Positions 1 to 64,000 of a stretch of DNA of 64,000 nt are shown piece by piece. The DNA is from Parcubacteria bacterium C7867-006 (lineage in GTDB: Bacteria; Patescibacteriota; Minisyncoccia; Phycocordibacterales; DATDWN01). A model generated the notes under the pieces. The model worked only from the letters and a program-made list of their open reading frames with translations. It did no database searches and was not told the DNA's origin. The position numbers were made by a program, and so were the translations under genes. The stretch is from positions 68,782 through 132,781 of the forward strand of contig LFCP01000004.1 in assembly GCA_001189155.1 (NCBI GenBank), in the 5' to 3' direction. Each line of letters opens with the position of its first letter. Positions within the stretch are counted from its first letter, which is position 1.

Positions 1-80
1 GCTTCTGGTAGCTCTGATATTATTTTTTTAATTTCTTTATTAAGCACTTTATTTATATTATAATTTTATCGGAGGTAAGT

Positions 81-209
81 GTGAACCTTGCCCAGATCGC
101 AGCAGTGGCCGGCATTATTGTCGTAGCCGTTGGCTCAATCGTTGCGTTCATCTACACCTGCAAGTTCGAGAAGGCTCACCAACACATGGAAAATACTCGG
201 GGAGAATAG
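81..209 (+). CDS. small GC-rich membrane protein (42 aa, GTG start; MNLAQIAAVAGIIVVAVGSIVAFIYTCKFEKAHQHMENTRGE)
   Basis: GGAGGT Shine-Dalgarno 4 nt before GTG at 81; N-terminal TM helix; about 60% GC versus about 33% background; followed by hairpin terminator; not in ORF track (<60 aa). Confidence 0.35.
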   Translation: MNLAQIAAVAGIIVVAVGSIVAFIYTCKFEKAHQHMENTRGE

Positions 210-246
210 GTTGCGACAACCTGGATGTCGCTGGAGGCGCCATGAG

Positions 247-275
247 GGCCGGACTTGTTCCGGCTCTTTTATTTT
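247..275. terminator. rho-independent-type hairpin GCCGGA-cttgt-TCCGGC plus T-run; bidirectional between small ORF and uvrA 3' end
   Basis: perfect 6-bp GC stem, 5-nt loop, tctttt atttt run. Confidence 0.4.
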
Positions 276-2962
276 CTGTAAGCTTTATACTGTTTCAAAG
301 CTTTCTTCAAATATTTTCCTGTGTGACTCTTTTCATTGTTCGCCACCTCCTCTGGTGTGCCTTTTGCAACCAACTGTCCACCACCCGCCCCACCTTCTGG
401 ACCAATGTCCAAAATATAGTCGGCAGATTTTATGATATCCATATTGTGTTCGATAACGACAACTGTATTACCTTTATTTACCAACTTTTGCAAAATCTCA
501 ATCAACTTCTTTACATCTTCATAATGAAGACCGATAGTTGGTTCATCCAAAAGGTAAATTGTTTTCTGTAGATGTGGTCTATACAACTCAGAAGAAACTT
601 TTACTCTCTGAGCCTCTCCCCCAGATAGAGTAGTTGCCGACTGACCAAGCTCAAGATATCCAAGGCCAACATCATCCAAACATTTTAGTCTGTCATATAT
701 AGCTGGAATATCTCCAAAAAACTTCAATGCTTCTTCTACTGTCATTTTTAAAACATCGTGAATATTTTTCTTTTTATATTGAACCTCCAAAGTCTCTTTC
801 ATAAACCTCTTACCCTTACAGACATCACAAGGTACATATACTGTCGGCAAAAAGTGCATTTCAACTTCTATCATTCCATTTCCTTGGCAAGTCTCACATC
901 TTCCACCCTTAACATTGAAAGAAAACCTGTTAGCTTTCCAGCCACGAGCACGAGCCTCAGATGTTTCTGCAAACAAATCACGAATAAATGACCAACTACC
1001 TGTGTATGTCGCTGGGTTTGAACGAGGAGTTCGACCTATCGGGGACTGGTCAATCAAAATTGTTCTACCCAAATATTCTGTACCAGCAAAACTTCCGCAA
1101 TTAAATGTTTCTGCTGTTCTATATTTTCTTTCTAATCTTGCCTGAAGATTTTTATGAAGTATTTCATACACAAAAGAAGACTTACCTGAACCAGAAACTC
1201 CTGTAACAGCAACAAACCGTCCTAACGGAATATCTACGTTCATATTTTTGATATTGAAAACTTTTCCTCCACGTATTTGTATTTCACCTTTTGGATCAGT
1301 TCGTCTTTCTTCTGGAACCTCAATAACTTTATCTCCACGTAAATAATCCAATGTTACTGAACCAGATGTGTTTTTCTTTGCAGTCAACAAATCTTCTAGA
1401 TAGTCGGCTACCACAACATTACCACCATGAACCCCAGCTCCCGGGCCAATATCAACAATATAATCAGAAGCGTAAATAGTATCCTCGTCGTGCTCAACCA
1501 CCACTATAGTATTTCCAAGATTTTTTAAATCAATAAGTGTTTGTATTAGTCTATCATTGTCACGGGAATGTAATCCGATAGTTGGCTCGTCCAAAACATA
1601 AAGCGCCCCAACTAAACCAGAACCAAGCTGGCTAGCTAGACGAATACGTTGTGCCTCTCCTCCAGAAAGAGTGTGTGCTCGTCTGTCCAAAGACAAATAC
1701 TCAATACCAACGTTTAGCATAAACAGTAGTCGTGACTCGATTTCTCGCATTACAACTTTTGATATATTTTTCTCCCGCTCTGTCATTTTCAAACTTTCAA
1801 AAAACTCATATGCATCTTTAATAGACATTGCAGTTAACTCAACAATATTTTTTTTACCAATCAAAACATGCAGAGCTTCTTCTCGGAGTCTAGCACCCTT
1901 ACACTTTGGACAAGGCTCGTTACCAAAAAAGTGTCTTGTACCTAGGCCATTACATTCTGGACACGCACCGTATGGTGAGTTGAACGAAAAAAGTCTTGGC
2001 TCAACTTCTGGATATGAATACCCATCCTTCGGACAAGAAAGTTTTGAAGACATAAAAAATTCTTCAGGAATATAAGTTTTATTTTTTTCCTGACTCATAT
2101 CTCGGAACATTATTTTTACCTGACCGTCTGACTCGTTCAGAGCTTTTTCCAAATCTTCAGACAATCTTTCTTCTGCACTTTTTGTGTCAGTTTTAAAATC
2201 TAAAATAGAAATACTATCTACCAGCACATCTATAGTATGTCGTTTTGTTTTTGAAAGCTCTATTCTGTCACGAAGAGAACTTCGCACGCCATCAACTAGT
2301 ACATGTGAGTAGCCCTTACCAAGCAAATCATAAAGTAACTGATAGTACTCACCCTTTCTACCTTTTACTACGGGAGCAAAAATCTCAACATACATTGGAA
2401 GCTGAATCTTTTTTGAGTTTGCCACAAAATCTTTCTTCTTTGCCTCAACCTTTTCAAGTACAAAGTTTTTTATTTCTTCATTTGAAAGTTTTGTTATTTC
2501 ATCTCCACAAATAAGACAGTGTGGATGACCAACTCGTGAATACAAAATACGTAGATAGTCATATATTTCAGTTATGGTCGCCACTGTTGAACGAGGGTTG
2601 TTTGAACGAGACTTTTGATCAATAGAAATAGCTGGAGAAAGACCGACAATCTCATCAACATCTGGTTTCTGCATCTGTCTTAGGAACTGTCTAGCGTAGG
2701 ACGAAAGAGATTCAACGTATCTACGTTGACCTTCGGCAAAAATAGTATCGAATGCAAGCGATGACTTCCCTGAACCAGAGAGACCGGTAAAAACCACCAT
2801 CTTATTTCGTGGCATTTCTACAGTGATATTTTTAAGATTATGAGTTCTGGCTCCCTTTACTATAATCTTATCTTCGTTATTTTTATTGTCTTTTTTAACC
2901 ATATACGTAAACACAACCCCCGTTCGCTCTATAGGGTTGTTATATAAAAAGGATATTACCAC
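269..2962 (-). CDS. uvrA: excinuclease ABC subunit A UvrA (likely true start at 2902, MVKKDNK...)
   Basis: two ABC ATPase modules, [14 protein letters not shown] Walker A, zinc-finger CxxC motifs; N-terminal 20-aa extension of the ORF atypical. Confidence 0.95.
2914..2926. promoter_or_regulatory. possible LexA/Cheo-like SOS box CGAAC-N4-GTTG 12 nt upstream of the uvrA start at 2902
   Basis: CAACCCCCGTTCG resembles CGAAC-N4-GTTCG (one arm mismatch); lies inside a longer ACAACCC...GGGTTGT inverted repeat. Confidence 0.15.
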
Positions 2963-2995
2963 AGAAACAAATCAGCGACAAACAACAACGTAGAA

Positions 2996-3028
2996 GCCGG
3001 CGAGTCCTCCCAATGAAGACACGCCGGC
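2996..3028 (-). terminator. GC hairpin GCCGGCG-loop(agtcctCCCAATGAAGACA)-CGCCGGC, copy 1 of a duplicated hairpin, 9 nt after stop of small ORF 3037..3210
   Basis: 7-bp perfect stem; loop core cccaatgRagaca shared with copy at 3294..3321. Confidence 0.4.
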
Positions 3029-3036
3029 TCAACAAA

Positions 3037-3210
3037 CTATGCCCCAACAAGGGCCCTAGAACGTCCTCGAAGGCGAGGTCGAAGGTGAGAGAAAGCCTCT
3101 CTGCCGAGGCCGGGCCTCACCTCATCGAGGAGAGAGCCGGCAACACCAACGCACGCGAGGATGCAAGCGACGAGAACGGAACCTTTGACAAGCACTTCTT
3201 GGAAGTCCAT
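3037..3210 (-). CDS. small GC-rich hydrophobic protein (57 aa; MDFQEVLVKGSVLVACILACVGVAGSLLDEVRPGLGREAFSHLRPRLRGRSRALVGA)
   Basis: ATG with weak AAGGG SD; N-terminal TM-like segment; C-terminal PRLRG shared with ORF 3330..3530; followed by hairpin copy 1; upstream TTTGACG -35-like box. Confidence 0.3.
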   Translation of the reverse strand: MDFQEVLVKGSVLVACILACVGVAGSLLDEVRPGLGREAFSHLRPRLRGRSRALVGA

Positions 3211-3293
3211 GCACGGCCCTTTCGTCTAACTACCCAAAGATAATTATGTATTTTATTTATAAAAACGTCAAACAATCTTTATATAAACGAACA

Positions 3294-3321
3294 CCGGCGG
3301 CCCCCAATGGAGACACGCCGG
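3294..3321 (-). terminator. GC hairpin CCGGCG-loop(gcCCCAATGGAGACA)-CGCCGG, copy 2, 9 nt after stop of ORF 3330..3530, followed by T-rich tract
   Basis: 6-bp stem; loop motif shared with copy 1. Confidence 0.4.
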
Positions 3322-3329
3322 CAGTATAT

Positions 3330-3530
3330 CTATGTCCGAATCGCACCGCGAAGTCGAGGTGTATGCATATGGCACCTGATCCACACCCAGAAGGTAGAGA
3401 TAGAGCAATATGCGAAACACACAACAACGGCACAAAGAACATAGAAGACGATGAGGCAGATCACTCCGATGACAGTAGCTACCACTGTGGCAGCTATCAC
3501 CAAGAAAATGAGCAAGGCCTCCACGTACAT
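3330..3530 (-). CDS. small GC-rich transmembrane protein (66 aa; MYVEALLIFLVIAATVVATVIGVICLIVFYVLCAVVVCFAYCSISTFWVWIRCHMHTPRLRGAIRT)
   Basis: ATG overlaps stop of upstream ORF (TGATG coupling) with GGAG 3 nt upstream; about 35-residue hydrophobic stretch; terminator hairpin downstream. Confidence 0.35.
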   Translation of the reverse strand: MYVEALLIFLVIAATVVATVIGVICLIVFYVLCAVVVCFAYCSISTFWVWIRCHMHTPRLRGAIRT

Positions 3531-3739
3531 CAGCTCCAGTACGGAGAGTGGTCGAGCTTCGGAACCGTCCGTGGTCGAGCTTCCTCGTACCATCGTTCGG
3601 TGTGCCGGAGCACGACTTCCTTGGAAAGCGATGGCGAGTTCCACACCTCGGAGAAAGAACGCCGAGGTGCTTCGCTAACGATCACCACTCCATGAACGAC
3701 TGAAACCAGCCCGAAAAGCGCCTTAACGAGAGTTCCCAT
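3530..3739 (-). CDS. small GC-rich protein (69 aa; MGTLVKALFGLVSVVHGVVIVSEAPRRSF...) first gene of a 2-gene mini-operon
   Basis: strong SD GGGGAGGaagcggATG; N-terminal hydrophobic segment; TTGACA -35-like box at 3794..3799 just after uvrB stop. Confidence 0.4.
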   Translation of the reverse strand: MGTLVKALFGLVSVVHGVVIVSEAPRRSFSEVWNSPSLSKEVVLRHTERWYEEARPRTVPKLDHSPYWS

Positions 3740-3802
3740 CCGCTTCCTCCCCAAAGAGTGTCCTCTCTTTATTGTGTAATATTTATGATTTACTGTCAAT
3801 TA

Positions 3803-5908
3803 CTATCTCAGCAAGTCTTTGTTTCTAGGATTTACAATTTTTTTAGGTTTTTGTGACTCGAGAATTTTTTGTAGCTCAAGTATTTCATCTCTTAATATAG
3901 CGGCAGTTTCAAAATCTAATATTTTTACTGCACCATCCATTTGTTTTTCTTTCTGTCGTATTAGTTTAGCCGGATCTTTTTCTAACATTTTTTTATCAAC
4001 TTCCAACAAAGCAGAAACTGTTTTTTGATGTTCGTTTCGAAGCTGGTCAGTAATATCTTGAATTTTTTTGATAATTGTTTTTGGAGTTATGCCATGTTTT
4101 TTATTGTACTCCATCTGTAGTGTTCTACGTCTAGCAGTTTCATCTATAGCGTACTTCATAGATTTTGTAACTGTATCTGCATAAAGAATCACACGACCAT
4201 CTATGTTTCTAGCTGCACGACCAATAATCTGTATGAGTGAAGTCTCACTTCGGAGAAAACCTTCTTTATCTGCATCCAAAATTCCAATCAGTTTAACTTC
4301 TGGCAAATCCAAACCTTCTCGCAATAGATTTACACCAACAAGAACATCAAAAGTACCCCTTCGAAGATTTGTTAATATTTCAATTCTTTCTATTGTTTTG
4401 ATATCGCTATGAAGATACTCTGCCTTGATTCCCTTTTCTTTCAAATATTCACTCAGATCCTCTGCCATTTTTTTAGTTAGAGTTGTTGCGATTACCCTAC
4501 CACCATCTTTTATAGACTTCTCAGCCTCCTTTATAAAATCTTTCACCTGACCAGGATAACTCCCCTTTTCAACAATAGGTTTTACGTCTACAACTGGATC
4601 AATCAATCCTGTTGGTCGTATAACTTGTTCAACAACTTGTTCTGAATGTTCTTTTTCGTATGTACTAGGTGTAGCTGATGTGTAAATAACCTGTCCAACC
4701 CTCTCCTCAAACTCGTTGAACTTTAGAGGTCTATTGTCTTTTGCACTTGGAAGTCTGAAACCGAAATCAACTAGACTCTGTTTTCTGGAAGCATCTCCAC
4801 CGTACATCGCGCCGATTTGAGGAACTGACACATGAGACTCATCTATAACAGTCAAAAAATCTGGTGAGCCATCTTTATTGTGCGGAAAGTATGCAAGTAA
4901 TGTATCAGGAGCCTCTCCAGGTTTTTTACCAGAAAAATGTCGCGAGTAATTTTCTATTCCATTGCAATACCCCATCTCACGGATAAGTGCTAGATCATAT
5001 GTTGTGCGTCTTTTTAATCTCTCCGCTTCAAGATTTTTTCCTTCTTTCTCTAACTCCTTTAAACGTTTAGCCAATTCTGCCTTAATTGATTTAAATGCTC
5101 TCTCATTCTGCTCGTTAGTTGAAATAAAATGTTTTGCTGGAAAAAGGAAAAAAGCATCTACTTCTTTTATTATTCCACGAGTTATAGCATCAATAACTAA
5201 AATTTGTTTTATTTTACTTTCATCTATTTCAATTCGATAAATAACTTTTTCTGAAATGGGCATTATCTCTAACATATTACCTATAGCTCTGAACATTCCC
5301 GGTTTTAAGTCTGCAGTAGTTCTTTCAAAATGCACATCAATCAAGTTTCGAATAAAATCTGCTCTAGAAATTTTTTCTCCCTTACTGATTTTTACATTTA
5401 CTTTTTCATACTCAACAGGAGAACCTAAACCATAGATACAGGAAACTGACGCGACAATGATTACATCTTTTCTAGTTAAAAGAGCTTGTGTTGAAGCATG
5501 GCGAAGTCTATCTATCTCCTCATTTATCATTGCCTCTTTCTCTATGTATGTATCAGAAACTGGCATATAGGCTTCTGGCTGATAATAGTCATAATAAGAA
5601 ACAAAGTAATGCACGGCATTGTTTGGAAAAAATTCTCTATATTCCTGAGCTAGTTGTGCTGCGAGAGTTTTATTGTGAGCTATAACCAAAGTCGGCTTTT
5701 GAACCTCCTGTATAACGTTTGCAATAGTGTAAGTTTTTCCAGAACCAGTCACACCCAAAAGAGTCTGATGTTTCAGACCCTTTTTTACACCGTCGACCAA
5801 ACCCTTTATAGCTTTTGGTTGATCCCCAGCTGGAGGATATTCTCTTTTAATCTCAAATTTCATTTTCACACTATACAATAAATTTAGATATAGAAAAAGG
5901 CGACACAT
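3803..5908 (-). CDS. uvrB: excinuclease ABC subunit B UvrB (likely true start 5863, MKFEIKREYPPAGDQP)
   Basis: GVTGSGKT Walker A, helicase motifs, UvrB/UvrC interaction C-terminus; ORF-track N-terminal extension runs into a terminator hairpin loop. Confidence 0.95.
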   Translation of the reverse strand: MCRLFLYLNLLYSVKMKFEIKREYPPAGDQPKAIKGLVDGVKKGLKHQTLLGVTGSGKTYTIANVIQEVQKPTLVIAHNKTLAAQLAQEYREFFPNNAVHYFVSYYDYYQPEAYMPVSDTYIEKEAMINEEIDRLRHASTQALLTRKDVIIVASVSCIYGLGSPVEYEKVNVKISKGEKISRADFIRNLIDVHFERTTADLKPGMFRAIGNMLEIMPISEKVIYRIEIDESKIKQILVIDAITRGIIKEVDAFFLFPAKHFISTNEQNERAFKSIKAELAKRLKELEKEGKNLEAERLKRRTTYDLALIREMGYCNGIENYSRHFSGKKPGEAPDTLLAYFPHNKDGSPDFLTVIDESHVSVPQIGAMYGGDASRKQSLVDFGFRLPSAKDNRPLKFNEFEERVGQVIYTSATPSTYEKEHSEQVVEQVIRPTGLIDPVVDVKPIVEKGSYPGQVKDFIKEAEKSIKDGGRVIATTLTKKMAEDLSEYLKEKGIKAEYLHSDIKTIERIEILTNLRRGTFDVLVGVNLLREGLDLPEVKLIGILDADKEGFLRSETSLIQIIGRAARNIDGRVILYADTVTKSMKYAIDETARRRTLQMEYNKKHGITPKTIIKKIQDITDQLRNEHQKTVSALLEVDKKMLEKDPAKLIRQKEKQMDGAVKILDFETAAILRDEILELQKILESQKPKKIVNPRNKDLLR

Positions 5909-5916
5909 TGTCGCCT
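5898..5916 (-). terminator. perfect 8-bp hairpin AGGCGACA-cat-TGTCGCCT flanked by A5/T5 runs (bidirectional)
   Basis: seen directly; sits between GC-rich island 5920..6310 and uvrB start. Confidence 0.5.
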
Positions 5917-5919
5917 GGT

Positions 5920-6310
5920 GGTGGAACTACGGTTGGACTAGAAGACCCAACATATGGAGATCGTCGGGGGAAGAGTCCGACGACAGACCCATGGCAAGGC
6001 CTGGAGCGCGCTCCAAGGTTAGGTGGGGGTGGTTGCCCAAGACACCCAGTCCAACCGTGTTCCATTAGCAACACTACTACTTATTAAAAATTTGTCAAAT
6101 TGCTTTATATTAAATATAAAAAACGGCGATCCAAATGGACCAGCCGTGTGACGAGTGCGGTGGACAGTTGTCCACATAAAGAGCGTATTACAGTCTGCCG
6201 AAGCAAACTACACAGGTGGGTAGAATATCCTTCCCACGGTTATAGAGGCTTTATTCATCCTCTACCCAGACCGGGGTTATTACCTAAGTACATCACCCAC
6301 CTGAACTAAT
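5920..6310. ncRNA. candidate structured RNA(s) in GC-rich island, class unassigned
   Basis: about 55% GC island in AT-rich intergenic; long-range 11-bp helix 5929..5939/6048..6058, palindrome GGAGCGCGCTCC 6003..6014, 9-bp helix 6213..6221/6295..6303; only Pro/Arg-rich junk ORFs; no tRNA T-loop or RNase P P4 motifs found. Confidence 0.25.
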
Positions 6311-6336
6311 TGTAGCTCTATAAAAAAGAAAGTCAA

Positions 6337-7596
<1,260 letters not shown>

Positions 7597-7601
7597 TTAT
7601 A

Positions 7602-8096
7602 TTAATTCTCTACTTTCAATAGTTCGACCTCAAAAATAAGTGTAGATCCCCCTGGTATAGGTCCATAATCCTGATATCCATAACCGTACTCTGGTGGAAC
7701 AGAAAGAAGTCTCTTTCCTCCAACTCGCATGCCAACTATTCCCTCATCCCATCCTTTTATTACCTGACCAGAACCAAGTACGAACTGGAATGGTTCACCA
7801 CGAGAAACTGAACTATCAAAAACTCTTCCATCAACAAAACGTCCTGTATAGTGAACAACAACTCTACTACCCACACTTGCAATCTCTCCTGAACCAAACT
7901 CTTCATCCTGAACTAAAAGTTGTGATTGTCCTTGCGCCATATTTATTGGGTTTATTGAATCATTATTACTAAAAATAGAAACTAGTGTCTGACCGAAAAC
8001 AAAGAAAAATCCTACTATAAAGACAGCCACAGTAACAGCTATCCATTCTTTTTGACTTAATTTTTTCATAAGACTAATTATATTACGCCTAAACAC
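7602..8096 (-). CDS. FKBP-type peptidyl-prolyl cis-trans isomerase with N-terminal membrane anchor
   Basis: VVVHYTGRFVDGRVFDSS...GWDEGIVGMRVGGKR...FEVELLKV FKBP signature. Confidence 0.8.
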   Translation of the reverse strand: MFRRNIISLMKKLSQKEWIAVTVAVFIVGFFFVFGQTLVSIFSNNDSINPINMAQGQSQLLVQDEEFGSGEIASVGSRVVVHYTGRFVDGRVFDSSVSRGEPFQFVLGSGQVIKGWDEGIVGMRVGGKRLLSVPPEYGYGYQDYGPIPGGSTLIFEVELLKVEN

Positions 8097-8121
8097 TAAT
8101 GTAAATTAGGAAAACTAGGCT

Positions 8122-8877
8122 ATGGCGTATATAATGCCCAATATGTCAAAATCAAAGAAAACTCCTATTGAGAAAAAGGATGTTTATCCAATGAGAATAA
8201 ACAAATACCTAGCACACAAAGGACTGGCTACCCGCACAGGAGTAGATGAACTAATAAAAAGCAAAAAAATCCTTATAAATGGAGTTCTGGCTAAACTTGG
8301 AGACAAAGTTTCTGAAACTGATAAAGTTGAAGTTAGAGGTGTTCACAATAAAAAATATATTTATTTGGCTTACAACAAACCGGTTGGAATAGTTAGTACA
8401 AATCCTCAAGGTGACGAGAAAAGTATTATGGAGAACATAAAAATAAAAGAAAAAGTCTTCCCTGTTGGCCGACTAGACAAAGAATCTCATGGACTTATTA
8501 TTTTAACCAATGACGGCAGAGTAACAGATAGACTTCTAAATCCAGATAAAGATCATGAGAAAGAATATATCGTTAAAGTTGATAGAGCCTACACACCAGG
8601 GTTTATTAGAAATATGGAAAATGGAGTTGATATTGGAGATGGTATAACAAAAAAAGCAAAACTTAAAAAAATCAAAGAAAACATTTTTAGTATCACTTTA
8701 ACAGAAGGTAAAAATCGCCAGATTAGAAGAATGACTGAAAAACTTGGATACACTGTTCGAGATTTACAAAGAGTTCGTATACAAAATATTGAACTTGGTA
8801 AAACTCCAGTCAATAGTTATAGAGAAATAAATGGTGAGGAAAAGACAGAATTTTTAAAAAGTATAGGTTTAGAATAA
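8122..8877 (+). CDS. RNA pseudouridine synthase (RsuA/RluB family, S4 domain)
   Basis: S4 RNA-binding N-terminus, PVGRLDKESHGLIILTNDG catalytic Asp motif. Confidence 0.8.
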   Translation: MAYIMPNMSKSKKTPIEKKDVYPMRINKYLAHKGLATRTGVDELIKSKKILINGVLAKLGDKVSETDKVEVRGVHNKKYIYLAYNKPVGIVSTNPQGDEKSIMENIKIKEKVFPVGRLDKESHGLIILTNDGRVTDRLLNPDKDHEKEYIVKVDRAYTPGFIRNMENGVDIGDGITKKAKLKKIKENIFSITLTEGKNRQIRRMTEKLGYTVRDLQRVRIQNIELGKTPVNSYREINGEEKTEFLKSIGLE

Positions 8878-8917
8878 GAACTTGCGATTAAAGCTTTAGC
8901 CAAGTAAAATAAAGACT

Positions 8918-9542
8918 ATGAGTCCAAAAGAAATAATAAATACCCCGCCGAAACAATCGCCGGTTGAAATACTTACAAGACAAGAACTACACGACACAGC
9001 AGTTGAAAGAGTGCACCTTATCGCAAAAGAATTCACAAATGCTTTTAGTTTCCTGAGAAAATACCCTAAATCAGTAACGGCATTTGGCGGAAGTCATTTT
9101 AAAGAAACTGATCCAGAATACATTAAAGCAAGAAGTATCAGCTCTAGAATAGCCCAGGAATTACAATACTCAGTTGTTACAGGAGGAGGTCCAGGAATAA
9201 TGGAGGCTGTAAATAGAGGTGCTTTTGAAGTTGGAGGTCAGTCTCTAGGACTAACTATTGAACTTTCTAAACATCAAATAAAAAATAACTACCTAACAGA
9301 TAATCCAAACTAAAAAAATAGAGAGAGTTCCAATAATTCTAGTAGGTAGTGATTTCTGGAACCCGATTCATGAACTAATGAAAAAAGAACTACTAGGTCG
9401 AGGCACTATTGATGCTGATGATTTGGAACTATACAAAATACTAGACGATGAAGACGAAATAATAAACGTTATCAAAAACGCCCCAATTAGAAACGGAATA
9501 AAGTTTGACCACAAAGATGGTGAGGTTGTTTCAGATATGTAA
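8918..9542 (+). pseudogene. LOG-family (TIGR00730, cytokinin riboside 5'-monophosphate phosphoribohydrolase-like) gene, disrupted
   Basis: frame 1 ends at 9313 after motif 1 VTGGGPGIMEAV; C-terminal PIILVGSDFW...ELL segment continues in another frame from 9321; about 45 aa including the PGGxGTxEE motif are missing. Confidence 0.55.
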
Positions 9543-9555
9543 TATAACTTTTTAG

Positions 9556-9765
9556 TTATATTGTCTTTTTTATCTCCTTAAACTCGTTTTCGATTTCTGA
9601 AAGTCTTTCTTTTGAAGACTTTATTAGCTGTGCACCTTCTTTTACGTATTCTAGACCTTTCTCAACATCCAATTCAGATTGAGATTCAAACCAAGAAACT
9701 ATTTCAGATAGTTTTTTTAATGAATCTTTTAGATTTGTATCTCCTGTTTGTTTTTTTGTTGTCAT
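9556..9765 (-). CDS. xseB: exodeoxyribonuclease VII small subunit
   Basis: 69-aa helical protein, XseB family signature LSEIVSWFE...LE..L..YKEG, overlaps xseA by 4 nt. Confidence 0.8.
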   Translation of the reverse strand: MTTKKQTGDTNLKDSLKKLSEIVSWFESQSELDVEKGLEYVKEGAQLIKSSKERLSEIENEFKEIKKTI

Positions 9766-10925
9766 ATTATTTGTGAATGTATTATACCGTCCTTAACTGA
9801 TATGTCTAACTCCTGACCTTTGGAAACATCTTTTATACTTTTTACGATTTTCCCACCACTTTTTACAATACTATAACCATAGGCCAACTGTCTTTCTGGG
9901 TTTGAAAGATCTAGAATTTTTTTAGATTGAACTAAAAACTCTAAACTATTTTCTAACATTTGCGAAAATCCTCTGATCAATTCTACTCCAATAGTTGCCA
10001 CACTATCTGATACTCTTTTTATTCCGTTCTCCATATGTACCATTGAATTTTCAATAACAGACTGATTCTCTCTCAAAACAGCCTGAAACTTTGAAAATAT
10101 TCTTTCTTCGCCTAACTGAACTAGAGACAATGCATCACTCCATGTTGAGTTTAAAAGATTAGCTACTGCCGTAGGGGTAGAAACATTCATATCTGAAACC
10201 ATAGAAACAATCGGCTCATCTTTATCGTGACCAATACCTGTTAAAACTGGCACAGGAAAATCAGCAACAGCTCTAACCAAAACTTCGTTATTAAATGCCT
10301 GAAATGACTCCAAAGAACCTCCCCCGCGCATTATTACTAAAACATCTATATCCTCGTTTTTGAGAGTGTTTATGGCCCCCAGAAGGTCTTTTATTGCATC
10401 CACCCCCTCTACTTTTGAATCCACAAACAGTATTTCAAATCCGAACTTTCCAATATTGGTTAGAAAGTCATTTATAACTGCACCACTACGAGAAGTTATG
10501 ACCCCAATTTTGTGTGGATACATTGGAATCTCTCTTTTTTTTGTAGGGGAAAATAATCCTTCTTTTTCTAGTTTTGTTTTCAGTTGATCATATGCGATTT
10601 TCAATGCACCTTCTCCCACAAGCTCAACAGCTTCTGTCTGCATAGTAAAACCACCATTCGGTTTATAAATACTAGGATACGCAGTAATAATAATCTCAAG
10701 GCCATCTTTCAATGGCACACCAGACAGAGTGAAATCTCTTTTCCACATAAAACATTTTAATGTGCCCTCTTCTTTCGTGTCTTTTATATTGAAATACAAA
10801 TAAGACCGACCTTCATACATCTGAAGACCTGAAACTTCGCCAACAATTTTAACTCTCTCTTGTTTTAAATTGGAGTTTAGTTTATCTATATACAAACCAA
10901 CTGGAACTATTTCTTTGCCTAACAT
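9762..10925 (-). CDS. xseA: exodeoxyribonuclease VII large subunit
   Basis: OB-fold N-terminus, conserved ITSRSGAVINDF / GGGSLE motifs. Confidence 0.85.
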   Translation of the reverse strand: MLGKEIVPVGLYIDKLNSNLKQERVKIVGEVSGLQMYEGRSYLYFNIKDTKEEGTLKCFMWKRDFTLSGVPLKDGLEIIITAYPSIYKPNGGFTMQTEAVELVGEGALKIAYDQLKTKLEKEGLFSPTKKREIPMYPHKIGVITSRSGAVINDFLTNIGKFGFEILFVDSKVEGVDAIKDLLGAINTLKNEDIDVLVIMRGGGSLESFQAFNNEVLVRAVADFPVPVLTGIGHDKDEPIVSMVSDMNVSTPTAVANLLNSTWSDALSLVQLGEERIFSKFQAVLRENQSVIENSMVHMENGIKRVSDSVATIGVELIRGFSQMLENSLEFLVQSKKILDLSNPERQLAYGYSIVKSGGKIVKSIKDVSKGQELDISVKDGIIHSQII

Positions 10926-10927
10926 AA

Positions 10928-11533
10928 TTATGCTTTTGTTTTATTTTTTCTTGAAACCCAGTACTCATAAACTGAAGGCAGAAGAGAAACAAAAATAATA
11001 AGAAATACCATATAGTGAAGATACTTCTCCACACCAGGCATAACTCTACCTAAATAAAAACCGATAGACGTAACGCCTATAGTCCAAAGAAATCCACCAA
11101 AAACAGAATCTATTGTGAATTTTTTAAACGACATATTTACTGCTCCTGCTAGAGTTGGCGCAAATGATCTGACAACAGGAACAAACCTTCCAATTATAAG
11201 CGTTTTATCTCCATATTTATTATAAAAATCCTGTGTGTAGTCCAAATGTTTCTTTTTGAACCAATATTTATCATTGCTTTTTAAAATAAAATTTCGAAGT
11301 CTCTCTCCCATAAAATAACTGAAGTTGTAACCCAAAATACTTGCGATAAAAAGAGTTGGTAGAAGTATTGCCATACTAAAGTAACCCTGTGATGCAAGAA
11401 AACCTGTAGTAAACAGAAGTGAATCACCTGGTAAATAAAAAGTAAGCGGAAAAGATTCAAGAAAAATAATTATAAAAAGAATAAAATATCCGTAATATCC
11501 AACGTCTTTTATGAGACCGATCAAATGTTCCAT
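10928..11533 (-). CDS. DedA/SNARE-associated family membrane protein
   Basis: FLESFPLTFYLPGDSLLFTTGFL DedA signature, multiple TM. Confidence 0.8.
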   Translation of the reverse strand: MEHLIGLIKDVGYYGYFILFIIIFLESFPLTFYLPGDSLLFTTGFLASQGYFSMAILLPTLFIASILGYNFSYFMGERLRNFILKSNDKYWFKKKHLDYTQDFYNKYGDKTLIIGRFVPVVRSFAPTLAGAVNMSFKKFTIDSVFGGFLWTIGVTSIGFYLGRVMPGVEKYLHYMVFLIIFVSLLPSVYEYWVSRKNKTKA

Positions 11534-11645
11534 GGGAGCTATTGTAACATAATTTTATGTAAAGAAATCAACACAAAGAGAAACTCCACACGAATGTAGG
11601 ACGTGGGAGTCCCTCATTTACGTGTGGAGTATGGCCAGCCGAGAG

Positions 11646-11786
11646 CTAACCACGAGTGAGGAAAGCGAGAAGAAGACCAGCGAGGAGAACCGCGCCAATC
11701 CAGAGCCAGTAGTTCGGCTTTTTCGTAGCCGAGTTCTGGATCTCACCACTTTCCGACGAATCGAGTCTGCCGAGCGTAACAGCCAT
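11646..11786 (-). CDS. small GC-rich tail-anchored membrane protein (46 aa; MAVTLGRLDSSESGEIQNSATKKPNYWLWIGAVLLAGLLLAFLTRG)
   Basis: strong SD AGGAGGGTG-ATG; C-terminal TM helix; GC-rich island 11590..11810; followed by 9-bp hairpin CTCCACACG...CGTGTGGAG plus TTT; not in ORF track (<60 aa). Confidence 0.35.
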   Translation of the reverse strand: MAVTLGRLDSSESGEIQNSATKKPNYWLWIGAVLLAGLLLAFLTRG

Positions 11787-11825
11787 CAGCACCCTCCTAG
11801 TATTAATGTTATCTAGTTAGAAAAT

Positions 11826-13070
11826 TTAGTCAATAAAGGTAAAAGCCTTTCCTTTTTTACCAGCTCTTCCTGTTCTTCCTATACGATGGACATAATCCTC
11901 ATACGTAGCTGGAATATCAAAGTTAATAACATGAGAAACTCCGGAAATGTCTAAACCTCTAGCAGCGACATCAGTTGCAACCAGCACCTGAGCCTTATCA
12001 TCTTTGAAAGTTTTTAATGCTCTTTGTCTAGCCGACTGGTTTTTGTCACCGTGAATAGATTCTGCTTTGAAACCTCTACCTTGTAGTAATGTTGTTAGCT
12101 TTTCAACTCCATGTTTTGTTCTACCAAAAATCAAAACTTTACTGAAATCTGGTTGAATTAACATTGAATGTAGAACATCTAGTTTATTTTCACCTCGATT
12201 TACTCGCACAACATCCTGATCAACATTTTTTGATGTATCTTGTGTCTTTACTGAAATAGAAACTGGATTTTTTAAGAAATCCTTTATAAGCATTTCAATC
12301 TCTCTAGATAATGTAGCTGAGAAAAACAAAGTGTGTCTGTCTTTAGGCATCATAGCCATCATAAACTTCATATCGTTTATAAATCCCATATCAAGCATTC
12401 TGTCAGCCTCATCCAAAACAACTGTTTTGAAAAATGATAGATTTAAAACTTTTCGTTCAATCAAATCTTTAAGTCTGCCTGGCGTACCAATAACAAACTC
12501 ATTTCTATATCGAAGCTGTCTTATTTGTGAACCGATAGGTGCACCTCCAACACATGAGACAGAATACAGCCCCATACCTTTTATAAAACCTTTTAGTTCA
12601 TCCTCTATTTGAAGTGCTAGCTCTCTTGTTGGACACATTATAAGAATATTTTCTTTTGGATTTGAAAGTACTTTGTGAATAAGAGGAATAAGAAAAGCAG
12701 CAGTCTTTCCTGTTCCTGTGTTTGCGATACCAACAATGTCTTCGCCTTTTAATATATGAGGAATAGCCCGATCCTGAATCGGTGTTGGATCAACATAACC
12801 TTTTTCAATAATGTTTGCTTTCAATCTTTCATCTATCAAAAAATCAGCAAACTTATGCTCAGGCACAAACTGCTCCACAGTCTCTGTTATAACTGCTTTA
12901 TTAACGAATTTAGATGGATGAATACTAGTTGAGACCCCTCGGCCTCTACCACCTCCACTTCTGTTACCACCACGAACTGGAAATCTTCCTCGACTTCCAC
13001 TTGAGCGACCTGCAAACGCAGGCTTTTTAAAAGTCCGCGTAAGCGCACCTTTCTGTATTTTTGATTGCAT
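11826..13070 (-). CDS. DEAD-box ATP-dependent RNA helicase with N-terminal RGG-rich tail
   Basis: Q-motif PTPIQ, GTGKTAAF, DEAD, SAT, HRIGRTGRAG. Confidence 0.9.
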   Translation of the reverse strand: MQSKIQKGALTRTFKKPAFAGRSSGSRGRFPVRGGNRSGGGRGRGVSTSIHPSKFVNKAVITETVEQFVPEHKFADFLIDERLKANIIEKGYVDPTPIQDRAIPHILKGEDIVGIANTGTGKTAAFLIPLIHKVLSNPKENILIMCPTRELALQIEDELKGFIKGMGLYSVSCVGGAPIGSQIRQLRYRNEFVIGTPGRLKDLIERKVLNLSFFKTVVLDEADRMLDMGFINDMKFMMAMMPKDRHTLFFSATLSREIEMLIKDFLKNPVSISVKTQDTSKNVDQDVVRVNRGENKLDVLHSMLIQPDFSKVLIFGRTKHGVEKLTTLLQGRGFKAESIHGDKNQSARQRALKTFKDDKAQVLVATDVAARGLDISGVSHVINFDIPATYEDYVHRIGRTGRAGKKGKAFTFID

Positions 13071-13188
13071 TAAATTAAATTGAGTGCGAGCCCGAAGGTC
13101 TCTTCATCTCAATTAGTAAATAAATAAGTAGAGAAGACTCAATACAAAGTACTATATACTACACAGACATTTTTGTCAATTATATCAC

Positions 13189-13217
13189 TTGACATATATC
13201 AAATAATGTCATAGAAT
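13189..13217 (+). promoter_or_regulatory. sigma70-type promoter TTGACA-17nt-TAGAAT for GC-rich gene 13297..14184
   Basis: consensus -35, 17-nt spacer, good -10, in AT-rich leader; AGGAG SD 6 nt before ATG. Confidence 0.35.
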
Positions 13218-13296
13218 TAGAAATAGATTCGTATGTAGTTGGTCGCCTCGATGACGAGGTGAGACTACAAACGAAGCTCTCTGTCAGGAGTTGTAG

Positions 13297-14184
13297 ATGC
13301 GTATCGCACGCTCGCTCGCTCTCGTTCTGTTGGTGTTTCTGTCGGCAACCAACGCTTTCGCCCAGAAGGGTGAATACGCTGTGCCGAAGGACGCCCAGCT
13401 CGAACAATATCCGGTACTCGAGGCCAACAAGCCTCTGACCGTGGTGCAGATCGCAGACATGCACTTGCATCCGATCCGGTTGGACAAACCGACCGTGGTT
13501 CAGAACCACTTCCGTGGACTACACGGAAAGGAAGGTCGATTCGTCGTCGAGACGTTGCCGAAAGGCACACTCGTTCTCGTCGACGAAAACAACAACCTCC
13601 GTTACAAGGAGGACTGCGGGAACCGGTTGGTGGAGTTCGACAATCAAGCACTCGTTCGGGGAATCATTTCCTCTGACAAGTTGTCTGAACCTGTTGTTGT
13701 CCACGATGGTGACACGCTGATTGTGTCGCCCGACAGTACGAAAGTCATCCCGGCAAAACCGATGATGAGTCTGTGGGATACAGTAGCTTCTACCGTTCGT
13801 AGAGGTGTTGAGTGGCTTACGCCATTTGCACATTTCATCGGATGGCTGCTACTTGCGATTCTCCTCTTCGGTATCATCTGGGCCGTCATCATGGCTGGCC
13901 TCGAGGATAGGGATAGGAGACGATACAATCGCAACCAGATGGTTGGTGATCAAACACACCCATCGCACCCGGCCGCGACTGTCCCGCCTCCTGCCCCAAA
14001 TGCCCCCGCAGCGACGACACCGGCAGCAGCTCCGGCCAATACTGAAAGGGCGTTTATCACCCACTCTGCTGGTAGCGGCTCAAATCCGCACCTTCTGCGG
14101 TGGGGAGGCTTGGACTTCCACAGCCTCGAGGTGGCACCGGACGGGGTTCACTCCCTGCGGTACCATCCCAGGACCAGTAAGTAG
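13297..14184 (+). CDS. GC-rich secreted, membrane-anchored protein of unknown function (signal peptide, ectodomain, one TM, Pro/Ala-rich tail)
   Basis: 295-aa ORF at about 57% GC; signal peptide MRIARSLALVLLVFLSATNAFAQ; TM LLLAILLFGIIWAVIMAGL; own promoter, SD and terminator. Confidence 0.55.
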   Translation: MRIARSLALVLLVFLSATNAFAQKGEYAVPKDAQLEQYPVLEANKPLTVVQIADMHLHPIRLDKPTVVQNHFRGLHGKEGRFVVETLPKGTLVLVDENNNLRYKEDCGNRLVEFDNQALVRGIISSDKLSEPVVVHDGDTLIVSPDSTKVIPAKPMMSLWDTVASTVRRGVEWLTPFAHFIGWLLLAILLFGIIWAVIMAGLEDRDRRRYNRNQMVGDQTHPSHPAATVPPPAPNAPAATTPAAAPANTERAFITHSAGSGSNPHLLRWGGLDFHSLEVAPDGVHSLRYHPRTSK

Positions 14185-14235
14185 ACACGAGTTCTTCCGC
14201 CACCTGACGGCATCAGGTAGAGCATTCCACTCGAC

Positions 14236-14264
14236 ACGGCAGACCAACAAGGTCTGCCGTTTTT
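14236..14264. terminator. perfect 10-bp hairpin ACGGCAGACC-aacaa-GGTCTGCCGT plus TTTT, bidirectional
   Basis: seen directly between convergent genes. Confidence 0.55.
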
Positions 14265-14276
14265 AGTACTTAAACT

Positions 14277-14786
14277 TTACCTAAAAAGTGCCCAGGATTT
14301 TTTTGCATGATCAAGATAGTAATCTAGACCAATCATACCCGCTGTTTTGTGAGCTAACATAATAAAGATAGCTAAAACCAATAACTGAGGATTTGTACTT
14401 ACTGTACCAGCAAAGAGATAGTTTAGATTCATAAACGCTCCAAATAAAGCGGCTAGGAACGTTAATGCACCGAAGATAAGGCCTAGACCTACAAGAATCT
14501 CTCCGTAGGTTATTGCATGTGACCAAATGTTCGCATATGGAAGAACTGCATGTTGCAAAAACCAAGCATACCAACCTGATACATCCGGGTGAATACCAGT
14601 TGTTTTTGCTAGCGCCCCATTTGCAAAACCAGTTATCGCAACACCAGCCTTCTCCCCAATCCAAACTGGATTAATTAATTTTTCATAACCAGCATAAAGC
14701 CATTCCCAACCAACATAAACACGAACAATTAGCCAAACCCATGAAAGTTTTGGACTAGTAAAGATAGAACTAAAAAAAGTTTTCAT
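14277..14786 (-). CDS. DoxX/DoxD-like family membrane protein
   Basis: 4 TM, DoxX-like RVYVGWEWLYAGYEKL N-terminus. Confidence 0.5.
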   Translation of the reverse strand: MKTFFSSIFTSPKLSWVWLIVRVYVGWEWLYAGYEKLINPVWIGEKAGVAITGFANGALAKTTGIHPDVSGWYAWFLQHAVLPYANIWSHAITYGEILVGLGLIFGALTFLAALFGAFMNLNYLFAGTVSTNPQLLVLAIFIMLAHKTAGMIGLDYYLDHAKKSWALFR

Positions 14787-14864
14787 ATTTAATTAGATAA
14801 ATTAATAAAAGTAAACCTTGCAATATTAAGTATATCAAGGTTTAATTCATACAACACAAAACTT

Positions 14865-16115
14865 ATGCACAAACACGAAGAAACGATCTGGGATGTTGTT
14901 GTTATTGGTGGTGGACCTTCTGGAATGATGGCTGCTGGGAAAGCTGGTTCTTTAGGTAAAAAAGTTTTACTTATAGAAAAAAATGAATCACTGGGCAAAA
15001 AACTTCTAATTACTGGAGGAGGTAGATGCAATGTTACAAATGCAGAAGAAGATTTACGAAAATTACTCTCTCAATTTAAAGATTCTGACAAATTCCTATT
15101 TTCTGCTTTTTCACAGTTTTCAAACATAGATACTTTAGAGTTTTTTAACTCTCGTGGAATGGAAACAAAAGTAGAGGCAAAAGGTCGCGTATTCCCTATC
15201 TCAAATAAAGCGCAATCTGTCTGGGACGTTCTACTTCAATACTTAAAAACAAACAACGTAACCATCAAATCAAATTGCCCTGTAGTTGAAATTGAAACTG
15301 ATGATAACAAAATTAGTAATATTATTTTAAAAGATAAAACAAAAATATTTTCAAAGTCCTTTATATTATCAACAGGCGGTAAATCCCATCCAGAAACAGG
15401 TTCAACTGGTGATGGTTTTAAATGGTTAGAACAAATAGGTCACAAAGTTATAGAGCCAACTGCATCCCTAGTTCCAATTGAAACAGAGGAAGCTTGGGTT
15501 AAAAAACTTCAAGGAGTTAGTCTAGAAAACACAAAAATAACAATTCTCCAAAATGATATAAAACAAGAAACTAAAAAAGGAAAAATCCTTTTTACACATT
15601 TTGGATTATCTGGCCCGACAATACTGAATATGAGTGGTGAAATAGGAGAGCTCCTAAAATATGGCGATGTTTTTCTATCACTAGATATGTTACCGGATCT
15701 GGACTATGGACAACTTAATATAAAATTACAAGAAATATTTAAAGAAAAAAGTAATAAGAAATTTAAAAATACTCTAGATTCACTTCTTCCATCAGCTATT
15801 GCCCCTGTGGTCATAGAAATATCAGGAATAAACGGAGAAACTCCATCTCACAGTATCACCAGAGAAGAAAGACTACACTTAGTTCAAACTCTAAAAGATA
15901 TAAAAATAACAGTAGTGGGTCTGCTTGGTGAAGATAAAGCTATAGTTACTTCAGGTGGAGTCTCTCTAGAAGAAGTTGATTTTAAAACAATGTCTTCAAA
16001 ACTTTATCCGAACCTCTACTTAACTGGCGACATACTAAATATAGATAGACCAAGTGGTGGTTATAGTTTACAACTTTGTTGGACTACAGGTTTTGTTGCA
16101 GGTTCAAACGCTTAG
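14865..16115 (+). CDS. FAD-dependent flavoprotein, HI0933/BaiN family
   Basis: VVVIGGGPSGMMAA Rossmann, ITGGGRCNVTN family motif. Confidence 0.8.
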   Translation: MHKHEETIWDVVVIGGGPSGMMAAGKAGSLGKKVLLIEKNESLGKKLLITGGGRCNVTNAEEDLRKLLSQFKDSDKFLFSAFSQFSNIDTLEFFNSRGMETKVEAKGRVFPISNKAQSVWDVLLQYLKTNNVTIKSNCPVVEIETDDNKISNIILKDKTKIFSKSFILSTGGKSHPETGSTGDGFKWLEQIGHKVIEPTASLVPIETEEAWVKKLQGVSLENTKITILQNDIKQETKKGKILFTHFGLSGPTILNMSGEIGELLKYGDVFLSLDMLPDLDYGQLNIKLQEIFKEKSNKKFKNTLDSLLPSAIAPVVIEISGINGETPSHSITREERLHLVQTLKDIKITVVGLLGEDKAIVTSGGVSLEEVDFKTMSSKLYPNLYLTGDILNIDRPSGGYSLQLCWTTGFVAGSNA

Positions 16116-16540
16116 CCAATTAACGGATTGACTCTAGCCTTGATTGACCACATTTTTAATTCCGTAACAAGTTTTTTATAATCTGGCAGAGTTTCCCCGA
16201 CAAGATCCCAAAAATTTTGAGAATGGTTAAACTGACCTATATGACAGAGCTCATGAACAATAACATAGTCAGAGAGATGTGAAGGCAATAAAGCAATTTT
16301 ATAATTAAAATTTAAATTACCTTTACTAGAACAACTACCCCAACGGCTTTTTTGATTTCTAATGGATATTTTCCCAAACTTTAAATTATAGTGTTGATTA
16401 AAATACTCCAGACGTTGAGTTGCTAAAATCCTGGCAGATTCTTTGTGCTCTAAATATTTTTTACTAACTCTTTTTTTAGTTTTTCTTTTTATTCTAACAA
16501 CTCTAAACCGTCTTAAATAAAAACGAATAATTTTTTGCAT
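16112..16540 (-). CDS. YgjP/DUF45 (SprT-like) zinc metallohydrolase
   Basis: HELCH HExxH motif, WGSCS motif typical of DUF45. Confidence 0.7.
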   Translation of the reverse strand: MQKIIRFYLRRFRVVRIKRKTKKRVSKKYLEHKESARILATQRLEYFNQHYNLKFGKISIRNQKSRWGSCSSKGNLNFNYKIALLPSHLSDYVIVHELCHIGQFNHSQNFWDLVGETLPDYKKLVTELKMWSIKARVNPLIG

Positions 16541-16550
16541 TACCTATATA

Positions 16551-17651
16551 CTAGAGAGACTTCGCGTTGAGAATTAAATCCTGATAAATATCTATAAGTA
16601 CAAAAAATACTGCGACCACTATCGGTCCGAATATAAATCCTATTGGTCCAAAGAAAGCCAAACCACCCAGCACAGCAAAAAGCATAATAAGTTGATGAAT
16701 CTCTACACTCCTAGAATAAATGTATGGTGAAAGAAGATTGTCTATCAAACTAACTCCCAAAACCCACCACAGTATCAATCCCAACATATGTGGAATGTTT
16801 CCAGAAAAATAACTGTATATTATCGCTGGAACAAAAGTGATAGTTGTGCCTAGACCTGGAACCAAACTAGCGACAGCAGAAACGGCCCCCCACAATGTTG
16901 GGTTAGGAATACCAAAAATCCACATACCAAATCCGGACAGCACTCCTTGGATTATCGCTATAAGTAAAACACTAACAAATGTAGTATTTACAGTTTGTTT
17001 TACCTTCAAAGAAATCTGCTCATCGTATTTATCATTTAGCGGGCTCAAATCCATTAATATACCTTTGAATTTTTCCCCGTCTCTTAAGAAAAAGAAAAGT
17101 GAGAAAAATATGAGCACAATATCGGTGATTATATTAAATACAGAAGAAAGTATAGTTGTTAGGTGCCCCGTTATCCAATCTGCACCAATAGAAGCTAACT
17201 CCCCAACATTTATAGAAAATTCTGGAGAAAATTTTTGTATAGGTTTTTCTATTGCATTAGAAATCTTCTGAACGTAGTCAATCTCGGAGTTGTTTGTTAG
17301 TTGAGCATAAATACTTTTTGACTCATCCAGCAGTTTGAATGTCAGAAAAACAGATGGAGTTAAAACTGTTACCATAAAACACAAAACCAAAATAAATGCA
17401 GACAAACCGTTTCTTCCACCCAATCTTCTAGAAAGTCTTTTTTGTAGAGGAGAAAGAACTATTGCAAATATGGCCGACAGAACAATAACCTCCAAAAAAG
17501 GTAAAAATATAAAAAATACTAGAGCAGTAGAAATAAAAAGCAGTCCAATAAAAAAATATTTTTGAAGAGAGTCTTTATCCATAAAAAAATTATACCACAA
17601 AATTAAAATAAAATAATAATTTTGTCTTAAAAAGTTATCAACATCAAACAT
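16551..17651 (-). CDS. AI-2E family transporter (PerM/UPF0118)
   Basis: 8 TM topology and family-conserved C-terminal region. Confidence 0.8.
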   Translation of the reverse strand: MFDVDNFLRQNYYFILILWYNFFMDKDSLQKYFFIGLLFISTALVFFIFLPFLEVIVLSAIFAIVLSPLQKRLSRRLGGRNGLSAFILVLCFMVTVLTPSVFLTFKLLDESKSIYAQLTNNSEIDYVQKISNAIEKPIQKFSPEFSINVGELASIGADWITGHLTTILSSVFNIITDIVLIFFSLFFFLRDGEKFKGILMDLSPLNDKYDEQISLKVKQTVNTTFVSVLLIAIIQGVLSGFGMWIFGIPNPTLWGAVSAVASLVPGLGTTITFVPAIIYSYFSGNIPHMLGLILWWVLGVSLIDNLLSPYIYSRSVEIHQLIMLFAVLGGLAFFGPIGFIFGPIVVAVFFVLIDIYQDLILNAKSL

Positions 17652-17676
17652 TGATAAAGGTTAATAAGTTGATATT

Positions 17677-17937
17677 ATGGTTATACATATGGCAAACCTT
17701 TTTATCACAATCAAACAAGCATCAAAAATACTGGGAGTTTCCCCTCTTACACTGCGAAACTGGGACAACAACGGAAAACTAAAGGCTCATAGGCACCCTA
17801 TGAACAACTATCGTGTTTATAAAATAGAAGATCTTGAAACTGTTATACGGGACATAGAGGCTGGTACTGGCAGAAGAATCAGCACAAAGAAAGAAATCAA
17901 GAAATTGATTGTTAAGCATTTAAGGGATGATGAGTAA
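17677..17937 (+). CDS. MerR/excisionase-family HTH DNA-binding protein
   Basis: ITIKQASKILGVSPLTLRNWDNNGKL HTH. Confidence 0.5.
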   Translation: MVIHMANLFITIKQASKILGVSPLTLRNWDNNGKLKAHRHPMNNYRVYKIEDLETVIRDIEAGTGRRISTKKEIKKLIVKHLRDDE

Positions 17938-17951
17938 ATTGTTTTGAGATT

Positions 17952-18329
17952 CTATTTTTTCTCTTCTAAGTCCAAACAGACCGAGTTAAGACAGTACCTC
18001 ATTCCTGTATCAGTTGGTCCATCATTAAATACGTGACCCAAGTGTGATCCACATTTACTACAGACAACCTCTACTCTGTGCATACCCATAGTATCATCTG
18101 GGATCTCTTTTACTGCACCAGGAAGTGCCTGATCAAAAGAAGGCCAACCTGTTCCAGAATCAAACTTTGCCTCTGAAGAAAACAAGTCCTGCCCACAGAC
18201 TTTGCATTTGTACATTCCATCTCTGTCATCGTGTAAAAGTTTGCCGGAAAAAGGAGCTTCTGTGCCCTTTTCTCTCAAAACAGCATACTCCTCTGGTGTT
18301 AATTTTGCTTTTATTTCTTCTTCATTCAT
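17952..18329 (-). CDS. msrB: peptide methionine sulfoxide reductase B
   Basis: two CxxC zinc pairs, GWPSF, catalytic RVEVVCSKCGSHLGHVF. Confidence 0.9.
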   Translation of the reverse strand: MNEEEIKAKLTPEEYAVLREKGTEAPFSGKLLHDDRDGMYKCKVCGQDLFSSEAKFDSGTGWPSFDQALPGAVKEIPDDTMGMHRVEVVCSKCGSHLGHVFNDGPTDTGMRYCLNSVCLDLEEKK

Positions 18330-18877
18330 ATTTGTTGAGATTTATTTGATAACAGATTACCGAAATTTTTTACAACTTTTTCAAGTTTTGGGTTTATAAC
18401 TAGTTCACAATACGGTGCGTCTTTGTTTCTCTCATAATAATCCTTATGATAATTCTCTGCTACATAAAAAACATCGAGAGGAGCAACCTCTGTAACCACA
18501 GGTTTTCCATCCTTACTTGATTCATTGATTTCCTTTATAAAATCCTCAGCAGTTTGTTTTTGCTCAGGGGTTGTATAGAAAATAACTGAACGATATTGAG
18601 TTCCAACATCATTACCCTGCCTATTAACAGTTGTTGGATCGTGACTACCAAAAAATACTGTTAAAAGATCTCTATAGGTAATCTGACTAGGATCAAACTC
18701 TACTTGAGTACATTCTGCGTGTCCCGTTGTCCCACTACAAACCTGCTCATAAGTTGGATTTGGAACTGTTCCACCAGAATATCCAGGTAAAACAGAAGAA
18801 ACACCTTTTAGCATCTTGAAAACTGCTTCTGTGCACCAGAAACATCCACCTCCAAATACAGCGATTTCTTTTTTCAT
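18326..18877 (-). CDS. msrA: peptide methionine sulfoxide reductase A
   Basis: GGGCFWC active site; overlaps msrB by 4 nt (operon). Confidence 0.9.
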   Translation of the reverse strand: MKKEIAVFGGGCFWCTEAVFKMLKGVSSVLPGYSGGTVPNPTYEQVCSGTTGHAECTQVEFDPSQITYRDLLTVFFGSHDPTTVNRQGNDVGTQYRSVIFYTTPEQKQTAEDFIKEINESSKDGKPVVTEVAPLDVFYVAENYHKDYYERNKDAPYCELVINPKLEKVVKNFGNLLSNKSQQI

Positions 18878-18882
18878 AATCT

Positions 18883-18930
18883 AATTATAATACAAAAACC
18901 ACTAATTTAGTGGTTTTTGTATTATAATTA
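18883..18930. terminator. 48-nt near-perfect palindrome TAATTATAATACAAAAACCACTAAT/TAGTGGTTTTTGTATTATAATTA
   Basis: seen directly between cyt-b5 gene end and msrA start. Confidence 0.5.
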
Positions 18931-18936
18931 GAATTT

Positions 18937-19803
18937 TTATTTTAATACACCAATTTTAAATGATGCTAATTCTTTGGCTGGATTACCCTGACCTCCATGT
19001 TGAGCTGTGAATCCAGCTGTACCGTCTATTCCACACAAACCTATAATCGCAGATGCGCCACCAGGATGCTGTGATATCCATGAAGTTAGATTATAAACCC
19101 CACCACTTACGGCAGACCAACAATCAGAAGATTTATTGTGTAGTGCGACTTGAGCTAGGGTATATTTAGGAAGAGTTGTACTGGATGAATCAGAATTCGT
19201 TGTTCCAGCAGGAGTTGTTGTTACAGTAGTAGTATTAGAAACTCTTCTATCATCATCGTCGTCATCTTCAGATTCATTCTCGTCCTCATCGTCTGAATCC
19301 CTTCTAGAACTATCGCTACTTTTACTCACACTTGAACCCCCCTCTTTCTTAACAGAAGTAGTTGCAGTTTTATTGTCTTCACCATTATCATCACTATCAT
19401 CATCTTCCACTCCTAAAGTTCCAGCTATTTCAGAGTGATCTTTTATTTCTTTTTCTAACTTACCATTTATCTCATCTGCAGATTTTGAATCTCCTTTAGC
19501 TTTAATTTTTTGTACATTTTCATTTATTAAACTGACTTCTTTCAAAAAAGAGTCTTTTATTTCGATACTCTGCTCAGCTGACAACTTTCCTTTTTCTTTT
19601 AACTGCTCTGCTTCTACTAAGCGTCTAGCTGCTTGACGAACAGAAACTTCAGCATCACTTTTTGCTGTAAGAGCAATAGCAGACTCTATATTTTCATTTA
19701 TATGAATCTTTACTGAGTACAAAATATCTCCTGGAAGAGAATTCTCTGCAACTATTCCAGTTCCTCCTCCTAATAACAGTAGCAATATTAGTGCAATCGG
19801 CAT
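18937..19803 (-). CDS. secreted coiled-coil/acidic-linker protein with C-terminal cytochrome b5-like heme-binding domain
   Basis: signal/anchor MPIALILLLLLGGG; C-terminal YTLAQVALHNKSSDCWSAV...SQHPGG cyt-b5 signature; poly-D/E linker. Confidence 0.6.
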   Translation of the reverse strand: MPIALILLLLLGGGTGIVAENSLPGDILYSVKIHINENIESAIALTAKSDAEVSVRQAARRLVEAEQLKEKGKLSAEQSIEIKDSFLKEVSLINENVQKIKAKGDSKSADEINGKLEKEIKDHSEIAGTLGVEDDDSDDNGEDNKTATTSVKKEGGSSVSKSSDSSRRDSDDEDENESEDDDDDDRRVSNTTTVTTTPAGTTNSDSSSTTLPKYTLAQVALHNKSSDCWSAVSGGVYNLTSWISQHPGGASAIIGLCGIDGTAGFTAQHGGQGNPAKELASFKIGVLK

Positions 19804-19885
19804 GATTATTTAATTTAAAATTATAATAAAAAAATGCTTAACAGTAACTCAGACGATACAGTATATTTTATCTTACAGAACTAAA

Positions 19886-20802
19886 TTAAGCGATTATCAA
19901 AGGATCAACTATTATTGATTTATACACATACAAAAGACCGAAAATAACAGTGAGTAAACCGATTGCCAAAAATACCATTCTTAAATTATGAGCTCTAAAC
20001 TCTATAAATACAGTAAAAGCTAAACCGATAGTTACTAACAACGCTATTAGAGAATACAAAATACTCAATGATTTCTCTGGAGAAAATAGAGCTCTTTCAA
20101 AAAAGTTTGAGTATTTCACCTTTGGTGAAACTGTAGTAGCAAGACTATTCTTTTTTGCACTCACATACAGCTCATTTGTTCCATTCTCACCCAAAACTTC
20201 TGTTGAAACCGATTCAGACAACACCGCCGAAGATGCGGCTGAAACTATTGGTTTTTCTGTAACTTTTTTTGTTGTAGTTTTTGGAGCACTGACAATAGTC
20301 TCTGGTTCAGCTGGTCTTCCGAAAAGTTGAACCACAAAAGTAGTCATTTTCCCTTGGTACATTCCATCGGCAGTAGCAATACCAATTTCTGTAAAGTTTT
20401 CGTTCATTATGTTTGCCTTGTGACCAGGAGAGTTCATCCACGCAGTGTTTACATCTACAGAATCATTAAAATTCACCGCTAGGTTTTCACCAGCGTAAGC
20501 AAAATCGTAACCAACTTGCTTGAACCAATACCATGGAGTAAATGTCCATAATTTTTTGCATCTCTGTCCTGATTTGCGTAGTCCACCAAAACTTTTGGTA
20601 AAACAAGTGCAGTAAAATCAGTACCAACTAATATACGACCGGAAACAGCAACCAAAAATAAAGCGATGACTGTAAGGAAAATTGCAAAAACAGAAACTTC
20701 TCTGAAAATATGAGGTTTATAGTTATTTACTTTATGTGGAATAAAGTATTTTTTGAACCATTTAAACATAAATAAATTGTAACAGTTAAAATCAAAAAAC
20801 AC
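19886..20802 (-). pseudogene. CAP/SCP (YkwD-like) domain membrane protein disrupted by a homopolymer frameshift
   Basis: ORFs 20479..20802 and 19886..20476 are one gene; the CAP core ...GYDFAYAGENLAVNFNDSVDVNTAWMNSPGHKANIM continues in the +1 frame through a T6 run at 20552..20557 (A7 needed). Confidence 0.55.
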
Positions 20803-20875
20803 AAACTGAACATTGTAAAGGCAACAAAAAAGCCCTATATTTAGGGCTTTTTTGTTATTTTTGCTCTTTAGTTTG

Positions 20876-23779
20876 TTATTGAGCGTTTGGATTCATTGAC
20901 CAAGGAATCAATTCTGGAAGTTGAGCCATCAACTCTGGACACTCAAGGTTATTTATCTTTGTAACTGTTGATAGATAAACTAGACCTGTTGCGCTTGTTA
21001 GTCCCCAAGGCTTTAGAACATCATCAGAATATTTTGTTTGGAAGTTTTTAACTACTCCGTATGTCATTGGTCCGTAGAAACCTGTGATAGGCAAACTTGT
21101 TCCCATATTTTTGTTCAAGAATTCTTGAAGTTTCTTAACCTGACTAGCATTGTTCTTTGAACTACCTAGTCTAAAGTGTGTATTCAAGTAAAGTCCGCAA
21201 GACTCACCTAGAACTTCACCTGCTGTAGTAGAAGCTCCCAAAACCTGACCTCCACCTCCTAGTGAACCTACAATAGGACCATTACCTCCACCTCCTCCAC
21301 TTGGTGGTGTTACTGGTGTAGGTGCTGGAATAAATGCAGCACAATCTGGGTCAGCTAGATCAACTAGTCTATCACCATCATTGTCTATACCATCAGTACA
21401 CAATGGCTGTGTGTTTTCTACTGGTTGTGCTGTAACAATAACTGTTCGTGTTGTACTAGTTGAAGCATCTTCACTGTCCATAGCTGTATAAGTAAGTGTG
21501 TATGTTCCTGGAGTTGATGTAGAAACTGTTCCAGTCACAACTATAGAGGAAGTAATATCTCCATCCTCTGGGTCTGTTGATGATGCACCTGGGTCAACAA
21601 ATGTATCACCTACTAGCAAGTTGATTGGGTTGTTTCCAAAAAGAGTAATGCTTGGTAAGTCGTTAACTGGTTTTATGTCAATAGAAACTGTTGCTGTACT
21701 ACTGTTTGTTACACCGTCGTTAGCAACAAATGTGAATGAATCAGAACCATTTTCGTTTGCATTAGGAGTATATGTAAATGCTCCTGTGTTTAAGTCAAAT
21801 GATGTAAGTGTTCCTTTTGTTGGGTTTGATGTTGTAGCAAATGTAAGTGTTTGTGCTGGAAGATCTACGTCAGTTGCAGTCATAGCTGTAGATGTTGCTG
21901 TATCCTCATCTGTTGAAACAGACAAGTCGTTTGCAACTGGTGCTTCATTTACTTCGTTAACTGTAACTTTAAAAGTTTTTGAATCCTGTAGAGCTCCATC
22001 AGTAACAGATGCTGTGAAGTTATAAACTCCAGGACCTTGGTCCTCTGCTGGTGTCCAATCAAATATTCCTGTTACAGAATCTAGTGTTACTCCAGATGGA
22101 ACTGAACCAACTAGAGAGTAAACTAAAGTATCAAGTGGACTATCTAGGTCATTAGCAGAAATAGTGAAGTTTAGATTACTCAATTCATTTACAACATAAT
22201 CAGAAATTACATTCAATATAGGTGCATTATCATTTACGTTTATAGTAACTGTTGCTGAACTAGTTAAAGTTCCGTCAGAAACCTCGTATGTGAATGAGTC
22301 TAGTCCTTGATAGTCAGTTGCTGGTGTATATGTGAACGATCCATCTGGATTCATTATTACACTAGCCCCAACAACTATTGGTTGAGTTAGAATAGAAAAT
22401 GTAAGTGTGTTTGGTAGAAGAGGAACCAAATCAGAGTCTGTAGCAACTACAGTGTCATTTACTGCTGTATTTTGGTGAGTTGATACTGTAAGAGACTGAG
22501 CAACTGGTGCAACATTTACTTCATTTACAACAACTGTTACTGCTTTTGTATCTGTTCCTCCATTTCCATCAGAAACTAATACATTAAAGTTATATGTTGC
22601 TGGGCCCTGATTCTCTGCTGGTGTCCAAGTAAATACTCCTGTAGAAGAATCTATACCGGCTCCTGTTGGTTCACCAGAAAGTGAGTATGTCATTACATCT
22701 CCAGAATCTACATCAGTAGCAGAAGCTGTAAATGATAGATTTGTAAGTTCATCTAGAGCCACAGATGTTGTTGTGCTTATAGAAAGTACTGGGTTATCAT
22801 TTACGGAGTTAACTGTAATAGAAACTGTAGCAGTATTACTATCTACTGTTCCATCATAAACTTTGAAGTTAAATGAATCAGAACCGTTGAAGTCTGCATT
22901 TGGAGTATATGTGAATGCACCTGTAGTTGAGTTGAAAGATGTTATTGTTCCGTTTGCTGGGTTTGAAGTTGTTGCGTATGTAAGAGAGTCTCCATCTATA
23001 TCAGAAGCTGCAAGGTTTGAAGAAACATCTGTATCTTCATTTATAGATATAGCAGTACTTGATGCAACTGGTGCATCGTTCTCTGGAGTAACAGTGATTG
23101 TTGTTGTTGCAACATTACTGTATCCAAGTCCATCAGAAACCTTGAATGAGAATGCGTCTCCTCCGTTATAGTTTAATGACGGAGTATATGTAACTTGATT
23201 ACCTGAAACAGAACCTAGAGTTCCGTGTGTAGGACCGTTTACAATGAAATATGTAAGAGGTTGTGCTGGAGTATCAGAATCTGTAGCTGTCATAGTCACA
23301 ACCTTTGCTGTATCTTCAGGTGTTGTTACTGAACTACCAGTTGCAGCAGGAGCTGTATTTGGAGGACAAGTTGGAACTATTTGAGTAGCATCAATCTGAT
23401 TATCTTTACCATTTGGTTTTGAGTGGTATACCATTACAGAAACAGTAGTTGTTGGAGTTGATGAATAGTGATGTGGTCCAGCTGAAAAAGTAAAACTGTA
23501 TGGTGAAGTTGTATCTCCTCCTAGGTCTAATGGAATATTTGTCTCTATGTCTCCCGTATTCCAAACAACCTGAACGTGATACTGGTCTATTTGACTACCA
23601 TTTGCTGGAGTTACAGTACCACTACCAGTTACTGTTAAATCAGTACCTAAACATGGATTTCCTGACGTAACAACAGAATCAATCGAAGCAGTTGGTTGAT
23701 CAGCTAATGCAACACTTGGGATGAGTGTGTATGGCACCGCCAAAACCAGAGTCAGAACTAACGAAGTTATTTTTTTCAT
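20876..23779 (-). CDS. large secreted adhesin-like protein: tandem cadherin-like/VCBS domains (VNDAPV, VNEAPVA, VNDNPV), DNDGD calcium motif, C-terminal peptidoglycan-binding domain
   Basis: signal peptide, >6 internally repeated about 95-aa modules, PG_binding_1-like C-terminus (LQEFLNK...GFYGPMTYGVVKNFQ). Confidence 0.7.
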   Translation of the reverse strand: MKKITSLVLTLVLAVPYTLIPSVALADQPTASIDSVVTSGNPCLGTDLTVTGSGTVTPANGSQIDQYHVQVVWNTGDIETNIPLDLGGDTTSPYSFTFSAGPHHYSSTPTTTVSVMVYHSKPNGKDNQIDATQIVPTCPPNTAPAATGSSVTTPEDTAKVVTMTATDSDTPAQPLTYFIVNGPTHGTLGSVSGNQVTYTPSLNYNGGDAFSFKVSDGLGYSNVATTTITVTPENDAPVASSTAISINEDTDVSSNLAASDIDGDSLTYATTSNPANGTITSFNSTTGAFTYTPNADFNGSDSFNFKVYDGTVDSNTATVSITVNSVNDNPVLSISTTTSVALDELTNLSFTASATDVDSGDVMTYSLSGEPTGAGIDSSTGVFTWTPAENQGPATYNFNVLVSDGNGGTDTKAVTVVVNEVNVAPVAQSLTVSTHQNTAVNDTVVATDSDLVPLLPNTLTFSILTQPIVVGASVIMNPDGSFTYTPATDYQGLDSFTYEVSDGTLTSSATVTINVNDNAPILNVISDYVVNELSNLNFTISANDLDSPLDTLVYSLVGSVPSGVTLDSVTGIFDWTPAEDQGPGVYNFTASVTDGALQDSKTFKVTVNEVNEAPVANDLSVSTDEDTATSTAMTATDVDLPAQTLTFATTSNPTKGTLTSFDLNTGAFTYTPNANENGSDSFTFVANDGVTNSSTATVSIDIKPVNDLPSITLFGNNPINLLVGDTFVDPGASSTDPEDGDITSSIVVTGTVSTSTPGTYTLTYTAMDSEDASTSTTRTVIVTAQPVENTQPLCTDGIDNDGDRLVDLADPDCAAFIPAPTPVTPPSGGGGGNGPIVGSLGGGGQVLGASTTAGEVLGESCGLYLNTHFRLGSSKNNASQVKKLQEFLNKNMGTSLPITGFYGPMTYGVVKNFQTKYSDDVLKPWGLTSATGLVYLSTVTKINNLECPELMAQLPELIPWSMNPNAQ

Positions 23780-24126
23780 AATTTTTATAAATTTAATAAT
23801 TTTTATAACGCAAAAACCGGCCTAAAAAGACCGGTTATGCTATTAGCTCCCCACAGCCCAAGCGTCCAAATACAGACTGTGGTTCATCGCCTTCTTTAGT
23901 AACAACTAAACCCTAAATATCTAACTAAATCGTATTCTACACTAACTTAAAATATCGTCAATGGTTGAGCAAATTCACTAAATTTTATTAAAATTGATTA
24001 AAAAATTAAATTATTATTATAAAAATATCATTTTTTTTAATTTTTTTAAAAAATAATGAAAATTTAGAAATTATAAAACTTCACAACGATGTGAAGTTTT
24101 ATAAAACAAAAACTAGAAAACTTTTG

Positions 24127-25245
24127 TTAAATTTTTGCGTAAATATCAACAGTTAAATTCCCTGTATTGTTTGGATAGTAAACATCATAAACTTGGAAGG
24201 AAACTGGTGAACCTAAACCCGCAAACTCATATGAATATGAGTGTAATGAACTATATCCTCCCCAATTTACTGAACCTCCGTTTACTTTTAGATCAAGTAG
24301 TTGATCGGTGTATGACTCATATGTAGAGACTGCATCAGTCCAATCTACACTTGAACCAGTTCGGAAACTATAATCAGCATCAAATGCTATACCATCCCCA
24401 GCATTTGCTGTACCAGATGCCTTCAAAACATAGTTGTGTCCTACTAGAAAAGAGTTAGATGAAGAAACAGGACTTGCCCCATTTGCTGGAACTGTAACTG
24501 TCTCTAAATAATACATTCCATCTAAAACTCCATCCGCAAGGTCTTTATGGAAGTCCTCTAGAACACTTGAGCTCAAACCATACTTTAGATGACCGTTCAT
24601 AACACTACCAAAAGTACTGTTTAACATCTCAAGAATCTGATGCCCATTACATCCATATGTGTAATCAATAGTATTCACACTAGCTGTCGGAGTTTTAATT
24701 CCTTTTTTTACTTTATTTTGCCACCAAACCCCATCTTGAACCTGCCACCTATTTGCACCCCAAGACTCATCCCAAGAAATATCTGACCCAGTCAAAGGAC
24801 AAAAATCTTGTCCGTCAGTTACACCGTCATGATCAGTATCTTTAATGGCCTTGTGGCCATCCAAACTCCACTGCCATGGAACTGTCCCGCTGATTGTTCC
24901 ATCTGAATCAATAGTTCCAGTCATATCAAACGTTGAACCTTGAGCATATGGTCCATTATAGACAACATGGAAAGAAATATTGCTTCCATCCACGACCCCA
25001 GTAACAGTTTCTGTTGTCTGTCCTACTTGATCATATGGAGCTCCACCTGCTGGGTAACCAGCATGTCCAGAAAATGACCCATTAGCATCTTGAACATCAA
25101 TCACGAAATCATGAAAGTATGTTCCAAAAACATTCCAAACATATGTTCCTCTAACATCCCAATCTGTACCAACTGCATGAGTACTTATTGGAGCCATGAA
25201 CATAACCAAAGAAAGAATTGTTAAAACAGAAAATAGTTTTTTCAT
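24127..25245 (-). CDS. secreted protein with thrombospondin type-3-like calcium-binding repeat
   Basis: signal peptide; DTDHDGVTDGQD TSP3-like motif. Confidence 0.5.
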   Translation of the reverse strand: MKKLFSVLTILSLVMFMAPISTHAVGTDWDVRGTYVWNVFGTYFHDFVIDVQDANGSFSGHAGYPAGGAPYDQVGQTTETVTGVVDGSNISFHVVYNGPYAQGSTFDMTGTIDSDGTISGTVPWQWSLDGHKAIKDTDHDGVTDGQDFCPLTGSDISWDESWGANRWQVQDGVWWQNKVKKGIKTPTASVNTIDYTYGCNGHQILEMLNSTFGSVMNGHLKYGLSSSVLEDFHKDLADGVLDGMYYLETVTVPANGASPVSSSNSFLVGHNYVLKASGTANAGDGIAFDADYSFRTGSSVDWTDAVSTYESYTDQLLDLKVNGGSVNWGGYSSLHSYSYEFAGLGSPVSFQVYDVYYPNNTGNLTVDIYAKI

Positions 25246-25419
25246 AATAATTATTAGTTAATTAATAATATTTGTACTAATAATATCGACCTTTATTCCG
25301 AGTAAATTATACTCCTCAAATTCAAAAAGAGTTAATTAATCCAACAAAACAGTGCATAACTTTTCACACAACAAAAAACCTCTATTTCTAGAGGTCTTTT
25401 GTTTATCACTCACTCTGTA

Positions 25420-26751
25420 TTACAGGCCAGCTGTAGTTAAGAATGAACTTTCAGTAGATGATGCTGTGTTGTTAGCTGCATCAGATGAAACTACTACATA
25501 GTAATATGTTGTAGAAGTTGCAAGTCCTGAAAGAGATAAAGTGTGACTTGTAACTAAAGATGAGTTATTTACCATTTGAGTATTAGCAGAAGTTAAGCTT
25601 AATGGTGTTGATGTTCCAAACCAAACTTTACTTGTTGCTGCCTCGTTTGTTGTCCAAACAATGTTTGTTGTTGTACCAAATAGATTTGATGTTCCTACTG
25701 ATGTTATAACAGGTGCTGTTGTATCTGGCGCAGCTGTCACAACTACAGAAGCTCCGGCATCAGTACATTTTGTACTAACTGACTTGTTTTTACTATCACC
25801 ACTATATGTTGCAATAAATCTGTAAGTTCCTGTTGATGTGGCAGTAAAGTTTCCTGATACATAATTACCATTACCATTTACTGTTGCACTAGCAGGTGCT
25901 GGAGTCAGAGGCATAGTACATGATGAATCATAAGGAGCGTAAACCTGGAATGATATTGTTCCTGTTGGAGCATTACCAAATGATAGTGTGGCTGTATCTT
26001 TTATTGTTCCCCCGACAACAACAGAATCTGACGCTGTGTTTGATATAACTGGTGTTGTTGATGAGTTTCCATTGTTATTCCAACCATCATTATCTCTTTT
26101 ATCATCTATTCCCTTTGGAAGAGTCTGACATTCTGGAACAATAGGTCTCTCACCATTATTTTTCTTTAACCACCCTGGTGCAATCAAATGTCCTGGAGGA
26201 ACTTTTACACAAAGTTTTTTCTCACCTCTCTCTTTTTCATCACCATTTCTTCTAAAATCTGTAGTAACTGATGTACTAGTTGAACTACTACTTTCATTTG
26301 ATAATCCTAGTTCATTCATATGCTCACTCAATTTTTTCAGAGTTTTTGGGCCCACAAAACCAACTGTCTCAAGACCAAACTTTTTCTGATATTTTTTCAG
26401 AGCCTGATTAGTAAGAGGTCCAAAATATCCAGTTATACCACCTGAATATATAGTTGGATCTGCTGCTAGGATGGCCTGTAGGGCTTTAACATCATCTCCA
26501 CTCATACCCTGTCTTAGATTTCTCATCGCAACCAAAGTTGTTGAGATATTTGCTGATGTAGAAGCAACCTGTGTCTGAGCAGCTCTAAGAGCTTGAATCT
26601 GTGCCTGTAATGTTTGAATTTGCTGTAACATACTAGCTACTGCAGCACTTTGTGTACTAGTAGTAGAAGTATCCGCAAAACCGACTGCCGGCATAACCAT
26701 AGCACTTGCCATAGCCAATCCAGCTATTCCTAAAAGTAATTTTTGTTTCAT
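25420..26751 (-). CDS. secreted protein: coiled coil, peptidoglycan-binding domain, C-terminal FN3/Ig-like domain
   Basis: signal peptide; PG_binding_1 (DDVKALQAILAADP...GYFGPLTNQALKKYQ); FN3-like C-terminus. Confidence 0.6.
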   Translation of the reverse strand: MKQKLLLGIAGLAMASAMVMPAVGFADTSTTSTQSAAVASMLQQIQTLQAQIQALRAAQTQVASTSANISTTLVAMRNLRQGMSGDDVKALQAILAADPTIYSGGITGYFGPLTNQALKKYQKKFGLETVGFVGPKTLKKLSEHMNELGLSNESSSSTSTSVTTDFRRNGDEKERGEKKLCVKVPPGHLIAPGWLKKNNGERPIVPECQTLPKGIDDKRDNDGWNNNGNSSTTPVISNTASDSVVVGGTIKDTATLSFGNAPTGTISFQVYAPYDSSCTMPLTPAPASATVNGNGNYVSGNFTATSTGTYRFIATYSGDSKNKSVSTKCTDAGASVVVTAAPDTTAPVITSVGTSNLFGTTTNIVWTTNEAATSKVWFGTSTPLSLTSANTQMVNNSSLVTSHTLSLSGLATSTTYYYVVVSSDAANNTASSTESSFLTTAGL

Positions 26752-26864
26752 AATTAATTAAATTCTATTTAATACCTAATTAAATAATAAAAACTGTCTC
26801 GCACGGTACTGTAGACGATTATACCATCTATTCATTACAAAGTTTTACATCTTATTAACAGTAT

Positions 26865-26902
26865 AAAAAACAACCTCGCGGACTCCCGAAGGAGCCGCGA
26901 GG
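26865..26902 (-). terminator. GC hairpin CCTCGCGGCTCC-ttcg-GGAGTCCGCGAGG plus T6 (on minus strand)
   Basis: 12-bp stem with one bulge, 4-nt loop, T-run. Confidence 0.55.
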
Positions 26903-26919
26903 CGTTGAGACGAGTGAAA

Positions 26920-27516
26920 CTAGAACACGTCGCCCGAGGTCCCCTCCGAAGAGTTGACCCAATTGTCGCTGATACCGTGGTACACCCACCCCCAGAATTC
27001 GTATGAGTAGGTGTTGACCGTGAAGTACGTAGTGAGCCAGGAAGCGTAACCGGGACAGTTGCCATTGATGTCGCAGGCGTAGTCCACGATGCCGATGTTA
27101 CCCTTGGTCTTCCAGGCCGGCGCCGGGTTGAGAACTCCGTCGATGATGAGCACGTACCCGCCCTCGAACGTTCCGTCTTCCTCACCGGTAAGGGGTCCGT
27201 TGTTGCCGGGGCTGGTCTGCCCAGCCTGGGCGTCGAACTGGCCGGAGTTCCGAACCACCGCGCAGTACTTGCCGTCGGGCTGAGCCCACACCTGGATCGT
27301 ACGGTTGAGATCGTCGAAGGCCCAGTTGTTGCCGGCGAGACCGGAATCCACGTCATGGATGACCTTACCCGTAACGTTGATGACCGGGGGGCCAACACGC
27401 TGGCAGGTGCCAGCGTTGACCTGGGTACCCCAGTTGAGGTTCTCGCGAGGATCAGCATTCGCATGGGAGACGACCCCCAGGACACTGGCCAGGACAGCGC
27501 ACCAAATAAACTTCAT
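26920..27516 (-). CDS. GC-rich secreted Trp/Gly/Asn-rich protein of unknown function (198 aa)
   Basis: about 58% GC; signal peptide MKFIWCAVLASVLGVVSHANA; AAGGAG SD; own terminator; overlapping alternative-frame ORF 26835..27485 is Arg/Pro-rich junk. Confidence 0.5.
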   Translation of the reverse strand: MKFIWCAVLASVLGVVSHANADPRENLNWGTQVNAGTCQRVGPPVINVTGKVIHDVDSGLAGNNWAFDDLNRTIQVWAQPDGKYCAVVRNSGQFDAQAGQTSPGNNGPLTGEEDGTFEGGYVLIIDGVLNPAPAWKTKGNIGIVDYACDINGNCPGYASWLTTYFTVNTYSYEFWGWVYHGISDNWVNSSEGTSGDVF

Positions 27517-27656
27517 TCTTCAAGCTCCTTGGAACAAAAGCGACTGGATGCCGCTTACCAAGGGTAAACTTAACAAAACTAGACACTAAAGTCAATATTT
27601 AGTCAACAAAAAATCCCCTTTCGGAGTTTTTTGTGTTCAATCTATTTTTTTTATAA

Positions 27657-28316
27657 TTATTTAACAAAAATGTGAACAACCCACCCAAACAAACTTAGTT
27701 TATTTTCATTTGCCTCAACAAAGGCCTGAGTGCTACTTGAAATACCTTCAAGGGCTTTTATCTGCGCTTGTAAATCTGCCTTTACACTTACACTAGCTGT
27801 TTTCTGTTCTGCTTTCTTTAGTCTTTCTATATGGTTCTGTGTTGTTACAATAGTACTTCGCAACTCTCCTATATTTCTATAATTAGGACCCAAAAGGAAA
27901 ACTTTTAATTTACTCTCTGAGTTCAGCTCATCAATATCTGTTTTTACTTTAGCGCTTGTTGATGCTTGCTCTTGTGCTACAAGTCTAACTTCTGCACCTA
28001 TTCCTCCATCTCTGTTGGCTACCATAAGAAGGTTTTTGACAACAGTAGAAACAGCACTTCTGTGCTCATCTCCTAAATTTTCATTATCTTCTCTTTTATC
28101 TGATGATGTTGCAGATGAATTATCATCTCCATCATCATTTCTCTCACCGCTCTCCATTTTCACTGTTCCAGTTGCACTAGCAGAAGTTTTTGATCCAACC
28201 TCAACTTCTGCTTTAGTATTAACACCAACGCTTAAAGCTGAAACTTTAACTCCAAAAACCAATAAAAACACTGATAATGCTGATAATAAATAAAATCTTT
28301 TTGTATTATTTTTCAT
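27657..28316 (-). CDS. secreted/anchored coiled-coil protein
   Basis: N-terminal signal anchor, helical repeats, acidic patch. Confidence 0.4.
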   Translation of the reverse strand: MKNNTKRFYLLSALSVFLLVFGVKVSALSVGVNTKAEVEVGSKTSASATGTVKMESGERNDDGDDNSSATSSDKREDNENLGDEHRSAVSTVVKNLLMVANRDGGIGAEVRLVAQEQASTSAKVKTDIDELNSESKLKVFLLGPNYRNIGELRSTIVTTQNHIERLKKAEQKTASVSVKADLQAQIKALEGISSSTQAFVEANENKLSLFGWVVHIFVK

Positions 28317-28386
28317 ACTCTAATTAAGACGAATAATGATAAATATTCTTTCAATATCAATTATACAATAATATTAACAAAATGCT

Positions 28387-29826
28387 CTACACAAACCCCG
28401 GGAAGAAATCTGTCTTTATGTTTGAACTCTTAACTCCCATTTTAGCAAGCGTTGATTCAAAGGCTGTTATCATTCCATGTGGGCCTGATATATAAAACAT
28501 TCTATCAGCAAAATCTGGAACATTATCTCTTATCATTTTTTCATCCACAAAACCTATTTTCATATCATCCTCAATAACAGTGCCAGCCAAATCATTAACA
28601 GCATATATCGTTTTCAATCCATAAACTTTAGCTTGATCAAATATATCTTTATAAACAATATCAGTTGGAGTTCTGTTTGAGAAAAATAAAACAATGTCTC
28701 TATTCTGACCAAAATCTAAAAGATTTTTTACCATACTTCTGAAAGGTGTAATTCCAATGCCTCCAGCGATGAAAACCAGTTTTTTATTTTTATCTTCAGG
28801 TAAAATAAACTCACCAGATAGTTGTGAAGCAATTATTTTGTCTCCAGCATTTAAAGAACCGAGTTTTTTCTTAAAAGAGCTAGAATTATTATAAAACTTT
28901 ACTCCTAGTTTTAGATTTTCCTCTGTGGGAGAAGAAGCAATAGTAAAATACCGCCTATTTCCTCTTTGATCTGGATTTTTGTGACCCAAAGTCCATTCCA
29001 GATACTGTCCAGATTTAAAATTAAATTTTTGATCAAGCTTCCATTCAAACTCATAAACATCTTTTGTTAAAGCTCTCTTCTGAATAAGAGTCAAAACCAA
29101 TCTAGCTCTCGGAGAAACTATATAAGAGAAAATATTTCCAATGACTAGAGCTAAACCTGGAGTTGAATATAGAATGCCGAACTCAAACTGAGCACCGAAC
29201 ATAAACCCTGTTATGACTGCATACATAATCTGCAGTTTTTTCGTTGGTGGAGTTGTCAGTGGTTCAGTTAGCATTATAGAACCGAAAAACAATATAGGCC
29301 CAGATATAAAAGTTATTTTTAAAATCTCTACTATATCTGAAATGGAAGAAAAGTTGAATATCAAAATACTAACAAGACTCGCCAAAACAAAAGCAAAAAA
29401 CATTTGGAATCTTTTTAGTTTTCTCAAAACAAGAAAACCTAGTATTGAAACAGGAACAACCATAGAGCTAGTCGCTACCCACCATGATGCAATACCGCTA
29501 CCAAACAGACCTATCAAAAAAATAGACACTGCTACAGGATTAAATATATGTTTTTTATCTATTGTCAGGAGGTATTTTGACGCCATGTAACTAGATATCC
29601 ATACAGACTCAACGTTTGTTTGAACTTTAAACAAGGATGAAAATAATTGATTTGTAACAAAACAAACAGCAAATAAAACAAGTAAAGTAGAAATCAGAGA
29701 TACCCCACTGTACGGTAGCACTCCAAAAAATCCGAGAACTATTGCTACTAAAGATAAAATAGTAAGTCCGTACAAAACTATTTTGTACATAGTTATTCCA
29801 TTTAGAAAATTATCTATATATTTCAT
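28387..29826 (-). CDS. polytopic membrane protein fused to C-terminal FNR-like FAD- and NAD(P)-binding oxidoreductase domain
   Basis: N-terminal 6 or more TM domain (no His pairs, so not a heme ferric-reductase domain); RRYFTIASSP (RxY[ST]), AGGIGITPF, ISGPHGM motifs. Confidence 0.7.
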   Translation of the reverse strand: MKYIDNFLNGITMYKIVLYGLTILSLVAIVLGFFGVLPYSGVSLISTLLVLFAVCFVTNQLFSSLFKVQTNVESVWISSYMASKYLLTIDKKHIFNPVAVSIFLIGLFGSGIASWWVATSSMVVPVSILGFLVLRKLKRFQMFFAFVLASLVSILIFNFSSISDIVEILKITFISGPILFFGSIMLTEPLTTPPTKKLQIMYAVITGFMFGAQFEFGILYSTPGLALVIGNIFSYIVSPRARLVLTLIQKRALTKDVYEFEWKLDQKFNFKSGQYLEWTLGHKNPDQRGNRRYFTIASSPTEENLKLGVKFYNNSSSFKKKLGSLNAGDKIIASQLSGEFILPEDKNKKLVFIAGGIGITPFRSMVKNLLDFGQNRDIVLFFSNRTPTDIVYKDIFDQAKVYGLKTIYAVNDLAGTVIEDDMKIGFVDEKMIRDNVPDFADRMFYISGPHGMITAFESTLAKMGVKSSNIKTDFFPGFV

Positions 29827-29841
29827 ATTTGTATAATACCA

Positions 29842-30714
29842 TTATGAAGTAAATATTTCCGCATTAAAACCTACAGACTTTTTCATAGAATAGTCAGAAT
29901 AAATTATCAAATACTGAAAATCAAAATGTTTTGCCAGAGTTTCTGGAGTTACAAAAAATAAACCTGTAGTGAGAATATCAGCTAGTATAGTTGTGTCAGC
30001 CAAAGTCCAAACCGCCAAAATATCTTTTGGAGAAGATAGAGTCTCTGGACTTATGACATGGTGAAAGTTCCTCCACTTACGACGATTACCCGCTGAGCCA
30101 CACAAACTCTGGTTCAAAATATCAATAGTACCTATTACCATAGTGCTATCATCCGGATGTTCTAACCCTACCTTTAATTTTTCGCCAGTAACATTTTTCT
30201 GTCTCATATCTCCACCAGCATCTACACAGTATGACTGAACACCTTCCCCCTCAATTATCTCTGAAACAATATCAACCAAATATCCTTTTCCGCCAGCACC
30301 AAAATCAAGGACTACTGGTTCTGATAATGTTAATTTTGGACTCTCCCATTTTATAACCTCATCCCAAGTTTTTGGTTTTGTTAGGTGTTTAGGAGATAAA
30401 GAATAATTTGCATCATATCCAGCGTCTACCAAAACTTGGCCAATAAGTGGAGTCACTAAACCAGAAGTCACATCATACATTTTTTTATAAAGCATCATCA
30501 TCAGATCGGCGTCTTCTGACAGTTCAAACTCACCAGACTCTTTAGACATTTTTGTCACCAAAGAATCCTCTCTAAAACGGGAGTAGTCCAGATCAAACTT
30601 CACTATCCTGTCATTTATTTTTTGAAGCAAAACAACCTCTCTTTCTTTTGAGAGGTTGTTTTGTATATCTATCTGCCAGTGTGTTCCGATAGCTTCAAAT
30701 TCAAACTTTGTCAT
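29842..30714 (-). CDS. apbE: FAD:protein FMN transferase (ApbE family)
   Basis: DFGAGGKGYLVD and C-terminal ADTTILADILTTGLF ApbE motifs; no obvious signal peptide. Confidence 0.8.
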   Translation of the reverse strand: MTKFEFEAIGTHWQIDIQNNLSKEREVVLLQKINDRIVKFDLDYSRFREDSLVTKMSKESGEFELSEDADLMMMLYKKMYDVTSGLVTPLIGQVLVDAGYDANYSLSPKHLTKPKTWDEVIKWESPKLTLSEPVVLDFGAGGKGYLVDIVSEIIEGEGVQSYCVDAGGDMRQKNVTGEKLKVGLEHPDDSTMVIGTIDILNQSLCGSAGNRRKWRNFHHVISPETLSSPKDILAVWTLADTTILADILTTGLFFVTPETLAKHFDFQYLIIYSDYSMKKSVGFNAEIFTS

Positions 30715-30721
30715 GTAAAAG

Positions 30722-31195
30722 TTAGGCTTTGGCTTGTGCTTCGATTTGATTTAGTGCATCCATAAATCCTTTTGGAGTTAGAGATGAACCAGAAACTTTA
30801 GTAAGAGCAATATCATCTACCTTTTTACCAACAACCTGAGCATTAACTCCAGAAATAAACTTAGCCTGCCACTCCTTTGACTCCTTTCTTGTTGCTTGTG
30901 ATATTACATTTGCACTAGTTACAACATCATCTTTCAAAGTTAGAGTAACTGCGATACTTTCTGAACCTCCTGGAGAAATATATGAACCAGTAGCTGAATA
31001 TGATCCGTCTTTATATAGTAAAGTTGGAGTTTGTACTGTTGGAACAGTTCCAGTTGTATCTTGAACAACAGGAGTTCCGACTACTGACTCAGTAGTTCCC
31101 TTCATATATTTATAACCTCCAAACGCACCTAGAGCTATCACAACAACTGCAACAGTCCATAAAATTGCACCGCTTCCTTTCTTTTGTTCTTCCAT
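30722..31195 (-). CDS. membrane-anchored FMN-binding domain protein (NqrC/RnfG-like), probable ApbE substrate
   Basis: N-in TM anchor; FMN_bind fold features; candidate flavinylation motif VSGSSLT near C-terminus. Confidence 0.65.
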   Translation of the reverse strand: MEEQKKGSGAILWTVAVVVIALGAFGGYKYMKGTTESVVGTPVVQDTTGTVPTVQTPTLLYKDGSYSATGSYISPGGSESIAVTLTLKDDVVTSANVISQATRKESKEWQAKFISGVNAQVVGKKVDDIALTKVSGSSLTPKGFMDALNQIEAQAKA

Positions 31196-31246
31196 TTATT
31201 TTTAATTAAAGTTAATCAGAAAATATTATATCTATTTATTTTGTTT

Positions 31247-31600
31247 TTATCTACCACCCATTTTCCCCCCTCTAAAACCTTTGTGTAGATTTGTTGTATC
31301 AATACCGTGTTCCTGCATTATTTGTTTCATTGTTTTTCCAGATTTAAGTTCTTGTCTAATTTCTTCGCGAGTCAAACCCAGTCCACCTGCAAGAGCATTA
31401 ACCCCTTTTGGTGTATTCCATTTTCGCATCATATGCATACCAGTATCACCAGCATTCTGATAATAACCTGGCAAACTCAAGTCTGCTGTTTCAGCAAGAG
31501 CGACATTGCTTGTGCCCATCAGTATCATTCCGGCCACAATTCCAGAGCTAGCTCCGGCAATAATGGCCTTTGTCATTCTTTTGTATCTTTTATCTTTCAT
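31247..31600 (-). CDS. small secreted protein
   Basis: signal peptide; Gly/Met-rich; same operon orientation as flavinylation genes. Confidence 0.35.
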   Translation of the reverse strand: MKDKRYKRMTKAIIAGASSGIVAGMILMGTSNVALAETADLSLPGYYQNAGDTGMHMMRKWNTPKGVNALAGGLGLTREEIRQELKSGKTMKQIMQEHGIDTTNLHKGFRGGKMGGR

Positions 31601-31702
31601 ATTTTTATTTATATTATTACCGTTAACTATCTGTTAAATACTTACACTATTAGATACAAAACATATTTTATTTTATTTCACAAAAATACAAATGGAACAA
31701 TT

Positions 31703-32434
31703 TTATTGCTCATTAGTCAATTTACGCATACCATATGCCCTTATTCCATCAGACATTTTATCTCCCGCTATGAAAATTTGATCTCCCGGATTAAGTGATA
31801 ATGAGTAAACATCCGTGTTACCTGGAACAAAAACCTCTATAGTCATATCGTCTGCATCAGAATCATAGTCGTTATACTTCATATAAAAAGTACTAGTCCC
31901 CTCAATAGAGATTATCTCTCCACGGAATATACCTTGATTACCATGAGATTTCCTCAGTCCCATATAAAACCCACCAGCTATTGGTAAGTTTTTTTGTTCA
32001 GCTCTGTAAAGTAGACCCTTATGGAAAGAAGTGAAATTTATAAGAGAACCGAGTAAAGTTATAGAAGCCAGAGTCCCGATGAAGAGGAAAAGAACTGGGC
32101 TGTTGTATCCAAATCTAAAACTTTTAAGTAGCCAGTCTAGAAAAATGATGAGAGCAATATCAATTCCCAAAATAACCCACGGCAAAGCCATAATAAAATG
32201 ATAAAAACCTTTTGCGCCAAAACCAAGTAGGAAAAATTGGCCACTAACTTTTATACTGAATAAAACATAACTAACTATGATTGAAGATAGAATGAAAGTC
32301 AGGAATATAGTCACACCCAAAAGTGCGAGCTTTAGCATAAAATAATACTTTGGCTTCATATTAACCTCACCTGAATTTATTTTATTCAGAATTTGATCTT
32401 TTATGTTATTTATTTGTGTATTTTCTGTATTCAT
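31703..32434 (-). CDS. putative anti-sigma factor (polytopic membrane protein with extracytoplasmic C-terminal domain)
   Basis: 4-nt overlap with upstream ECF sigma gene; 4 TM segments. Confidence 0.4.
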   Translation of the reverse strand: MNTENTQINNIKDQILNKINSGEVNMKPKYYFMLKLALLGVTIFLTFILSSIIVSYVLFSIKVSGQFFLLGFGAKGFYHFIMALPWVILGIDIALIIFLDWLLKSFRFGYNSPVLFLFIGTLASITLLGSLINFTSFHKGLLYRAEQKNLPIAGGFYMGLRKSHGNQGIFRGEIISIEGTSTFYMKYNDYDSDADDMTIEVFVPGNTDVYSLSLNPGDQIFIAGDKMSDGIRAYGMRKLTNEQ

Positions 32435-33027
32435 ATTTTTGGTATTTCTATATTTGTTTTCTCCATCGCATCTCTTAAAATCTCTTTGGCCCTCATTATT
32501 CTCACACCCACCGTCCCTATAGGAATATGCAAAATATCGGAGATTTCCTTATAACTCAACTCTTCAATAAAATACAAAACTAAAATCTCTCGGTATTTAG
32601 GCTCAATCAAAGATAATCCTTTATCAACAACGTCTTTCATTTCTCTTTGTTCTTTCTCTCTAACAATAGGATCATCAACTACTGTATGAGAAACAAGAGC
32701 GTCAAAATCAAAAAGGTACATAGGACCTACTGAGCTCTTTTTTATGGCATTAACATAAGTATTGTGAGCAATACGATAAATCCAAGGAGAAAACCTTTGG
32801 TTTACATCAAAACTGTTTATGTTTTGATATGTTTTTATAAAAACATCCTGGACAACATCCTCAATATTGTCACTGTCGTACAAAAACTTTTTACCATATC
32901 TAAAAAGCTTCGCTTGATAACGCTCCATAAGAACACCGAATTTATCCGTATCTCCCTTTTGGACGAGTCCGGCTAATTCTTCATCAGAAAGACTCTCAGT
33001 ATTACTGTTCATTTGTATACTATACAC
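32431..33027 (-). CDS. ECF-type sigma-70 family RNA polymerase sigma factor
   Basis: region 2 (DVVQDVFIKTY) and region 4 HTH (LSYKEISDILHIPIGTVGVRIMRAKEILR). Confidence 0.8.
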   Translation of the reverse strand: MYSIQMNSNTESLSDEELAGLVQKGDTDKFGVLMERYQAKLFRYGKKFLYDSDNIEDVVQDVFIKTYQNINSFDVNQRFSPWIYRIAHNTYVNAIKKSSVGPMYLFDFDALVSHTVVDDPIVREKEQREMKDVVDKGLSLIEPKYREILVLYFIEELSYKEISDILHIPIGTVGVRIMRAKEILRDAMEKTNIEIPKI

Positions 33028-33052
33028 CTAATACAATCGGGGAGGAAAAATA

Positions 33053-33529
33053 TTACTTCGCTTTTTCTATGTGAAATTTGATGCGATATTCAGACTGTTC
33101 TGTTGGTTTTTTACTGTACAAGGGAGGGTTTATCTCAACAATGGATATTTTATAGCCAGCGAACTCCTGTGGAACTTCATCTGAAGGCATATTTTTTGTA
33201 ACTGCTTCTTTTCCATACACAAAAGTTACATTTGTATTTATTGCCCCCGCCTGGATACATTGCACATCAACTGGACAACGATAGTCGTTTGGAACTGAAT
33301 TCAAAGTTATCTTGAATTCTCCCAGACTTTTTGTTTGACCAACAGACAGAACAACATCTCCAATACTTGGGATGCTAACTTCAGACTCTGGAGTCGTCCT
33401 TTTAAACTCCATTAATTTTTCATATTGAACTCCAAAGCAAAAAGCCAACCAAAATGTCGAAACAAAAACAATAATCGCTATTAATTTTGAGTACCAAGTA
33501 ACTCTATTCCATTCTATATTCATATTCAT
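33053..33529 (-). CDS. hypothetical membrane-anchored protein
   Basis: single N-terminal TM, ORF only. Confidence 0.35.
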   Translation of the reverse strand: MNMNIEWNRVTWYSKLIAIIVFVSTFWLAFCFGVQYEKLMEFKRTTPESEVSIPSIGDVVLSVGQTKSLGEFKITLNSVPNDYRCPVDVQCIQAGAINTNVTFVYGKEAVTKNMPSDEVPQEFAGYKISIVEINPPLYSKKPTEQSEYRIKFHIEKAK

Positions 33530-33559
33530 ATTTTAACACGAACTTGTTACAATGTAAGT

Positions 33560-33991
33560 ATGTCAAATGATAACCCAATAATAAAAGATGTTTTTTGGAG
33601 ATATATTACTAACCTTTGGTGTCTTCTATCATATGCTGCAATTATTATAGACTTTATATATGATCATATACTTGGAGAAATCCTTCCATCTATTCTAGTA
33701 ATCTATGTTGCTCTACTTGTTATTTTTGCCGGAGTAAAAGAGTTTGAGAGATGGTATGAATTTAGAAGGGATAGACATCCAGGTGAATGGTTCGTAATAG
33801 GATGGACTATATTGGTTATAGGCATAATGGTAGCTACAGTTGTTATGCATAAGGAATACCACATTCCAGAAGAGGTTCTTGCAACTTATATTGCAGTATT
33901 ATCTATTATGGCAATCACTCAAAAATCAAAAAGACTTAAGGTTGAAAGAGATATTCATCAACACGAGTTAGAACTCAAACATCACGACTAA
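33560..33991 (+). CDS. hypothetical membrane protein (3 TM)
   Basis: ORF with hydrophobic segments. Confidence 0.35.
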   Translation: MSNDNPIIKDVFWRYITNLWCLLSYAAIIIDFIYDHILGEILPSILVIYVALLVIFAGVKEFERWYEFRRDRHPGEWFVIGWTILVIGIMVATVVMHKEYHIPEEVLATYIAVLSIMAITQKSKRLKVERDIHQHELELKHHD

Positions 33992-34046
33992 AATTGATTG
34001 TTAAGCATTATCGTGTTTGATACTATTTATATAGAGGAGGTTGGAG

Positions 34047-34310
34047 ATGAATGGGACCACGTCTGAATTGTACGGAGACTCCCAGTTGATCTACCTCGGC
34101 GAAAATCTCGTGAGGATGTTCAGGGGCGGCCGACACGTAGAGATTGGAGAGAGGAGAATTCTCGCGACCAGCCACAGACAAGTTGAGGTCGTCAAGATCA
34201 AGAAGCCTCAGAACCCATATGACGAGCATGAACCAATCGTCGAGGTGGAGTGCACTCTACCTAGTGGCGACAAGATTAGAAGTCTCATCAGATTTGATGA
34301 GTTGAGGTGA
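34047..34310 (+). CDS. GC-rich small soluble protein (87 aa) of unknown function
   Basis: about 55% GC island; strong SD GAGGAGG 6 nt before ATG at 34047; followed by hairpin AGGGGGT...ACCCCTCT plus T-run. Confidence 0.4.
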   Translation: MNGTTSELYGDSQLIYLGENLVRMFRGGRHVEIGERRILATSHRQVEVVKIKKPQNPYDEHEPIVEVECTLPSGDKIRSLIRFDELR

Positions 34311-34349
34311 ACTAAGGGGGTAACGCGTAATGGCGACCCCTCTTCGTTT

Positions 34350-35645
34350 TTATTTTAACGGAGCAGATCCAGCTGTTTGTTTAAGCGCATCTATCAAAGA
34401 GGTAGTGTTAAACGTGCTAATTAATTTATTTTTCCAAGTTTTATCTGTTGTTCTAACATCTGGATCAACACCTAGTCCCTCAATAGACTGATTGTCGTCA
34501 CGCAGAGTAATACTGTTAACTAAAAGTAGAGTATATTTAACTTTTGGATCTATGGCCGTATTCAGAGGATATGTATTCTCAACTGTCCCCCATCCACGAG
34601 TATTTGTTCCAACTGTTTTTGCTAAATGCAATCTTTTGAAAGTCGCTGCGGTTAACTCTGCTGTAGACTGTGTCATATTGTCAGTTATGATTGCGATTTC
34701 TTTGTATCTATCTAGAAGCGGATATTTTGGTTGGACCGTTCTTTGAACCTGATAGTCTCCCTGATGGAACAAATCAAATGCATATTGGTTTGGACCAACA
34801 AATAAACCTAGAAAGTTTTGTAGAAAATCTAGTGACCCACCGACATTACCTCTGACATCCAATATCATACTGTTTAAATTTTGGGTTGTTGATGCGTTAT
34901 CTATAGCAATAGCAAACTCTCCGAAAGTTGTTGGAGATATTTTACTAATATAAAAATACAAAGTGTTCCCTAGTTTGTGTACAAAAATAGTCGGTTCAAC
35001 TCCGGCTTGATCATAAAGAGTTTTGCTTTGAGGATTTGTTAAAACATTTTTTGTATAGGCCAACTGTTCCCTCTCAGCTTTTGCTGTTGGAGAAGTAGAA
35101 GCCTTTAACTCACTATCTTTTTTCTCAAACGCTTTTATAACCTCCTCTGCAGTTGCTCCTTTCTCTAGACCAAGGTTTTGATAAAGATTTTTTGTCGTAT
35201 CTATATTTGCAACATTTTGACGTAATGCTGTTTCTTCCTGAGTAGAAAGTATTCCGTTACGACCAATAGGTTGTAGATTATACAAAGTAACAATAAGTGT
35301 ATTCAGAGCAATATTTTTTTTAGCCTCTGTTGTAGTTGCCTCTTTTATTGCCATTGAAAGCATTTCTGCTGTGGCCTCTCTTGTACTAGAAGCCAAAGTA
35401 TAAGTTTTACCACTAGCCTTTTCCAAAGCTAGTTTGAAAAAGTTTGCTAGGTCATATTGTGAATGTGGAGCCCAATAGTTCTGAAGGATTGAATCGTAAG
35501 CCTCCATATCAAACCGAACATACTCATCGGATTCGAAAGTAGTTTTATAAACAACCGCCTTTTCAGGAAGTTTTTGTTTTTTAAAATATATTCCACCAGT
35601 AACAACAACACCTAGTACTAGTATATATAGTAAATATTTTTTCAT
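34350..35645 (-). CDS. S41-family (C-terminal processing/tail-specific) peptidase-like secreted protein
   Basis: ILDVRGNVGGSL and TQSTAELTAATFK...TVGTNTRG resemble S41 Ser/Lys catalytic motifs. Confidence 0.55.
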   Translation of the reverse strand: MKKYLLYILVLGVVVTGGIYFKKQKLPEKAVVYKTTFESDEYVRFDMEAYDSILQNYWAPHSQYDLANFFKLALEKASGKTYTLASSTREATAEMLSMAIKEATTTEAKKNIALNTLIVTLYNLQPIGRNGILSTQEETALRQNVANIDTTKNLYQNLGLEKGATAEEVIKAFEKKDSELKASTSPTAKAEREQLAYTKNVLTNPQSKTLYDQAGVEPTIFVHKLGNTLYFYISKISPTTFGEFAIAIDNASTTQNLNSMILDVRGNVGGSLDFLQNFLGLFVGPNQYAFDLFHQGDYQVQRTVQPKYPLLDRYKEIAIITDNMTQSTAELTAATFKRLHLAKTVGTNTRGWGTVENTYPLNTAIDPKVKYTLLLVNSITLRDDNQSIEGLGVDPDVRTTDKTWKNKLISTFNTTSLIDALKQTAGSAPLK

Positions 35646-35792
35646 TACTAAATTATTTCCAGATTAATATTAAAAAAACTACAATAATCGCCAATAAAAT
35701 AAATAGTAAATGATTGTATTTTGAGTGTCCGTAAAGCATCATATCTTTATTATATTACATTTTTTAAAATTTTAAACCAACACCAACTCTAC

Positions 35793-36608
35793 CTACAGAG
35801 AAACCTGTTCTGTTTTTATATTTTTACCAAAAAATAAACTGCCGAGTTTCTGAAAACTGTCTGTTATATCTGTTGAGCAAAATCTGATTTTTTTATTTTT
35901 CCCAAGTTTCCTCTCTATCTCACTATGCCTTTTTAGATATTGTGACAGTTTATCTGGAACTACTCTGGCTTCAGAAACTATTGAGACACTCGGACCAACT
36001 GCTTTTTTTATTTTATTCTCTAACAAACCATAGTGTGTACAACCCAAAACCAAGGTATCTATTTTTTTATCTATAAGTGGTTTTAAATAATTTTTGATTA
36101 TGATATCCGTTGCTGGATTTTTTATTTCTCCTGACTCAACTATTGGAACCAGAAGCGGACAAGCTTTTTGAAAAACTTTCACTTTCGGATTTACTTTTTT
36201 GAACTCATCAATAAAAGCTTCGGATTTTACTGTTGCAACAGTAGCCACCACACCAACTTTGCTGTTTTTTGTTTTTGTCACAGATTCCTCAACTGCTGGA
36301 ATGAGAACACCCAAAACTCTTTTGTTTGGATATTTTTTTGGAAGATACTCCTGTTGTATTCTACGAAGAGCGTCGCTAGAGGCTGTGTTACAAGCAAAAA
36401 TCACCAACTCACAACCCTCTGCAAATAAAAAATCCACAGCCTGTTTACTGAACTCAAATATTTTTTCTTGAGAACGATTACCATATGGAGCGCGAGCAGT
36501 GTCTCCTAAATAAATATAGTTATACTCTGGAAGTTTTTTGACTATTCCTTTCAAAATATCTAGCCCACCAAAACCAGAATCAAAAACTCCTATGGATTTA
36601 AATTTCAT
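35793..36608 (-). CDS. murI: glutamate racemase
   Basis: IGVFDSGFGGL, FACNTASS, GCTHYGLL motifs. Confidence 0.9.
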   Translation of the reverse strand: MKFKSIGVFDSGFGGLDILKGIVKKLPEYNYIYLGDTARAPYGNRSQEKIFEFSKQAVDFLFAEGCELVIFACNTASSDALRRIQQEYLPKKYPNKRVLGVLIPAVEESVTKTKNSKVGVVATVATVKSEAFIDEFKKVNPKVKVFQKACPLLVPIVESGEIKNPATDIIIKNYLKPLIDKKIDTLVLGCTHYGLLENKIKKAVGPSVSIVSEARVVPDKLSQYLKRHSEIERKLGKNKKIRFCSTDITDSFQKLGSLFFGKNIKTEQVSL

Positions 36609-36628
36609 TTTTATTTATATAATACAAC

Positions 36629-37369
36629 TTAAAAACTTCTATACCCCCAACCTCGCCCCCTCATCATACCACCATTCATCATACTTCCCATCTCCACACC
36701 TGAAGAAATGATCTGTTTATATTCATCCTCTGTTATGTATTTAGGTTGATATGTAATCCCTAGTGTTTTTAACTGTGAGACAAAGGCTCTGAGATGATTC
36801 CTTGAGCCACGAGTTAGATTATCATACACAAGTTTTATGTCAGCGTTATCTGTTTTAGATATATATTTTTCCAAATCACTTATATCCAAATCCTCAATTG
36901 TTGCTCCGACGGTTAAAGCATCCTCCCTAGATAACAATCCTTTCTTTGTTAAGTCGTTGTATAAATTTTTCAAGTTCTGATTTACAAATACCCCCACAGT
37001 GTCATCTACGACAGGATCAGGAATACTATATTTCACAAGCAAAGCTCTGACTGCTTCTGTATGGGTCTGTTCACTTTGTGAGATATTAGAGAAAATTTGA
37101 ATTCCCCATTTATCATACAGAGTTATGTAAACATCACGAGCCAGTTTCTCTTCCTCGCGCATATACAGAAGTCCAATCTTTTCGTCTTCAGAGATACCCT
37201 GTATTGGTAGACTAGAAATCTCTGGTCTCATAGATAAATAGTCTGCTGGGACGACGTTATTCAAATATTGCCCCGCACTGGAAACCTCTTTGTTTGAACC
37301 ATTAAACATAAAAACTCCTGCAAGCACACCCACAATCAAAACAGCCACAACAATTAGTGTATTTTTCAT
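36629..37369 (-). CDS. DUF2202/ferritin-like domain secreted protein
   Basis: EEEKLARDVYITLYDKWG...NISQSEQTHTEAV pattern. Confidence 0.45.
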   Translation of the reverse strand: MKNTLIVVAVLIVGVLAGVFMFNGSNKEVSSAGQYLNNVVPADYLSMRPEISSLPIQGISEDEKIGLLYMREEEKLARDVYITLYDKWGIQIFSNISQSEQTHTEAVRALLVKYSIPDPVVDDTVGVFVNQNLKNLYNDLTKKGLLSREDALTVGATIEDLDISDLEKYISKTDNADIKLVYDNLTRGSRNHLRAFVSQLKTLGITYQPKYITEDEYKQIISSGVEMGSMMNGGMMRGRGWGYRSF

Positions 37370-37438
37370 ATTATTTAAGTTAGCTTATATATACTTGGTA
37401 CAATCCAACTATTGATTTTATAACACCCTAAGTAACAC

Positions 37439-38221
37439 CTATTCAAACTCTATATATAACGGTGAGTGATCTGATACCTCATCAGGCAAAACTCTGAAAT
37501 CTTTAACTTTTATTCCTGGTGAAGTAAAAATATAATCAGCAAAACGATGTTCTTTTTTATACAGACTTGTTCTCGTTGATTTTATATCAAATTTCTTCAC
37601 AAGATTAACAAGACCGGTATTCTCAAACATTTTTAAACTTTCAGTATCTGGCAAAAGATTAAAATCTCCACACAGCACAATAGGGTTAGTGACTTTGTTT
37701 ATAAAATTTACAATATTTGTAGATTGCAAAATCCTGTCATCTGTATCTGTCTTCCCCTTCCCATTCCATAAACCGTGAAAATTTATGACGGTTACTAAAC
37801 CATCTAGCGTATTTATATTTGCATATTGAATATTTCTTGCATGATTTCCAACATCACCTGTTGGCTCAAAATCTCTGTCTTTATAAACAAAGACATCTCC
37901 CTCCTCAACTAAATCTAAATCTTTTTTTATAAACATAGCCAGCCCATAGTGCTCTCCATAGTGTGGCCGAAAAAAACCATTAAAATCTGGCAAAACTGTA
38001 CTGATTTGCACATACAAATCCTCCATCATATTATGCAGAACAACCCCACCAACTATTGAATCATTCAACAATGAAGCTACCGCTTTGGATTTTTCATCCT
38101 TAACATTCCAAATTTCTTGAAAACAAAAAATATCAACTTCACTGGATTTTTGTTTGGCATAATCCAAAAATTCCCGATGACCAGCTCTAGCCCCCCAAGT
38201 ATTTAATGTTATTAGTTTCAT
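37439..38221 (-). CDS. endonuclease/exonuclease/phosphatase (EEP) family protein
   Basis: LNTWG...FCFQEIW N-terminal motif and C-terminal SDHSPL. Confidence 0.7.
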   Translation of the reverse strand: MKLITLNTWGARAGHREFLDYAKQKSSEVDIFCFQEIWNVKDEKSKAVASLLNDSIVGGVVLHNMMEDLYVQISTVLPDFNGFFRPHYGEHYGLAMFIKKDLDLVEEGDVFVYKDRDFEPTGDVGNHARNIQYANINTLDGLVTVINFHGLWNGKGKTDTDDRILQSTNIVNFINKVTNPIVLCGDFNLLPDTESLKMFENTGLVNLVKKFDIKSTRTSLYKKEHRFADYIFTSPGIKVKDFRVLPDEVSDHSPLYIEFE

Positions 38222-38244
38222 AACTATTTATACTCAAATATATT

Positions 38245-39669
38245 TTATTGTCTCACACCCTCTTCAGCTAAAATTTCCTCTGAAACTTTTTCCTGCAAAA
38301 TAGTTTCCTCTGTAAGTTTTGTTTTCTTCCAATCCCCTTTCATATACCAAGCTATAGTTATAAAACACATAACTATATTTGTAACAGAAAACGACCACCA
38401 GAGCCCCTGAATTCCTAACGCAGTGTGCTTTGAAAGAATGTATGCAAGTGGAAACTGCAATACCCATTGTGAAAGCAAGGCCAGAACCATTGAAACTTTC
38501 ATATTGCCAGATGCCCTGAACACACCGTTGAGAGAAAACTGAACTGCCATAAAACCCCAAGAAAGAGAAACAATCCTCAAAAATACGGCACCAGCATTTA
38601 TAACATCAACATCGTTAGGAACGAAAAATGCTATTATCTTTTTTGCCCAAATGAAAATCACTAAACCAAAAAATGTCATTGACCAAAAACTAATCCACCC
38701 ACCTATGCGACCTATTTCACTCGCTCTCTTTAGATTTTTCGCGCCGATGTTCTGACCAACTAGTGTTGAGATTGCCATAGACACTCCCATCATCGGAATG
38801 ATAACAACCTGAAGTATGTTTGAGCCAGCTCCATACGCCGCGACAGTGAGAGTTCCGAAACTAGCTATCAAAAAAGTAATAATTGTAAAACCTAGAGACC
38901 TTGCAGACTGTTCAATGGATGCAGGAAAACCGAGGAAAAACGCTCGTTTTATAAAAGTAAAATCTGGTTTGAAATCAGAAAGCGAAAGATGTATTCCGTA
39001 TTTACCATGCAGGAGAACAAACAGACCAATGATGGCAGCGATGCTTTGTGTTCCTAGCGTAGCAACAGCAGCACCCATAACACCCATCGCTGGGATAAAT
39101 TTCCAACCAAAAATAAACAGTGGGTCCAGAGCAAAGTTTAGAAGTACAGTGCCGAGAACTATGTACACAGGAAGTTTTGTCTCACCCGCCCCACGCATAA
39201 CAGACTGAAACATAAAGAAAAAGAAGTTGAAAACAAGACCAACAAAACTTACTCGCATAAAACCGAGTGCTCCAGCATAAACATCTGGAGCAACTCCCAT
39301 CATTTTCAAAATCATCGGGGTCAAAACATAACCAGCAATACCTATCACAGTAGAAACAACAACTATCATGAGCAGAGTTTGTGAGGCAACATGGTCAACC
39401 ATTTTTTGGTTCTTTGCGCCGAAATACTGTGCTATGAGGGTCGACCCAGCAATAGCAAAACCGATTCCCAGTGACATGCTGAAAAAAGCTATCGGACCTG
39501 AAACAGCGACCGAAGCTACAGCCGTACCACCAAGTCTTCCGACCCAAAATGCATCTGTTAACTGATACCCCGCCTGCAATATGTTTGCGAGGATTATTGG
39601 AACAGAAAGTGTGATAAGTGATTTTATAATCGGTCCCTCTAAAAGCTCTTTTCTTTTTTGATCATGCAT
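38245..39669 (-). CDS. MATE family efflux transporter
   Basis: 12 TM, MATE repeat organisation. Confidence 0.85.
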   Translation of the reverse strand: MHDQKRKELLEGPIIKSLITLSVPIILANILQAGYQLTDAFWVGRLGGTAVASVAVSGPIAFFSMSLGIGFAIAGSTLIAQYFGAKNQKMVDHVASQTLLMIVVVSTVIGIAGYVLTPMILKMMGVAPDVYAGALGFMRVSFVGLVFNFFFFMFQSVMRGAGETKLPVYIVLGTVLLNFALDPLFIFGWKFIPAMGVMGAAVATLGTQSIAAIIGLFVLLHGKYGIHLSLSDFKPDFTFIKRAFFLGFPASIEQSARSLGFTIITFLIASFGTLTVAAYGAGSNILQVVIIPMMGVSMAISTLVGQNIGAKNLKRASEIGRIGGWISFWSMTFFGLVIFIWAKKIIAFFVPNDVDVINAGAVFLRIVSLSWGFMAVQFSLNGVFRASGNMKVSMVLALLSQWVLQFPLAYILSKHTALGIQGLWWSFSVTNIVMCFITIAWYMKGDWKKTKLTEETILQEKVSEEILAEEGVRQ

Positions 39670-39762
39670 AATATTTTTGATTATATCAGATTTTTATTAA
39701 ATCTATGATGTTTTATCTTCCATAACTTCCATAAAACTCATTTTTATGTTATTTTTTCACAA

Positions 39763-41256
39763 ATGAATGATAAATTTTTTTGTGCAATATCTTATAATGT
39801 TCATGATTCTTCAGTTTCATTTGCCCAAAATAACAAAGTAGTATTAGTTTTAGAAGCAGAAAGAATATTTAGAGTAAAAAGAAAGAGGTGCGATGAAAGT
39901 GAGATGGACGAACTAATAAAACATGGGCTTACATACCTAGGTATAAAAATAGAAGATATAAGTTATTGGACAATGACAACACTCCAAAACCCTATTTTAT
40001 TTCAAAAGGAAAATATTTTTGAAGAATCAACAGGGTTACCTAAAGACCCCTACTGGAAGAAATTTAAAATTTGTGGAGATGAAAAAAATGTACTAATTAT
40101 AAATCATCACTTGGCACACGCTGCTTCATACTTAATGTCTGATTTTAATAATGCAATAATCACCACGTGTGATGGGGGTGGAGACTACAACGAAAAAAAT
40201 GGACTGTCTGAATGTGTAGCCGTTTTTGCAGGAAATAATAATAAAATTGAAAGGATTAATGTCAACCTAGAAAATCATATAAGTGGCAAATTTTATGGTG
40301 CATGTTCATATTTTTTATATGGAGATATACATTGTGAAGGAAAAATGATGGCCCTTATTGCCTACGGCAAACCAAACGAGTCTGTTATTTCAAAGTTGAA
40401 AGAGAATTTCAAAAATTTAAATAGTTACTCTTTTGAACAGAGTATGGGTATCTTAAAAAAACTATTTCCAGACATTACCTCTGGCAATATATCAGTATCC
40501 GATAAAAATGTAGTTGATTTTGCTTCTTCAGTTCAAAAACTATTTTGTGATACAAGAATTGAAAACATTAAAAACATAGTTAGCTTGAGTAAAAGCTCTA
40601 ATTTGGTTATGGCTGGGGGAGTTAGTTTAAATTTGGATCTAAATACTGAAATTATAAATTCATTTAGCAATATGAAACATTTTATTGCACCTTGTTGCGA
40701 TGATACTGGGCAATCTTTGGGTGCTTTATGTTATTTAATTAGTGAAGTAACAGGACAAAAACCAGTGATTGAACTTCCCTACCTCGGTGTGGGAGAAGAA
40801 AATGTATATTACAATAATCTTGATATTGAAAAAGCGGTCCAAACTTTATTAGATGATGGTATCGTAGTTCTTCATAATGGAAAAGCTGAGATTGGACCAA
40901 GATCATTAGGAAACAGATCTTTAATTGCACGACCTGATAAAATTGAAATTAAGAGAAAGCTTAGTGAGAACATAAAACAAAGGGAGGGCTATAGGCCAAT
41001 TGCTCCTGTAGTTTTAGAAGATAAAGTTAATGACTACTTTATTGGTCCAAAATCTTCACCATATATGCTATATAAATACCAGGTTAAAGGTTCAATTAAA
41101 GAAAAAATTATAGGTGCAACTCATAATGACGGTAGTGCAAGAGCCCAGACAGTTAGTAAAAGTAGTAATGCTTTTTTATATGACTTAATAAGGTCATTTG
41201 GAGAAAAAACCGGTATTTATGTTTTACTAAATACATCTTTAAATTTAAAAGGTTAA
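39763..41256 (+). CDS. carbamoyltransferase (NodU/CmcH/TobZ family)
   Basis: N-terminal Kae1-like domain with HHLAHAASY motif, C-terminal carbamoyltransferase domain. Confidence 0.8.
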   Translation: MNDKFFCAISYNVHDSSVSFAQNNKVVLVLEAERIFRVKRKRCDESEMDELIKHGLTYLGIKIEDISYWTMTTLQNPILFQKENIFEESTGLPKDPYWKKFKICGDEKNVLIINHHLAHAASYLMSDFNNAIITTCDGGGDYNEKNGLSECVAVFAGNNNKIERINVNLENHISGKFYGACSYFLYGDIHCEGKMMALIAYGKPNESVISKLKENFKNLNSYSFEQSMGILKKLFPDITSGNISVSDKNVVDFASSVQKLFCDTRIENIKNIVSLSKSSNLVMAGGVSLNLDLNTEIINSFSNMKHFIAPCCDDTGQSLGALCYLISEVTGQKPVIELPYLGVGEENVYYNNLDIEKAVQTLLDDGIVVLHNGKAEIGPRSLGNRSLIARPDKIEIKRKLSENIKQREGYRPIAPVVLEDKVNDYFIGPKSSPYMLYKYQVKGSIKEKIIGATHNDGSARAQTVSKSSNAFLYDLIRSFGEKTGIYVLLNTSLNLKG

Positions 41257-41329
41257 GACTCCGTTGCAATTTATAACAAAATAGAGGGAAAGAAAGATTT
41301 AGTCTATAATGGAAAAGTCCAATAATATC

Positions 41330-42358
41330 TTATTTTAATTTAAGTACCAATATCTTTGTTGGTAAATATTGATTCTCAGATGTAATAAGATTAATACCTA
41401 ACGATTGAATAATTATAAAATTTGAACTTTCAATCACTTTTTCAAAGATCTTAAATTCACTAGTATATACGGCCACTACACCGTTTGGGTTAAGATGCTG
41501 TTCAGCATAATCGATAAAAGTCTTATAAAGTTTATCCAAATCTTCATTTTTAGAAATAACCATACCAAAAGGCAAATCAGATACTATTACATCAAATTTT
41601 CCAAAATCTGGATTATTAAATATATTAGCTTCCTTAACTGTAATTTTTTTTATCAATTCAGCGCTTTTTATATTCTGAATTGAAAGAGACAAATGTTCTT
41701 TATTGATATCAAATCCAATCAATGTATCCAAGTTTGAGTAACTCAGTCCTGCTTCTATAAGCAGAGTAGCACTTCCAGAAAATACATTTAGATATGTTTT
41801 AGCTTGCTCCAAGTTACACATAGAATTTAATGAATAAGCAATGGTAGGATCCATGGCTCCACTCATATTTCTCACCTTATATGCTCTAAAAGATAAAGGC
41901 CTAGGTGTAATCTGTATCCCAACTTCCCAAATTTCATCAATTTTTATTATGTGAATTTTTATATCAGACTCATCTTTTTTTGATAATTTAAAAGTATCTT
42001 CAATATAACTATTAATTTCGTTTACTTCAACGGAGTCAGAACCTGCGCAGGTAATTTTAAAGGTTCTAAAGGCACCTGGCTCATTACGACTCATTACCAT
42101 TTCAAGCAAACTACCTAGTAGCGATTTATGATTTGAAACATACATAGGATTGTACTTTGAACCACGAATAACAATATATGCCCTAGCAACACTTCTTAAG
42201 CTTCTAACTAAATTAAAATCATCAATAAAATCTAAATAGATTGAGTCGTTATTTTTTTCTATTACAGAAAATTTTGAATATTTATTAATCTCATCCAATA
42301 CGACACCTTGCAAACCAGGAATAAAAGATAGCTTTAGTTCTAATTTTTCTTCGTTCAT
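41330..42358 (-). CDS. THUMP-domain N6/N2-type methyltransferase (RlmL/Trm14-like)
   Basis: SGSATLLIEAG SAM motif, DLPFG (DPPY-class) motif. Confidence 0.55.
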   Translation of the reverse strand: MNEEKLELKLSFIPGLQGVVLDEINKYSKFSVIEKNNDSIYLDFIDDFNLVRSLRSVARAYIVIRGSKYNPMYVSNHKSLLGSLLEMVMSRNEPGAFRTFKITCAGSDSVEVNEINSYIEDTFKLSKKDESDIKIHIIKIDEIWEVGIQITPRPLSFRAYKVRNMSGAMDPTIAYSLNSMCNLEQAKTYLNVFSGSATLLIEAGLSYSNLDTLIGFDINKEHLSLSIQNIKSAELIKKITVKEANIFNNPDFGKFDVIVSDLPFGMVISKNEDLDKLYKTFIDYAEQHLNPNGVVAVYTSEFKIFEKVIESSNFIIIQSLGINLITSENQYLPTKILVLKLK

Positions 42359-44094
42359 ATATTGTTTTTAATTATACCAAAAACCTCGTTCACTCGAATC
42401 CTATGCATACAAAACTCCTCGCAACAATCAATTTCCTCACTTCTAGTATGGTGTTTGCATAGCTTATGCCTATTTTTATCGTAAATCGAAAAACAATTTT
42501 CTCCTAATATTAAATACTCTGGTCGTGTTGCTCCAAAAATAATAAAAGATTTTTTATTAAAGCTTTGTGCTATTATTGCTGGTCCAGAATCATTTCCAAC
42601 AAAAAACTTACAGTGCCTAACTAAAGACAGCATTTCTTTAAAAGAGTAGCTCTTCTCGAGCATAATACATTTTATCTTATACTCGGATTCTAATAAATTT
42701 TTTAATTCAGTATATTTATCATAACCCCAATTTCTTTTTTTTGCTTCCCAATCACTTGTAAAAGGTGCGATTAAAATATAATCCTCACCAACCACGTCCT
42801 CCCAGTCTTTATTTATAATAGGAATATTATTATTCACAACTTCATCAAAACCAATTGATTCCATATAACCCTGAATGTAACTTCTTTTGTTGTCACTAAG
42901 TTCATATACAAGCTTAACTTTTATTTCACAATCAATTTTATTTGAGTTAATATCACGATACTTATATATCTCATCATATTCATTAATTACTGAATAAATT
43001 TCAGAAATATCTGTGGCTAGGCAAACTTTATTAACATATTTTGATAAAAATCTGGCAATTGGTTCAGTCATTATAACGTCACCCAAATTACGATCCCTAA
43101 CCAAGCAAACTGATTTTATTTTACCACTTTCAATTTTTTCTCTAAAATACTTCCTATACCATATAGACAAGGTTGTATCATAAATTATTCTATCATTTGG
43201 AATGATTGTTCCCCAAAAAGTTCTGTGCTCAAAAAACCATCTTTTATTAATTTCGTCCAAATTATTCTTAAACTTTTTTACATACTCTCTAATAGTCATT
43301 ATCCTTTCAAGCCAGGGGGCATCATCTTTTGATGTTGAGTCATTTTCATACGTTGCCATTTTTTCCCATTTTTTATAAATAGCGTCAGCATTATTTCTAA
43401 ATTCAAAGTGCAACAATTTAGCTTCATGAAATGGTACTATATAGGGATTCCAGTTGTAATCACCAAAAAAATCAAGATTGTTTTCGGTTTTTACATAATG
43501 TCCACTAACAACAATCTCCATATTTTGATGATTTTTTACAAGCGCTTTTCTAAAATGCCCATGTTCTTGCCAATCTCTTTCTGGCCAAGGAAAATAAAAT
43601 TTTGTAGTATCTATTGAAGTCACTGGCGAACATCTATAATCAGACAAAGTATTATCAAATAAAGCATTCACCCAACCAACGGTCGCATATGGTATGTTAT
43701 TGTCTTCTAATCTATTAATAAATGAATGGATTGAATTATCTCTAACTGACATAAATTCATCAGCATCCAAAAAAACAAACCAGTCGATTTTATAATTTGC
43801 ATTAATGTGGTCGAGTATTTTCTTTTGAATAATTGCGTGATCAAAAACTGGATCGTTCTCCTCAATGACAATTACTTTTGGATTATCTTTATATAAATTG
43901 AGTATTCCCTTGGTGCCATCAGTTGAGCAATGATTAGCTATAAAAATATAATCAAAACCAAGATTAAGATGGTATGAAATATTGAAATCAATATATGATT
44001 CTTCGTCTCTTACAGACATAAGAATAGCGACTTTTTGGTCATTTTGCATATGCCCAATACTAGCATTTGTGTTAAAATTTTGAAACTTAATCAA
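42355..44094 (-). CDS. bifunctional glycosyltransferase: N-terminal GT2-like domain fused to C-terminal GT9 (heptosyltransferase-like) domain
   Basis: N-terminal nucleotide-sugar transferase fold motifs; C-terminal LGDVIMTEP...FVGNDSGPAII GT9 signature. Confidence 0.65.
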   Translation of the reverse strand: MIKFQNFNTNASIGHMQNDQKVAILMSVRDEESYIDFNISYHLNLGFDYIFIANHCSTDGTKGILNLYKDNPKVIVIEENDPVFDHAIIQKKILDHINANYKIDWFVFLDADEFMSVRDNSIHSFINRLEDNNIPYATVGWVNALFDNTLSDYRCSPVTSIDTTKFYFPWPERDWQEHGHFRKALVKNHQNMEIVVSGHYVKTENNLDFFGDYNWNPYIVPFHEAKLLHFEFRNNADAIYKKWEKMATYENDSTSKDDAPWLERIMTIREYVKKFKNNLDEINKRWFFEHRTFWGTIIPNDRIIYDTTLSIWYRKYFREKIESGKIKSVCLVRDRNLGDVIMTEPIARFLSKYVNKVCLATDISEIYSVINEYDEIYKYRDINSNKIDCEIKVKLVYELSDNKRSYIQGYMESIGFDEVVNNNIPIINKDWEDVVGEDYILIAPFTSDWEAKKRNWGYDKYTELKNLLESEYKIKCIMLEKSYSFKEMLSLVRHCKFFVGNDSGPAIIAQSFNKKSFIIFGATRPEYLILGENCFSIYDKNRHKLCKHHTRSEEIDCCEEFCMHRIRVNEVFGIIKNNI

Positions 44095-44872
44095 TAAGAC
44101 CGTCTAAATATTTTTTAAACTTATAAAAAGCAGGATGATCAGGGTAAACAGCGTGAAGTAAGGTTATGCCTTCCAAATTTTCAATGTCCTGATTTTCGTT
44201 TTCACCAACAAGAATATATTTATCCTTCGGTAATACATATAACTCTCCACTCTTAAAATATTTAGTAAGTGCAATTGCTAGCGCACCCTGTTCATCGTGC
44301 CAAGTTTGATCACTTTCTTTTATATTATTTTTCCACCATTTAAATTCAATCATTAAATCTTTTGAGATGTCATACCCAGCTTTCTGTATAAAAAAACCGG
44401 CATTTACAAAGGGTGTATCTTGACTAGCCCTATTACTCATCGCCCCAAGTTGCCAAGATTGGCCAAAAAATTCATCCATAATAGCAAATTTCATATTATC
44501 ATCAGATAAAAATTTATCGATTTCTTCCGGATATTTTAATAAAAAAACATCTGAATCAATATGAAATTCAGTTTGCTTGTTATCCAATCTTGATGTGGGG
44601 CACCATTTCATCCAAGTGGCTTTAGATGGTATACAAAAAAAACAACTACTCTCAGATTGTAATTCTCTAACATCGACACCACCATCAAGATAATCTAAGA
44701 CTCGCTTTGTGTTGTCTGTATAAACAATATATTGATGATTATTTCCGAAGTATTTTTTGAATGAGAGGACGCTGAAACGAAGTAAATCAATATTTTTTGA
44801 GACGTGACTACCCCATATTGACCATCGAAAAATCATTTTGTAATTGTAGCATAATTGTGAAAGTCTAAACAA
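44087..44872 (-). CDS. hypothetical protein, possible nucleotide-diphospho-sugar transferase
   Basis: weak DxD-like HIDSDVF; cluster context. Confidence 0.3.
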   Translation of the reverse strand: MFRLSQLCYNYKMIFRWSIWGSHVSKNIDLLRFSVLSFKKYFGNNHQYIVYTDNTKRVLDYLDGGVDVRELQSESSCFFCIPSKATWMKWCPTSRLDNKQTEFHIDSDVFLLKYPEEIDKFLSDDNMKFAIMDEFFGQSWQLGAMSNRASQDTPFVNAGFFIQKAGYDISKDLMIEFKWWKNNIKESDQTWHDEQGALAIALTKYFKSGELYVLPKDKYILVGENENQDIENLEGITLLHAVYPDHPAFYKFKKYLDGLID

Positions 44873-44898
44873 TTTTTATTCATACGATATTTTGTAAA

Positions 44899-45639
44899 TC
44901 ATATTACTATTTTATCGGGCTTCCAATATTTTTTTACTTTCTTTTTGAAATCTTGATAAGATTTAAATATTTCTGGGTGATTTTTATTCTCCTCCATCCA
45001 TTTATCTAAATTTGTATATAATCCATGAAATCCAAATTGCTTGTCATATATATCATCATCTCCCTCTAAAGCAAACCTCCTAGCCAGCTCCACCGGGGCA
45101 AACCTTATTCCTTCTGAAGTTAATAAATCTCTGTACCAAACACACAACGCTATATCTTCAGGATGGTAAGTTTTAAATACCCCACTCAAATACATCCTTG
45201 AAGAAACTTCAAGAAATTTCCTACTTCTAATACAAAAACCTCCATTACCAACTATACGTGTATTTCTTAGGTTCTCTGGGAATCCAAAATCGTATATTGA
45301 CCAGTCCTTAACGATCCACGGAGAGCCTATGTAATCATAATCAAGAAAATCATTAGTCCAGCTATTTGGATTTAGAACAAACCCATCCCACTGAATAAGT
45401 AACACGAACTCGGTTTCTACGTATTTTTTTAAATCACTGAGACAAAATTTAGAAAAATCTTCATAACTAGATATTTTGCCAATTTTTACCCACCTTTTAT
45501 CATCAATATAGTCTGAACTTAAAATCTTTGACTTGGCAAAAAAAATTTTTTCTTCACATAAATCCATAACTTTTTGCAGTCTAGAAGCATCAACACAATC
45601 TATTCCAAGCAATGTTACATTTTCTAACTTTAATTTCAT
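44899..45639 (-). CDS. hypothetical protein (DUF5672-like) in glycosylation cluster
   Basis: ORF, context. Confidence 0.3.
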   Translation of the reverse strand: MKLKLENVTLLGIDCVDASRLQKVMDLCEEKIFFAKSKILSSDYIDDKRWVKIGKISSYEDFSKFCLSDLKKYVETEFVLLIQWDGFVLNPNSWTNDFLDYDYIGSPWIVKDWSIYDFGFPENLRNTRIVGNGGFCIRSRKFLEVSSRMYLSGVFKTYHPEDIALCVWYRDLLTSEGIRFAPVELARRFALEGDDDIYDKQFGFHGLYTNLDKWMEENKNHPEIFKSYQDFKKKVKKYWKPDKIVI

Positions 45640-45665
45640 ATAAAATTGCTTTACTAATTACTTAT

Positions 45666-46634
45666 TTATAAAAAATTGGTCATTATCATCTTAAACGTAT
45701 CAAAATTATTACTAAGATACGAGATAGTTTTTAAATCATCAGACAATAACCTATATAGCATTGATAAATTTTTAGCATTTTTCTCTAATATCTTATCTTC
45801 ATACCACGTATTCATTATCATATTATCATACAAATAAAAACTAATGGTCATACTTACTTTTTCATAAGATATACTTGATTTACTTAAATACCCCCTACAA
45901 AATGATTCCGCATAACCAAAGCTTCTTTTAGTAAATTTACTTTGAAAACAAACAGAAAATATTGTTCTTATTAAGTCTAATTCCCTGTTCCCAACTCTTG
46001 AGTGCTCAAAATCAAACAACAAAAATTTATTATTTTTTGTCAAAATGTTCTTAAGATGAAAATCACCGTGAAGATAAGAATTTTTAGGTGGATATTTTAA
46101 ATTTAAAATTTCCACCCTACTTTTTTTAAGACATGAGATTTTTTTATTTAACGATTTAATAACTTTAGAATTATTATTTATTCCACTTCTTAAAATAAAC
46201 TTTTTGTAATTTATATCAAATAAATTAGATGAAACCTTATCCCATTTACCATTATTGAAATTAATGGATCCAAAATTGTGCAATTCCCCCAAGAAAGCTC
46301 CTGCCAAGAATAATCTATTCTTATTTCTTCTTAAAATTTCACCACCACTTATATATGGATAAAGAACACCAGCACGCTTTTTATCAATCCTAATATAATA
46401 TGAATCGTTTGTATTTTTTAGTGGTAATATTACATCAAACCCACCTCTTCTAAAACGTTTCTCAAAATTTAAGATCGATTCAACCCAGTTCAAATCATAT
46501 GTTTTAAACAAAAAAACATTTCCATTATTGCGTATAATATATTTCTCGTTTAGCCCTCTATTGTAATAACTAGCCGTAATTGGTTTTGAATTAAAATATT
46601 TTCTCTTTATTTTCTTGAGTAAATTTGTATTCAT
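45666..46634 (-). CDS. aminoglycoside phosphotransferase (APH)/choline-kinase-like kinase
   Basis: HGDFHLKNIL catalytic loop, DFE metal site. Confidence 0.6.
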   Translation of the reverse strand: MNTNLLKKIKRKYFNSKPITASYYNRGLNEKYIIRNNGNVFLFKTYDLNWVESILNFEKRFRRGGFDVILPLKNTNDSYYIRIDKKRAGVLYPYISGGEILRRNKNRLFLAGAFLGELHNFGSINFNNGKWDKVSSNLFDINYKKFILRSGINNNSKVIKSLNKKISCLKKSRVEILNLKYPPKNSYLHGDFHLKNILTKNNKFLLFDFEHSRVGNRELDLIRTIFSVCFQSKFTKRSFGYAESFCRGYLSKSSISYEKVSMTISFYLYDNMIMNTWYEDKILEKNAKNLSMLYRLLSDDLKTISYLSNNFDTFKMIMTNFL

Positions 46635-47917
46635 CAGAGATTTATATTTACTTTTAAAAAATTAAAAATAATCTTAGAAAAATCAAACTTATCAATAGTT
46701 GTCATACTTTGGTCAATAATACTTCTTTTACTATCGTAATTCATAAGGGATGAGTGAATGATTTTGTCAGCAAATAATTCAGTATCTCTTGGATCAATAT
46801 ATATTGATTCATCAGGATTAAATGCGTCGACTGCACCGTCAATATCACTTATCATTGTTATATAGTTCATATCCTTAGAAAATAATTTGGCCTCAATAGA
46901 AGTATGTGGGAATGGATCCATAAGAGATGGAATACACACCAAATCAGTATTATTTGTTCTTAATATTGTTCTCCAAATTTCAGGATTAAAATCATCTATT
47001 ACTATATACCTAGATGTCTCTGATAAAATTTCCATAACTTCATCAAAATAGTCCTTTTCACCAGAATTATTTGGTATTTGTAATACAAGAAAATGGTCTG
47101 GTAATTTGACACTTGCATTTACCCAAGCCCTTGTCAACTCTTTGAAACCTTTAGCGATTGAGCAACGCCCCCATGAGAAGATGATTTTTTTATTACTATC
47201 AATCTCAATTCCAAACTTTTTCAAATCTTCATTATTAAATTTTTTATCCAGAAATTCATTATATTTTTCGAAACACAATCCATTCTGTAAAAAATCAGAC
47301 TCATTAAAAACTAAACCATAATCTTCTGACATTCTTTCTGAAAATCTTTTTCCCAAAGCAATAGTTTTAGAATTACTGTCTTTTGCAATCAAATCAAAAC
47401 ACATAGTCTCTTCAATTATACGATTATGTCTCCACCCCTCATCTCCAAAAGCATGATTCTTCCCTGTACTCAATGGAAAATAGAAGCACTTTAATTTTTT
47501 ATCATTTACTAATTCTTTATATTTAGCAAAAAACAAAAAAGGGGTATCATTTAAAATAATATAATTTTCCTCATCAAATTTAAGTGTTAAATTTAATGCA
47601 GTAACTAAAGATATAGATGCATAGTCCCATTCTTTAATACTCCTCCACATATCCCACTCACTCTCTCCCTTTGTTGAATTACACAGTGGTATTAGTAGAC
47701 CACCAGTTTTATTGACCAAATTATAACTATCTTCAAAACATTGGCTATTAAACACTTTTGATTGTTTGTTTACATTTATATAAGCAATACTTACTTTAAA
47801 ATCATATGTATCTGAAAGTTTTGTCAGAGCAAAAACTAAATTTTTTGCAATAGTACCAACACCACTGTAATGAGTGCTTATTCCATCATATGTTGCTATG
47901 ATAATATGTTTTTTCAT
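46634..47917 (-). CDS. GT-B fold glycosyltransferase (GT4-like)
   Basis: length, architecture, context. Confidence 0.45.
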   Translation of the reverse strand: MKKHIIIATYDGISTHYSGVGTIAKNLVFALTKLSDTYDFKVSIAYINVNKQSKVFNSQCFEDSYNLVNKTGGLLIPLCNSTKGESEWDMWRSIKEWDYASISLVTALNLTLKFDEENYIILNDTPFLFFAKYKELVNDKKLKCFYFPLSTGKNHAFGDEGWRHNRIIEETMCFDLIAKDSNSKTIALGKRFSERMSEDYGLVFNESDFLQNGLCFEKYNEFLDKKFNNEDLKKFGIEIDSNKKIIFSWGRCSIAKGFKELTRAWVNASVKLPDHFLVLQIPNNSGEKDYFDEVMEILSETSRYIVIDDFNPEIWRTILRTNNTDLVCIPSLMDPFPHTSIEAKLFSKDMNYITMISDIDGAVDAFNPDESIYIDPRDTELFADKIIHSSLMNYDSKRSIIDQSMTTIDKFDFSKIIFNFLKVNINL

Positions 47918-47922
47918 TTTTT

Positions 47923-48477
47923 TTAATTAATTTGGTTATATTTATATAGCATATCCAAAGCTCGTTTTACAATATGGTCACCAATTTCACCCCATTTTAC
48001 GTATTGTCCATAATCTTTAGGGTCAACTAGTTTAATTTCTGTGATATCTACATCGGGGTCAGAAACAAAATCTCCATATGGTTCAACAATACACAATGAA
48101 CGAGTTTGTCTTATAATCCTATCTTTCTCATGTACATCTATATAGCCAATAAGATCTAGGTGTAAAACTTTCATATTTGATTCTTCTTTTACTTCTCTAA
48201 CTGTAGCCTCTTGCCATGTTTCTCCTTTCTCTATTCCACCACCAGGAAAAGTCCAATACCCCTTGTCGCCCGCATAAACCACAACTAACTTGTCGCCATA
48301 AAAACAGAAACCATGAACGGCTTGAAGAATCTTTCCATCGAGCCCATCATTAGGGTCAAAACCTTCTCTATAAACATAATCAACCATCTCTCCATTACGT
48401 CCTTTGAATTGTGATTTTATTTCCATATTTAGATAGTATACCAAAACCCTAAAACTACCGTAGACTACACAAAACAA
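47923..48477 (-). CDS. NUDIX hydrolase (paralog 1)
   Basis: Nudix box GGGIEKGETWQEATVREVKEESNM. Confidence 0.8.
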   Translation of the reverse strand: MFCVVYGSFRVLVYYLNMEIKSQFKGRNGEMVDYVYREGFDPNDGLDGKILQAVHGFCFYGDKLVVVYAGDKGYWTFPGGGIEKGETWQEATVREVKEESNMKVLHLDLIGYIDVHEKDRIIRQTRSLCIVEPYGDFVSDPDVDITEIKLVDPKDYGQYVKWGEIGDHIVKRALDMLYKYNQIN

Positions 48478-48492
48478 AGCTATATTTCATAA

Positions 48493-49413
48493 TTATATTT
48501 TAGAGAAAAAATTATATTTCCGATACATATATGACCGAATAACTCTTTTTTCAGAATTGGGATCTTCAGCTAAATCACAAAAATAAGTAGCGGCATCTGA
48601 CAATAAAGAAAATTTAATCCATGAATACAAATTCTCATTTTTTTCTATTTTAATTTCAGAAACTGAATTATATCCATCCAAAAAGGCATCAAAAATTAAA
48701 AAATTGGGTTCATCAGATCCATCAGGAAACGACCATTCGACCGCAGCAAGAGCAAGATCCTTTATAAGCGGACCAGTGCAGCTCCAATCAAAATCTATAA
48801 TCCCCACCAGATTATCCCCGTTATCAAAAATAACATTCCCTGGTCTATAGTCATTATGGATTAAACCTGTAACTTCATTTTGATTTCTAGCAAATTCTAG
48901 CGAAGACTCGACTTCTTGCACAAATTTCTCACCACCCTCAAATTCTTTTTTAAACTTATCAGATATTTTCAAGACTCTTTCTAATTCAGAAAATATTGTT
49001 CTTTTTCTGGGAGAAACTTGAGAAAAACCAGCCCCTGCATTCCTCATCTCACCCAGACCTCTTCCGGCTGAATATGCGATATTTAATTCCGGTAAATGGT
49101 CTTTGTCTATATTAATATTGTGTCCATCAACATACTCAAACATAACAGCAACCACCTCATTAACAACAGTATAACAATCTCCTTTTAAAGTTTTAATCCA
49201 TTTGGAAAATAGACTAGATTTTTTTGAAAGATATTGATTAGCTTCATATTCAAATTTTATATCCTCAACAGGCAACCTCTTACTTATTCTCAGTACCTTT
49301 TTCTGATCTTCTCCAACTAAATATACAAAATTATCTGCTGACTCTCGCAATAAAACTACAGGAATTGATTCCGGCAAACTATATTCTGATAATACTCTCA
49401 TTATATCTTTCAT
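48493..49413 (-). CDS. APH-family phosphotransferase/kinase
   Basis: HNDYRPGNVIF catalytic loop, IDFDWS motif. Confidence 0.65.
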   Translation of the reverse strand: MKDIMRVLSEYSLPESIPVVLLRESADNFVYLVGEDQKKVLRISKRLPVEDIKFEYEANQYLSKKSSLFSKWIKTLKGDCYTVVNEVVAVMFEYVDGHNINIDKDHLPELNIAYSAGRGLGEMRNAGAGFSQVSPRKRTIFSELERVLKISDKFKKEFEGGEKFVQEVESSLEFARNQNEVTGLIHNDYRPGNVIFDNGDNLVGIIDFDWSCTGPLIKDLALAAVEWSFPDGSDEPNFLIFDAFLDGYNSVSEIKIEKNENLYSWIKFSLLSDAATYFCDLAEDPNSEKRVIRSYMYRKYNFFSKI

Positions 49414-49433
49414 AATTAAAATAGTTTTCTTTA

Positions 49434-49958
49434 TTATTTATTTTTATAATACTCCTCTTTCATTTCTATTGCCCGTTTTACAATATGATCACCAATCTCG
49501 CCCCAATCAAAATATTGTTTGTAATCTTTTGGATCAATTAACTTTATTTCAGTTATACTTCCATCTGGATCAGAAACAAAGTCTCCATACGGTTCAACTA
49601 TACAAAAATAGCGTAACTGATTAAATATTTTTCCATCAAAATGAACCTCTTGGTACCCAATTGGTGCAAACGAAAGAACTCTCATATTTGATTCTTCGTG
49701 AATTTCTCTTTTCAAACATTCTTCAAATGTCTCTCCATCCTCAATACTTCCTCCTGGCAAAATCCAGTGACCACCACCTTTACTACTATATACAACAACC
49801 ATGTTATCCCCAACAAAACAAACCCCATATGTTTGGGTTACCTTATTATCCAAAAGATGACTAAATGAATCTGCGTCTTCATAGGTGACTTCTGCTAGCT
49901 TACCTTCTTTGTCAGTGAATTGAGATTTAATTTGCATTATATTTATTTTAACTGACAA
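49434..49958 (-). CDS. NUDIX hydrolase (paralog 2)
   Basis: Nudix box PGGSIEDGETFEECLKREIHEESNM; about 55% identical to 47923..48477 incl. shared C-terminus WGEIGDHIVKRA. Confidence 0.8.
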   Translation of the reverse strand: MSVKINIMQIKSQFTDKEGKLAEVTYEDADSFSHLLDNKVTQTYGVCFVGDNMVVVYSSKGGGHWILPGGSIEDGETFEECLKREIHEESNMRVLSFAPIGYQEVHFDGKIFNQLRYFCIVEPYGDFVSDPDGSITEIKLIDPKDYKQYFDWGEIGDHIVKRAIEMKEEYYKNK

Positions 49959-50617
49959 TTTTTGTATGTCTGGGCACTGTTTGCTCCTTCTGTAATAAAT
50001 GCTGTGTCACCTTTGTTCCAGAAGACGAAAGTCTCATCAGTGTTTGCATATCTCGCACCAGATGCAGAGATAGCTCGAGGAACTCTCATACTTCTACCAT
50101 CACTAAGCTCCAAATCAACGAATTTGTCTTCACCGATATAAAAACTAGCTGTTATACTTTTTGAATCAGCACATGCAAAAACCACTTTCTTTGGAACAAC
50201 GACAGAACTTTTTTCTATTTTGAACTGACCACTTTCTGCTGTCACTGTATCTGTTATTGGAATAGAAGCATAACTGTTAACTCCTATAACATAGTTACCT
50301 GCTGGATACATATCTGAAACAGTCCAGTCCTGACTTCCAGTGTTTGGAAGATTGATAAAAACGATTGGATCAAACTCCTGACCTTCTTCTTGTAGAGGTG
50401 GCGGAGGAACCCTCCTGATTGTAATCGAAATTTTGTCTGTCGCTGGAATATTTTTAGTCTTCCATTTTATTACATAAACAGAACCCTCTGTTAAAACATC
50501 TCCACTCGCTGGAGAGAGCACCTGCATGGAAGGTTTTTTATCTACAGTGAAAAAATAACCAGCGATACAAATAGCAACTACCAACAAAACAATCAAAATG
50601 GCTTTGTTTTTGTTCAT
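49943..50617 (-). CDS. secreted protein with C-terminal MliC-like (lysozyme inhibitor) domain
   Basis: signal anchor; conserved Cys pair, SASGARY, FWNKGDTA resemble MliC. Confidence 0.5.
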   Translation of the reverse strand: MNKNKAILIVLLVVAICIAGYFFTVDKKPSMQVLSPASGDVLTEGSVYVIKWKTKNIPATDKISITIRRVPPPPLQEEGQEFDPIVFINLPNTGSQDWTVSDMYPAGNYVIGVNSYASIPITDTVTAESGQFKIEKSSVVVPKKVVFACADSKSITASFYIGEDKFVDLELSDGRSMRVPRAISASGARYANTDETFVFWNKGDTAFITEGANSAQTYKNCQLK

Positions 50618-50847
50618 AGCACCATTATATCAAATTAGCCTGATGTTTATTGCTTTCTCAAAAATGCAGTAGCAAAAATCCAAAAAAGTGGTAATATTGG
50701 CTTGTTAGTTAAACATATTGGGTGAGGTTGGGTTGGGACCCGACCGCAAGGCCGGAGCCTGACGAGGCGAGGAGGGGTCGCAAAAATTTTCACCAAAAAA
50801 TTATTTGTGACATCGACGACGATCTCACTTAATTTTATAAACCATAT

Positions 50848-50921
50848 TGGGAGATCGTCTAACGGTAGGACAGAGGCCTTTGAAGCCTTTAATTGGGGTT
50901 CGATTCCCTGTCTCCCAGCCA
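50848..50921 (+). tRNA. tRNA-Gln (anticodon UUG), CCA encoded
   Basis: cloverleaf folded by hand: acceptor U1-A72...7 bp, D-loop GG, AC loop cUUUGaa, T-loop TTCGATT, discriminator G, CCA. Confidence 0.85.
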
Positions 50922-51012
50922 GCTTGAGATAGTTTCGGACTCCGAGGAGGGTCGAAATGGCTCAAGTATCTATTCCGCCACCACATACCTGCTGAGAGCA
51001 GTATTCAAGACA

Positions 51013-51045
51013 AAAAATCACTGAGTTATATCAGTGATTTTTTGT
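51013..51045 (+). terminator. hairpin ATCACTGA-gttatat-TCAGTGAT plus T6
   Basis: seen directly downstream of tRNA. Confidence 0.6.
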
Positions 51046-51066
51046 TGTGCATAAGTATAACTTGAC

Positions 51067-51086
51067 TATACCCCCTAGGGGGTATA
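51067..51086. promoter_or_regulatory. perfect 20-bp palindrome TATACCCCCTAGGGGGTATA, candidate CsoR operator overlapping csoR promoter
   Basis: GC-rich palindrome of the known CsoR-operator style, 11 nt upstream of csoR ATG, flanked by TTGACT and TATATC. Confidence 0.5.
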
Positions 51087-51096
51087 TCATCTAACT

Positions 51097-51360
51097 ATGA
51101 ATATAAATAAATCTAAAATACTACGTAGGTTAAAAATTATTGAAGGGCAAGTTAGAGGACTGGGAGAAATGGTCGAAAAAGGTGCATATTGTATTGATGT
51201 CATAACCCAGGGTTCTGCAGTCAAACAAGGTATTTCAAATATTGAAGATATGCTCATGGAGCATCATCTTTCGCATTGCGTTGTTAAGCAAATAAAAGAA
51301 GGAAAACCAACAAAAGCTGTTGAGGAAGTTCTTAAGGTTTATAAACTTAAACGTAAATAA
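51097..51360 (+). CDS. csoR: CsoR/RcnR-family copper-sensing repressor
   Basis: 87 aa; C-H-C metal ligands (CIDV...HHLSHC). Confidence 0.8.
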
Positions 51361-51365
51361 AATAT

Positions 51366-53660
51366 ATGAATCATACTCAAACATATAAAATAAAAGGAAT
51401 GCATTGTGCATCATGTGCAAGCATCATTGAAAAAACTTTTAAAAAATCAGACGGTGTTCATTCGGTCGAAGTAAATTATGGAACTGAAACAGCTAAAATT
51501 GCTTTTGATGAATCAAAAACTAGTCCACATCATCTTTCTAAAAATATTGAAAAGTTGGGGTACTCCCTTGATATTCCTAGTGCTGAATCAATGGGCATGA
51601 GTGCTAATGAACACGCGGCTCATTTAGGCTTGAACCAATCAAAAAAAGAGAAATTGGCGGAAGTTGCAGACATGCGAACGAAAGTGCTTTCAGCTATTCC
51701 AATTGCTATTCTTGCTGCTTTTATTATGGGTTGGGATATATTTGCTGAATATAACATTGCTCCTGCAATGAGTTATACACTTAAGGAATTTTTCCATCAT
51801 CTCCTTCCAATACTTGCCACTTATATTTTGTTTGTAGTTGGCAAACCATACTTATTTGGTTTTTATAGATTTCTCCGATATGGCAAGGCAAACATGGACA
51901 CTCTTATTGGGATTGGTACCAGTACCGCTTTTTTATATAGTTTTGCTGTAACTGCATTCGAGGATGTTCTCCGCCCTTTTATTAATGTTGAATATCAATA
52001 CTATGATGTCACAATCGTGGTTATTACTTTTATCGCATTGGGTAAATATCTTGAAGCAAGATCAAAAATTAAAACTGGAGATGCTATTGAAAAACTTCTT
52101 AATCTTCAAGCAAAGACCGCACTCGTTATTCGTGATGGAAAAGAAGTTGAGATTTCAGTTAATGACGTTAAACATAATGATCTGATAATTGTTAAGCCTG
52201 GGGCAAAGATTCCAGTAGATGGTGTTGTAACCGAAGGTAGTTCTTTTATTGATGAATCCATGGTTACAGGAGAACCAATGCCAGTACAGAAAAAGGTTGG
52301 CGACAGTGTTGTGTCTGGAACGATTAACACCAATGGCTCATTCACTTTTAAGGCAACTAAAGTGGGGTCTGAAACATTACTTGCACAGATTATAAAGATG
52401 GTGGAGGAAGCTCAAGGAAGTCGTGCACCAATACAAGCTCTTGCAGACAAAATATCAGCAATTTTTGTACCAATTGTTCTGGTAATCGCTTTTCTCACTC
52501 TTGGAGCGTGGCTCATAGTCGGGTCTCAGTATTTAGGTTTCTCTCAAGCTCTTTCATTCGGGCTAGTTTCATTTGTTGGGATTCTCGTTATCGCATGTCC
52601 ATGCGCACTTGGTTTGGCTACACCGACTGCTATTATTGTTGGTGTCGGCAAAGGTGCCAAAGAAGGCATTCTTATTAAAGATGCGGCTACACTTGAAAAA
52701 CTCCATAAGGTAAACACAGTTGTAGTTGATAAGACAGGCACCATCACTATTGGTAAGCCAACTCTTGTCGATATTCAAAATAATTCAAATCTTAACGACG
52801 AAGAATTTATATCAATTCTCGCCTCACTTGAGAAAAAGTCAGAGCACCCAATTGCACACGCCATTGTAAACTACGCACAAGAAAAAAATATTCCAATATC
52901 AGAAGCTCTGGTATTTGAAGCAATACAAGGTAAAGGATTAAAAGGATCAATCAAAGGAACAGAATACTTCGTGGGTAATACAAAACTTGTAAGTGATCTT
53001 ATCCTTTCATTCGACAATATGAAATTGAATGAGTTTACATCACAAGGTAAAACTCCAGTTATTCTAGCAAGTAAAGAAAAAGTTCTCGGTTTTGTTATGG
53101 TCGCTGACGAGATAAAGCAAGAATCAAAGCAAGCTGTTTCTGATCTTCATGATTTAGGCGTCAAGGTTGTGATGCTTACAGGTGATGATGAAAAAGCTGC
53201 TAAATACATTGCATCACTTGTTGGTATTGATGAAGTTGTAGCCCATGTGTTGCCACAGGATAAACTTGAAAAGATAAAAGAACTTCAATCACATGGTCTA
53301 GTAGTTGCTATGGCAGGTGATGGTGTAAATGACGCCCCAGCACTCGCTCAAGCAGATGTTGGCATCGCTATGGGAACTGGAACAGATGTGGCAATAGAAT
53401 CAGCTGGCATTACACTTCTGGGCGGAGATATTTCAAAGCTGGTGAAAGCTATTAAGCTTTCTAAAATCACCATGAGAGGTATTAAGCAGAATCTTTTTTG
53501 GGCATTCATCTACAACATTGTTGGTATTCCTTTGGCCGCAGGAGCTTTGTACCCAGTTTTTGGGTGGCTATTAAATCCTGTATTTGCAGGATTTGCGATG
53601 GCAATGTCCTCAGTATCAGTAGTGTCAAATTCACTTCGTATTAAAGCGAAGAAATTATAA
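51366..53660 (+). CDS. copA: copper-translocating P1B-type ATPase
   Basis: [27 protein letters not shown]. Confidence 0.95.
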
Positions 53661-53678
53661 AAATTAACTATAAATAAT

Positions 53679-54320
53679 ATGAATAATAAAATTGTATTTG
53701 GAATCGGAGGAATAATAATTGGTTTAGTTATTGCAATATTTTTTACAACAACTATATCTCCATATAGTAATGCTGGTTTTGGAATGATGGGATGGAGAAG
53801 TAATTCTGGCTCAAATCAAGGACTTACAGGTAACACTCAAGTAGCAAACAATATCGATAGACATTTTATTGAACAGATGATTCCGCATCATGATGGTGCT
53901 GTTGCTATGGCAAAGTTAGCATTAGAAAAATCAAAGCGTACAGAAATTAAAACTCTCGCTACTGCAATAATTGAAGGTCAAACAAAAGAAATTCAAGATA
54001 TGGAAGTTTGGTATAAGGATTGGTTTGGAAAAGATGTCCCACAGGTTAGCACTGGGATGATGGGTGGTGGGATGATGTCTTCTAGTGGAATGCATATGGG
54101 TGGGCAAGAAGATATGACTGTACTCGAAAATGCAAAAGATTTTGATAAGGCATTTCTTGAAGCAATGATTCCACATCACCAACTCGCTCTTATGATGGTA
54201 CGAATGTTGGAAGCAGGGTCAAATCGACCAGAAATGCTTCAGCTTGCAAAAAATATTACCAACTCGCAGTCGAAAGAGATACAGCAAATGCAGGCTTGGT
54301 ATGTGCAATGGTACAAGTAA
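53679..54320 (+). CDS. DUF305 domain protein (copper-resistance associated)
   Basis: duplicated MIPHHxxAVxMA motifs. Confidence 0.75.
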   Translation: MNNKIVFGIGGIIIGLVIAIFFTTTISPYSNAGFGMMGWRSNSGSNQGLTGNTQVANNIDRHFIEQMIPHHDGAVAMAKLALEKSKRTEIKTLATAIIEGQTKEIQDMEVWYKDWFGKDVPQVSTGMMGGGMMSSSGMHMGGQEDMTVLENAKDFDKAFLEAMIPHHQLALMMVRMLEAGSNRPEMLQLAKNITNSQSKEIQQMQAWYVQWYK

Positions 54321-54348
54321 ATTATTAAAAATAACTACACATAAATAT

Positions 54349-54570
54349 ATGAAAGTATCAAAAATAATACATGTCAGCAGTGTTGTGGTCGGTTTAATCG
54401 GAGTAATTTCATTTTTAGCTGCAGTTTTCGGAGGAGCTGACAATTCCGTATTGGGTGTAACTAAAATCGACGCTCTGCTCTGTGCCGGAATACTTATCCT
54501 TATTGCAACATGGCTTCAGGTCGCAACAATTCATCACATGATGCTTGAAAAGCGTGGTGAAAATATTTAA
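54349..54570 (+). CDS. small 2-TM membrane protein in copper operon
   Basis: start trimmed to MKVSKII so as not to overlap DUF305 gene. Confidence 0.4.
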   Translation: MKVSKIIHVSSVVVGLIGVISFLAAVFGGADNSVLGVTKIDALLCAGILILIATWLQVATIHHMMLEKRGENI

Positions 54571-54586
54571 ATTGTCGTAGTAATTT

Positions 54587-55594
54587 ATGAAAACATACAC
54601 ATTCCATGTTTCCGGAACTCATTGCCCATCATGTAAAATCTTCATTGAAGATGCTTTAAATGAGCAGATTGGTATCGATCGTACCGATGTTGATTTAAAG
54701 CACGAGATAGTAACAATCAACACCACTCTAGATGAAAACCAACATAAACTTGCAGAAATACTGACTGAAAAAATAAAACGTAATGGTTATTCTCTTTCAG
54801 TAGAAAAAAAAGATAAAGATAAGAAAGACGGCAGTGTTATTTGGCAAGCTCTACCTATTGGTTTAGCACTTCTAGCTCTTTTTTTCATTGTGCAGAAATC
54901 AGGAATACTGAACTTCGGATTAGGTGGAACTGTAACACCTGTCACTAGTTTTATCATTGGTCTCATTGCATCTGTTTCAAGTTGTCTTGCAGTTGTTGGA
55001 GGACTCGTCCTTTCTCTTTCAGCAACTGTGTCTCAGGATAAAATAAGTGACGTAAAACCGATGGTGCTTTTTCATGGAGGTCGACTTATTAGTTTCGCAA
55101 TACTTGGTGGTGTACTCGGTGCTATTGGTAGTGTGATTGGTATTAGTTTTACCTTTACTGCAATCCTCGGAATCATTGCATCAATTGTGATGATTGTACT
55201 CGGGCTTAATCTACTAGGGATTTTTGAGAAAAATATGATAGCTCTTCCTTCGGGGGCTTTCAACTTCTTTCGGAAGATGGAACACAAAACAATGGCTCCA
55301 CTATTAGTTGGTGTTGGTACATTTTTCCTACCTTGTGGATTTACTCAGGCAATGCAGGTCGCGGCACTTTCAAGCGGTTCGTTTCTTTCTGGATTTCTAA
55401 TTATGACAACTTTCGCTTTAGGCACTCTTCCTGTGCTCGCACTCTTGTCATTCGGATCAGCATCTTTTTCTCAATCAAAACATGCTCCTCTGTTCTTTAA
55501 ATCTGCTGGAGTTTTAGTAATTGGTCTTGGAGTCTTTGCACTTCTAGCTGGACTCGCAGGGTTAGGTGTTATTGACCCTTTATTTAACATATAA
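54587..55594 (+). CDS. HMA-like N-terminal domain fused to DsbD_2/CcdA-like membrane domain
   Basis: HCPSCKIFIEDAL metal site; TM Cys SSCLAV and FLPCGF. Confidence 0.65.
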   Translation: MKTYTFHVSGTHCPSCKIFIEDALNEQIGIDRTDVDLKHEIVTINTTLDENQHKLAEILTEKIKRNGYSLSVEKKDKDKKDGSVIWQALPIGLALLALFFIVQKSGILNFGLGGTVTPVTSFIIGLIASVSSCLAVVGGLVLSLSATVSQDKISDVKPMVLFHGGRLISFAILGGVLGAIGSVIGISFTFTAILGIIASIVMIVLGLNLLGIFEKNMIALPSGAFNFFRKMEHKTMAPLLVGVGTFFLPCGFTQAMQVAALSSGSFLSGFLIMTTFALGTLPVLALLSFGSASFSQSKHAPLFFKSAGVLVIGLGVFALLAGLAGLGVIDPLFNI

Positions 55595-55609
55595 TCTTAT
55601 TAATAATCT

Positions 55610-56008
55610 ATGCAAAAAAATACAATCATATCAATCATTATTAGCATCGCTTTGATTGGCGGAACGCTTTACTTTATTTCTGACAGGTCAACATCCTCGG
55701 TTGGTGAAGTCGCACAATCACAGAATGTTGAAATTAAGGATGGTGTGCAATATGTAACAATAACAGCAAAAGGAGGCTATTCTCCACGAATCACAGAAAT
55801 TAAAGGAGGACTGCCTACTAAATTGATTGTAAAAACAGATGGGACATATGATTGTTCAGCATCGCTCGTGGTTCGACCTGTTGGTTTCCAAAAAATATTG
55901 CAACCAACAGGTGAAGAGGTCATAGATTTAGGCACTCCAAAATCTGGAGACAAAGTGCAGGGTGTGTGTGGAATGGGAATGTACAATTTTCAGATAAAGG
56001 TAAGTTAA
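55610..56008 (+). CDS. membrane-anchored cupredoxin-like small protein
   Basis: TM anchor; C...C..M.M pattern (DCSAS...GVCGMGMYNF). Confidence 0.4.
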   Translation: MQKNTIISIIISIALIGGTLYFISDRSTSSVGEVAQSQNVEIKDGVQYVTITAKGGYSPRITEIKGGLPTKLIVKTDGTYDCSASLVVRPVGFQKILQPTGEEVIDLGTPKSGDKVQGVCGMGMYNFQIKVS

Positions 56009-57331
56009 TTAATCGAGTGTTATCTTTTTATTATTTAACAATATTTTACTATTCAAACAGCCTAATAATTCTCTTTTCTCTAAACCACTAGCTTCCTGTA
56101 AGACATACTTTGCATAATTTCGTATATCAATGTCATTAACCTCAATTTTTTCTTTTGACCCGATGATTATTCGTTGAAATTTTTTAACTCTTTCTACTTC
56201 AGTTTTAATTTTTTCTTTTATACCTAATTCATCTAGGTTAATTTTATTCATTAGTTGAACAAGTTGTTCAATCAAATCTTCTTCATTTATGTATCCTGAT
56301 TTACAGTGTTTATCTTTAAACTTAGTGCAACCGTAGTAAACGTAACGATGTACATTTCCATTTTTCTGCTTTTTAAATTTCTCATCTGCCGTAATACCAG
56401 ATCCGCATAAACCACATGTCATTAATTTTGTGAAGGCAAATTCTTTATCTTCTACTCGGATAATTTGTCCATTTATTTGAGCTTGAACCTGATCAAAAAG
56501 TTCTTTTGTAATTAGAGGTTCGTGTACACCCTTATACCAAAGACCACTTTTCTTAGGGAACTCAAAAGTGCCATAATAAAAATCGCTTTTTAGAATTAAA
56601 TAAATATTGCTTAAGGTTAATCCTTTGTTTCCGTTAGGGGTTTTAAAGTTAAGTTCAAATTTGAGCCAATGAAATATCTTTTTACCACTCCACTTTTCGT
56701 ATGCAACTTTCTCAAACATTTTTTTAATAACATGACCTCGGTCTGGATCAATATACACACAACCTTTTCTATCAACCCTCATTTCATTGAGGTATCCCAT
56801 GGGAGCGGGTGCTGGCCATAAACCCATCTCACATCTAGTTCTCAATCCACGCTTAACATTGATGCTTTTATTATCGTTCTCAAGTTTTGCTTGAGAACAC
56901 AAAATCATTAATAAGAACTTTTCGTTTGGTGAATTCTGGAATGACTGACCATAAGTTCTAATTTGATGTAGTTTCTTTTCATCCATCAGGTCTACCAATG
57001 TGCCGAGGTCACCAGCATTTCTGCTTAAACGATCTGGTGCCCATGTCAAAATACCAGTGTACCTTCCAGAATTTAGATCTCGAATAAGCTCATTAAACAC
57101 AGGTCTTTGACCTGATGCTTTTGCAGAGTGAGACTCACGCCTAATATCTACTACCTCAAGATTATCTCTTTCCGCAATCTGTAGCATCTCTTTTACTTGA
57201 GAGTCAATTGATAATGCCTGTTTCTCGTCAGATTCAGTTGATTTACGAGCATATAGGCAATATCTCACTTTATCTATAGGCACTACATCTGGAGCCCATA
57301 TTTGAGCCCCTCTGTTTATTACTGCTTCCAT
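56009..57331 (-). mobile_element. large serine recombinase (resolvase/integrase) gene
   Basis: N-terminal resolvase domain YARKSTESDEKQALSIDSQ, recombinase domain, C-terminal zinc ribbon CGLCGS...C. Confidence 0.85.
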
Positions 57332-57373
57332 ACCTATATTGATGACGCAATGGTTCTGGGAGTCAAGGAGAAA

Positions 57374-57949
57374 TTAAGTATCTTTGTCCACATCTGGATC
57401 CAGCATCTTTTTGGCTATTTCTTCCTTCTCAAAATCAATCTTCCATTCTTTGTAGGATGCATTGAATATGTCTATTAGATTTTGCTCATCGTTACAGAAT
57501 ATTTTAATAAAAGGTTCAAATATATGGTAAGCAATATCTTCCTCATAATTCTTTTCAAGATTGTGAATAATTGCAAACATACTTTCGAAATTGTTACCGT
57601 TCTCTAGAGGTTTCTTTACAATGTCGGTATCTCTGGTCAACAAGGAACTATAATGTATACCTTTTTCTTTTTGCATATACCTCGAATCATTATGAGATAA
57701 CCAAAAAGTCGCAGACTTATGTTCTCCTCGTTGGACTCCTTTTATAATTACAGTTTCAGCAGATCCGTTTATAGCTTCTCGTCCAACAAATAAAGCCATG
57801 ATGACTTTTTTATGAAAGGATTGGTGTCGCATAATCCATCTATAAAAAGTACTATGGTCTATTCCAACTTTATTGCAGACATATCGAATATTTGGAATTA
57901 TTTCTAATTCCTTAACAATTCTTTTGGTTATGTCATCTCCATACCTCAT
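57374..57949 (-). CDS. phage-like HTH protein (terminase-small-subunit-like N-terminus)
   Basis: N-terminal HTH; context next to recombinase. Confidence 0.3.
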   Translation of the reverse strand: MRYGDDITKRIVKELEIIPNIRYVCNKVGIDHSTFYRWIMRHQSFHKKVIMALFVGREAINGSAETVIIKGVQRGEHKSATFWLSHNDSRYMQKEKGIHYSSLLTRDTDIVKKPLENGNNFESMFAIIHNLEKNYEEDIAYHIFEPFIKIFCNDEQNLIDIFNASYKEWKIDFEKEEIAKKMLDPDVDKDT

Positions 57950-57951
57950 AG

Positions 57952-59223
57952 CTAATTTATCTTATGAGCCTTGTCACCGGTAAAGATTTCATACCTTTTA
58001 ATTATTAAATCTACAAAGACTGGGTCGATTTCAACCATAAAACACTTTCTTTTAAGTTGGTGAGATGCAATAAGTTCTCCGCCACTTCCACCGAAAAGAG
58101 AAAGGATATTGTCTCCGATTTTTGTACAGCGTTTAATTGGTTTGTCGTGAAGAGTGATTGGCTTTTCTGTTGGATGTTCGTAGAGGTTTCCAGATAATCT
58201 TCGTATTGCCCACACATCAAACATTTCCATATAGTTTTCAATCATCTCATTACCGGTACCAATATCTTTATTTAACACTTCATCATAATTTCTATGATGT
58301 GGAGAAAGATAGGGCTTTCCTTTTGTTCCATAAACACACGGTTCATACACTTTGGAAAATGCTATTTGAGGGGTTGGGTTAGCTATTCCTTTTAACCATA
58401 TACAGATTCTCTTAAAATCAATACCGATTTCTTTATAGATGGAAGCAATAAGTGGTGTATACGTTTGATCACAGTAATAGAAGAAGTGAGCATTGGTGTT
58501 TGTAACAGCAAAAGCGTTTTTAATTGTTTTCTTTAGAAACTCCTCGTAATCTTTATCATTTTTATTATCAGTACTTGAACCGCCATAGTTTTTAGTTCCT
58601 CCAATTCCATTTTTGTAGGATAGGTTAATGTTGTAAATTGGGTCACAATAAACCATATCAATTTTCTCCTGACCAACGACTTTTTCTACTGACTTAATGT
58701 CGGTAGAGTCACCACACAATAGTCTGTGTGGGCCAAGTTGATACAAATCACCAAGTTTACTTTTTGGTTTTTTTATTTTCTCTAACTCCTTTTCAGTAGA
58801 GAATCCATCCTCTTCCGTATCCAGATCAATAAATACTCCATCGAGTTCCTCGTCTGAAAAACCAATATCTTCAAGAAATTTTTCATCAAACTCACTTAAT
58901 AGCTCAATATCAAATTCACCTTGATTCTTATGTAAACGAATAGCAAGTTCCTTTTCCTTATCAATCTCTGAAATACTTGTGTACACAACTGGTACTTCTT
59001 TGATACCGAGTTCTTTTGCAACCCTTAAACGACCATGACCACCAATTAGAATGTTTTTCCTATTGGGTGCGCCATTTAGAATTAAAGGGTCAACAAAACC
59101 AAATCTTTTTACAGATTCAGATATTTGAGTGAGTTGTTCCTTCGAGAACTTTTTTGGATTGTACTCATTAGGTTTAATTTTACTCACAGGCACATAACAA
59201 ACAGACAACTTTTCATTGTTCAT
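57952..59223 (-). CDS. ParB-like nuclease domain fused to beta-class N6/N4 DNA methyltransferase
   Basis: ParB N-terminus; DPIYNIN (DPPY) then FGGSGGE SAM motif (motif IV before I). Confidence 0.75.
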   Translation of the reverse strand: MNNEKLSVCYVPVSKIKPNEYNPKKFSKEQLTQISESVKRFGFVDPLILNGAPNRKNILIGGHGRLRVAKELGIKEVPVVYTSISEIDKEKELAIRLHKNQGEFDIELLSEFDEKFLEDIGFSDEELDGVFIDLDTEEDGFSTEKELEKIKKPKSKLGDLYQLGPHRLLCGDSTDIKSVEKVVGQEKIDMVYCDPIYNINLSYKNGIGGTKNYGGSSTDNKNDKDYEEFLKKTIKNAFAVTNTNAHFFYYCDQTYTPLIASIYKEIGIDFKRICIWLKGIANPTPQIAFSKVYEPCVYGTKGKPYLSPHHRNYDEVLNKDIGTGNEMIENYMEMFDVWAIRRLSGNLYEHPTEKPITLHDKPIKRCTKIGDNILSLFGGSGGELIASHQLKRKCFMVEIDPVFVDLIIKRYEIFTGDKAHKIN

Positions 59224-59552
59224 AATATTTTATTGCTAACTAATAAGAGAGAAGGGCTTTTAAAGAAAAAGCCACTTCTTATAACTCTGCAGTAAACAAA
59301 GTTATCCGAATGAGTGACATTTTAGGTAGACTATCTAGGTTTGTATTCAAATTATAGAACGATAGGGGCCAAAAAGTCGATATGACTTATCCACAGATAT
59401 TTAATCATGTCAAGAGTGTAAAGAATGTAAATCGCTTCGCAGGGATTGAGTGATGTGATAGGGTGGAAAAATAGCACCCAAAAGTGCTATGATAAGAGCA
59501 CAATTTAATAAGTATAAGTAGCCTAAACCTAGTTTTCACTAGGCATGGTGAA

Positions 59553-59690
59553 AAGTCCTATCAAGCATAAAGAACCCATCATGGGGTCGCTTGATAGGCC
59601 ATATCGGGAAACCGGTATGAGAGACTTCGGTCTCTACCCGTGGTGGGCTTTTTGTGTATCTGCCACGGCATTAGCAAGTCCTATCAAGCA
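59553..59690 (+). promoter_or_regulatory. structured leader: 15-nt direct repeat AAGTCCTATCAAGCA (59553 and 59676) plus inverted partner GCTTGATAGG (59589) and hairpin GAGAGAC-ttcg-GTCTCT followed by T5
   Basis: seen directly; second repeat covers the RBS of the HNH gene; middle arm can pair with either flanking copy. Confidence 0.3.
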
Positions 59691-59693
59691 AAA

Positions 59694-60128
59694 ATGATAA
59701 ATTTTGAACATCCCGAAGATCGGGAGTATTTTGCTAATTTATTAGCAAATGGAGATGTAAAAAAATTAGACAGAGATTTTTCTGAGCTTTTTGATTTTGA
59801 ACATCTTGCAATGAAAAGATGGAGATTTAATAAGATTAGGAAAAAGATTTTAAAAGAACTTATTGAGAAATACGGCAATGAGTGTCAGTTAAAAATCCAT
59901 CCTGATTGTAGTAAGGTGCAAAAATTTGAACCTGATCACATTATTCCGCTAGCTTCAAATGAGTTAAATAAAAAATTAAGAAAAATGGCTCGTTTTTCCA
60001 GTGAGAAAGTTGAGCAACAGAGTTTCGGATCAAATAATATGAAAAACCTCACTTTGGCATGTAAAAGATGTAATGCTTTCAAAAAACATCGTATGTTTTT
60101 GTCAATAAATTTTGGTCTTCAAAAATGA
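59694..60128 (+). CDS. HNH endonuclease
   Basis: C..C...EPDHIIP...N...C..CN HNH fold motifs; start taken at ATG 59694 downstream of the repeat-bearing leader. Confidence 0.7.
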   Translation: MINFEHPEDREYFANLLANGDVKKLDRDFSELFDFEHLAMKRWRFNKIRKKILKELIEKYGNECQLKIHPDCSKVQKFEPDHIIPLASNELNKKLRKMARFSSEKVEQQSFGSNNMKNLTLACKRCNAFKKHRMFLSINFGLQK

Positions 60129-60147
60129 GCTAAAAAATGTTAAAATC

Positions 60148-61596
60148 ATGGCAATTATGTTTGAACAAGCTTTTAAGAATATAGATAAGATCCTCCGTAA
60201 CGATAATGCGGGTGGCGCGATGGATTATATAGAACAGACTTCCTGGATAATTTTTTTGAAGTATCTAGATGATCTAGAGACTGAACGTGAAAAGTCAGCG
60301 AAACTTTCTGGTAAAAAATACTCTTATATTCTTGATGGAGAATACAGATGGAGTTCTTGGGCATGCCCAATGAGCAAAGATAGAAAAATTGACTATAACA
60401 AAGCCCTTACAGGTGATGATCTCAATACTTTTGTTGACCAGAAACTCTTTCCGTATTTAAAGAAATTCAAATCAGAAAATTCAGATACTATTGAGTATAA
60501 AATTGGAGAGATTTTTAGTGAACTCAAAAATAAAATAAAAAGTGGATATGCTCTGCGTGACATTCTTAATATCGTGAATGGTCTACATTTCCAATCAAGC
60601 GAGGAAAAACATGAACTTTCTCACTTGTATGAGAGTAAAATTGCTGAAATGGGAAATGCTGGTCGTGACGGTGGACAATATTACACTCCTCGTCCACTTA
60701 TTCGAACTATTGTAAAAATGGTAAATCCAAAAATTGGAGAAACAATATACGATGGAGCATGCGGATCAGCAGGGTTTCTTATAGAAGCCTTTGACTATCT
60801 TACAGAAAACAAACAAAAACTTTCTCTCAAGGAGTACCAGACACTTCAGGAAAAAACTTTTTATGGAAAAGAAAAAATTACTTTGCCGTATATTATTGGT
60901 GTAATGAACATGATCTTGCATGGCATAGATGCTCCAAATATTATTCACACAAATACTCTCTCTGAGAATCTTACTGATATTCAAGAAAAAGATCGTTTTG
61001 ATGTCATTCTCGCCAACCCTCCCTTTGGAGGAGGTGAAAGAAAAGAGGTTCAACAAAACTTTCCGATAAAGAGTGGTGAAACTGCATATTTATTCTTGCA
61101 ACATTTTATAAAAAAACTTAAAGCAGGTGGTCGAGCTGGTATTGTAATTAAAAACACATTTCTTTCTAACGGCGATGCCTCAAATTTACGAAAAGAGTTT
61201 TTAAATAGTTGTGATGTTCACACAATTCTAGATTTACCATCTGGAGTATTCCAAGCTGGAGTAAAAACAGTAGTTTTATTTTTTGAGAAAGGTAAGACAA
61301 CAAAGAAAATATGGTATTACCAACTTAATCTTGGTCGAAATTTAGGTAAGGGCAATCCTTTAAGTGAGTTAGACCTGGCGGAATTTGTGAAATTACAGAA
61401 GACAAAAGCAGATAGCGAAAACTCATGGAGTATTAATGTCTCTGATATTGATAAAGAAAGTTTTGATTTATCTGTAAAAAATCCGAGTAAGAAAGATGGT
61501 GGTGTCTTGCGTGAACCAAAAGAAATTATTGATGAAATGCAAAAACTTGATACAGAAATTAAAAGTAGTGTGATGGGTATTCAAAAACTATTATGA
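60148..61596 (+). CDS. hsdM: Type I restriction-modification N6-adenine DNA methyltransferase subunit
   Basis: NPPFGG motif IV, HsdM N-terminal domain, GSAGFL motif I. Confidence 0.9.
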   Translation: MAIMFEQAFKNIDKILRNDNAGGAMDYIEQTSWIIFLKYLDDLETEREKSAKLSGKKYSYILDGEYRWSSWACPMSKDRKIDYNKALTGDDLNTFVDQKLFPYLKKFKSENSDTIEYKIGEIFSELKNKIKSGYALRDILNIVNGLHFQSSEEKHELSHLYESKIAEMGNAGRDGGQYYTPRPLIRTIVKMVNPKIGETIYDGACGSAGFLIEAFDYLTENKQKLSLKEYQTLQEKTFYGKEKITLPYIIGVMNMILHGIDAPNIIHTNTLSENLTDIQEKDRFDVILANPPFGGGERKEVQQNFPIKSGETAYLFLQHFIKKLKAGGRAGIVIKNTFLSNGDASNLRKEFLNSCDVHTILDLPSGVFQAGVKTVVLFFEKGKTTKKIWYYQLNLGRNLGKGNPLSELDLAEFVKLQKTKADSENSWSINVSDIDKESFDLSVKNPSKKDGGVLREPKEIIDEMQKLDTEIKSSVMGIQKLL

Positions 61597-62342
61597 AAAA
61601 ATTTGAGTATAATAAAGAAAATCTCAGATTAATTGCTTTTATTATCGCAAGTGCTTCATCAGGCACACTTTTTACAAAACTTTTACAAGATTCTGGTTGG
61701 AATGTTGTAAGTACAGCATCAGAAGAGTATAGAAAATCTGGTAAATCTAAAGAAGATTATCTTTTTGATCAATTTAATAAGATTGCCGAGGAGGGTAGGA
61801 TAGATGTACTAGAATTTATAATAGATAAGACTCTTTCAAAAAGTAGTGTTTATTTTAAAAAAGGTGATAAAGATTATAAATTTCCTAGAGATTCTTTTGG
61901 TGAACTAAAAAAGAAAGTTGGTAAAAAGGAGAAAAGTGATAAAAAGAAAAATAGCAAATTATTCGATGACAGAAAGTTACATGGATCGGTTGGTTTTGCC
62001 AGCAAAGACCTTTTCGTTTCAGAATTTTATTCACAGTCTATTTTTGAAGCATGTAAACTTTTGAATAAGAGAGTGCAAGAGCTGTCAAAATCTACAAAAG
62101 ATGGAAAGTCATTAATGCTAGATGTTTTTAGTGTAAATAATCCTATTTTAAAAATAAGTGATAATCAATCTCAGTCAGATAAAGATGAGCAAGAAGGATT
62201 TATGCACTTATTTGCAGGTGTTATGCACGGAATTCGGAATCCTAAAGGGCATGAGTTAATAAATCTAATAGATCCACTTAGAACACTAGAGTACCTCAGC
62301 TTTATTAGTCTTCTTTTTAGGAAACTAGATGAATTAAAGTAA
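61593..62342 (+). CDS. Ymh-family (TIGR02391-like) protein with HEPN-type Rx4H motif, inserted between hsdM and hsdS
   Basis: ATGA overlap with hsdM; C-terminal HGIRNPKGHE; positional hallmark between M and S subunits. Confidence 0.5.
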   Translation: MKKFEYNKENLRLIAFIIASASSGTLFTKLLQDSGWNVVSTASEEYRKSGKSKEDYLFDQFNKIAEEGRIDVLEFIIDKTLSKSSVYFKKGDKDYKFPRDSFGELKKKVGKKEKSDKKKNSKLFDDRKLHGSVGFASKDLFVSEFYSQSIFEACKLLNKRVQELSKSTKDGKSLMLDVFSVNNPILKISDNQSQSDKDEQEGFMHLFAGVMHGIRNPKGHELINLIDPLRTLEYLSFISLLFRKLDELK

Positions 62343-62343
62343 T

Positions 62344-64000
62344 ATGAAAACTAGCTGGCAAATAAAAGAACTTGGAGAAATAATTAAATTAGAATATGGA
62401 AAACCACTTCCAGATTCTAAGAGACATCCTGACGGTAAGTATCCTGTATATGGTGCTAATGGGGAAAAAAATAGGACTAACGAATTTTTTTATAATAAAC
62501 CAAGCATAATCGTTGGTCGCAAGGGTTCTGCCGGAGAACTGAATCTAACTGAAGAAAAATTCTGGCCTCTTGATGTAACTTATTTCGTTACTTTTGATTC
62601 CACTAAATATGATTTAGGTTTTATTTATAATCTTCTTAATACATTAGAGCTTACAAAACTAGCAAAGGGTGTAAAGCCGGGAATAAATAGAAATGATGTT
62701 TATTCTATTAAAGTAGATACTCCACCAATCTCTGAGCAAAAGCGAATTGTGAAAAAATTAGATGAGGTTTTTGAGAAAGTAACAAAGGCAAAGGAGGCCG
62801 CAGAAAAAAACCTACAAAATTCGAAAAAGCTCTTTGAGTCCTATTTGAATGGTATCTTTGTGAATCCGAGTAAAGACTGGGATGAAAGATTTCTAGGAGA
62901 AGTATTACAGAAGACAGAAACTGTTGATCCAACAAAAAAACCTAAAGAAAAGTTTGTATATATTGATGTTTCAAGTGTAGATAAGGAAACAAAAGAGATA
63001 GTGAACACATCTTTACTTATAGGAAAAGACGCACCTAGTCGAGCAAGAAAACTAGTTAAAACTAATGATGTTATTTTTGCTACTGTTAGACCAACACATG
63101 CTAGAGTGGCCATAATAACAGAGAAATATAACAACCAAGTTTGTAGCACCGGATATTTTATTTTGAGGACAAATGACCTGATGAATAATAAGTTAGTATT
63201 TTATTTCCTACTCACTTCTAGTTTTAATAGACAGATGGAAAAATTACAAAAGGGCGCAAGTTATCCTGCTGTTACAGATAGTGAAGTAAAAAATATAAAG
63301 ATTTTATTTCCGAAGTCTCTTGCTGAGCAAAAAAAGATTATAGATAAACTTGATGTGCTTTCAATTGAAACAAATAAGTTAGAGAAAATATATAAAAAGA
63401 AACTCGCTTGTTTGGAAGAACTTAAAAAGTCTATTTTAAAACAAGCTTTTGAGGGGAAACTAGTTGTTCAAGAACAAACAAGTTCTCTTCCTGTCCCATC
63501 ACCATATATTCGTAATCAAGTTCATGCTGCGATTGTTGGACAAGTATCAAAAGATGGTGGAGAGACTACAGAAGTTGCTGTCGCTAAATATGACCATTTA
63601 CTACAAGAAATTTTTGGCATATCACTAGGTTATCAATTTCAAACGCATCTATTTGGGCCATTTGATGTAGAAATAAAAAAATTAGTTTCTTCTGGTCTTA
63701 GCCCTAGAAATAGATGGTTTGTAAAAAGAAACGGTATGATTGTCGCTGGTAGTAATATTACTGCATTACTTTCACGTTCAAGTAACTTATATAGAAATGC
63801 ACAGACAGCTATGATTGAACTGGCGAGATTGGGAATAACAAAGATGAATACTGACAAAGTTGAGTTATTATCGACTGTCTGTCATGCAATAAAAGAATGC
63901 AGATCTACTGATTTAAAAATTATTAGAAATTTTATGGATCAATGGCAAACAAACAATAATCAAACAAAGGCTCAAAAATTTTCTTTAGAACAGACTAAAA
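62344..64000 (+). CDS. hsdS: Type I R-M specificity subunit HsdS with two TRDs and an additional C-terminal extension; 3' partial (runs off window)
   Basis: TRD1, central conserved region, TRD2, distal conserved LKKSILKQAFEGKL, then more than 170 further residues; no stop before 64000. Confidence 0.8.
   Translation, partial: MKTSWQIKELGEIIKLEYGKPLPDSKRHPDGKYPVYGANGEKNRTNEFFYNKPSIIVGRKGSAGELNLTEEKFWPLDVTYFVTFDSTKYDLGFIYNLLNTLELTKLAKGVKPGINRNDVYSIKVDTPPISEQKRIVKKLDEVFEKVTKAKEAAEKNLQNSKKLFESYLNGIFVNPSKDWDERFLGEVLQKTETVDPTKKPKEKFVYIDVSSVDKETKEIVNTSLLIGKDAPSRARKLVKTNDVIFATVRPTHARVAIITEKYNNQVCSTGYFILRTNDLMNNKLVFYFLLTSSFNRQMEKLQKGASYPAVTDSEVKNIKILFPKSLAEQKKIIDKLDVLSIETNKLEKIYKKKLACLEELKKSILKQAFEGKLVVQEQTSSLPVPSPYIRNQVHAAIVGQVSKDGGETTEVAVAKYDHLLQEIFGISLGYQFQTHLFGPFDVEIKKLVSSGLSPRNRWFVKRNGMIVAGSNITALLSRSSNLYRNAQTAMIELARLGITKMNTDKVELLSTVCHAIKECRSTDLKIIRNFMDQWQTNNNQTKAQKFSLEQTK

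Follow-up and report, generated by a model that had tools for sequence, protein, structure and literature searches.

Why does a single gene in an AT-rich genome stand about 20 points of GC above its surroundings, and does a step this sharp mark an import? We analysed a 64,000-nucleotide stretch of DNA (the window) from Parcubacteria bacterium C7867-006, whose genome comprises 652,563 bp at 36% GC (PMC4508563). The gene in question encodes a product that is a 100% match to AB201_01860 of this organism. A sequence-only reading of the window had described a complete expression unit here, and had proposed that its coding segment is foreign, perhaps host-derived, and sits behind a local promoter.

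The transcription unit and its base composition

The unit is self-contained as described, with promoter, Shine–Dalgarno sequence, open reading frame and terminator all present. Its features, together with the divergent promoter beside it, are as follows.

13151..13179, minus strand: divergent sigma-70-like promoter, TTGACA-17-TATAGT, serving the DEAD-box helicase gene at 11826..13070
13189..13217, plus strand: sigma-70-type promoter of the target gene, TTGACA-17-TAGAAT, 11/12 matches
13229..13274, plus strand: 46-nt 5′UTR stem-loop of three stacked helices with a GG bulge and a conserved UUGGUC...GUGAGA core
13275..13296, plus strand: leader segment with the Shine–Dalgarno sequence AGGAG at 13286-13290, 6 nt upstream of the ATG (13297)
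13297..14184, plus strand: target coding sequence, 295 aa, GC 0.564, GC3 0.635, predicted mRNA folding density −0.41 kcal/mol/nt
13297..13362, plus strand: signal peptide, residues 1-22, with a cleavage-type motif (AFA followed by QK), called from sequence features only
13363..13650, plus strand: extracytoplasmic β domain, residues 23-118, with the motif RYK(A/E)DCGNRL and a single invariant Cys107
13825..13902, plus strand: transmembrane helix, residues 177-202, followed by the positively charged EDRDRRRYNR
13951..14040, plus strand: Pro/Ala-rich cytoplasmic linker, residues 219-248, disordered (pLDDT below 50)
14044..14172, plus strand: conserved C-terminal four-strand β domain, residues 250-292, pLDDT 86-89
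14188..14233, plus strand: 3′UTR hairpin with the core CCUGA-N5-UCAGG at 14203-14217 (3′UTR folding z −5.2)
14236..14265, plus strand: intrinsic terminator with a 10-bp stem (7 GC pairs; stem-loop 14236-14260), a 5-nt loop and a T run

The −35 boxes of the helicase and target promoters stand back to back with 9 bp between them, and the TGTCAA-N9-TTGACA arrangement that this creates is kept in orthologous loci. We considered the palindrome as a repressor operator and dropped the idea, two back-to-back −35 boxes of divergent promoters being simpler. A promoter-grade match is by itself within chance expectation (2 found versus 1.6 expected in shuffles); the hexamers of the target promoter, their spacing and their distance to the gene are kept in 11 orthologous loci. 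The predicted unit has the elements of a sigma-70 promoter (−35 and −10 hexamers, with a spacer in the 16–18 nt range) and of an intrinsic terminator (a GC-rich stem, then a T run), both conserved across orthologues, with the terminator core GGCAG...CUGCC common to them. The −10 box places the predicted transcription start at ~13224-13226.

The 5′UTR stem-loop begins 3–5 nt from this predicted mRNA 5′ end and has a predicted minimum free energy of −32.7 kcal/mol (z −3.35). Across 12 sequences, 90% of cells are paired, as against 39–51% with slid partners, and compensatory changes occur in 14 of the 19 pairs; the observed values were reached by 0 of 500 shuffles. This covariation-supported element is a new candidate cis-acting RNA motif. 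A covariance search with Rfam 15 over positions 13050-14320 returned nothing at the gathering threshold, giving only chance-level matches with E of at least 0.3. Our own covariance model of the leader (R1), run over 311 kb comprising the window and the collected loci, matches only upstream of the target gene, and the lack of further copies there means that there is no sign of a regulon. Modelling also suggests that a CUCU(C) stretch upstream of the Shine–Dalgarno sequence can pair with it, forming a weak hairpin that would sequester the site; about half of the orthologues show the predicted pairing, with energies of −6 to −12 kcal/mol. At the other end of the transcript the 3′UTR hairpin is conserved, with compensatory changes in loci L007 and L021.

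The codon-usage comparison that the earlier reading had called for bears out the compositional outlier. GC is 0.564 in the coding sequence and 0.354 in the window, and GC3 is 0.635 versus 0.251 in the rest of the window, where the other ~60 open reading frames lie between 0.17 and 0.37. Codons ending in C and in G are both raised, as are GC1 and GC2, and the gene is dominated by codons that the genome seldom uses (CCG 57% versus 10%, CGG 26% versus 2%, TCG 25% versus 2%, CTC 38% versus 6% and ACG 29% versus 4%). A dN/dS of ~0.3 and conserved protein motifs mark the gene as protein-coding. The step in GC is sharp and confined to this single gene. The description of a GC-rich coding part behind an AT-rich promoter (~0.20–0.29) holds, whereas the extension of AT-richness to the leader does not: at 48% GC the transcribed leader is part of the conserved GC-rich unit, and AT-richness is confined to the promoter. 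Mean GC over 11 loci is 0.25 in the promoter, 0.51 in the 5′UTR, 0.57 in the coding sequence, 0.51 in the 3′UTR and 0.29 in the next 60 nt. The GC-rich block thus coincides with the predicted transcript, at ~50–60% GC from the predicted start to the terminator.

Conservation of the locus and origin of the gene

The evidence from related genomes makes it very probable that the target gene is a native, long-resident gene of the Parcubacteria (Paceibacteria-type) lineage and not a recent import. The order DEAD-box helicase, target gene, DoxX, HI0933-like is common to sister loci L001, L004/5, L007-9, L012 and L021, where the promoter, 5′UTR hairpin and terminator are shared along with the gene and have diverged together with it. 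N-domain identity tracks the identity of the adjacent helicase (r 0.69), and synonymous sites in the flanking genes have reached saturation (dS 1.1 to above 2). The neighbours are housekeeping genes at every locus examined, and at none of these loci do mobility genes lie beside the target gene. No tRNA or repeat boundaries occur at the gene, the sole tRNA of the window being at 50848. Searches for homologues in phages, plasmids and viral contigs found none, and outside CPR-like contigs no donor-type homologue in a natively GC-rich setting turned up; the named loci with homologues all belong to CPR/Parcubacteria metagenome-assembled genomes. Gene-neighbourhood analysis yielded no functional partner conserved across clades except the helicase, within one clade.

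The proposal that the coding segment came from a host or another foreign source and sits behind a local promoter does not survive the shared locus, the co-divergence, the synonymous saturation and the lack of any donor or vehicle in these searches. AT-rich homologues in sister genomes, which the sequence-only reading had named as the finding that would speak for a native gene, were not seen either; the homologues are GC-rich and occupy the same locus. This outcome lies outside those which that reading had considered.

Like a horizontally acquired genomic island, the gene is a sharp GC step with its own promoter and terminator; unlike one, it keeps its locus across sister genomes and remains unameliorated although its flanks are saturated. 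Tests for a genomic island found the atypical composition, and did not find patchy distribution, mobility signatures or donor homologues of native composition. We used a second GC-rich island in the same window (26920..27516) as a positive control. This island behaves like a typical recent import: the GC of its homologues matches that of the genome in which they lie, AT-rich or GC-rich, and its mRNA folding z is +0.47.

The GC of the target gene ranges from 0.47 to 0.62 (sd 0.043) against backgrounds of 0.33–0.56 and is above background in 19 of 20 loci. GC3 values of 0.58–0.75 are observed in six lineages, and more distant family members at other loci are likewise GC-rich. The hosts of the gene are tiny AT-rich groundwater bacteria, and the gene is GC-rich in nearly all relatives (19/20). 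Polarised synonymous substitutions, for which counts are small and parsimony is biased, give 14 S>W and 9 W>S changes in the window gene at GC3 0.71, and W>S above S>W, from few counts, in flanking genes at GC3 0.29. We set these counts aside as proof of a GC-rich equilibrium, given their small number and the parsimony bias.

Could the GC instead be the fading signal of an ancient acquisition from a GC-rich donor such as a host, incompletely ameliorated and placed behind a locally recruited promoter? The strongly atypical composition would fit, elsewhere in the window and in sister genomes GC-rich islands of a single gene resemble real imports or variable insertions, and the ectodomain has sub-threshold similarity to DUF6777, a largely actinobacterial domain. 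Yet the locus, promoter, leader and terminator are common to genomes whose flanking genes are synonymously saturated. From a starting GC3 of 1.0, and with a background equilibrium of ~0.25, we estimate that GC3 would have decayed to ~0.4–0.5 since the split between the window and L001, a range that the values in the six lineages exceed. The distant members at other loci are GC-rich too, no donor-type homologue was found outside CPR-like contigs, and the acquisition would leave unexplained an excess of folding over synonymous shuffles (below). We consider this origin very unlikely.

Atypical GC is routinely taken as evidence of horizontal transfer, and here a 20-point GC island is a conserved, syntenic gene. 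It provides a concrete counter-example for composition-based callers of horizontal transfer in the CPR/Patescibacteria, a lineage in which exchange with hosts is inferred from calls of this kind.

Folding of the predicted transcript

The mRNA is also predicted to fold beyond expectation. Of 10 orthologues from AT-rich genomes, which are related so that their z-scores are not independent, 9 have predicted folding at z −4.5 to −6.6 relative to synonymous shuffles. Shuffling within 50-codon blocks gives z −4.8 to −7.2 and dinucleotide shuffling z −5.1, whereas twelve other genes of the window average −0.75 (sd 0.93, minimum −2.6). GC-rich control genes range from +0.7 to −3.3, so that some of them reach about −3. 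Across 19 genomes, the predicted folding density of the target gene is −0.406 ± 0.036 kcal/mol/nt, compared with −0.259 for its neighbours; density follows genome GC closely in the neighbours (r −0.94) and only loosely in the target gene (r −0.42). Members in GC-rich genomes (L002 and L017) show no excess over shuffles, which fits a fixed set point of folding density and equally fits the lack of any special constraint there.

This folding is for the most part generic. The structure conservation index is 0.16, compared with 0.08 for shuffles, and on this index we rejected the idea of one mRNA architecture shared by the orthologues; apart from a few hairpins, the positions of the structure are mostly not conserved. 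Enrichment of the palindromic tetranucleotide TCGA was likewise rejected as the main driver of folding, reaching only z 2.4.

Selection could act on codons and not on folding. Rare codons might slow or time translation to suit secretion and insertion into the membrane, or tie expression to certain tRNAs, and it is indeed codons very rare in the genome (CCG, CGG, TCG, CTC and ACG) that dominate the gene. At a related CPR locus (L034) the ribosomal protein genes are not GC3-rich, so that high GC3 is not a signature of high expression in that genome. However, the GC excess extends to the first and second codon positions and to the two UTRs, and synonymous shuffling that keeps codon usage loses ~40 kcal/mol of folding, which means that codon identity alone is insufficient for the folding signal. 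We judge codon-level selection to be an unlikely explanation.

Predicted folding is in excess on the antisense strand as well (z −1.5 to −6.0), and the signal is thus one of Watson–Crick self-complementarity that does not single out the sense mRNA as the selected molecule. A constraint on the DNA or on an antisense transcript, through a locally stable duplex, single-stranded DNA that forms hairpins or an antisense RNA overlapping the gene, would account for an excess of self-complementarity that is about equal on both strands. The boundaries of the GC-rich block argue otherwise, running as they do from the predicted sense transcription start to the sense terminator. So does the 5′ hairpin, which relies on G-U pairs that form in the sense RNA only, U-G/G-U being the commonest combination at four positions. 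In addition, a scan for minus-strand promoter-like sites inside or downstream of the gene found none; the only one is the helicase promoter, upstream. A constraint at this level appears highly improbable.

In the explanation that we prefer, selection would act on the nucleic acid itself, with the gene-wide GC enrichment maintained by selection and not by local mutation or conversion bias, and with RNA rather than DNA as the probable selected level. The RNA is predicted to fold far beyond the needs of protein sequence, codon usage and base composition. The most probable target would be a compact, heavily base-paired mRNA, with the 5′-terminal stem-loop as a cap and the 3′ hairpin and terminator as closure. 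Such an mRNA might resist ribonucleases, restrict and regulate translation of the surface protein, or both. Taken as a whole, the statement that the gene is native and that selection keeps its transcript GC-rich and strongly folded seems to us evenly poised between right and wrong.

A broader version, which we put forward tentatively and with more doubt than belief, is that the transcript, besides the protein, has been under long-term selection across Parcubacteria of 33–56% GC as an 'armoured' or dual-function mRNA for a fast-evolving surface protein, its GC and folding density near-fixed like those of a structural RNA. That gene-specific GC enrichment and codon arrangement would be the means is a part of this reading that we hold with the same hesitation. 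Such an mRNA may rely on the divergently transcribed DEAD-box helicase for its translation in a cold aquifer.

Two kinds of known system offer comparisons for this explanation. The leaders of Escherichia coli ompA and of Bacillus subtilis aprE and ermC carry 5′-terminal stem-loops that stabilise their mRNAs; stabilisers of this class have a stable hairpin no more than about 4 nt from the transcript's 5′ end and lengthen its half-life. The target transcript would likewise place a stable hairpin near its predicted 5′ end, followed by a Shine–Dalgarno sequence, in the mRNA of a predicted envelope protein, and a 3′ hairpin and terminator close it. Its leader has no sequence or Rfam relationship to those leaders, and the GC enrichment and predicted excess folding of the target's whole coding region have no counterpart in those systems. 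The GC of rRNA and tRNA genes is buffered against genome GC, and in the target gene GC and folding density are similarly almost independent of genome GC. The target nevertheless differs from a structural RNA gene in being protein-coding (conserved motifs, dN/dS ~0.3, confident domains) and in that its RNA structure is mostly not positionally conserved. If GC and folding do reflect selection on the mRNA, the gene would be a natural case in which structural selection on a whole bacterial transcript can be tested, with a built-in comparative series of orthologues across genomes of 33 to 56% GC.

Architecture and mosaic evolution of the protein family

The predicted protein has an N-terminus resembling a signal peptide, MRIARSLALVLLVFLSATNAFA followed by QK, in which A22 is invariant and Q23 nearly invariant across a 13-sequence family alignment. 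The whole ectodomain spans residues 23-176, and the transmembrane helix and the positive stretch that follows it point to an N-out/C-in topology. With its AxA motif, transmembrane helix and positively charged C-terminal side, the protein has the expected features of a Sec-type secreted type-I membrane protein, an assignment based on sequence features and the AlphaFold2 helix. AlphaFold2, the structure prediction that the earlier reading had suggested as a check, gave confident domains and placed the transmembrane helix at 177-202. The layout given in that reading (signal peptide, ectodomain, one transmembrane helix and a Pro/Ala-rich tail) was right as far as it went, but overlooked the conserved C-terminal β domain at residues 250-292.

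That the protein is a secreted single-pass membrane protein outside known families agrees with our searches. Scans of the window protein against Pfam, NCBIfam and PHROGs gave nothing significant, with CpaB-, GltJ- and Alt-like matches all at E of at least 0.01. Matches to TrwE/VirB10 in PDB sequence profiles (E 0.002–0.09) were rejected as compositional, as they involve only the transmembrane and Pro-rich low-complexity part. A profile search of a protein database for new relatives recovered known members only, among the matches listed. The family comprises 226 clusters at 50% identity without Pfam assignment. It is an uncharacterised surface-protein family, found here almost only in Parcubacteria/CPR-type genomes.

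The closest profile is that of DUF6777 (PF20568), which 42 of 65 family members match over its centre (positions ~55–115 of 163; best E 3.8e-6), in a region covering the β core and the RYKxDCGN motif of the family. The window protein itself has no match, the relatives with scores reach 14–23 bits, below the 27-bit gathering threshold, and the matches cover no more than about a third of the profile. The similarity suggests a distant relationship and not membership. DUF6777 is itself an uncharacterised domain and adds no mechanism for the target family. Bacterial SH3b-like and other small β-barrel wall-binding domains (NlpC/P60 N-terminal, TagH C-terminal) are also among the closest known systems, although no significant structural or sequence match between SH3b domains and the target protein was found. 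In the literature we found neither the protein family nor DUF6777 described, and no account of genes that stay GC-rich in CPR genomes. From the architecture of the protein we would guess at a role in surface recognition or signalling.

Mosaicism bears on the remaining alternative, in which frequent recombination or allelic replacement takes place through the conserved promoter/leader and terminator flanks. GC-biased conversion or a shared pool of GC-rich alleles would then sustain the GC, and the folding would be a by-product. Most transfers detected in Patescibacteria are reported to be from Patescibacteria to Patescibacteria (PMC12455944), as this alternative would have it. An allele pool drawn from AT-rich genomes, however, cannot alone average 57% GC, and neither z-scores of −5 against synonymous shuffles nor GC-rich UTRs bounded exactly by the transcript are predicted. 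Reported effects of biased gene conversion on bacterial GC3 amount to a few percentage points, compared with an excess of 30–45 here. We therefore regard recombination as an improbable source of the GC and folding, and continue to favour selection on the transcript.

The gene itself is clearly mosaic. Family members P0002 and P0003 are 91% identical in the N-domain and 29% in the C-domain, whereas P0009 and P0005 are 51% identical in the N-domain and 91% in the C-domain. Outside the N-domain, identity is uncorrelated with that of the flanking helicase (r 0.09), and the UTRs are better conserved than the coding body. The 43-residue C-terminal β domain has at least two allelic types, which are found in shuffled combinations with the N-domain. 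By these sequence comparisons the N- and C-domains evolve quickly and recombine between lineages. This uncharacterised surface-protein family, like the candidate 5′UTR motif, is an object for follow-up in uncultivated episymbiont-like bacteria.

Expression unit and protein family

The 295-codon open reading frame encodes a predicted membrane-anchored protein that is 100% identical to AB201_01860 of Parcubacteria bacterium C7867-006, whose 652,563-bp genome (36% GC) was recovered from a Hanford aquifer metagenome (PMC4508563). The sequence-only reading described a complete unit of promoter, Shine–Dalgarno sequence (SD), 295-residue ORF and perfect terminator, and every one of these elements is present where it was placed. 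The features of the locus are as follows, with z comparing native with shuffled RNA (negative values denote stronger predicted folding).

13179-13151, minus strand: promoter-like site TTGACA-17-TATAGT, which would drive the divergently oriented DEAD-box helicase gene
13189-13217, plus strand: sigma-70-type promoter TTGACA-17-TAGAAT (11/12 consensus matches)
13229-13274, plus strand: leader stem-loop of 46 nt (predicted -32.7 kcal/mol, z -3.35)
13286-13290, plus strand: SD AGGAG, by sequence
13297..14184, plus strand: ORF of 295 codons, by sequence
14236-14260, plus strand: terminator, a 10-bp stem followed by a T run, by sequence

The helicase and target genes are divergently transcribed with their -35 boxes back to back, 9 bp apart (13151-13217), and this layout is kept across the leader-bearing clade. 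An RNA helicase and a hyper-structured mRNA could thus conceivably be co-regulated.

Scans of Pfam, NCBIfam and PHROGs gave no match to the protein. A word-indexed search yielded 12 relatives, whose alignment, used in a full HMM search, expanded the family to 226 clusters (50% identity), of which 74 lie below E 1e-30. Most full-length members share a common plan. A signal peptide carrying AxA|Q is followed by a β-domain (about 95 residues) that bears the highly conserved RYK(A/E)DCGNRL motif and only one invariant cysteine. A disordered linker then leads to a single hydrophobic helix and an arginine block, and a Pro/Ala-rich disordered stretch precedes the C-terminal β-domain (about 43 residues). 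AlphaFold2 models agree with this block layout (full-length pLDDT 70.6; N-domain alone pLDDT 80.5, pTM 0.73). All named genome loci of the family are in CPR/Parcubacteria-type metagenome-assembled genomes.

Origin of the gene and its GC content

The ORF is 56.4% GC against a window average of 35.7%, and its GC at third codon positions (GC3) is 0.635 against 0.251 across 51 other window ORFs; only three other spots in the 64 kb are GC3 outliers. The proposal that it is a foreign coding segment behind a local promoter is not supported: the gene occupies the same locus in sister genomes, its N-domain co-diverges with the adjacent helicase, and it has no evident vehicle. It lies between the DEAD-box helicase and DoxX/HI0933-like genes also in the comparison loci L001 (GCA_964390465.1), L004/5, L007-9, L012 and L021. 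The promoter, leader, 3'UTR and terminator are recognizably alike among orthologous loci, where their conservation exceeds that of the coding body, and N-domain identity tracks helicase identity (r 0.69, 21 pairs). Loci from other clades place it beside different housekeeping genes (the murE/ftsI/mraZ cluster, RNase J, nusA, topA/dprA or uvrD), in every case as a lone unit with no mobility genes close by, and no homologues were found in phage collections, plasmid collections or IMG/VR. Flanking proteins are 80-93% identical between syntenic genomes, yet their genes have reached saturation at synonymous sites (dS from 1.1 to more than 2). From these flank dS values we estimate that a neutral import, decaying towards a background equilibrium GC3 of about 0.25, would by now have reached about 0.4-0.5 even from 1.0; the observed GC3 in six lineages is 0.58-0.75.

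Raised GC is a family trait, the target gene exceeding its neighbours in 19 of the 20 loci with a measurable background (0.47-0.62, sd 0.043, against 0.33-0.56; regression slope 0.43). The GC-rich block matches the predicted transcript: mean GC across 11 orthologous loci rises from 0.25 in the promoter to 0.51 in the 5'UTR and 0.57 in the coding sequence, then falls to 0.51 in the 3'UTR and 0.29 over the 60 nt that follow. Literature searches found no prior description of such persistent GC-rich behaviour; structured leaders, stabilized mRNAs and DUF-type surface proteins are known kinds that the gene resembles. C-ending and G-ending codons are both elevated, and codon positions 1 and 2 are likewise GC-raised; deliberate use of rare codons is an unlikely explanation.

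The histories of the gene's N- and C-domains disagree, so it recombines between lineages. Among related proteins, the pair P0002/P0003 shares 91% identity over the N-domain but 29% over the C-domain, whereas for P0009/P0005 the figures are 51% and 91%, and identity outside the N-domain is unrelated to flank identity (r 0.09). Its dN is 0.35-0.54; most flank comparisons give 0.06-0.15, the highest reaching 0.30 (VTT-domain gene, compared with L007). Recombination and rate fit an exposed, fast-evolving protein. The recombination also keeps alive a GC bias driven by conversion or a shared allele pool, to which we give a low probability. The evidence best supports a native Parcubacteria gene for a membrane protein, with a maintained GC-rich, strongly folded transcript and a new 5'UTR motif.

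Folding of the transcript

Native coding RNAs are predicted to be 35-50 kcal/mol more stable than synonymous-codon shuffles that preserve both protein and codon usage; of ten orthologues in AT-rich genomes, nine have z between -4.5 and -6.6. Shuffling within 50-codon blocks gives -4.8 to -7.2 and dinucleotide shuffling -5.1, compared with a mean of -0.75 (sd 0.93, minimum -2.6) for twelve ordinary window genes and +0.7 to -3.3 for eight GC-rich genes. Relatives in GC-rich genomes (L002, L017) have z of about -1. Across 19 genomes the target gene has a folding density of -0.406 +/- 0.036 kcal/mol/nt, against -0.259 for its neighbours; the neighbours' value tracks genome GC closely (r -0.94), the target's barely (r -0.42).

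The structure is mostly generic, with a few recurring hairpins; a 10-sequence codon alignment of the N-domain gives a structure conservation index of 0.16 (shuffles, 0.08). Nearly every orthologue has a 5-bp hairpin formed by the (I/L)RYK(A/E)DCGN codons (13594-13614), in one of two registers, UCCGC/GCGGA or CCUCC/GGAGG, that switch with the Ala/Glu residue. It is either a coincidence of GC-rich codons or a coupled protein/RNA constraint.

The antisense strand has a similar folding excess, so folding by itself cannot separate the two strands, or RNA from DNA, as the object of selection. A constraint on DNA or an antisense transcript is nevertheless improbable, as G-U pairs in the leader and the transcript-shaped GC boundaries favour sense RNA.

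In 12 orthologues 90% of cells in the leader stem-loop are paired, against 39-51% with slid partners, and 14 of 19 pairs show compensatory changes; 0/500 shuffles matched these values. It has no Rfam match, its covariance model matches only the 12 leaders in 311 kb, and a new 5'UTR motif is the best-supported account of it. The hairpin begins 3-5 nt past the predicted transcription start, which, given that start, is the geometry of known 5' stabilizers. A weak modelled hairpin may sequester the SD. The 3'UTR contains a conserved hairpin with compensatory changes, and the terminator core is likewise conserved. The folded transcript would most likely serve mRNA stability and/or translational control.

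Other GC-rich units and RNA motifs

Further features of the window are listed here.

3037..3210, minus strand: hydrophobic ORF of 57 residues
3333..3530, minus strand: hydrophobic ORF of 66 residues
3533..3739, minus strand: ORF of about 69 residues, overlapping the 3333..3530 ORF by ATGA
23820-23903, minus strand: cyclic-di-GMP-II riboswitch (63 bits, exceeding the gathering score)
26835-27520, minus strand: second GC-rich single-gene unit by sequence (GC 0.60; ORF 26920..27516)
59520-59635, plus strand: LOOT RNA motif (Rfam RF03000, 88 bits)

The second unit encodes a 198-residue secreted protein and has a promoter-like site, an SD and a perfect terminator. The protein's family (86+ members) is native in composition both in the AT-rich CPR genome L034 (GC 0.39, GC3 0.31) and in the 60% GC genome L035 (GC 0.61), and the unit's mRNA lacks excess folding (z +0.47). 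This unit looks like an ordinary recent horizontal acquisition of the kind first proposed for the target gene.

A sister-genome GC3-outlier ORF (L001 1847-2605, GC3 0.64; L004 604-1311, 0.73) lies upstream of a pseudouridine synthase gene and, in L001, also downstream of TGT; the L001 copy has a folding z of -3.3. It is absent from the corresponding window position, so GC-rich single-gene insertions seem common and variable in this lineage.

A GC-rich stretch (0.5-0.63) at 2990-3760, between uvrA (269..2962, minus strand) and uvrB (3803..5908, minus strand), has no Rfam match and holds two apparent minus-strand mini-units with the small ORFs listed; a 20-nt terminator-arm sequence occurs twice (3009-3028 and 3303-3322). 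At 34041-34345 (plus strand) a GC3-outlier ORF of 87-89 residues (GC3 0.64; folding z -0.84) has a GAGGAGG SD and a terminator hairpin, without a signal peptide or a match in NCBIfam or PHROGs. The riboswitch, unexpected in a reduced-size Parcubacteria genome, is directly upstream of the gene for a 967-residue signal-peptide protein (20876..23779, minus strand). The LOOT motif has a minus-strand gene cluster on one side and ORF 59640..60128 on the other.

Follow-up and report, generated by a model that had tools for sequence, protein, structure and literature searches.

In Clostridioides difficile, the class II c-di-GMP riboswitches Cdi2_1 and Cdi2_3 lie upstream of the genes for the adhesins CD2831 and CD3246, and Cdi2_4 lies upstream of the type IV pilus operon (PMC11477304). 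In Bacillus thuringiensis, the c-di-GMP-I riboswitch Bc2 is reported to control the collagen adhesion protein Cap (PMC4933901). We analyzed a 64-kb stretch (the window) from Parcubacteria bacterium C7867-006, an ultra-small groundwater bacterium with a 652-kb, 36%-GC genome, and found a comparable arrangement. As in C. difficile, an RF01786 aptamer sits in the 5' leader of a gene for a secreted, apparently cell-wall-attached adhesin, and it is predicted to be a transcriptional ON switch that acts by blocking terminator formation. As in B. thuringiensis, a c-di-GMP-sensing leader RNA would gate a large surface adhesin, although the aptamer here is class II rather than GEMM-I, the bacterium belongs to another phylum, and adhesin and anchor are built differently. 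The locus also differs from those of C. difficile in that the host is a Patescibacterium with no c-di-GMP enzymes seen in the sequence searched, an LPXTG sortase signal is replaced by a predicted non-covalent, PG_binding_1-like C-terminal cassette, the adhesin has a conserved CAP-domain partner gene with no PPEP-1-type releasing protease seen, and the aptamer carries a C.A mismatch in its pseudoknot. We consider it probable that the region is a strain-variable secreted-protein island whose core consists of an ON riboswitch leader, a wall-anchored adhesin with exchangeable passengers and a CAP protein. A riboswitch in front of an adhesin would point to attachment being regulated by a second messenger, a form of control that has not been described in this group.

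The region (20876-28316) holds a series of minus-strand ORFs of 967, 372, 443, 198 and 219 aa, which lie exactly where the first-pass annotation had placed them, between a conserved NqrB-like/ApbE cluster on one side and Cyt-b5/MsrAB on the other. That annotation had described five consecutive genes with signal peptides, and this is borne out: all five begin with an n-region that contains K/R, followed by at least 10 residues of hydrophobic h-region and a site of the AxA type (ALA↓D, THA↓V, GFA↓D, ANA↓D and VSA↓L), indicating Sec-type export, and none of the five has a transmembrane segment beyond the signal peptide. Such an N terminus occurs in only 10 of the 58 ORFs of the window, and the paper describing the genome counts 1.9% of genes genome-wide as carrying a signal peptide, so a run of five is not a matter of chance. 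The features of the adhesin and its surroundings are as follows.

23934..23961, minus strand: sigma70-like promoter of the adhesin transcript (TTGACG, 16 nt, TAGAAT)
23820..23903, minus strand: c-di-GMP-II riboswitch aptamer (Rfam RF01786), 40 nt upstream of the adhesin ATG
23815..23836, minus strand: intrinsic terminator serving as expression platform, AACCGGUCU-UUUU-AGGCCGGUU followed by UUUGCG
20876..23779, minus strand: 967-aa secreted adhesin (signal peptide at residues 1-26, N-terminal domain, repeats plus He_PIG, Ig-like domain, anchor cassette)
21662..23362, minus strand: repeat region, six Big_9/tandem-95/cadherin-like units of ~95 aa (about residues 140-706)
21335..21412, minus strand: acidic double-disulfide motif CTDGIDNDGDRLVDLADPDC (residues 794-813; NF033662 match at 790-815)
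20879..21229, minus strand: C-terminal PG_binding_1-like wall-anchor domain (residues 851-967, after a GGGGNGP linker)
20823..20856, no strand assigned: bidirectional hairpin terminator that separates the stop codon of the adhesin from the CAP gene (15 pairs in the terminator scan)
19886..20802, minus strand: CAP/SCP-domain membrane protein gene, downstream of the adhesin and outside the coordinates of the first-pass annotation

The leader between the sigma70-like promoter and the adhesin ATG matches RF01786 over the complete model (positions 1-84) with 63.4 bits against a gathering threshold of 53.5 (cmscan, E 8.6e-12). The riboswitch had been missed in the first-pass annotation. The promoter agrees with 10 of 12 consensus positions and is the joint best on the minus strand in 20700-28500; the hexamer match is weak by itself because promoter-like sites in the region are no commoner than in shuffled sequence, and both the -35 and the -10 block are kept in the orthologous leaders of the related loci L003 and L065. 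These leaders also contain the aptamer (61.5 bits in L003), and 13 related metagenomic aptamers score 54-69.6 bits. Across 12 aptamers, 81% of cells are paired, versus 62% in shuffles and 31-43% when the partners are slid; compensatory changes occur at all eight P3 pairs, and the P3 differences between the window and L003 are paired changes. On the other side, the P1 helix contains three internal mismatches.

The terminator overlaps the 3' third of the aptamer, with the conserved AACCGG core as its 5' arm and the P1 3' strand supplying both the loop and the 3' arm. It has 9 pairs, 5 of them G-C (terminator scan), and it forms in the minimum free energy fold of the leader (-17.5 kcal/mol, z -4.2), as it does in that of L003; the hairpin is kept in both L003 and L065, and the overlapping design recurs in most metagenomic aptamers of the RF01786 type. 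An ON switch is predicted from this overlap. When no ligand is bound, the nascent leader would adopt the terminator fold and transcription would halt ahead of the adhesin ATG; when c-di-GMP is bound, the aptamer would retain P1 and the AACCGG core, the terminator would be blocked and the adhesin would be made.

A possible objection is that the aptamer is a degenerate or re-specialized relative of the c-di-GMP-II class, which responds to another nucleotide signal or serves as a constitutive leader with a terminator. In three related genomes (the window, L003 and L065) the 3' strand of the pseudoknot is fixed as GCAU, where 10 other aptamers have GCGU; one of the four pseudoknot pairs thereby becomes a C.A mismatch, which could reduce or change ligand binding. 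Moreover, a Pfam search of 57 of the ORFs of the window, less than 15% of the genome, found no GGDEF, EAL, HD-GYP or PilZ protein, nor did any turn up in related loci totaling 545 kb. We nevertheless regard this reading as unlikely. The other highly conserved core positions (GAUGAA, UAU-UGG, GAGC and AACCG) are intact, and the canonical model is the top scorer of its clan. The unit of promoter, aptamer and terminator (23815-23961) is conserved in three genomes, and the aptamer and its matching terminator have been kept together between genomes with neighboring proteins of only 79% identity, which argues for selection for a functional switch, the ligand of which is presumably c-di-GMP.

The adhesin had been credited with six or more cadherin/VCBS-like repeats and a DNDGD calcium-binding motif, and its domain search returned significant matches, well above the curated cutoffs for tandem-95. 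The tandem-95 repeat (NCBIfam NF012211) reaches 270.8 bits in six stretches against a cutoff of 90, Big_9 reaches 254.9 bits in six stretches, and Cadherin_5 and Cadherin_4 reach 178.6 and 157.5 bits in five stretches each; repeat boundary motifs N(D/E)xP(V/I) occur at residues 234, 422, 516 and 611. The cadherin-like part of the description thus stands, whereas VCBS falls just short (15.3 bits, cutoff 15.5). He_PIG (75.7 bits) and a Bact_surface_Ig-like domain (residues 711-782, 79.6 bits) complete the passenger. The protein therefore resembles other surface proteins of the tandem-95/Big_9/cadherin-like type (NF012211; PF17963, PF17892, PF17803), with six repeats far over the cutoffs, and departs from them in that the repeats are joined to a Patescibacteria-type anchor and placed under riboswitch control. 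DNDGD is present at residue 799, inside C794...C813, where NF033662 scores 35.1 bits, under its cutoff of 41. The proposed C-terminal peptidoglycan-binding domain is supported by PF01471 (25.8 bits, cutoff 23) but covers only profile positions 2-41 of 57; the C terminus also matches an endolysin wall-binding domain in the PDB (7rum, E 5.7e-4). LPITG at residue 896 is the only LPXTG-like string and lies inside the folded domain, without a transmembrane segment or charged tail.

The acidic double-disulfide motif, the Gly-rich linker and the PG_binding_1-like domain together make up what we call the anchor cassette. A whole-library search with the anchor domain found 107 cluster representatives at E<=1e-30, and in nearly all the top matches listed it stands at the extreme C terminus of proteins of 200-6588 aa. 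The domain is ~117 aa long, contains a conserved pair of Cys residues and ends in an invariant ...PWSxNPNAQ, and CxDxxDNDxDxxxDxxDPxC is conserved in 46 anchor-sharing proteins. Hundreds of cluster representatives carry the cassette at their C terminus, joined to passengers of the SpaA, cadherin, VWA, PA14, DUF11 and DUF642 types. By its similarity to PF01471 and 7rum it resembles the non-covalent wall-binding modules of Gram-positive systems (endolysins, SleB, Zn D-Ala-D-Ala carboxypeptidase); LysM and SLH are functional analogues, and this module is C-terminal with diverse passengers. It differs from known PG_binding_1 modules in covering ~40 of 57 profile positions and in always being preceded by the acidic motif and the GGGGNGP linker, and its wall binding is a prediction. 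We propose that the adhesin is exported by Sec and that an exchangeable passenger is displayed through a cassette bound non-covalently to peptidoglycan, where it may help the bacterium to attach to a surface or to a partner cell.

It is conceivable that these proteins are instead envelope or S-layer-like structural and wall-maintenance parts of the cell's own surface, which are not for attachment to a partner. Two of the proteins carry PG_binding_1, characterized examples of which target the wall of the producer or of its prey, and the anchor cassette is very common in the group. This account agrees with ours on anchoring and differs on the target only. We consider it the less likely of the two, though worth keeping in mind, since the anchor carries passengers of classic adhesin and lectin types (cadherin-like, SpaA, VWA, PA14, Cna_B, InlK), a neighboring 372-aa protein has a LecA-like lectin fold, the swapping of passengers at one fixed locus and the presence/absence variation between close relatives form a pattern typical of interaction surfaces that are under diversifying selection, and c-di-GMP-II control is linked with adhesins and pili in Clostridia.

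The CAP gene is the conserved partner of the adhesin. A 94-nt deletion at about 20539 breaks it into two ORFs in the window, and in an otherwise identical JGI contig it is intact (325 aa, CAP 64.2 bits). A CAP gene of 325-331 aa follows the anchor-bearing protein in L003/L064, L049, L063, L065/66, L067 and L068, and hairpins equivalent to that at 20823..20856 are found in L003 and L049; the CAP/SCP-domain membrane protein would be made from its own transcript, always alongside such adhesins. The riboswitch module occurs on three other Patescibacteria-type contigs. L003 combines the riboswitch and CAP with a 1473-aa PA14/DUF642 protein whose C terminus is 70% identical over residues 846-967; L065/66 is arranged likewise around a 1057-aa PA14 protein; and in L049, where the genomic context is unrelated, the riboswitch and CAP accompany a 372-aa Ig-like protein that bears the same anchor. 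What is shared is the promoter/riboswitch/terminator, a signal peptide, the wall anchor and a separate CAP gene, and what varies is the passenger, which is cadherin-like in the window and PA14/DUF642 or Ig-like elsewhere. The riboswitch is absent from four comparable adhesin-CAP modules (L060, L063, L067 and L068), so its control is optional. Judged by these sequence comparisons, the conserved unit is the promoter/riboswitch/terminator (23815-23961) with the adhesin and the CAP gene (19886-20802).

The first-pass annotation had instead treated the five secreted genes as one attachment or host-cell-wall interaction locus. The other four are as follows.

24127..25245, minus strand: 372-aa secreted lectin-like protein (signal peptide, 8-stranded beta-barrel, acidic DTDHDGVTD loop, small helical region, beta-sandwich)
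25420..26751, minus strand: 443-aa secreted protein (PG_binding_1 at residues 84-141, C-terminal FN3-like domain)
26920..27516, minus strand: 198-aa GC-rich secreted protein (GC 0.60, GC3 0.79)
27657..28316, minus strand: 219-aa secreted protein (acidic low-complexity stretch, helical coiled-coil-like C-terminal half)

The five adjacent secreted genes do share one strand, and the block of 219-, 198- and 443-aa genes, with or without an adhesin, is found again in L059 and L060, as would be expected of a single co-regulated operon with the riboswitch as an internal attenuator. Such an operon is nonetheless improbable, and the idea of one functional locus is not supported. Each of the five genes has an upstream spacer of its own (70-347 nt), a hairpin lies 3' of the 372-aa gene, and a promoter kept in three genomes stands directly upstream of the aptamer. 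L003 (the closest relative), L065 and L049 hold riboswitch, adhesin and CAP without the other four genes, and the L060 block has neither the riboswitch nor the 372-aa gene. Across 26 Patescibacteria loci, the insert at the NqrB-like/Cyt-b5/MsrAB site is missing or different in most, and many relatives hold nothing there. The four upstream genes are thus probably independently transcribed cargo of the island that forms no operon with the adhesin.

Among the cargo, the LecA match of the 372-aa protein is assigned to its lectin-like sandwich from size and strand pattern; the protein is multi-domain, has no Pfam match and is only 15-18% identical to the galactophilic lectins PA-IL (LecA) and PllA. 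The TSP3-like calcium repeat that had been ascribed to the neighbors of the adhesin is present in it as the motif DTDHDGVTD at residue 136, but TSP_3 (16.9 bits) stays below its cutoff of 25. Of the peptidoglycan-binding and FN3 domains likewise ascribed to the neighbors, the former is solid in the 443-aa protein (PF01471, 47.5 bits; PDB matches to 5tv7 and the SleB wall-binding domain) and the latter is below cutoff (Pur_ac_phosph_N, 26.6 bits, cutoff 30). Homologues of this protein occupy the same site in L004, L008 and L009 and occur also in L059, L060 and L068. Pfam matches of the 219-aa protein are sub-threshold only (YwqH-like, 23.4 bits, cutoff 33.7), and it has homologues in L059 and L007.

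The embedded GC-rich gene was correctly singled out, with GC3 of 0.79 versus 0.18-0.24 in its neighbors; the gene is horizontally acquired, and its 198-aa product has no solved structural relative. Such a GC3 in a 36%-GC genome, together with a closest non-syntenic homologue in a 60%-GC contig, could point to a mis-assembly or a contaminant from a high-GC organism, which we regard as very remote. An independent JGI assembly has identical junctions at 100% identity, and orthologues of 82-89% identity, in the same gene order and with low-GC flanks, are present in L059, L060 and L061, from other samples.

The five consecutive minus-strand genes at 20876-28316 had been read in a first-pass annotation as a cluster of secreted surface proteins, in an account of the locus that contained no riboswitch. 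Rfam places a c-di-GMP-II riboswitch (RF01786) in the leader of one of them, the gene for a 967-aa adhesin. The features of the locus are as follows.

20876-23779, minus strand: adhesin, 967 aa, identified by its Sec-type N-terminus and by domain searches
23836-23815, minus strand: intrinsic terminator, AACCGGUCU-UUUU-AGGCCGGUU followed by UUUGCG, overlapping the 3' part of the aptamer
23820-23903, minus strand: c-di-GMP-II riboswitch aptamer (RF01786), found with the Rfam covariance model, its 3' end 40 nt 5' of the adhesin ATG
23961-23934, minus strand: sigma70-like promoter TTGACG-16-TAGAAT, about 30 nt 5' of the aptamer
24127-25245, minus strand: 372-aa protein, identical to AB201_01920 of C7867-006
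25420-26751, minus strand: 443-aa protein, PG_binding_1 at 47.5 bits
26920-27516, minus strand: 198-aa GC-rich protein, no Pfam family
27657-28316, minus strand: 219-aa protein, sub-threshold matches only

The aptamer scores 63.4 bits against a gathering threshold of 53.5 and aligns over the complete model (1-84 of 84 positions; E 8.6e-12 in a search of the whole window), and in cmscan the canonical RF01786 outscores the clan variants at this site. The consensus core nucleotides GA..C..UGA, UAU.UGG, GAG and AACCG are all found in the window's cmscan alignment and are invariant in our aptamer alignment. A metagenome scan with the core pattern returned 30 loci, and 17 picked by eye as riboswitches were submitted to Rfam; 13 of the 17 have an aptamer that exceeds the threshold, at 54-69.6 bits. 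We counted covariation on 12 aligned aptamers, using the Rfam structure plus the pseudoknot, with shuffles and slid pairing partners as controls. Paired cells made up 81% of the total, against 62% in shuffles and 31-43% with slid partners, and the covariation score was 0.578, against 0.211 and 0.10-0.16, respectively. Support is strongest in P3, where double changes occur in 8/8 pairs and 94.8% of cells are paired, and in P2 (97% paired); it is weaker for P1 (62%), a region in which the MAFFT alignment is unreliable. Paired changes in P3 are already seen between the window and its closest relative (CCACAGUC/GGCUGUGG versus CUAUAGUC/GGACUAUAG). In 10/12 aptamers the P3 loop pairs with the 3' tail as ACGC-GCGU to make the pseudoknot. 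In the window and in two relatives with the same leader (L003 and L065), GCGU is replaced by GCAU, which leaves 3/4 pairs and one C.A mismatch. Because the mismatch is fixed in this sublineage it is presumably tolerated, and it could lower affinity or alter specificity. We infer that c-di-GMP is the ligand of the aptamer. A relaxed Rfam search of 20500-29000 yielded no other credible RNA element; matches to rimP, Trp and Thr leaders were rejected as merely terminator hairpins.

The aptamer lies in a same-strand 5' leader together with an expression platform, the location expected of a c-di-GMP-II riboswitch. The aptamer's conserved AACCGG core doubles as the 5' arm of the terminator, whose loop and 3' arm are the 3' strand of P1. 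Since the terminator is built from these elements, the ligand-bound aptamer and the terminator are mutually exclusive. The minimum free energy fold of the free leader is the terminator hairpin (-17.5 kcal/mol, z = -4.2), and the leader of the orthologue folds likewise. This layout is the predicted design of a transcriptional ON switch, in which binding of c-di-GMP would prevent termination and turn the adhesin on. The 372-aa gene, which lies 5' of the adhesin promoter, closes with a hairpin of its own.

The product under this predicted control is a modular, putatively wall-anchored protein. The cadherin-like repeats attributed to the adhesin in the earlier annotation are evident: the tandem-95 model NF012211 matches six stretches at 270.8 bits, far past its cutoff of 90, and Big_9 (PF17963, 254.9 bits, cutoff 23.6), Cadherin_5 (PF17892, 178.6, cutoff 26.5) and Cadherin_4 (PF17803, 157.5, cutoff 25.1) match as well. 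Bact_surface_Ig-like scores 79.6 bits and He_PIG 75.7 bits. An acidic double-disulfide motif, CTDGIDNDGDRLVDLADPDC, stays under its cutoff (35.1 versus 41 bits). The proposed C-terminal peptidoglycan-binding domain also held up, as a marginal and partial match to PG_binding_1 (PF01471; 25.8 versus 23 bits, profile positions 2-41 of 57 only). PDB entry 7rum matches the same domain (E 5.7e-4), and PF01471 is matched by 34/46 proteins that share the anchor. The adhesin has no LPXTG sortase signal: its sole LPXTG-like string, LPITG at residue 896 (family consensus LPxTGFYGP), lies inside the peptidoglycan-binding domain, and the 67 residues after it, up to the final ...NPNAQ, are non-hydrophobic.

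A word-indexed homology search with the adhesin C-terminus gave only 5 short matches. An exhaustive search of cluster representatives with the 117-aa C-terminal domain as the query recovered 107 of them at E<=1e-30 and, with the limit relaxed to E<=1e-10, 2,592. Nearly all of the best 150 matches listed, proteins of 200-6,588 aa, end with this domain. Common to the 46 anchor proteins is a series consisting of CxDxxDNDxDxxxDxxDPxC, GGGGNGP, the peptidoglycan-binding domain and a terminal ...PWSxNPNAQ. The passengers that they carry, the exchangeable parts ahead of this anchor, are SpaA-type, cadherin-like, Ig-like, DUF642, DUF11, VWA, PA14, Cna_B and InlK domains. The C-terminal cassette probably keeps the adhesin on peptidoglycan, and the passenger would mediate adhesion to a partner cell or surface.

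Comparison with related loci separates the adhesin from most of the island in which it lies. A genome scan with the neighboring 479-aa NqrB-like protein as the query gave 26 loci, nearly all from metagenome-assembled genomes labelled Patescibacteria, e.g., Minisyncoccia, Paceibacterota, and Staskawicz- and Adlerbacteria. The relatives share a stable backbone of sigma factor, P243, FMN-binding protein, ApbE, NqrB-like protein, a variable slot, Cyt-b5, MsrA and MsrB; the slot is empty in L005, L006, L007 and L024-26 and holds about 8.5 kb in the window. In the closest relative, L003 (NqrB-like protein 79% identical), the slot contains three elements only: a riboswitch (61.5 bits), a 1473-aa PA14 and DUF642 protein that, over its last 122 residues, shares 70% identity with the C-terminus of the window adhesin, and a gene for a CAP-domain protein. 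In L065/66 the same leader (89.3 bits with our own covariance model, R1) precedes a protein of 1057 aa that combines PA14/DUF642 with this anchor; CAP, Cyt-b5 and MsrA come next, in that order. In an unrelated context on a low-GC metagenome contig, L049, the order is riboswitch (62.3 bits), a 372-aa Ig-like anchor protein (34% identical to residues 691-959 of the adhesin), a terminator and a CAP protein of 325 aa. A CAP-domain protein of 325-331 aa follows the anchor gene in 5/5 further contexts examined, with an S8 peptidase in between in L067. The riboswitch-adhesin-CAP module needs none of the other four island genes. Within it the riboswitch is optional, being present in four modules (window, L003, L065 and L049) and absent from four (L060, L063, L067 and L068); Rfam and our own covariance model found none in L004-L028, L059, L060, L063, L067 or L068.

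The window's own CAP gene (19886-20802, minus strand) is without 94 nt at about position 20539 that are present in JGI contig 3300001199 J055_10000067 (L001, 6242-6334), which is otherwise 100% identical to the window. The loss frameshifts the gene into two ORFs, whereas the JGI copy is an intact 325 aa and matches CAP (PF00188) at 64.2 bits against a cutoff of 21.1; the shortened ORF in the window reaches 26.6 bits. The window runs about 9 kb past the end of the JGI contig and therefore comes from a different assembly, and either variation within the population or an assembly error could explain the loss. The stretch immediately upstream of the island, 28387-31195 (minus strand), encodes the 479-aa protein, in which an NqrB/RnfD-like membrane domain is fused to FAD/NAD-binding domains, together with a 290-aa ApbE flavin transferase and a secreted protein of 157 aa; this conserved cluster keeps its synteny in over 20 Patescibacteria loci. 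The cluster is notable since, according to the genome paper, Parcubacteria have no riboflavin synthesis or transport (PMC4508563).

Each of the five island ORFs is where it had been placed and begins with a Sec-type N-terminus (K/R, a hydrophobic core and an AxA-like site), and none has a further transmembrane segment. Such N-termini occur in only 10/58 window ORFs, and signal-peptide genes make up 1.9% of this genome (PMC4508563), so the run of five is a real local concentration. The premise of an ultra-small bacterium was also correct: the genome of Parcubacteria bacterium C7867-006, from Hanford groundwater, has 652,563 bp at 36% GC (PMC4508563), and nearly all of the 26 related loci are from Patescibacteria. 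The domain calls for the adhesin's neighbors fared less evenly. In the 443-aa protein PG_binding_1 is solid, whereas the FN3 domain assigned with it falls short (Pur_ac_phosph_N, PF16656, 26.6 versus 30 bits) and is graded weak in the precomputed annotation too. The TSP3 repeat proposed for the 372-aa protein was not borne out, as PF02412 scores 16.9 bits versus 25 over a single 19-residue stretch; the family is present in a few homologues. The 372-aa protein is structurally similar to the solved LecA/PllA lectins. Protein P0157, annotated as Nanoarchaeota, has the conserved C-terminal part of this lectin-like family, and the domain may be common to CPR bacteria and DPANN archaea. The 219-aa protein was considered as a DUF5667 relative of the N-terminus of the Cyt-b5 protein, which was ruled out by the lack of BLASTP similarity.

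The 198-aa gene is as GC-rich as had been noticed (GC 0.60, GC3 0.79, versus GC3 0.18-0.24 in its neighbors). It could be suspected of being an assembly artefact, which we reject, as orthologues with 82-89% identity occur in the low-GC contigs L059 and L060 in the same order, 219-aa, 198-aa and 443-aa, and are still GC-rich there (GC3 0.67-0.68). A very recent transfer is rejected as well, since orthologues remain GC-rich in contigs whose nucleotide sequences have diverged by about 21-25%. Homologues of the protein number 48; one at 55% is in a 60%-GC contig, and one is labelled Acidobacteria. Judged from sequence, this pattern points to horizontal acquisition from a high-GC donor before the split of these relatives. 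A 216-aa alternative-frame ORF at 26835-27485 was dismissed as a by-product of GC-richness. Two other GC-rich islands in this 36%-GC genome, neither with a Pfam match, lie at 13297-14184 (plus strand; 295 aa with a signal peptide, one transmembrane segment and a Pro/Ala-rich tail, GC 0.56, GC3 0.64) and 3246-3695 (plus strand; a 149-aa ORF, GC 0.51), and these may be further acquisitions from high-GC donors.

The source of the ligand is the main weakness of the proposed mechanism. Pfam searches of 57 ORFs and motif regular expressions detected no GGDEF, EAL, HD-GYP or PilZ protein in the 64-kb window, which covers less than 15% of the genome, and phmmer with consensus domains as queries found no c-di-GMP enzymes in 545 kb of window and related loci. 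If diguanylate cyclases are present in these genomes, c-di-GMP signalling reaches into CPR; if they are absent, the signal that the switch senses must be exogenous or come from a host. We regard as improbable the specific proposal that the parcubacterium has no c-di-GMP of its own and that the riboswitch senses c-di-GMP, or a related dinucleotide, imported from an attached partner cell. Were it true, adhesin production would be triggered when the cell touches a host whose c-di-GMP is high, as in the sessile, biofilm state, passenger swaps behind a fixed leader and anchor would work as a cassette system by which specificity for hosts or surfaces is changed, and the always-adjacent CAP-domain membrane protein would be a dedicated display or maturation factor.

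Patescibacteria are generally credited with a very small capacity for signal transduction, and to our knowledge the regulation of partner attachment in this group (CPR) is essentially unknown. With a bona fide c-di-GMP-II riboswitch 5' of the principal kind of wall-anchored adhesin in these bacteria, second-messenger-controlled adhesion in a 0.65-Mb genome becomes a concrete hypothesis, open to testing in vitro. The module of leader, passenger, anchor cassette and CAP protein is also a handle with which to catalogue and compare adhesins in uncultivated Parcubacteria. A native leader that responds to a ligand could serve as an inducible expression tool, for which a 2024 perspective on Patescibacteria genetics explicitly calls (PMC11665869).

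The arrangement is not a new mechanism. In Clostridioides difficile, class II riboswitches of the same design act as ON switches 5' of two adhesin genes, CD2831 and CD3246, and also 5' of the operon for type IV pili (PMC11477304), and this riboswitch-adhesin pair is the closest known system. The two are alike in RNA family, leader position, predicted ON logic and a wall-attached adhesin as the target. They differ in phylum and in the means of attachment, which in the window is predicted to be a non-covalent PG_binding_1-like cassette instead of LPXTG; an exchangeable passenger with fixed leader and anchor, a constant CAP partner and the pseudoknot mismatch further set the window apart. Our literature search found no paper tying c-di-GMP riboswitches, or focused c-di-GMP signalling, to CPR, Patescibacteria or Parcubacteria. 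The genome paper ran Rfam, and its only remark on riboswitches is that FMN riboswitches are absent (PMC4508563).

Several other elements were noticed along the way. A LOOT RNA (RF03000) at 59520-59635 (plus strand; 88.2 versus 46.4 bits) lies immediately 5' of an HNH endonuclease ORF (59640-60128) and a type I restriction-modification N6 methylase (60112-61596). With a serine recombinase (56009-57331) and a ParB-methylase (57952-59223) alongside, the neighborhood resembles an island of mobile or defence genes. At 49943-50617 (minus strand), a protein that has an N-terminal anchor and an MliC-type lysozyme-inhibitor domain adjoins a copper-handling cluster at 51366-56008 (plus strand) comprising a P-type ATPase with HMA, DUF305, DsbD_2-HMA and a cupredoxin-like protein. 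Among the metagenome contigs, a 58%-GC contig (L058) has a c-di-GMP-I-GGC variant riboswitch (7703-7819, minus strand; 65.6 bits) and a weak c-di-GMP-II-like element (3060-3143, minus strand), the latter 5' of an 872-aa DUF7507/DUF11 surface protein. Five contigs of 46-59% GC (L029, L035, L042, L044 and L046) carry c-di-GMP-II aptamers with the ACGC/GCGU pseudoknot 5' of small DUF4332/helix-hairpin-helix proteins, a recurrent association that is separate from the surface proteins.

Follow-up and report, generated by a model that had tools for sequence, protein, structure and literature searches.

Six ORFs on the minus strand of a 64-kb stretch of DNA (the window) from Parcubacteria bacterium C7867-006 probably encode an NQR/RNF-like two-subunit electron-transfer module together with a dedicated flavin transferase, under the control of an ECF-sigma-dependent promoter (Table 1). 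CPR/Patescibacteria are thought to be fermentative, without respiratory chains and nearly devoid of extracytosolic flavinylation. Nonetheless, the module family is widespread among them and ranks among the few candidates for a route that moves reducing power across the membrane. New here are the link to an ECF promoter, the family-wide absence of an export signal in ApbE, the two ApbE/motif subtypes and the loss of the TM3-TM4 hairpin from the reductase. The ORFs lie where a sequence-only reading of the same DNA had placed them. ORF coordinates confirm the gene order proposed there (sigma factor, polytopic protein, small protein, FMN_bind protein, ApbE, reductase), and Pfam confirms the domain identities (Sigma70_r2/r4_2, ApbE, NAD_binding_1 and FAD_binding_6; FMN_bind at the family level).

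Table 1. Features of the operon, with positions in the window.
Feature	Position	Strand	Basis or description
ECF-type sigma factor, maximal ORF	32431..33027	-	Sigma70_r2 and r4_2 matches
Anti-sigma candidate, 243-aa membrane protein	31703..32434	-	Short N-terminal helix, three long TM helices, C-terminal OB-fold domain
SigW-like ECF promoter motif TGAAAT-N16-TGTAT	31654..31680	-	Upstream of small-fmnb-apbE-reductase
Small protein, 117 aa, predicted secreted	31247..31600	-	N-terminal features
NqrC/RnfG-like membrane-anchored FMN_bind protein, predicted ApbE substrate	30722..31195	-	One TM helix; family-level PF04205
Predicted flavinylation motif S135-G-S-S138	30782..30793	-	Aligned to family consensus D-x-V-S-G-A-T
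ApbE-family FAD:protein FMN transferase, "type A", ~290 aa	29842..30714	-	PF02424, 1e-32 (114 bits)
NqrB/RnfD-like membrane domain fused to NqrF-like FAD/NAD(P)H (FNR) domain	28387..29826	-	Pfam and profile searches
Junction of 75-nt in-frame deletion, between Tyr80 and Met81 of the reductase	29584..29589	-	Homologue alignment

The reductase matches the Pfam families NAD_binding_1 (1.6e-16) and, just above the cut-off, FAD_binding_6 (2.4e-4), and its N-terminus gives a sub-threshold match to NQR2_RnfD_RnfE. With a profile of the whole protein, solely FNR-family structures appeared among the best 60 PDB matches listed; a separate N-terminal profile was needed, which aligns to just the last four helices of RnfD. 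An NqrB/RnfD-like N-terminal domain and an NqrF-like C-terminal domain are what defines the NQR/RNF-like class, which was reported for 127 genomes in 2021 (Meheust et al., 2021 eLife, PMC8238504) and has already been noted in CPR bacteria (PMC8238504, PMC11334425). Therefore, the membrane reductase is not of a different kind, as the sequence-only reading had it, and the Firmicutes EET systems to which the locus had been likened are not the closest comparison. The core proteins agree with the published definition of a PF03116-like and PF00175 fusion inside a flavinylation cluster, for which ApbE and/or FMN_bind must lie no more than five genes away and at least one must have an export signal: ApbE and the FMN_bind protein are encoded directly upstream of the reductase, and export was judged from the N-terminal TM anchor of the FMN_bind protein. 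Judged by domain composition, the operon is a member of this already described class. It shares with the published systems the NqrB/RnfD-like domain fused to the NqrF-like PF00175 domain, the adjoining NqrC/RnfG-like FMN_bind protein and ApbE, and a membrane domain that has no flavinylation Thr, in agreement with Huang et al. (2024 mSystems, PMC11334425); the motif [ST]G[AS][ST] occurs in this domain in 0 of 90 family sequences. It differs from them in its own ECF-type promoter with an adjacent sigma/partner pair, in its place in the type-A ApbE/SGSS subclade and in the missing TM3-TM4 hairpin. The word "sigma" is absent from the text of PMC8238504 and PMC11334425, and neither discusses a family-wide missing ApbE export signal.

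Only one His (H93) and one Cys are conserved in the membrane domain. Therefore, it has no bis-His haem site, which bears out the earlier statement that ferric-reductase-type haem ligands are lacking. A haem domain of the FRD/NOX type is ruled out by the same single His, and NOX structures match via the dehydrogenase domain alone. Across the family, K/R number 1.5-3.7 per cytoplasmic loop and 0-0.7 per external loop, and this excess places the FNR domain inside.

The NqrB/RnfD, NqrC/RnfG and NqrF FAD/NAD folds as well as the ApbE-dependent flavinylation predicted here are also found in Na+-NQR and RNF (PDB 7xk3, 8ahx, 7zc6). In contrast to these, the cluster comes without the NqrA/D/E or RnfA/B/C/E partners, the NqrF-like part has no 2Fe-2S domain, and the NqrB-like part has no covalent FMN site. 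Neither NqrA/D/E/F nor RnfA/B/C/E subunits were found as separate proteins of the operon or as recurrent neighbors in the 80 loci surveyed. Electron flow is presumably one-way rather than along the semicircular path that drives ion pumping in Na+-NQR/RNF. Listeria-type EET (Ndh2/EetA/EetB/PplA/FmnB) has in common with the module a tethered FMN_bind protein, the predicted flavinylation by an ApbE-family enzyme and a monoderm-type envelope, whereas its entry point is Ndh2 with quinone and EetAB instead of an NqrB-like/FNR fusion; none of the six operon genes encodes Ndh2, EetA, EetB or a quinone biosynthesis enzyme. In GTDB species genomes, at least 593 relatives were confirmed when the first 600 candidate stretches were checked, and the order fmnb-apbE-reductase is kept in ~65 of 80 loci.

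The FMN_bind protein of the window scores below the PF04205 cut-off (E 0.002, 19.1 bits against 22 bits). However, the family assignment is solid at the profile level, because 13 of 16 relatives match PF04205 (best 1.7e-11) and the family profile matches the solved flavinylated domain 8p2a (1.2e-20) with SGAT aligned. The single TM helix comprises residues 9-27. The N-terminus of the window copy is ambiguous in charge, with two K/R before and two after the helix; most of its homologs begin with an "MKK + hydrophobic" anchor that leads into P/T/S-rich linkers, with an excess of acidic residues behind the TM helix. The sequence-only reading had proposed VSGSSLT as the flavinylation site. The motif region holds, but the target should be Ser138, as predicted by alignment to SGAT, rather than the Thr. 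Compared with D-x-x-[ST]-G-A-[ST], the window motif T-K-V-S-G-S-S keeps the S-G core and the terminal Ser but has Ser in place of Ala and no Asp. The SGSS variant is fixed in its subclade and goes along with type-A ApbE in 10/10 loci. Two ApbE/target-motif subtypes co-vary, of which the window has the rarer one; this suggests enzyme-substrate specificity, which could serve orthogonal flavin tagging. The N-terminus of the small protein, encoded upstream of fmnb, combines a charged and a hydrophobic stretch with an ALA-E sequence that resembles a cleavage site. A Pfam search with it gave no match, and among the loci surveyed it is restricted to the closest relatives L001-L003 and L081.

The assignment of ApbE stands, with the GKGY, H-V-I-S-P and A-D-I-L motifs kept in alignments to the E. 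coli and V. cholerae structures (4xgw, 2o18, 6nxi). In the alignment, residue 2 falls on position 16 of the mature E. coli protein, and the start lies 8-9 residues ahead of the conserved core. Since the ATG follows the FMN_bind stop after only 7 nt, there is no room for an N-terminal extension. Neither a signal peptide nor a lipobox is present in the window copy, as noticed before, or in any of 64/64 cluster-linked homologs from several phyla. This conflicts with a substrate that looks exported: judged by topology, a signal-less enzyme and an outward-facing FMN_bind protein form a puzzle, and the signal-less cognate ApbE raises the concrete question of where flavinylation occurs. In Listeria, FmnB is extracytosolic (PMC9973259), whereas the ApbE described here has no lipoprotein signal. 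The ApbE of the Klebsiella pneumoniae fumarate reductase is likewise cytoplasmic and has no signal peptide. However, its substrate is soluble and cytoplasmic, while here an N-terminal membrane anchor and linker would point outward.

The sigma gene matches Sigma70_r2 (5e-16) and r4_2 (7e-14), has no region 3 and scores 98 bits against TIGR02937 (sigma70-ECF; cut-off 42.9 bits). Among NCBIfam models, SigW matches best (4e-37) but does not reach the equivalog cut-off. The small size of 193-198 aa and the presence of regions 2 and 4 alone make the protein, by domain content, an ECF (group 4) sigma factor. The ATG at 33012 (193 aa) is a more likely start than the GTG at 33027, and the ortholog in L081 has 193 aa. 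The sigma gene overlaps that of its partner by 4 nt. Of the proposed polytopic anti-sigma factor, the membrane protein beside the sigma factor is there, with a cytoplasmic N-terminus that is a single helix of ~28 aa; a ZAS/RsiW/RskA-type or other known anti-sigma domain was not recognized in it. Regions 2 and 4, the SigW match and a co-translated membrane partner are shared with the SigW-type regulons of B. subtilis, which differ in that the partner here has no ZAS or RsiW-type anti-sigma domain and the genes form a redox module instead of serving detoxification or membrane remodelling. Sigma genes on the same strand lie within 5 kb in 18 cases across 80 loci. At 5-10 kb there are none on the same and two on the opposite strand. 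However, 61/80 loci have no sigma gene nearby, with a two-component system instead in 16, which counts against sigma control as a general feature. Based on the same-strand genes within 5 kb, we regard the linkage of the sigma gene to the module as real, as the sequence-only reading had claimed, and the promoter motif adds cis-element evidence.

This motif was recovered only by alignment of close relatives. TGAAAT-N16-TGTAT matches exactly once in the window, in the gap that separates the small gene from the anti-sigma candidate, and is found at the same position in L002, L003 and L081. Since L003 carries it also upstream of the sigma gene, exact matches amount to five among 81 loci. The spacer is kept in length among close relatives and varies in sequence. 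Read as a -35/-10 pair, TGAAAT-N16-TGTA resembles TGAAAC-N16-CGTA of the SigW-type regulons and the ECF consensus of B. subtilis (tgaAAC/CGTA). When the motif is relaxed, 10 copies lie upstream of fmnb or the small gene (~0.6 expected), whereas matches with one mismatch in the window are at chance level (6 vs. 3.9 +/- 2.1). When the regions upstream of sigma were searched without bias for bipartite k-mers, nine divergent loci had none in common (best pair 3/9). Scans of 27400-34100 for sigma-70 promoters (22 sites, 25.7 in shuffled sequence) and terminators (4 and 3.3) were set aside.

We infer the direction of electron flow, the cofactor content and the anti-sigma function as follows. NAD(P)H would reduce FAD on the cytoplasmic NqrF-like domain, and the electrons would cross the membrane by way of the NqrB/RnfD-like domain, which lacks a covalent flavin site and probably holds a non-covalent flavin. 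Next in line would be the FMN put by ApbE on Ser138 of the NqrC-like protein, which is anchored in the membrane and would face outward, and then a putative extracytoplasmic acceptor. The suggestion in the sequence-only reading that reducing equivalents are dumped onto a host is speculative. The sigma factor would be kept in check by its co-translated membrane protein until an envelope signal allows it to turn on the module from the TGAAAT-N16-TGTAT promoter; promoter and sigma/partner pair thereby offer a handle on the time of expression. More speculatively, the FMN_bind protein could be flavinylated by cytoplasmic ApbE before or during its insertion, or ApbE could exit by an unknown route, and a subset of Patescibacteria would possess an NAD(P)H-to-outside outlet under a dedicated ECF sigma factor with a hitherto unrecognized OB-fold membrane partner as an envelope- or redox-stress response. 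We put this forward tentatively; if true, an extracytoplasmic covalent flavoprotein would be made without FAD export.

The absence of an ApbE export signal in 64/64 cluster homologs across several phyla would also fit a system that faces the cytoplasm entirely, with an N-out/C-in FMN_bind protein flavinylated by cytoplasmic ApbE and an electron relay on the inner face, without any extracytoplasmic outlet. Cytoplasmic ApbEs with cytoplasmic substrates are documented by the Klebsiella case, and the ambiguous charges around the TM helix of the window copy would allow such an orientation. However, this arrangement is improbable, given the classic N-in anchors with long linkers of the surface-tether type in most homologs and the acidic residues behind their helix. 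Moreover, NqrC and RnfG are extracytoplasmic, and a published AF-multimer model has the domain docked to the outer side. A somewhat better, though still minor, chance is given to the idea that the module has become inactive or is in decay both here and in the nearest relative, so that the operon would be a recent relic, because the reductase has lost a transmembrane hairpin. The window copy is the only one of 90 aligned sequences that has lost these 25 aa (75 nt, in frame), which 89/89 homologs keep. The deletion maps exactly to TM3-loop-TM4, whose near-invariant I, L and P residues are lost with it, and relatives have a complete 10-TM membrane domain, which the window copy has not. The junction shows a microhomology of 2 nt only, and the AF2 model has low confidence in the flanking region (pLDDT 50-70). 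In the closest relative L081, codon 4 of apbE is an in-frame TAA, and a transposase of the IS110 family sits between apbE and the reductase gene; the short ApbE as a gene-calling artefact was rejected, since this TAA is real. One transmembrane hairpin short, the module may be impaired in this genome, and the deletion cautions against taking it as working here. Both the deletion and the sub-threshold NQR2_RnfD_RnfE match had been overlooked in the sequence-only reading.

Least probable of all is an assimilatory reductase for ferric iron or another metal. Such a role has been suggested for the NQR/RNF-like clusters beside VIT1 iron transporters, of which six were noted (Meheust et al., 2021, PMC8238504), and in seven loci a CopA-like P-type ATPase is encoded in the vicinity; one such gene is in the window. 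However, an iron transporter is absent among the recurrent neighbors of the 80 loci and from the window operon, and the CopA-like gene of the window is ~18 kb away on the opposite strand. The survey of the 80 loci revealed no conserved acceptor gene among the neighbors; genes for MacAB-like ABC transporters, two-component systems, MsrA/B, CopA-like ATPases, G6PD, 2-hydroxyacid dehydrogenase and DUF5666 each accompany the module in at most 19/80 loci. The CopA-like gene of the window is located at 51366-53660.

The window reductase joins an NqrB/RnfD-like membrane domain to an NqrF-like FAD/NAD(P)H (FNR) domain, and its gene adjoins those for an NqrC-like FMN_bind protein and for ApbE. Meheust et al. 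(2021; PMC8238504) defined this arrangement as the NQR/RNF-like system, of which Huang et al. (2024; PMC11334425) presented an AlphaFold-multimer model. Neither paper contains experiments on the system, and the window module is a further member of this known class, itself experimentally uncharacterised, to which we add regulatory evidence, a family-wide signal-less ApbE, co-varying subtypes and a deletion. According to Huang et al. (2024) the flavinylation Thr is absent from the NqrB-like domain, which is directly confirmed here, since none of 90 family members carries a [ST]G[AS][ST] motif in the reductase membrane domain; the conserved residues of this domain include a single His and a single Cys. 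Relatives were sought in one genome per GTDB species, giving at least 600 candidate stretches with at least 593 confirmed, and 80 loci were fetched, mostly from Patescibacteria and some from Chloroflexota and Actinomycetota. Iterative HMM searches of six-frame ORFs revealed ApbE in 68 and FMN_bind in 73 of these 80 loci, in which the gene order fmnb-apbE-reductase is nearly constant with overlapping or abutting genes.

The six minus-strand ORFs of the module (see table) lie exactly where the sequence-only reading had placed them. NCBI proteins that are 100% identical to those encoded here assign the window to Parcubacteria bacterium C7867-006. The sigma gene overlaps that of its partner by 4 nt, followed by spacers of 102 nt to the small gene, 51 nt to the FMN_bind gene, 7 nt to apbE and 15 nt to the reductase gene. 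The sigma factor had been claimed to be of the ECF type, and Pfam and NCBIfam indeed give regions 2 and 4 with SigW as the best match; likewise, the proposed ApbE is matched by Pfam (1e-32), and the FNR-like C-terminus of the 479-aa reductase by FAD_binding_6/NAD_binding_1 (Pfam, NCBIfam). The window FMN_bind protein scores 19.1 bits, below the Pfam cut-off of 22 bits. Since 13 of 16 relatives match PF04205 and the family profile matches 8p2a, a solved flavinylated FMN-binding domain, with 1.2e-20 and an aligned SGAT site, the assignment can be regarded as secure at the family level. Ahead of the sigma gene, with a spacer of 25 nt, is a gene for a membrane-anchored protein of 158 aa that has no Pfam match; the operon may start with it. 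Homologues precede sigma in the closest relative (L081) and in locus L002, and in L021 one is found close to the module.

Features of the window and their coordinates
Feature	Position	Strand	Remarks
MsrB	17952-18329	-	without export signal
MsrA	18326-18877	-	PMSR 2e-65; without export signal
DUF5667 + cytochrome-b5-like secreted protein	18937-19803	-	signal peptide; DUF5667 2.5e-8; Cyt-b5 4.8e-16
Run of secreted or surface protein genes	20876-23779, 24127-25245, 25420-26751, 27657-28316	-	
Big_9/cadherin-like/PG_binding_1 protein	20876-23779	-	967 aa
PG_binding_1, coiled-coil or acidic proteins	24127-25245, 25420-26751, 27657-28316	-	
Secreted protein	26920-27516	-	198 aa; no Pfam match
Reductase	28387-29826	-	
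ApbE	29842-30714	-	
FMN_bind protein	30722-31195	-	
Small gene	31247-31600	-	
Exact promoter motif	31654-31680	-	
Candidate anti-sigma	31703-32434	-	243 aa
ECF sigma factor	32431-33027	-	
Conserved stretch before sigma ATG	33014-33040	-	
Membrane-anchored protein	33053-33529	-	158 aa
CopA-like heavy-metal P-type ATPase	51366-53660	+	70% identity to an ATPase encoded close to the module in locus L016

Sigma genes are strongly enriched beside the module: 18 same-strand genes were found within 5 kb (696 kb surveyed), but at a distance of 5-10 kb none on the same strand and two on the opposite strand (511 kb surveyed). The 243-aa partner of the window sigma factor belongs to a family of 42 proteins that have no Pfam match and share their contigs with reductase homologues; the family is under strong purifying selection (dN/dS 0.06). 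In the model of the partner, three long TM helices lie between a short helix at the N-terminus and an OB fold at the C-terminus. No recognisable anti-sigma domain was found in it, and therefore its anti-sigma role is proposed from gene context, which makes it a candidate anti-sigma. The observation of the sequence-only reading is confirmed, and its interpretation is borne out in part. Regulators differ in other loci. In L025, L027, L034, L016 and L078, DUF5667-domain proteins of 256-409 aa (in L025 and L027 described as membrane proteins) are encoded between ECF sigma and fmnb, ~1.3 kb upstream of the reductase, which suggests that sigma partners of another, unrelated type can serve this module. 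Two-component systems are located near the module in 16 of 80 loci, and either an ECF sigma or a two-component system in 31 of the 80.

Alignment of the anti-sigma-to-small-gene spacer of the window, L081, L002 and L003 revealed the common motif TGAAAT-N16-TGTA(T/G)(C/T), with a spacer of fixed length and variable sequence, which resembles the tgaAAC and CGTA of the Bacillus subtilis sigma-W consensus. The 64-kb window has a single exact copy of the motif and 81 loci have only five in all, the other sites being ahead of the small gene in L002, L003 and L081 and ahead of the sigma gene in L003. In 10 loci, compared to ~0.6 expected, a relaxed motif precedes fmnb or the small gene by no more than 150 nt, often carrying the extended -35 element GAAATAAA. 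Just before the sigma ATG lies another conserved stretch, GATTGTATTAGGTGTATAGTATACAAATG, which L081 and L002 share at this position; it includes the palindrome TGTATA-G-TATACA and might serve as an operator or belong to an autoregulatory promoter. In L062 an anti-sigma-like gene (11585-12364) downstream of the reductase is preceded by a GAAAC-N16-CGTA motif (11518-11542); no sigma gene is present in the available L062 DNA.

Family-averaged hydropathy gives ten TM segments for the reductase. The predicted cytoplasmic loops have 1.5-3.7 K/R each and the predicted external ones 0-0.7, which places the two termini and the FNR domain on the cytoplasmic side, as in NqrB/RnfD. Homologues of the FMN_bind protein start with MKK and a hydrophobic helix, continue with long Pro/Thr/Ser-rich linkers and are enriched in acidic residues past the helix, which argues for an outward-facing, tethered domain; the charges around the helix of the window copy are ambiguous. 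ApbE was noted to lack a signal peptide, which is correct for the window and holds for 64 of 64 full-length cluster-linked ApbEs (CPR, Chloroflexota, Actinomycetota), all starting ~8 residues ahead of the conserved core. The alignment of the window ApbE with mature E. coli ApbE begins at residues 2 and 16, respectively, and its motifs for catalysis and FAD binding are kept. Cytoplasmic ApbEs are already known, but with cytoplasmic substrates. The combination of a signal-less ApbE with a seemingly exported target is addressed neither by Meheust et al. (2021) nor by Huang et al. (2024). The FMN might be attached before the protein is exported; alternatively, ApbE might itself leave the cytoplasm along a non-classical pathway, or the FMN_bind domain might face inward.

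Enzyme and target co-vary. ApbEs of type A, including that of the window, have ~290 aa and a FEAIGT start and pair only with the variant target [D/S/T]-K-[V/I]-S-G-[S/A]-S-L (10/10 loci, two of which each show a single deviation at the S-G core), whereas those of type B (~250 aa, MGMP start) pair with the canonical motif, the last residues of which are G-A-[T/S]. By alignment, Ser138 is the predicted flavinylation target in the window.

No consistently linked electron-acceptor gene emerged from the survey of neighbours in 80 loci. In 9-10 of 81 loci the module has MsrA/MsrB in its vicinity, mostly within the type-A subclade of the window itself (L001-L003, L081); those of the window are encoded on the strand of the reductase gene, ~9.5 kb downstream of it. 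Directly upstream of them is the DUF5667/cytochrome-b5-like gene, whose product has an acidic linker and a C-terminal haem-binding domain with HPGG and QHGG His motifs and could be a candidate for an extracytoplasmic redox partner; of the other loci, only L081 and L037 have the Cyt-b5 domain. Such a haem-type domain would not be expected of a Parcubacteria genome. These neighbours and the ECF control hint at a role of the module in envelope or oxidative stress. CopA-like P-type ATPases are encoded close to the module in 7 of the 80 loci. Genes for secreted or surface proteins form a run downstream of the module, and in L081 a giant PA14/PG_binding_1 protein takes the equivalent place. At 26000-28000 the GC content rises locally to 0.44 compared to 0.32-0.36 in the flanks, coinciding with the 198-aa secreted protein and with a long ORF that overlaps it on the same strand in a different frame; this DNA is possibly foreign.

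With 479 instead of ~504 aa, the window reductase is missing 25 residues that are present in all 89 aligned homologues. The loss comprises exactly the TM3-loop-TM4 hairpin, so that the orientation of the remaining protein is preserved; the model is uncertain around the junction, where the microhomology is only 2 nt. With a dN/dS of 0.08 to the closest relative (dS saturated) the gene has been constrained for most of its history, and therefore the deletion is either recent or tolerated, or an assembly error. L081 has lesions of its own: TAA replaces Phe4 of its apbE (M-V-K-*-E-F-E-A-I-G-T; L081 4252-4266), and an IS110-family transposase (Transposase_20, weak match) is inserted between apbE and the reductase gene (L081 6431-7720).

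Follow-up and report, generated by a model that had tools for sequence, protein, structure and literature searches.

Gene content of the cluster

The window analysed here (64,000 nucleotides of contig LFCP01000004.1 from Parcubacteria bacterium C7867-006) contains a row of tightly packed minus-strand genes running from 49958 to 41330. The row begins with Nudix hydrolase paralog 2 (49434..49937; 167 aa counted from the ATG, the listed TTG ORF reaching 49958; PF00293, 1.9e-12), followed by the APH-fold kinase 2 (48493..49413; 306 aa; PF01636, 2.7e-22), Nudix hydrolase paralog 1 (47923..48426; 167 aa, also counted from the ATG; PF00293, 7.6e-12), a divergent GT-B glycosyltransferase of the GT4-like type (46634..47917; 427 aa) and the APH/CotS-like kinase 1 (45666..46634; 322 aa; PF01636, 6.1e-9; EcKL, 9.8e-5), whose start overlaps the GT4-like stop codon by 1 nt. 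Further downstream are a DUF5672 protein (44899..45639; 246 aa; PF18922, 1.6e-18), a GT8-type GT-A glycosyltransferase (44087..44836; 249 aa), a bifunctional glycosyltransferase that joins a GT2-like (GT-A) and a GT9-like (GT-B) domain (42355..44049), and a SAM-dependent methyltransferase of the UPF0020 / Trm14-TrmN type (41330..42358; 342 aa; PF01170, 6.7e-27), the start of which overlaps the stop of the fusion gene by 4 nt. The genes are real, and most were typed correctly in the initial annotation, which passed over the DUF5672 gene and the 249-aa protein between kinase 1 and the fusion and left the methyltransferase unnamed, although this gene falls within the coordinates it gave.

A NodU/CmcH-type carbamoyltransferase gene (39763..41256, plus strand; Carbam_trans_N and Carbam_trans_C matches) is convergent with this row. 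A premature stop shortens its ORF; the JGI copy of the same organism contains 21 more bases and encodes 527 aa. Next to it, two minus-strand genes assigned by Pfam family encode a MatE-family transporter (38245-39669), the sole membrane protein adjoining the cluster, and an endonuclease/exonuclease/phosphatase-family (EEP) protein (37439-38221). The annotated ORFs of the window include neither a sugar-1-phosphate nucleotidyltransferase nor any gene of the lipid A, Kdo or heptose pathways.

A conserved module in Patescibacteria

The comparison covered the window and about 37 related loci in metagenome-derived genomes of Patescibacteria (38 loci in total). Wherever the sequence suffices (approximately 37 independent loci), the GT4-like, GT8-like, GT2-GT9 and methyltransferase genes follow one another in an invariant order; the GT4-like gene was found in 33 of the 38 loci and the methyltransferase gene in 32. 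The carriers include Taylor-, Zambryski-, Yonath-, Campbell-, Azam-, Falkow-, Kuenen- and Roizmanbacteria, WWE3 and Gracilibacteria bins, although some hosts were assigned via metagenome bins and such assignments may be wrong. Identities to the window proteins are 48-73% (GT4-like), 54-69% (GT8-like), 57-71% (GT2-GT9) and 49-62% (methyltransferase). In L008 and P0065, the GT8-like and GT2/GT9 proteins form a single fused chain. Downstream of the methyltransferase, all loci with enough downstream DNA carry a pyruvyltransferase-like gene, usually accompanied by a DUF4254 gene, except the window, which has neither. The slot upstream of the GT4-like gene holds a SAM hydrolase, Nudix, histidine phosphatase or EEP gene. 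The module proteins lack a hydrophobic segment (top 19-residue Kyte-Doolittle mean of 1.27), and annotation of the module revealed no flippase, polymerase or initiating phosphoglycosyl transferase.

The glycosylation cluster reported initially stands, with these four genes as its core: a strongly conserved, all-soluble module of sugar-adding enzymes in Patescibacteria. The kinases, the carbamoyltransferase, DUF5672 and the two Nudix genes lie outside this core as accessories. DUF5672 fills the same slot between the GT4-like and GT8-like genes in L025, L026, L028 and L029; in L042, the DUF5672 protein carries a fused NTP_transf_2 domain, and two Nudix genes come next. The carbamoyltransferase recurs at the corresponding position in L001, L009 and L035 and is on the strand of the module in L008, and EEP homologs adjoin the module in L028, L030, L036 and L041. 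On balance, we favour the view that the window carries a conserved accessory module that many Patescibacteria share, in a version enlarged in this strain.

The listed ORF of the fusion protein (42355-44094, 579 aa) matches Glyco_tranf_2_4 (PF13704, 5.3e-14, residues 29-125) and Glyco_transf_9 (PF01075, 3.1e-9, 37 bits against a cut-off of 22, residues 482-528). These matches bear out the GT2-GT9 fusion proposed earlier but not its length of 579 aa; because the orthologs without exception use the start that corresponds to the ATG at 44049, the protein is probably 564 aa long. The C-terminal domain is GT9-like by both sequence and fold, and the occurrence of GT9 in a Parcubacterium is, as first suggested, worth remarking. 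The structure model of the fusion protein is of low confidence (pLDDT 57), and on this model the GT9-like domain is structurally closest to TibC (PDB 4rap), which is only about 1 Z unit ahead of WaaC and WaaF. A Cys/His cluster (C531, H533, C542, C543 and C547) is invariant near the C-terminus. The GT4-like protein scores just above the PF00534 cut-off (27.0 versus 26.4 bits), and the best PDB match of its ortholog profile is the C-terminal part of Pyrococcus GlgA (E 3e-4). The 249-aa protein, which is without a Pfam match, has a GT8-type fold, and its top matches include glycogenin, UGGT, AgtA, GlyE and LARGE1. The ortholog profile of the methyltransferase aligns with Trm14 (3tlj, 5e-14) and TrmN (3tma, 1.4e-9) from about residue 139 onward and contains an invariant DLPFG motif, and no THUMP or other RNA-binding domain is detectable in residues 1-138.

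The Nudix pair and the kinases

The two Nudix paralogs share 55% identity over 164 aa (E 3e-62), in agreement with the initial estimate, and have in common the 12-mer WGEIGDHIVKRA, a motif found family-wide. The duplication is old, because the 3' 178 nt of the two genes are only approximately 75% identical. The Nudix box of paralog 2 is intact except for a G to N change at the second-last position. Orthologs of paralog 2 (83-88% identical) and of paralog 1 (84-89%) occur in L026, L028 and L029, where the two genes are immediate neighbours and no kinase separates them. The paralog 2 family comprises 1044 matches, and every named source is Patescibacteria or unclassified bacteria. Both paralogs match generic MutT-like models, far below every curated NCBIfam cut-off. 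About 8 of the 38 loci have Nudix genes, from two unrelated families, within the module or next to it, in most cases immediately upstream of the GT4-like gene. A residual link between Nudix enzymes, kinases and glycosyltransferases is also seen in a single Nudix-APH fusion protein (P0324) and in one GT2-Nudix fusion (L043).

Both kinases are APH-fold proteins, as originally proposed, and match PF01636. They align with each other over 74 aa at 28% identity by BLASTP (E 6e-4), and kinase 1 aligns with the kinase 2 family profile over 187 columns at 21% identity by hhalign (probability 86%). The two kinases are not duplicates of each other, and therefore the Nudix-kinase unit was not duplicated; of the duplicated pair claimed earlier, only the Nudix half holds. 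Kinase 2, which sits between the two Nudix genes in the window, best matches homoserine kinase II (65 bits, cut-off 256) and CotS (58 bits, cut-off 173) among the NCBIfam models; on the CotS model (cut-off 172.7), kinase 1 reaches 3.1e-7 and kinase 2 reaches 8.3e-16, both far under the cut-off. Neither kinase classifies as a resistance APH: kinase 2 scores 18 bits against APH(3') (cut-off 205) and 21 against Mph(B) (cut-off 615), and kinase 1 matches neither family. The kinase 2 family, with 283 matches in Patescibacteria, has HNDYRxxN and DFD as invariant motifs, and kinase 1 carries HGDFHLKN and DFE motifs. Kinase 2 adjoins the module only in the window and in L008, where it follows the module. 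Kinase 1 is unique to the lineage of the window; it was found in none of the other module loci, and a metagenome scan returned only short matches of 29-97 residues around the catalytic loop.

Proposed function and comparison with known systems

The LPS core oligosaccharide is built by waa genes through ordered cytoplasmic sugar addition, E. coli LPS-core clusters hold GT8-type enzymes as well, and serine-rich and autotransporter proteins are glycosylated before export. The enzyme families of the module resemble those of LPS-core clusters, and our leading interpretation, held with modest confidence, is that a defined, decorated oligosaccharide is assembled step by step in the cytoplasm on a non-LPS acceptor. 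The core enzymes would add several sugars in a fixed sequence onto one conserved acceptor, which would not be lipid A but more probably a protein or some other lipid or polymer of the envelope. The product would then be decorated: the two unrelated APH-fold kinases may phosphorylate the glycan or a precursor in a WaaP-like role, the carbamoyltransferase, truncated in this assembly, may act in a WapO-like role, and the old Nudix pair may trim the pool of a nucleotide-sugar donor or nucleotide by-product. The analogy is drawn because the Pseudomonas inner-core cluster (waaF-waaC-wapG-waaP-wapP-wapQ-wapO) pools GT9 enzymes (waaC and waaF), a GT4 enzyme (wapG), several heptose kinases and the carbamoyltransferase wapO (PMC8005017). 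As in waa/rfa clusters, GT9, GT4-type GT-B, kinase and NodU-type carbamoyltransferase genes are gathered in one cluster, and soluble or peripheral enzymes would add sugars singly to a fixed acceptor before phosphate and carbamoyl decoration. Unlike in these clusters, no lipid A, Kdo or heptose-pathway genes are seen among the annotated window ORFs, GT2 and GT9 are joined in one protein, the core includes a Trm14-like methyltransferase and a pyruvyltransferase-like protein, and the host is a Parcubacterium, presumed to be without an outer membrane. The kinases are APH/CotS-like and do not match the Kdo/WaaP family, so the WaaP-like role is an analogy only. The methyltransferase also fits a glycan module badly, since Trm14-like enzymes normally act on RNA guanine-N2 and not on sugars, and glycan genes tend to vary, whereas identities of 48-73% (57-71% for the fusion) are maintained here across distant lineages.

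The initial annotation proposed that a duplicated kinase-Nudix unit feeds activated sugars to the glycosyltransferases: the kinases would produce sugar-1-phosphates and the Nudix enzymes would hydrolyse NDP-sugars in a salvage or editing loop that gives an unusual activated sugar. Anomeric sugar kinases of the APH fold exist (NahK, AmgK and maltokinase), both kinases retain their catalytic motifs, and the recurrent Nudix genes, the two fusions and the position of kinase 2 in L008 are consistent with such a loop. However, the invariant unit does without it, as the kinases are absent from 36 of the 38 loci and the sister loci keep the Nudix pair with no kinase; the Nudix domain of P0324 is of a different type from the window pair, the Nudix and kinase families also occur in unrelated, housekeeping-type contexts, the Nudix matches are only generic, and no nucleotidyltransferase that would close the loop is present in the cluster or the annotated window ORFs. 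This proposal was not borne out as a duplicated unit, and we regard the loop itself as unlikely. A protein acceptor is a tentative possibility that we would not expect to hold but that would refine the stepwise assembly model rather than exclude it. In this case, the module would carry out cytoplasmic protein O-glycosylation, with the GT9-like domain acting like TibC/AAH and the GT4, GT8 and GT2 enzymes extending the glycan as in serine-rich-repeat adhesins. All enzymes are soluble with no lipid-carrier step encoded, several of the top GT8-like matches act on proteins or protein-borne glycans, and the GT9-like domain has TibC as its best structural match. Late in the C-lobe, both proteins have a Cys-rich element that probably binds metal, and the cluster of the fusion sits roughly where TibC has its four-Cys iron finger (Cys 339, 342, 358 and 370 of 406 residues; PDB 4rap; PMC4358343). 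Conversely, TibC outscores WaaC and WaaF only narrowly on a low-confidence model, the Cys/His spacing differs, a GT-A domain replaces the N-terminal beta-barrel of TibC, and no autotransporter substrate gene, nor any conserved candidate substrate gene, adjoins the module across the 38 loci. Serine-rich-repeat adhesin islands (GtfA/B, GlyE and relatives) differ in that the module has no SRR protein or accessory Sec genes and includes a GT9-like domain and a methyltransferase.

Two further readings start from the methyltransferase. Its gene overlaps the GT2/GT9 gene and is present in every locus with enough downstream sequence, its catalytic domain with the (D/N)xP(F/Y)G motif is closest to the THUMP-type tRNA m2G6 enzymes Trm14/TrmN, and its whole length aligns weakly with the EmtA rRNA methyltransferase model (54 bits). 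Together with the nucleotide/phosphoester hydrolases in the slot upstream of the GT4-like gene, and given that eukaryotic queuosine glycosylation employs GT4- and GT2-family enzymes, this could indicate a methylated, glycosylated nucleoside in tRNA or rRNA. We consider this very improbable: no THUMP similarity or other RNA-binding domain is detectable in residues 1-138, a set of five glycosyltransferase-type domains plus a pyruvyltransferase points to an oligosaccharide rather than a nucleoside modification, and we know of no bacterial RNA glycosyltransferase of this kind. The gene also differs from those of Trm14/TrmN in being fixed within a glycosyltransferase operon. Least probable of all is a secreted, oligosaccharide-type secondary metabolite, with the methyltransferase providing EmtA/AviRa-type self-resistance and the MatE pump acting as the exporter. 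The AviRa match (27.5 bits, cut-off 25.7) is limited to the generic SAM-fold half, the EmtA score is far under its cut-off of 625, and MatE adjoins the module in the window but in none of the other 37 or so loci. Carbamoyl-, pyruvyl- and phosphotransferases would serve as tailoring enzymes and a distant GT8-like homolog (P0386) is fused to an NRPS condensation domain, yet no scaffold-forming or sugar-modifying pathway genes were found.

The accessories of the proposed oligosaccharide module have partial counterparts elsewhere. In Bacillus subtilis cotSA-cotS, a GT4 glycosyltransferase gene is followed by a CotS-family kinase-like gene. The GT4-like gene and kinase 1 are arranged in the same manner, but the CotS scores are low, the organism does not sporulate and the pairing occurs only in the window genome. 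Nudix hydrolases tied to glycan pathways include the GDP-mannose hydrolase WcaH/Gmm and the ADP-sugar pyrophosphatase AspP. As in these systems, a Nudix gene lies beside glycosyltransferase genes and could plausibly tune the donor pool; GlgA, the best PDB match of the GT4-like protein, uses ADP/UDP-glucose, and GT9 enzymes use ADP-heptose. In contrast to both, the window enzymes lack the sequence signature of either family and are kept as a pair of old paralogs.

Horizontal transfer appears to carry the module from one lineage to another. Its GC content is below that of the flanks in 22 of 24 loci (0.33 +/- 0.03 versus 0.39 +/- 0.05), a feature that is common in surface-glycan loci and no proof of transfer by itself. 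Identity is out of step with taxonomy, with WWE3 and Roizmanbacteria (70%) exceeding Campbellbacteria (62%). A serine recombinase gene adjoins the module in L025, L029 and L035 and is located 6 kb away in the window.

A conserved module around the fusion gene

The minus strand of the window carries ten head-to-tail ORFs between 50617 and 41330, spaced by no more than about 60 nt or joined by short overlaps. In order, they encode an MliC-domain membrane protein, Nudix 2, kinase 2, Nudix 1, a GT4-like protein, kinase 1, a DUF5672 protein, a 249-aa protein with no Pfam match, the GT2/GT9 fusion protein and a UPF0020 methyltransferase. A carbamoyltransferase gene on the plus strand is convergent with this row. 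The GC content at 40–50 kb of the window is 0.28–0.33, compared with 0.32–0.44 (mostly 0.35–0.39) elsewhere, and promoter and terminator scans performed no better than on shuffled sequence. The fusion protein is 100% identical to P0001, a protein from Parcubacteria bacterium C7867-006, and over 21.7 kb the window shares 99.9% identity with a JGI contig of this organism.

All window proteins were mapped onto about 37 further independent loci, and the neighbouring ORFs were clustered. The GT4-like protein, the 249-aa protein, the fusion protein and the methyltransferase were always found together in constant order, with the methyltransferase start overlapping the stop of the fusion gene. A PS_pyruv_trans-like gene, usually accompanied by DUF4254, then follows in every locus with enough downstream DNA except the window; three loci encode the two as a single fusion. 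Both are missing from the entire 64 kb of the window, where a MatE transporter and an endonuclease/exonuclease/phosphatase family (EEP) protein follow instead. What emerges from the comparison is a compact, strongly conserved module that has a core of four genes, usually growing to five or six when those behind it are counted, and that places a GT9-like domain in organisms presumably devoid of LPS. The window holds a strain-specific variant of this conserved, apparently mobile Patescibacteria glycosyltransferase module. No description of it turned up in the literature searches, which covered the module itself, DUF4254, DUF5672 and the occurrence of GT9 in Patescibacteria and yielded no relevant paper. 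The initial annotation had described a glycosylation cluster containing a GT2-GT9 fusion and a duplicated Nudix–kinase pair, suggestive of activated-sugar editing or salvage. The fusion and its glycosylation context stand; the duplicated Nudix–kinase unit and the salvage pathway are not supported.

The module apparently moves between lineages. In 22 of the 24 loci compared, its GC content is below that of its flanks, with differences reaching 0.15, and identity does not track taxonomy. A serine recombinase adjoins the module in three loci and lies 6 kb away in the window. The window has neither a second copy of the 3´ end of the neighbouring tRNA-Gln nor an att-like repeat of this tRNA, and so gives no evidence for integration at the tRNA. 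Searches of PHROGs and PADLOC yielded no match for the three glycosyltransferase proteins and only a generic PADLOC methyltransferase match (mad2) for the methyltransferase; Nudix proteins and carbamoyltransferase did give matches. On this basis, the idea that the module stems from a phage or a defence system was dropped. Relatives of the fusion protein comprise 176 clustered sequences, and the 120 listed share 62–84% identity with it. The named sources among these 120 are all Patescibacteria groups, barring a few generic or likely mislabelled records. Four module contigs of 3 to 18 kb (L017, L018, L034 and L036) are binned as Lentimicrobiaceae, Chlamydiae, Gammaproteobacteria and Bdellovibrionaceae, which reflects either mis-binned Patescibacteria contigs or transfer beyond the radiation.

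The core enzymes

The fusion protein combines two glycosyltransferase domains, as originally annotated. Its N-terminal 300 residues form a GT2-type GT-A domain with a family-model match and a DxD motif, and PF13704 matches the protein at 5.3e-14. PF01075 matches at 3.1e-9, with 37 bits against a cut-off of 22, over only 47 residues (482–528); precomputed PF01075 matches are also present on homologs. The GT9-like domain adopts a GT-B fold whose closest solved neighbours are GT9 enzymes. The elements that are invariant in 13 orthologs include LGD324VIMTEP, GNDSGP (486–490), D95xD97 and a Cys/His cluster near the C-terminus. GNDSGP aligns with the TNDSG of WaaF; by reference to WaaC and WaaF, the N-lobe Gly-Asp is presumably catalytic and the C-lobe (N/T)DSG presumably binds the donor. 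Sequence as well as fold supports the GT2-like plus GT9-like assignment. The structural model is weak (pLDDT 57) because the alignment is shallow, and it was used for domain-level fold assignment only. A plain PDB sequence search with the protein gave no significant match. An exact look-up of the 579-aa form also returned no match because the listed start codon is wrong; translation from the ATG at 44049 gives 564 aa.

The 249-aa protein displays a GT8-type fold and a DxD motif. Neither PF01501 nor any other Pfam family was matched by 15 orthologs at E values up to 5, PF03407 was reached by one distant homolog only, and PDB chains were found by fold search and not by sequence profile. The protein is GT8-like by fold and not a sequence member of GT8. 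It is joined to the GT2/GT9 protein in locus L008 and in the homolog P0065. A distant homolog, P0386 (792 aa; 29% identity, E 1.6e-27), carries a fused NRPS-type condensation domain. Kinship of DUF5672 to either the GT8-like family or the fusion protein was considered and rejected, since hhalign shows no relation. The GT4-like protein matches PF00534 at 27.0 bits against a cut-off of 26.4, and the top match of its ortholog profile is GlgA (GT5), at 3e-4 and confined to the C-terminal 100 residues. To judge from its sequence, it is a putative divergent GT-B enzyme.

Least explained among the features of the module is its Trm14-like methyltransferase, which is locked into the operon. It matches PF01170 with 94.9 bits and a PDB Trm14 entry at 5e-14, and its catalytic domain is closest to Trm14 and TrmN. 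The (D/N)xP(F/Y)G motif is present as D261-L-P263-F264-G265, which is invariant or nearly so. No THUMP domain was detected in 16 orthologs at E values up to 1. The N-terminal 155 residues taken separately retrieve only EmtA (E 0.01, in one of ten sequences), and nothing detectable matches the first 138 residues.

Nudix, kinase and other accessory genes

Nudix 1 and Nudix 2 are 55% identical and have WGEIGDHIVKRA in common, a motif conserved throughout their family. The DNA identity of the two genes is only about 75% across the 3´ 178 nt. Orthologs of each paralog in other genomes are 83–89% identical, whereas the paralogs share about 52%. These values, together with the family-wide motif, indicate that the duplication is old and that both copies were retained; no recent gene conversion between them is visible. 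Both paralogs exceed the PF00293 cut-off and keep every Glu and Arg of the Nudix box GX5EX7REUXEEXGU, with the second-last position changed from G to N. Their best NCBIfam matches are generic MutT, YtkD or RppH models at 30–37 bits, far under the cut-offs. Signatures of NDP-sugar-specific Nudix enzymes (Gmm/WcaH, AspP/NudF) were sought in both, and neither a curated equivalog match nor a specificity motif was found. Past the Nudix box, both lack Pro at +15/16 and Tyr at +16–18, the residues that define the specificity motifs. The family is widespread in Patescibacteria (1044 matches) and also occurs in unrelated contexts.

The two kinases are not duplicates of each other, with 28% identity over 74 residues by BLASTP and 21% over 187 columns by profile comparison, which removes the proposed duplicated Nudix–kinase unit. 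They are also not resistance APHs: kinase 2 scores 18 bits against 205 for APH(3´) and 21 against 615 for Mph(B), and kinase 1 matches neither. The Kdo/WaaP family PF06293 is matched by neither kinase at E values up to 0.01. Sequence search of the PDB with kinase 1 returned no match, and a metagenome scan for its relatives matched unrelated kinases only, in short segments at their catalytic loops. The kinase 2 family is widespread in Patescibacteria (283 matches), again including unrelated contexts; it adjoins the module in the window and L008 only, and kinase 1 is found in no other locus. The Nudix and kinase genes are optional additions and not the core of the system, and a salvage pathway built on their duplication is not supported.

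The slot upstream of the GT4-like gene varies between loci. The Nudix pair occupies it in the window and in L026, L028 and L029, and L035 has a pair at a distance of three genes upstream. Two loci have a Nudix of a different kind there, 138 aa long, which a third locus carries on the downstream side of the module. NTP_transf_2 is found in the slot in two loci and an EEP phosphoesterase in two, with a third having the latter one gene further upstream. In eight loci (L002, L007, L009, L010, L011, L015, L019 and L038), a SAM hydrolase (SAM hydroxide adenosyltransferase, PF01887/PF20257) lies directly upstream of the GT4-like gene. In seven of these eight, the GT4-like protein belongs to a divergent clade with 48–52% identity to that of the window, the exception being L002 (66%); the module may therefore have two variants.

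DUF5672 lies between the GT4-like and GT8-like genes in five loci, and a carbamoyltransferase is present in five. Patescibacteria also encode fusions of such families: a 450-aa Nudix–APH kinase protein whose Nudix domain is of a different type (P0324, L045 4140–5492), a 438-aa GT2–Nudix protein (L043 8527–9843), and a 302-aa protein joining a window-type Nudix to a second Nudix of another type (P0162). L042 holds a DUF5672–NTP_transf_2 protein followed by two Nudix genes. In L045, a cytidylyltransferase, an aminotransferase, a Gfo/Idh/MocA oxidoreductase and an EEP protein lie beside the kinases. Apart from P0162, these fusions hint at a looser link between the families.

Candidate acceptors and neighbouring features

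No protein of the module has a hydrophobic segment, and neither a flippase nor a polymerase nor an initiating transferase was detected among its genes. In the most economical reading, up to five glycosyltransferase-type domains would glycosylate one conserved acceptor stepwise in the cytoplasm, and the product would then receive methyl, pyruvyl, carbamoyl or phosphate decoration. The kinases might phosphorylate the glycan, and the Nudix pair might trim the donor or by-product pool. The mix of families resembles that of LPS inner-core clusters; the Pseudomonas inner-core cluster groups GT9 and GT4 with several heptose kinases and with wapO, a carbamoyltransferase (PMC8005017). By analogy, a WaaP-like role may be proposed for the kinases. 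Genes of the gmhA/hldE/gmhB type or for other NDP-sugar synthesis were absent among the annotated window ORFs.

For the acceptor of such stepwise glycosylation, a protein is a serious candidate. In the low-confidence model, the protein heptosyltransferase TibC is marginally the best structural neighbour of the GT9-like domain, by a small margin over WaaC and WaaF. TibC has a four-Cys iron finger (PMC4358343) formed by Cys 339/342/358/370, and the fusion protein carries invariant C531, H533, C542, C543 and C547 in a comparable place with different spacing. In contrast to the N-terminal beta-barrel of TibC/AAH (BAHT), the fusion protein has a GT2-type GT-A domain at that position. The locked-in Trm14-like methyltransferase is the basis of an alternative, in which it would be a true RNA enzyme and the glycosyltransferases locked with it would help to make a tRNA or rRNA nucleoside that is both methylated and glycosylated. 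We consider this very improbable; if true, it would represent a bacterial RNA-glycosylation system that has spread horizontally among Patescibacteria.

Patescibacteria are tiny, mostly uncultured, host-dependent bacteria. To our knowledge, their surface chemistry is almost unknown, and it probably governs host attachment. Since the module is small and all of its proteins are soluble, heterologous expression is feasible. Identification of the product would reveal which glycan, on the envelope or on protein, the Patescibacteria radiation has in common, and also what a Trm14-type methyltransferase does within a glycosyltransferase operon.

The window carbamoyltransferase gene (39763–41256, plus strand) is without 21 bases that are present in L048, the JGI copy. 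A premature stop at 41254–41256 results, giving 497 aa instead of 527 aa with loss of YPIANTLE and the subsequent residues; the shortened form may be genuine, as a strain variant or pseudogene, or else an assembly artefact. Between the tRNA-Gln and the recombinase, a block at 51097–56008 contains copper or metal resistance genes, which encode a CsoR-like repressor, a CopA-type P-type ATPase, a DUF305/DUF4142 protein, a DsbD_2-HMA protein and a cupredoxin-like protein. The adjoining block at 56009–62342 is a probable mobile element. It comprises a large serine recombinase (56009–57331), a ParB-N6/N4 DNA methylase (57952–59223), a LOOT RNA (59520–59635, 88 bits) immediately followed by an HNH endonuclease ORF (59640–60128), and then HsdM and Hypoth_Ymh genes. 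Elsewhere in the window, a cyclic-di-GMP-II riboswitch (23820–23903, minus strand; 63 bits, E 8.6e-12) is positioned a short way upstream of the gene for a 967-aa protein (20876–23779, minus strand) rich in Cadherin and Big_9 repeats, which together look like a c-di-GMP-controlled adhesin in a Parcubacterium.
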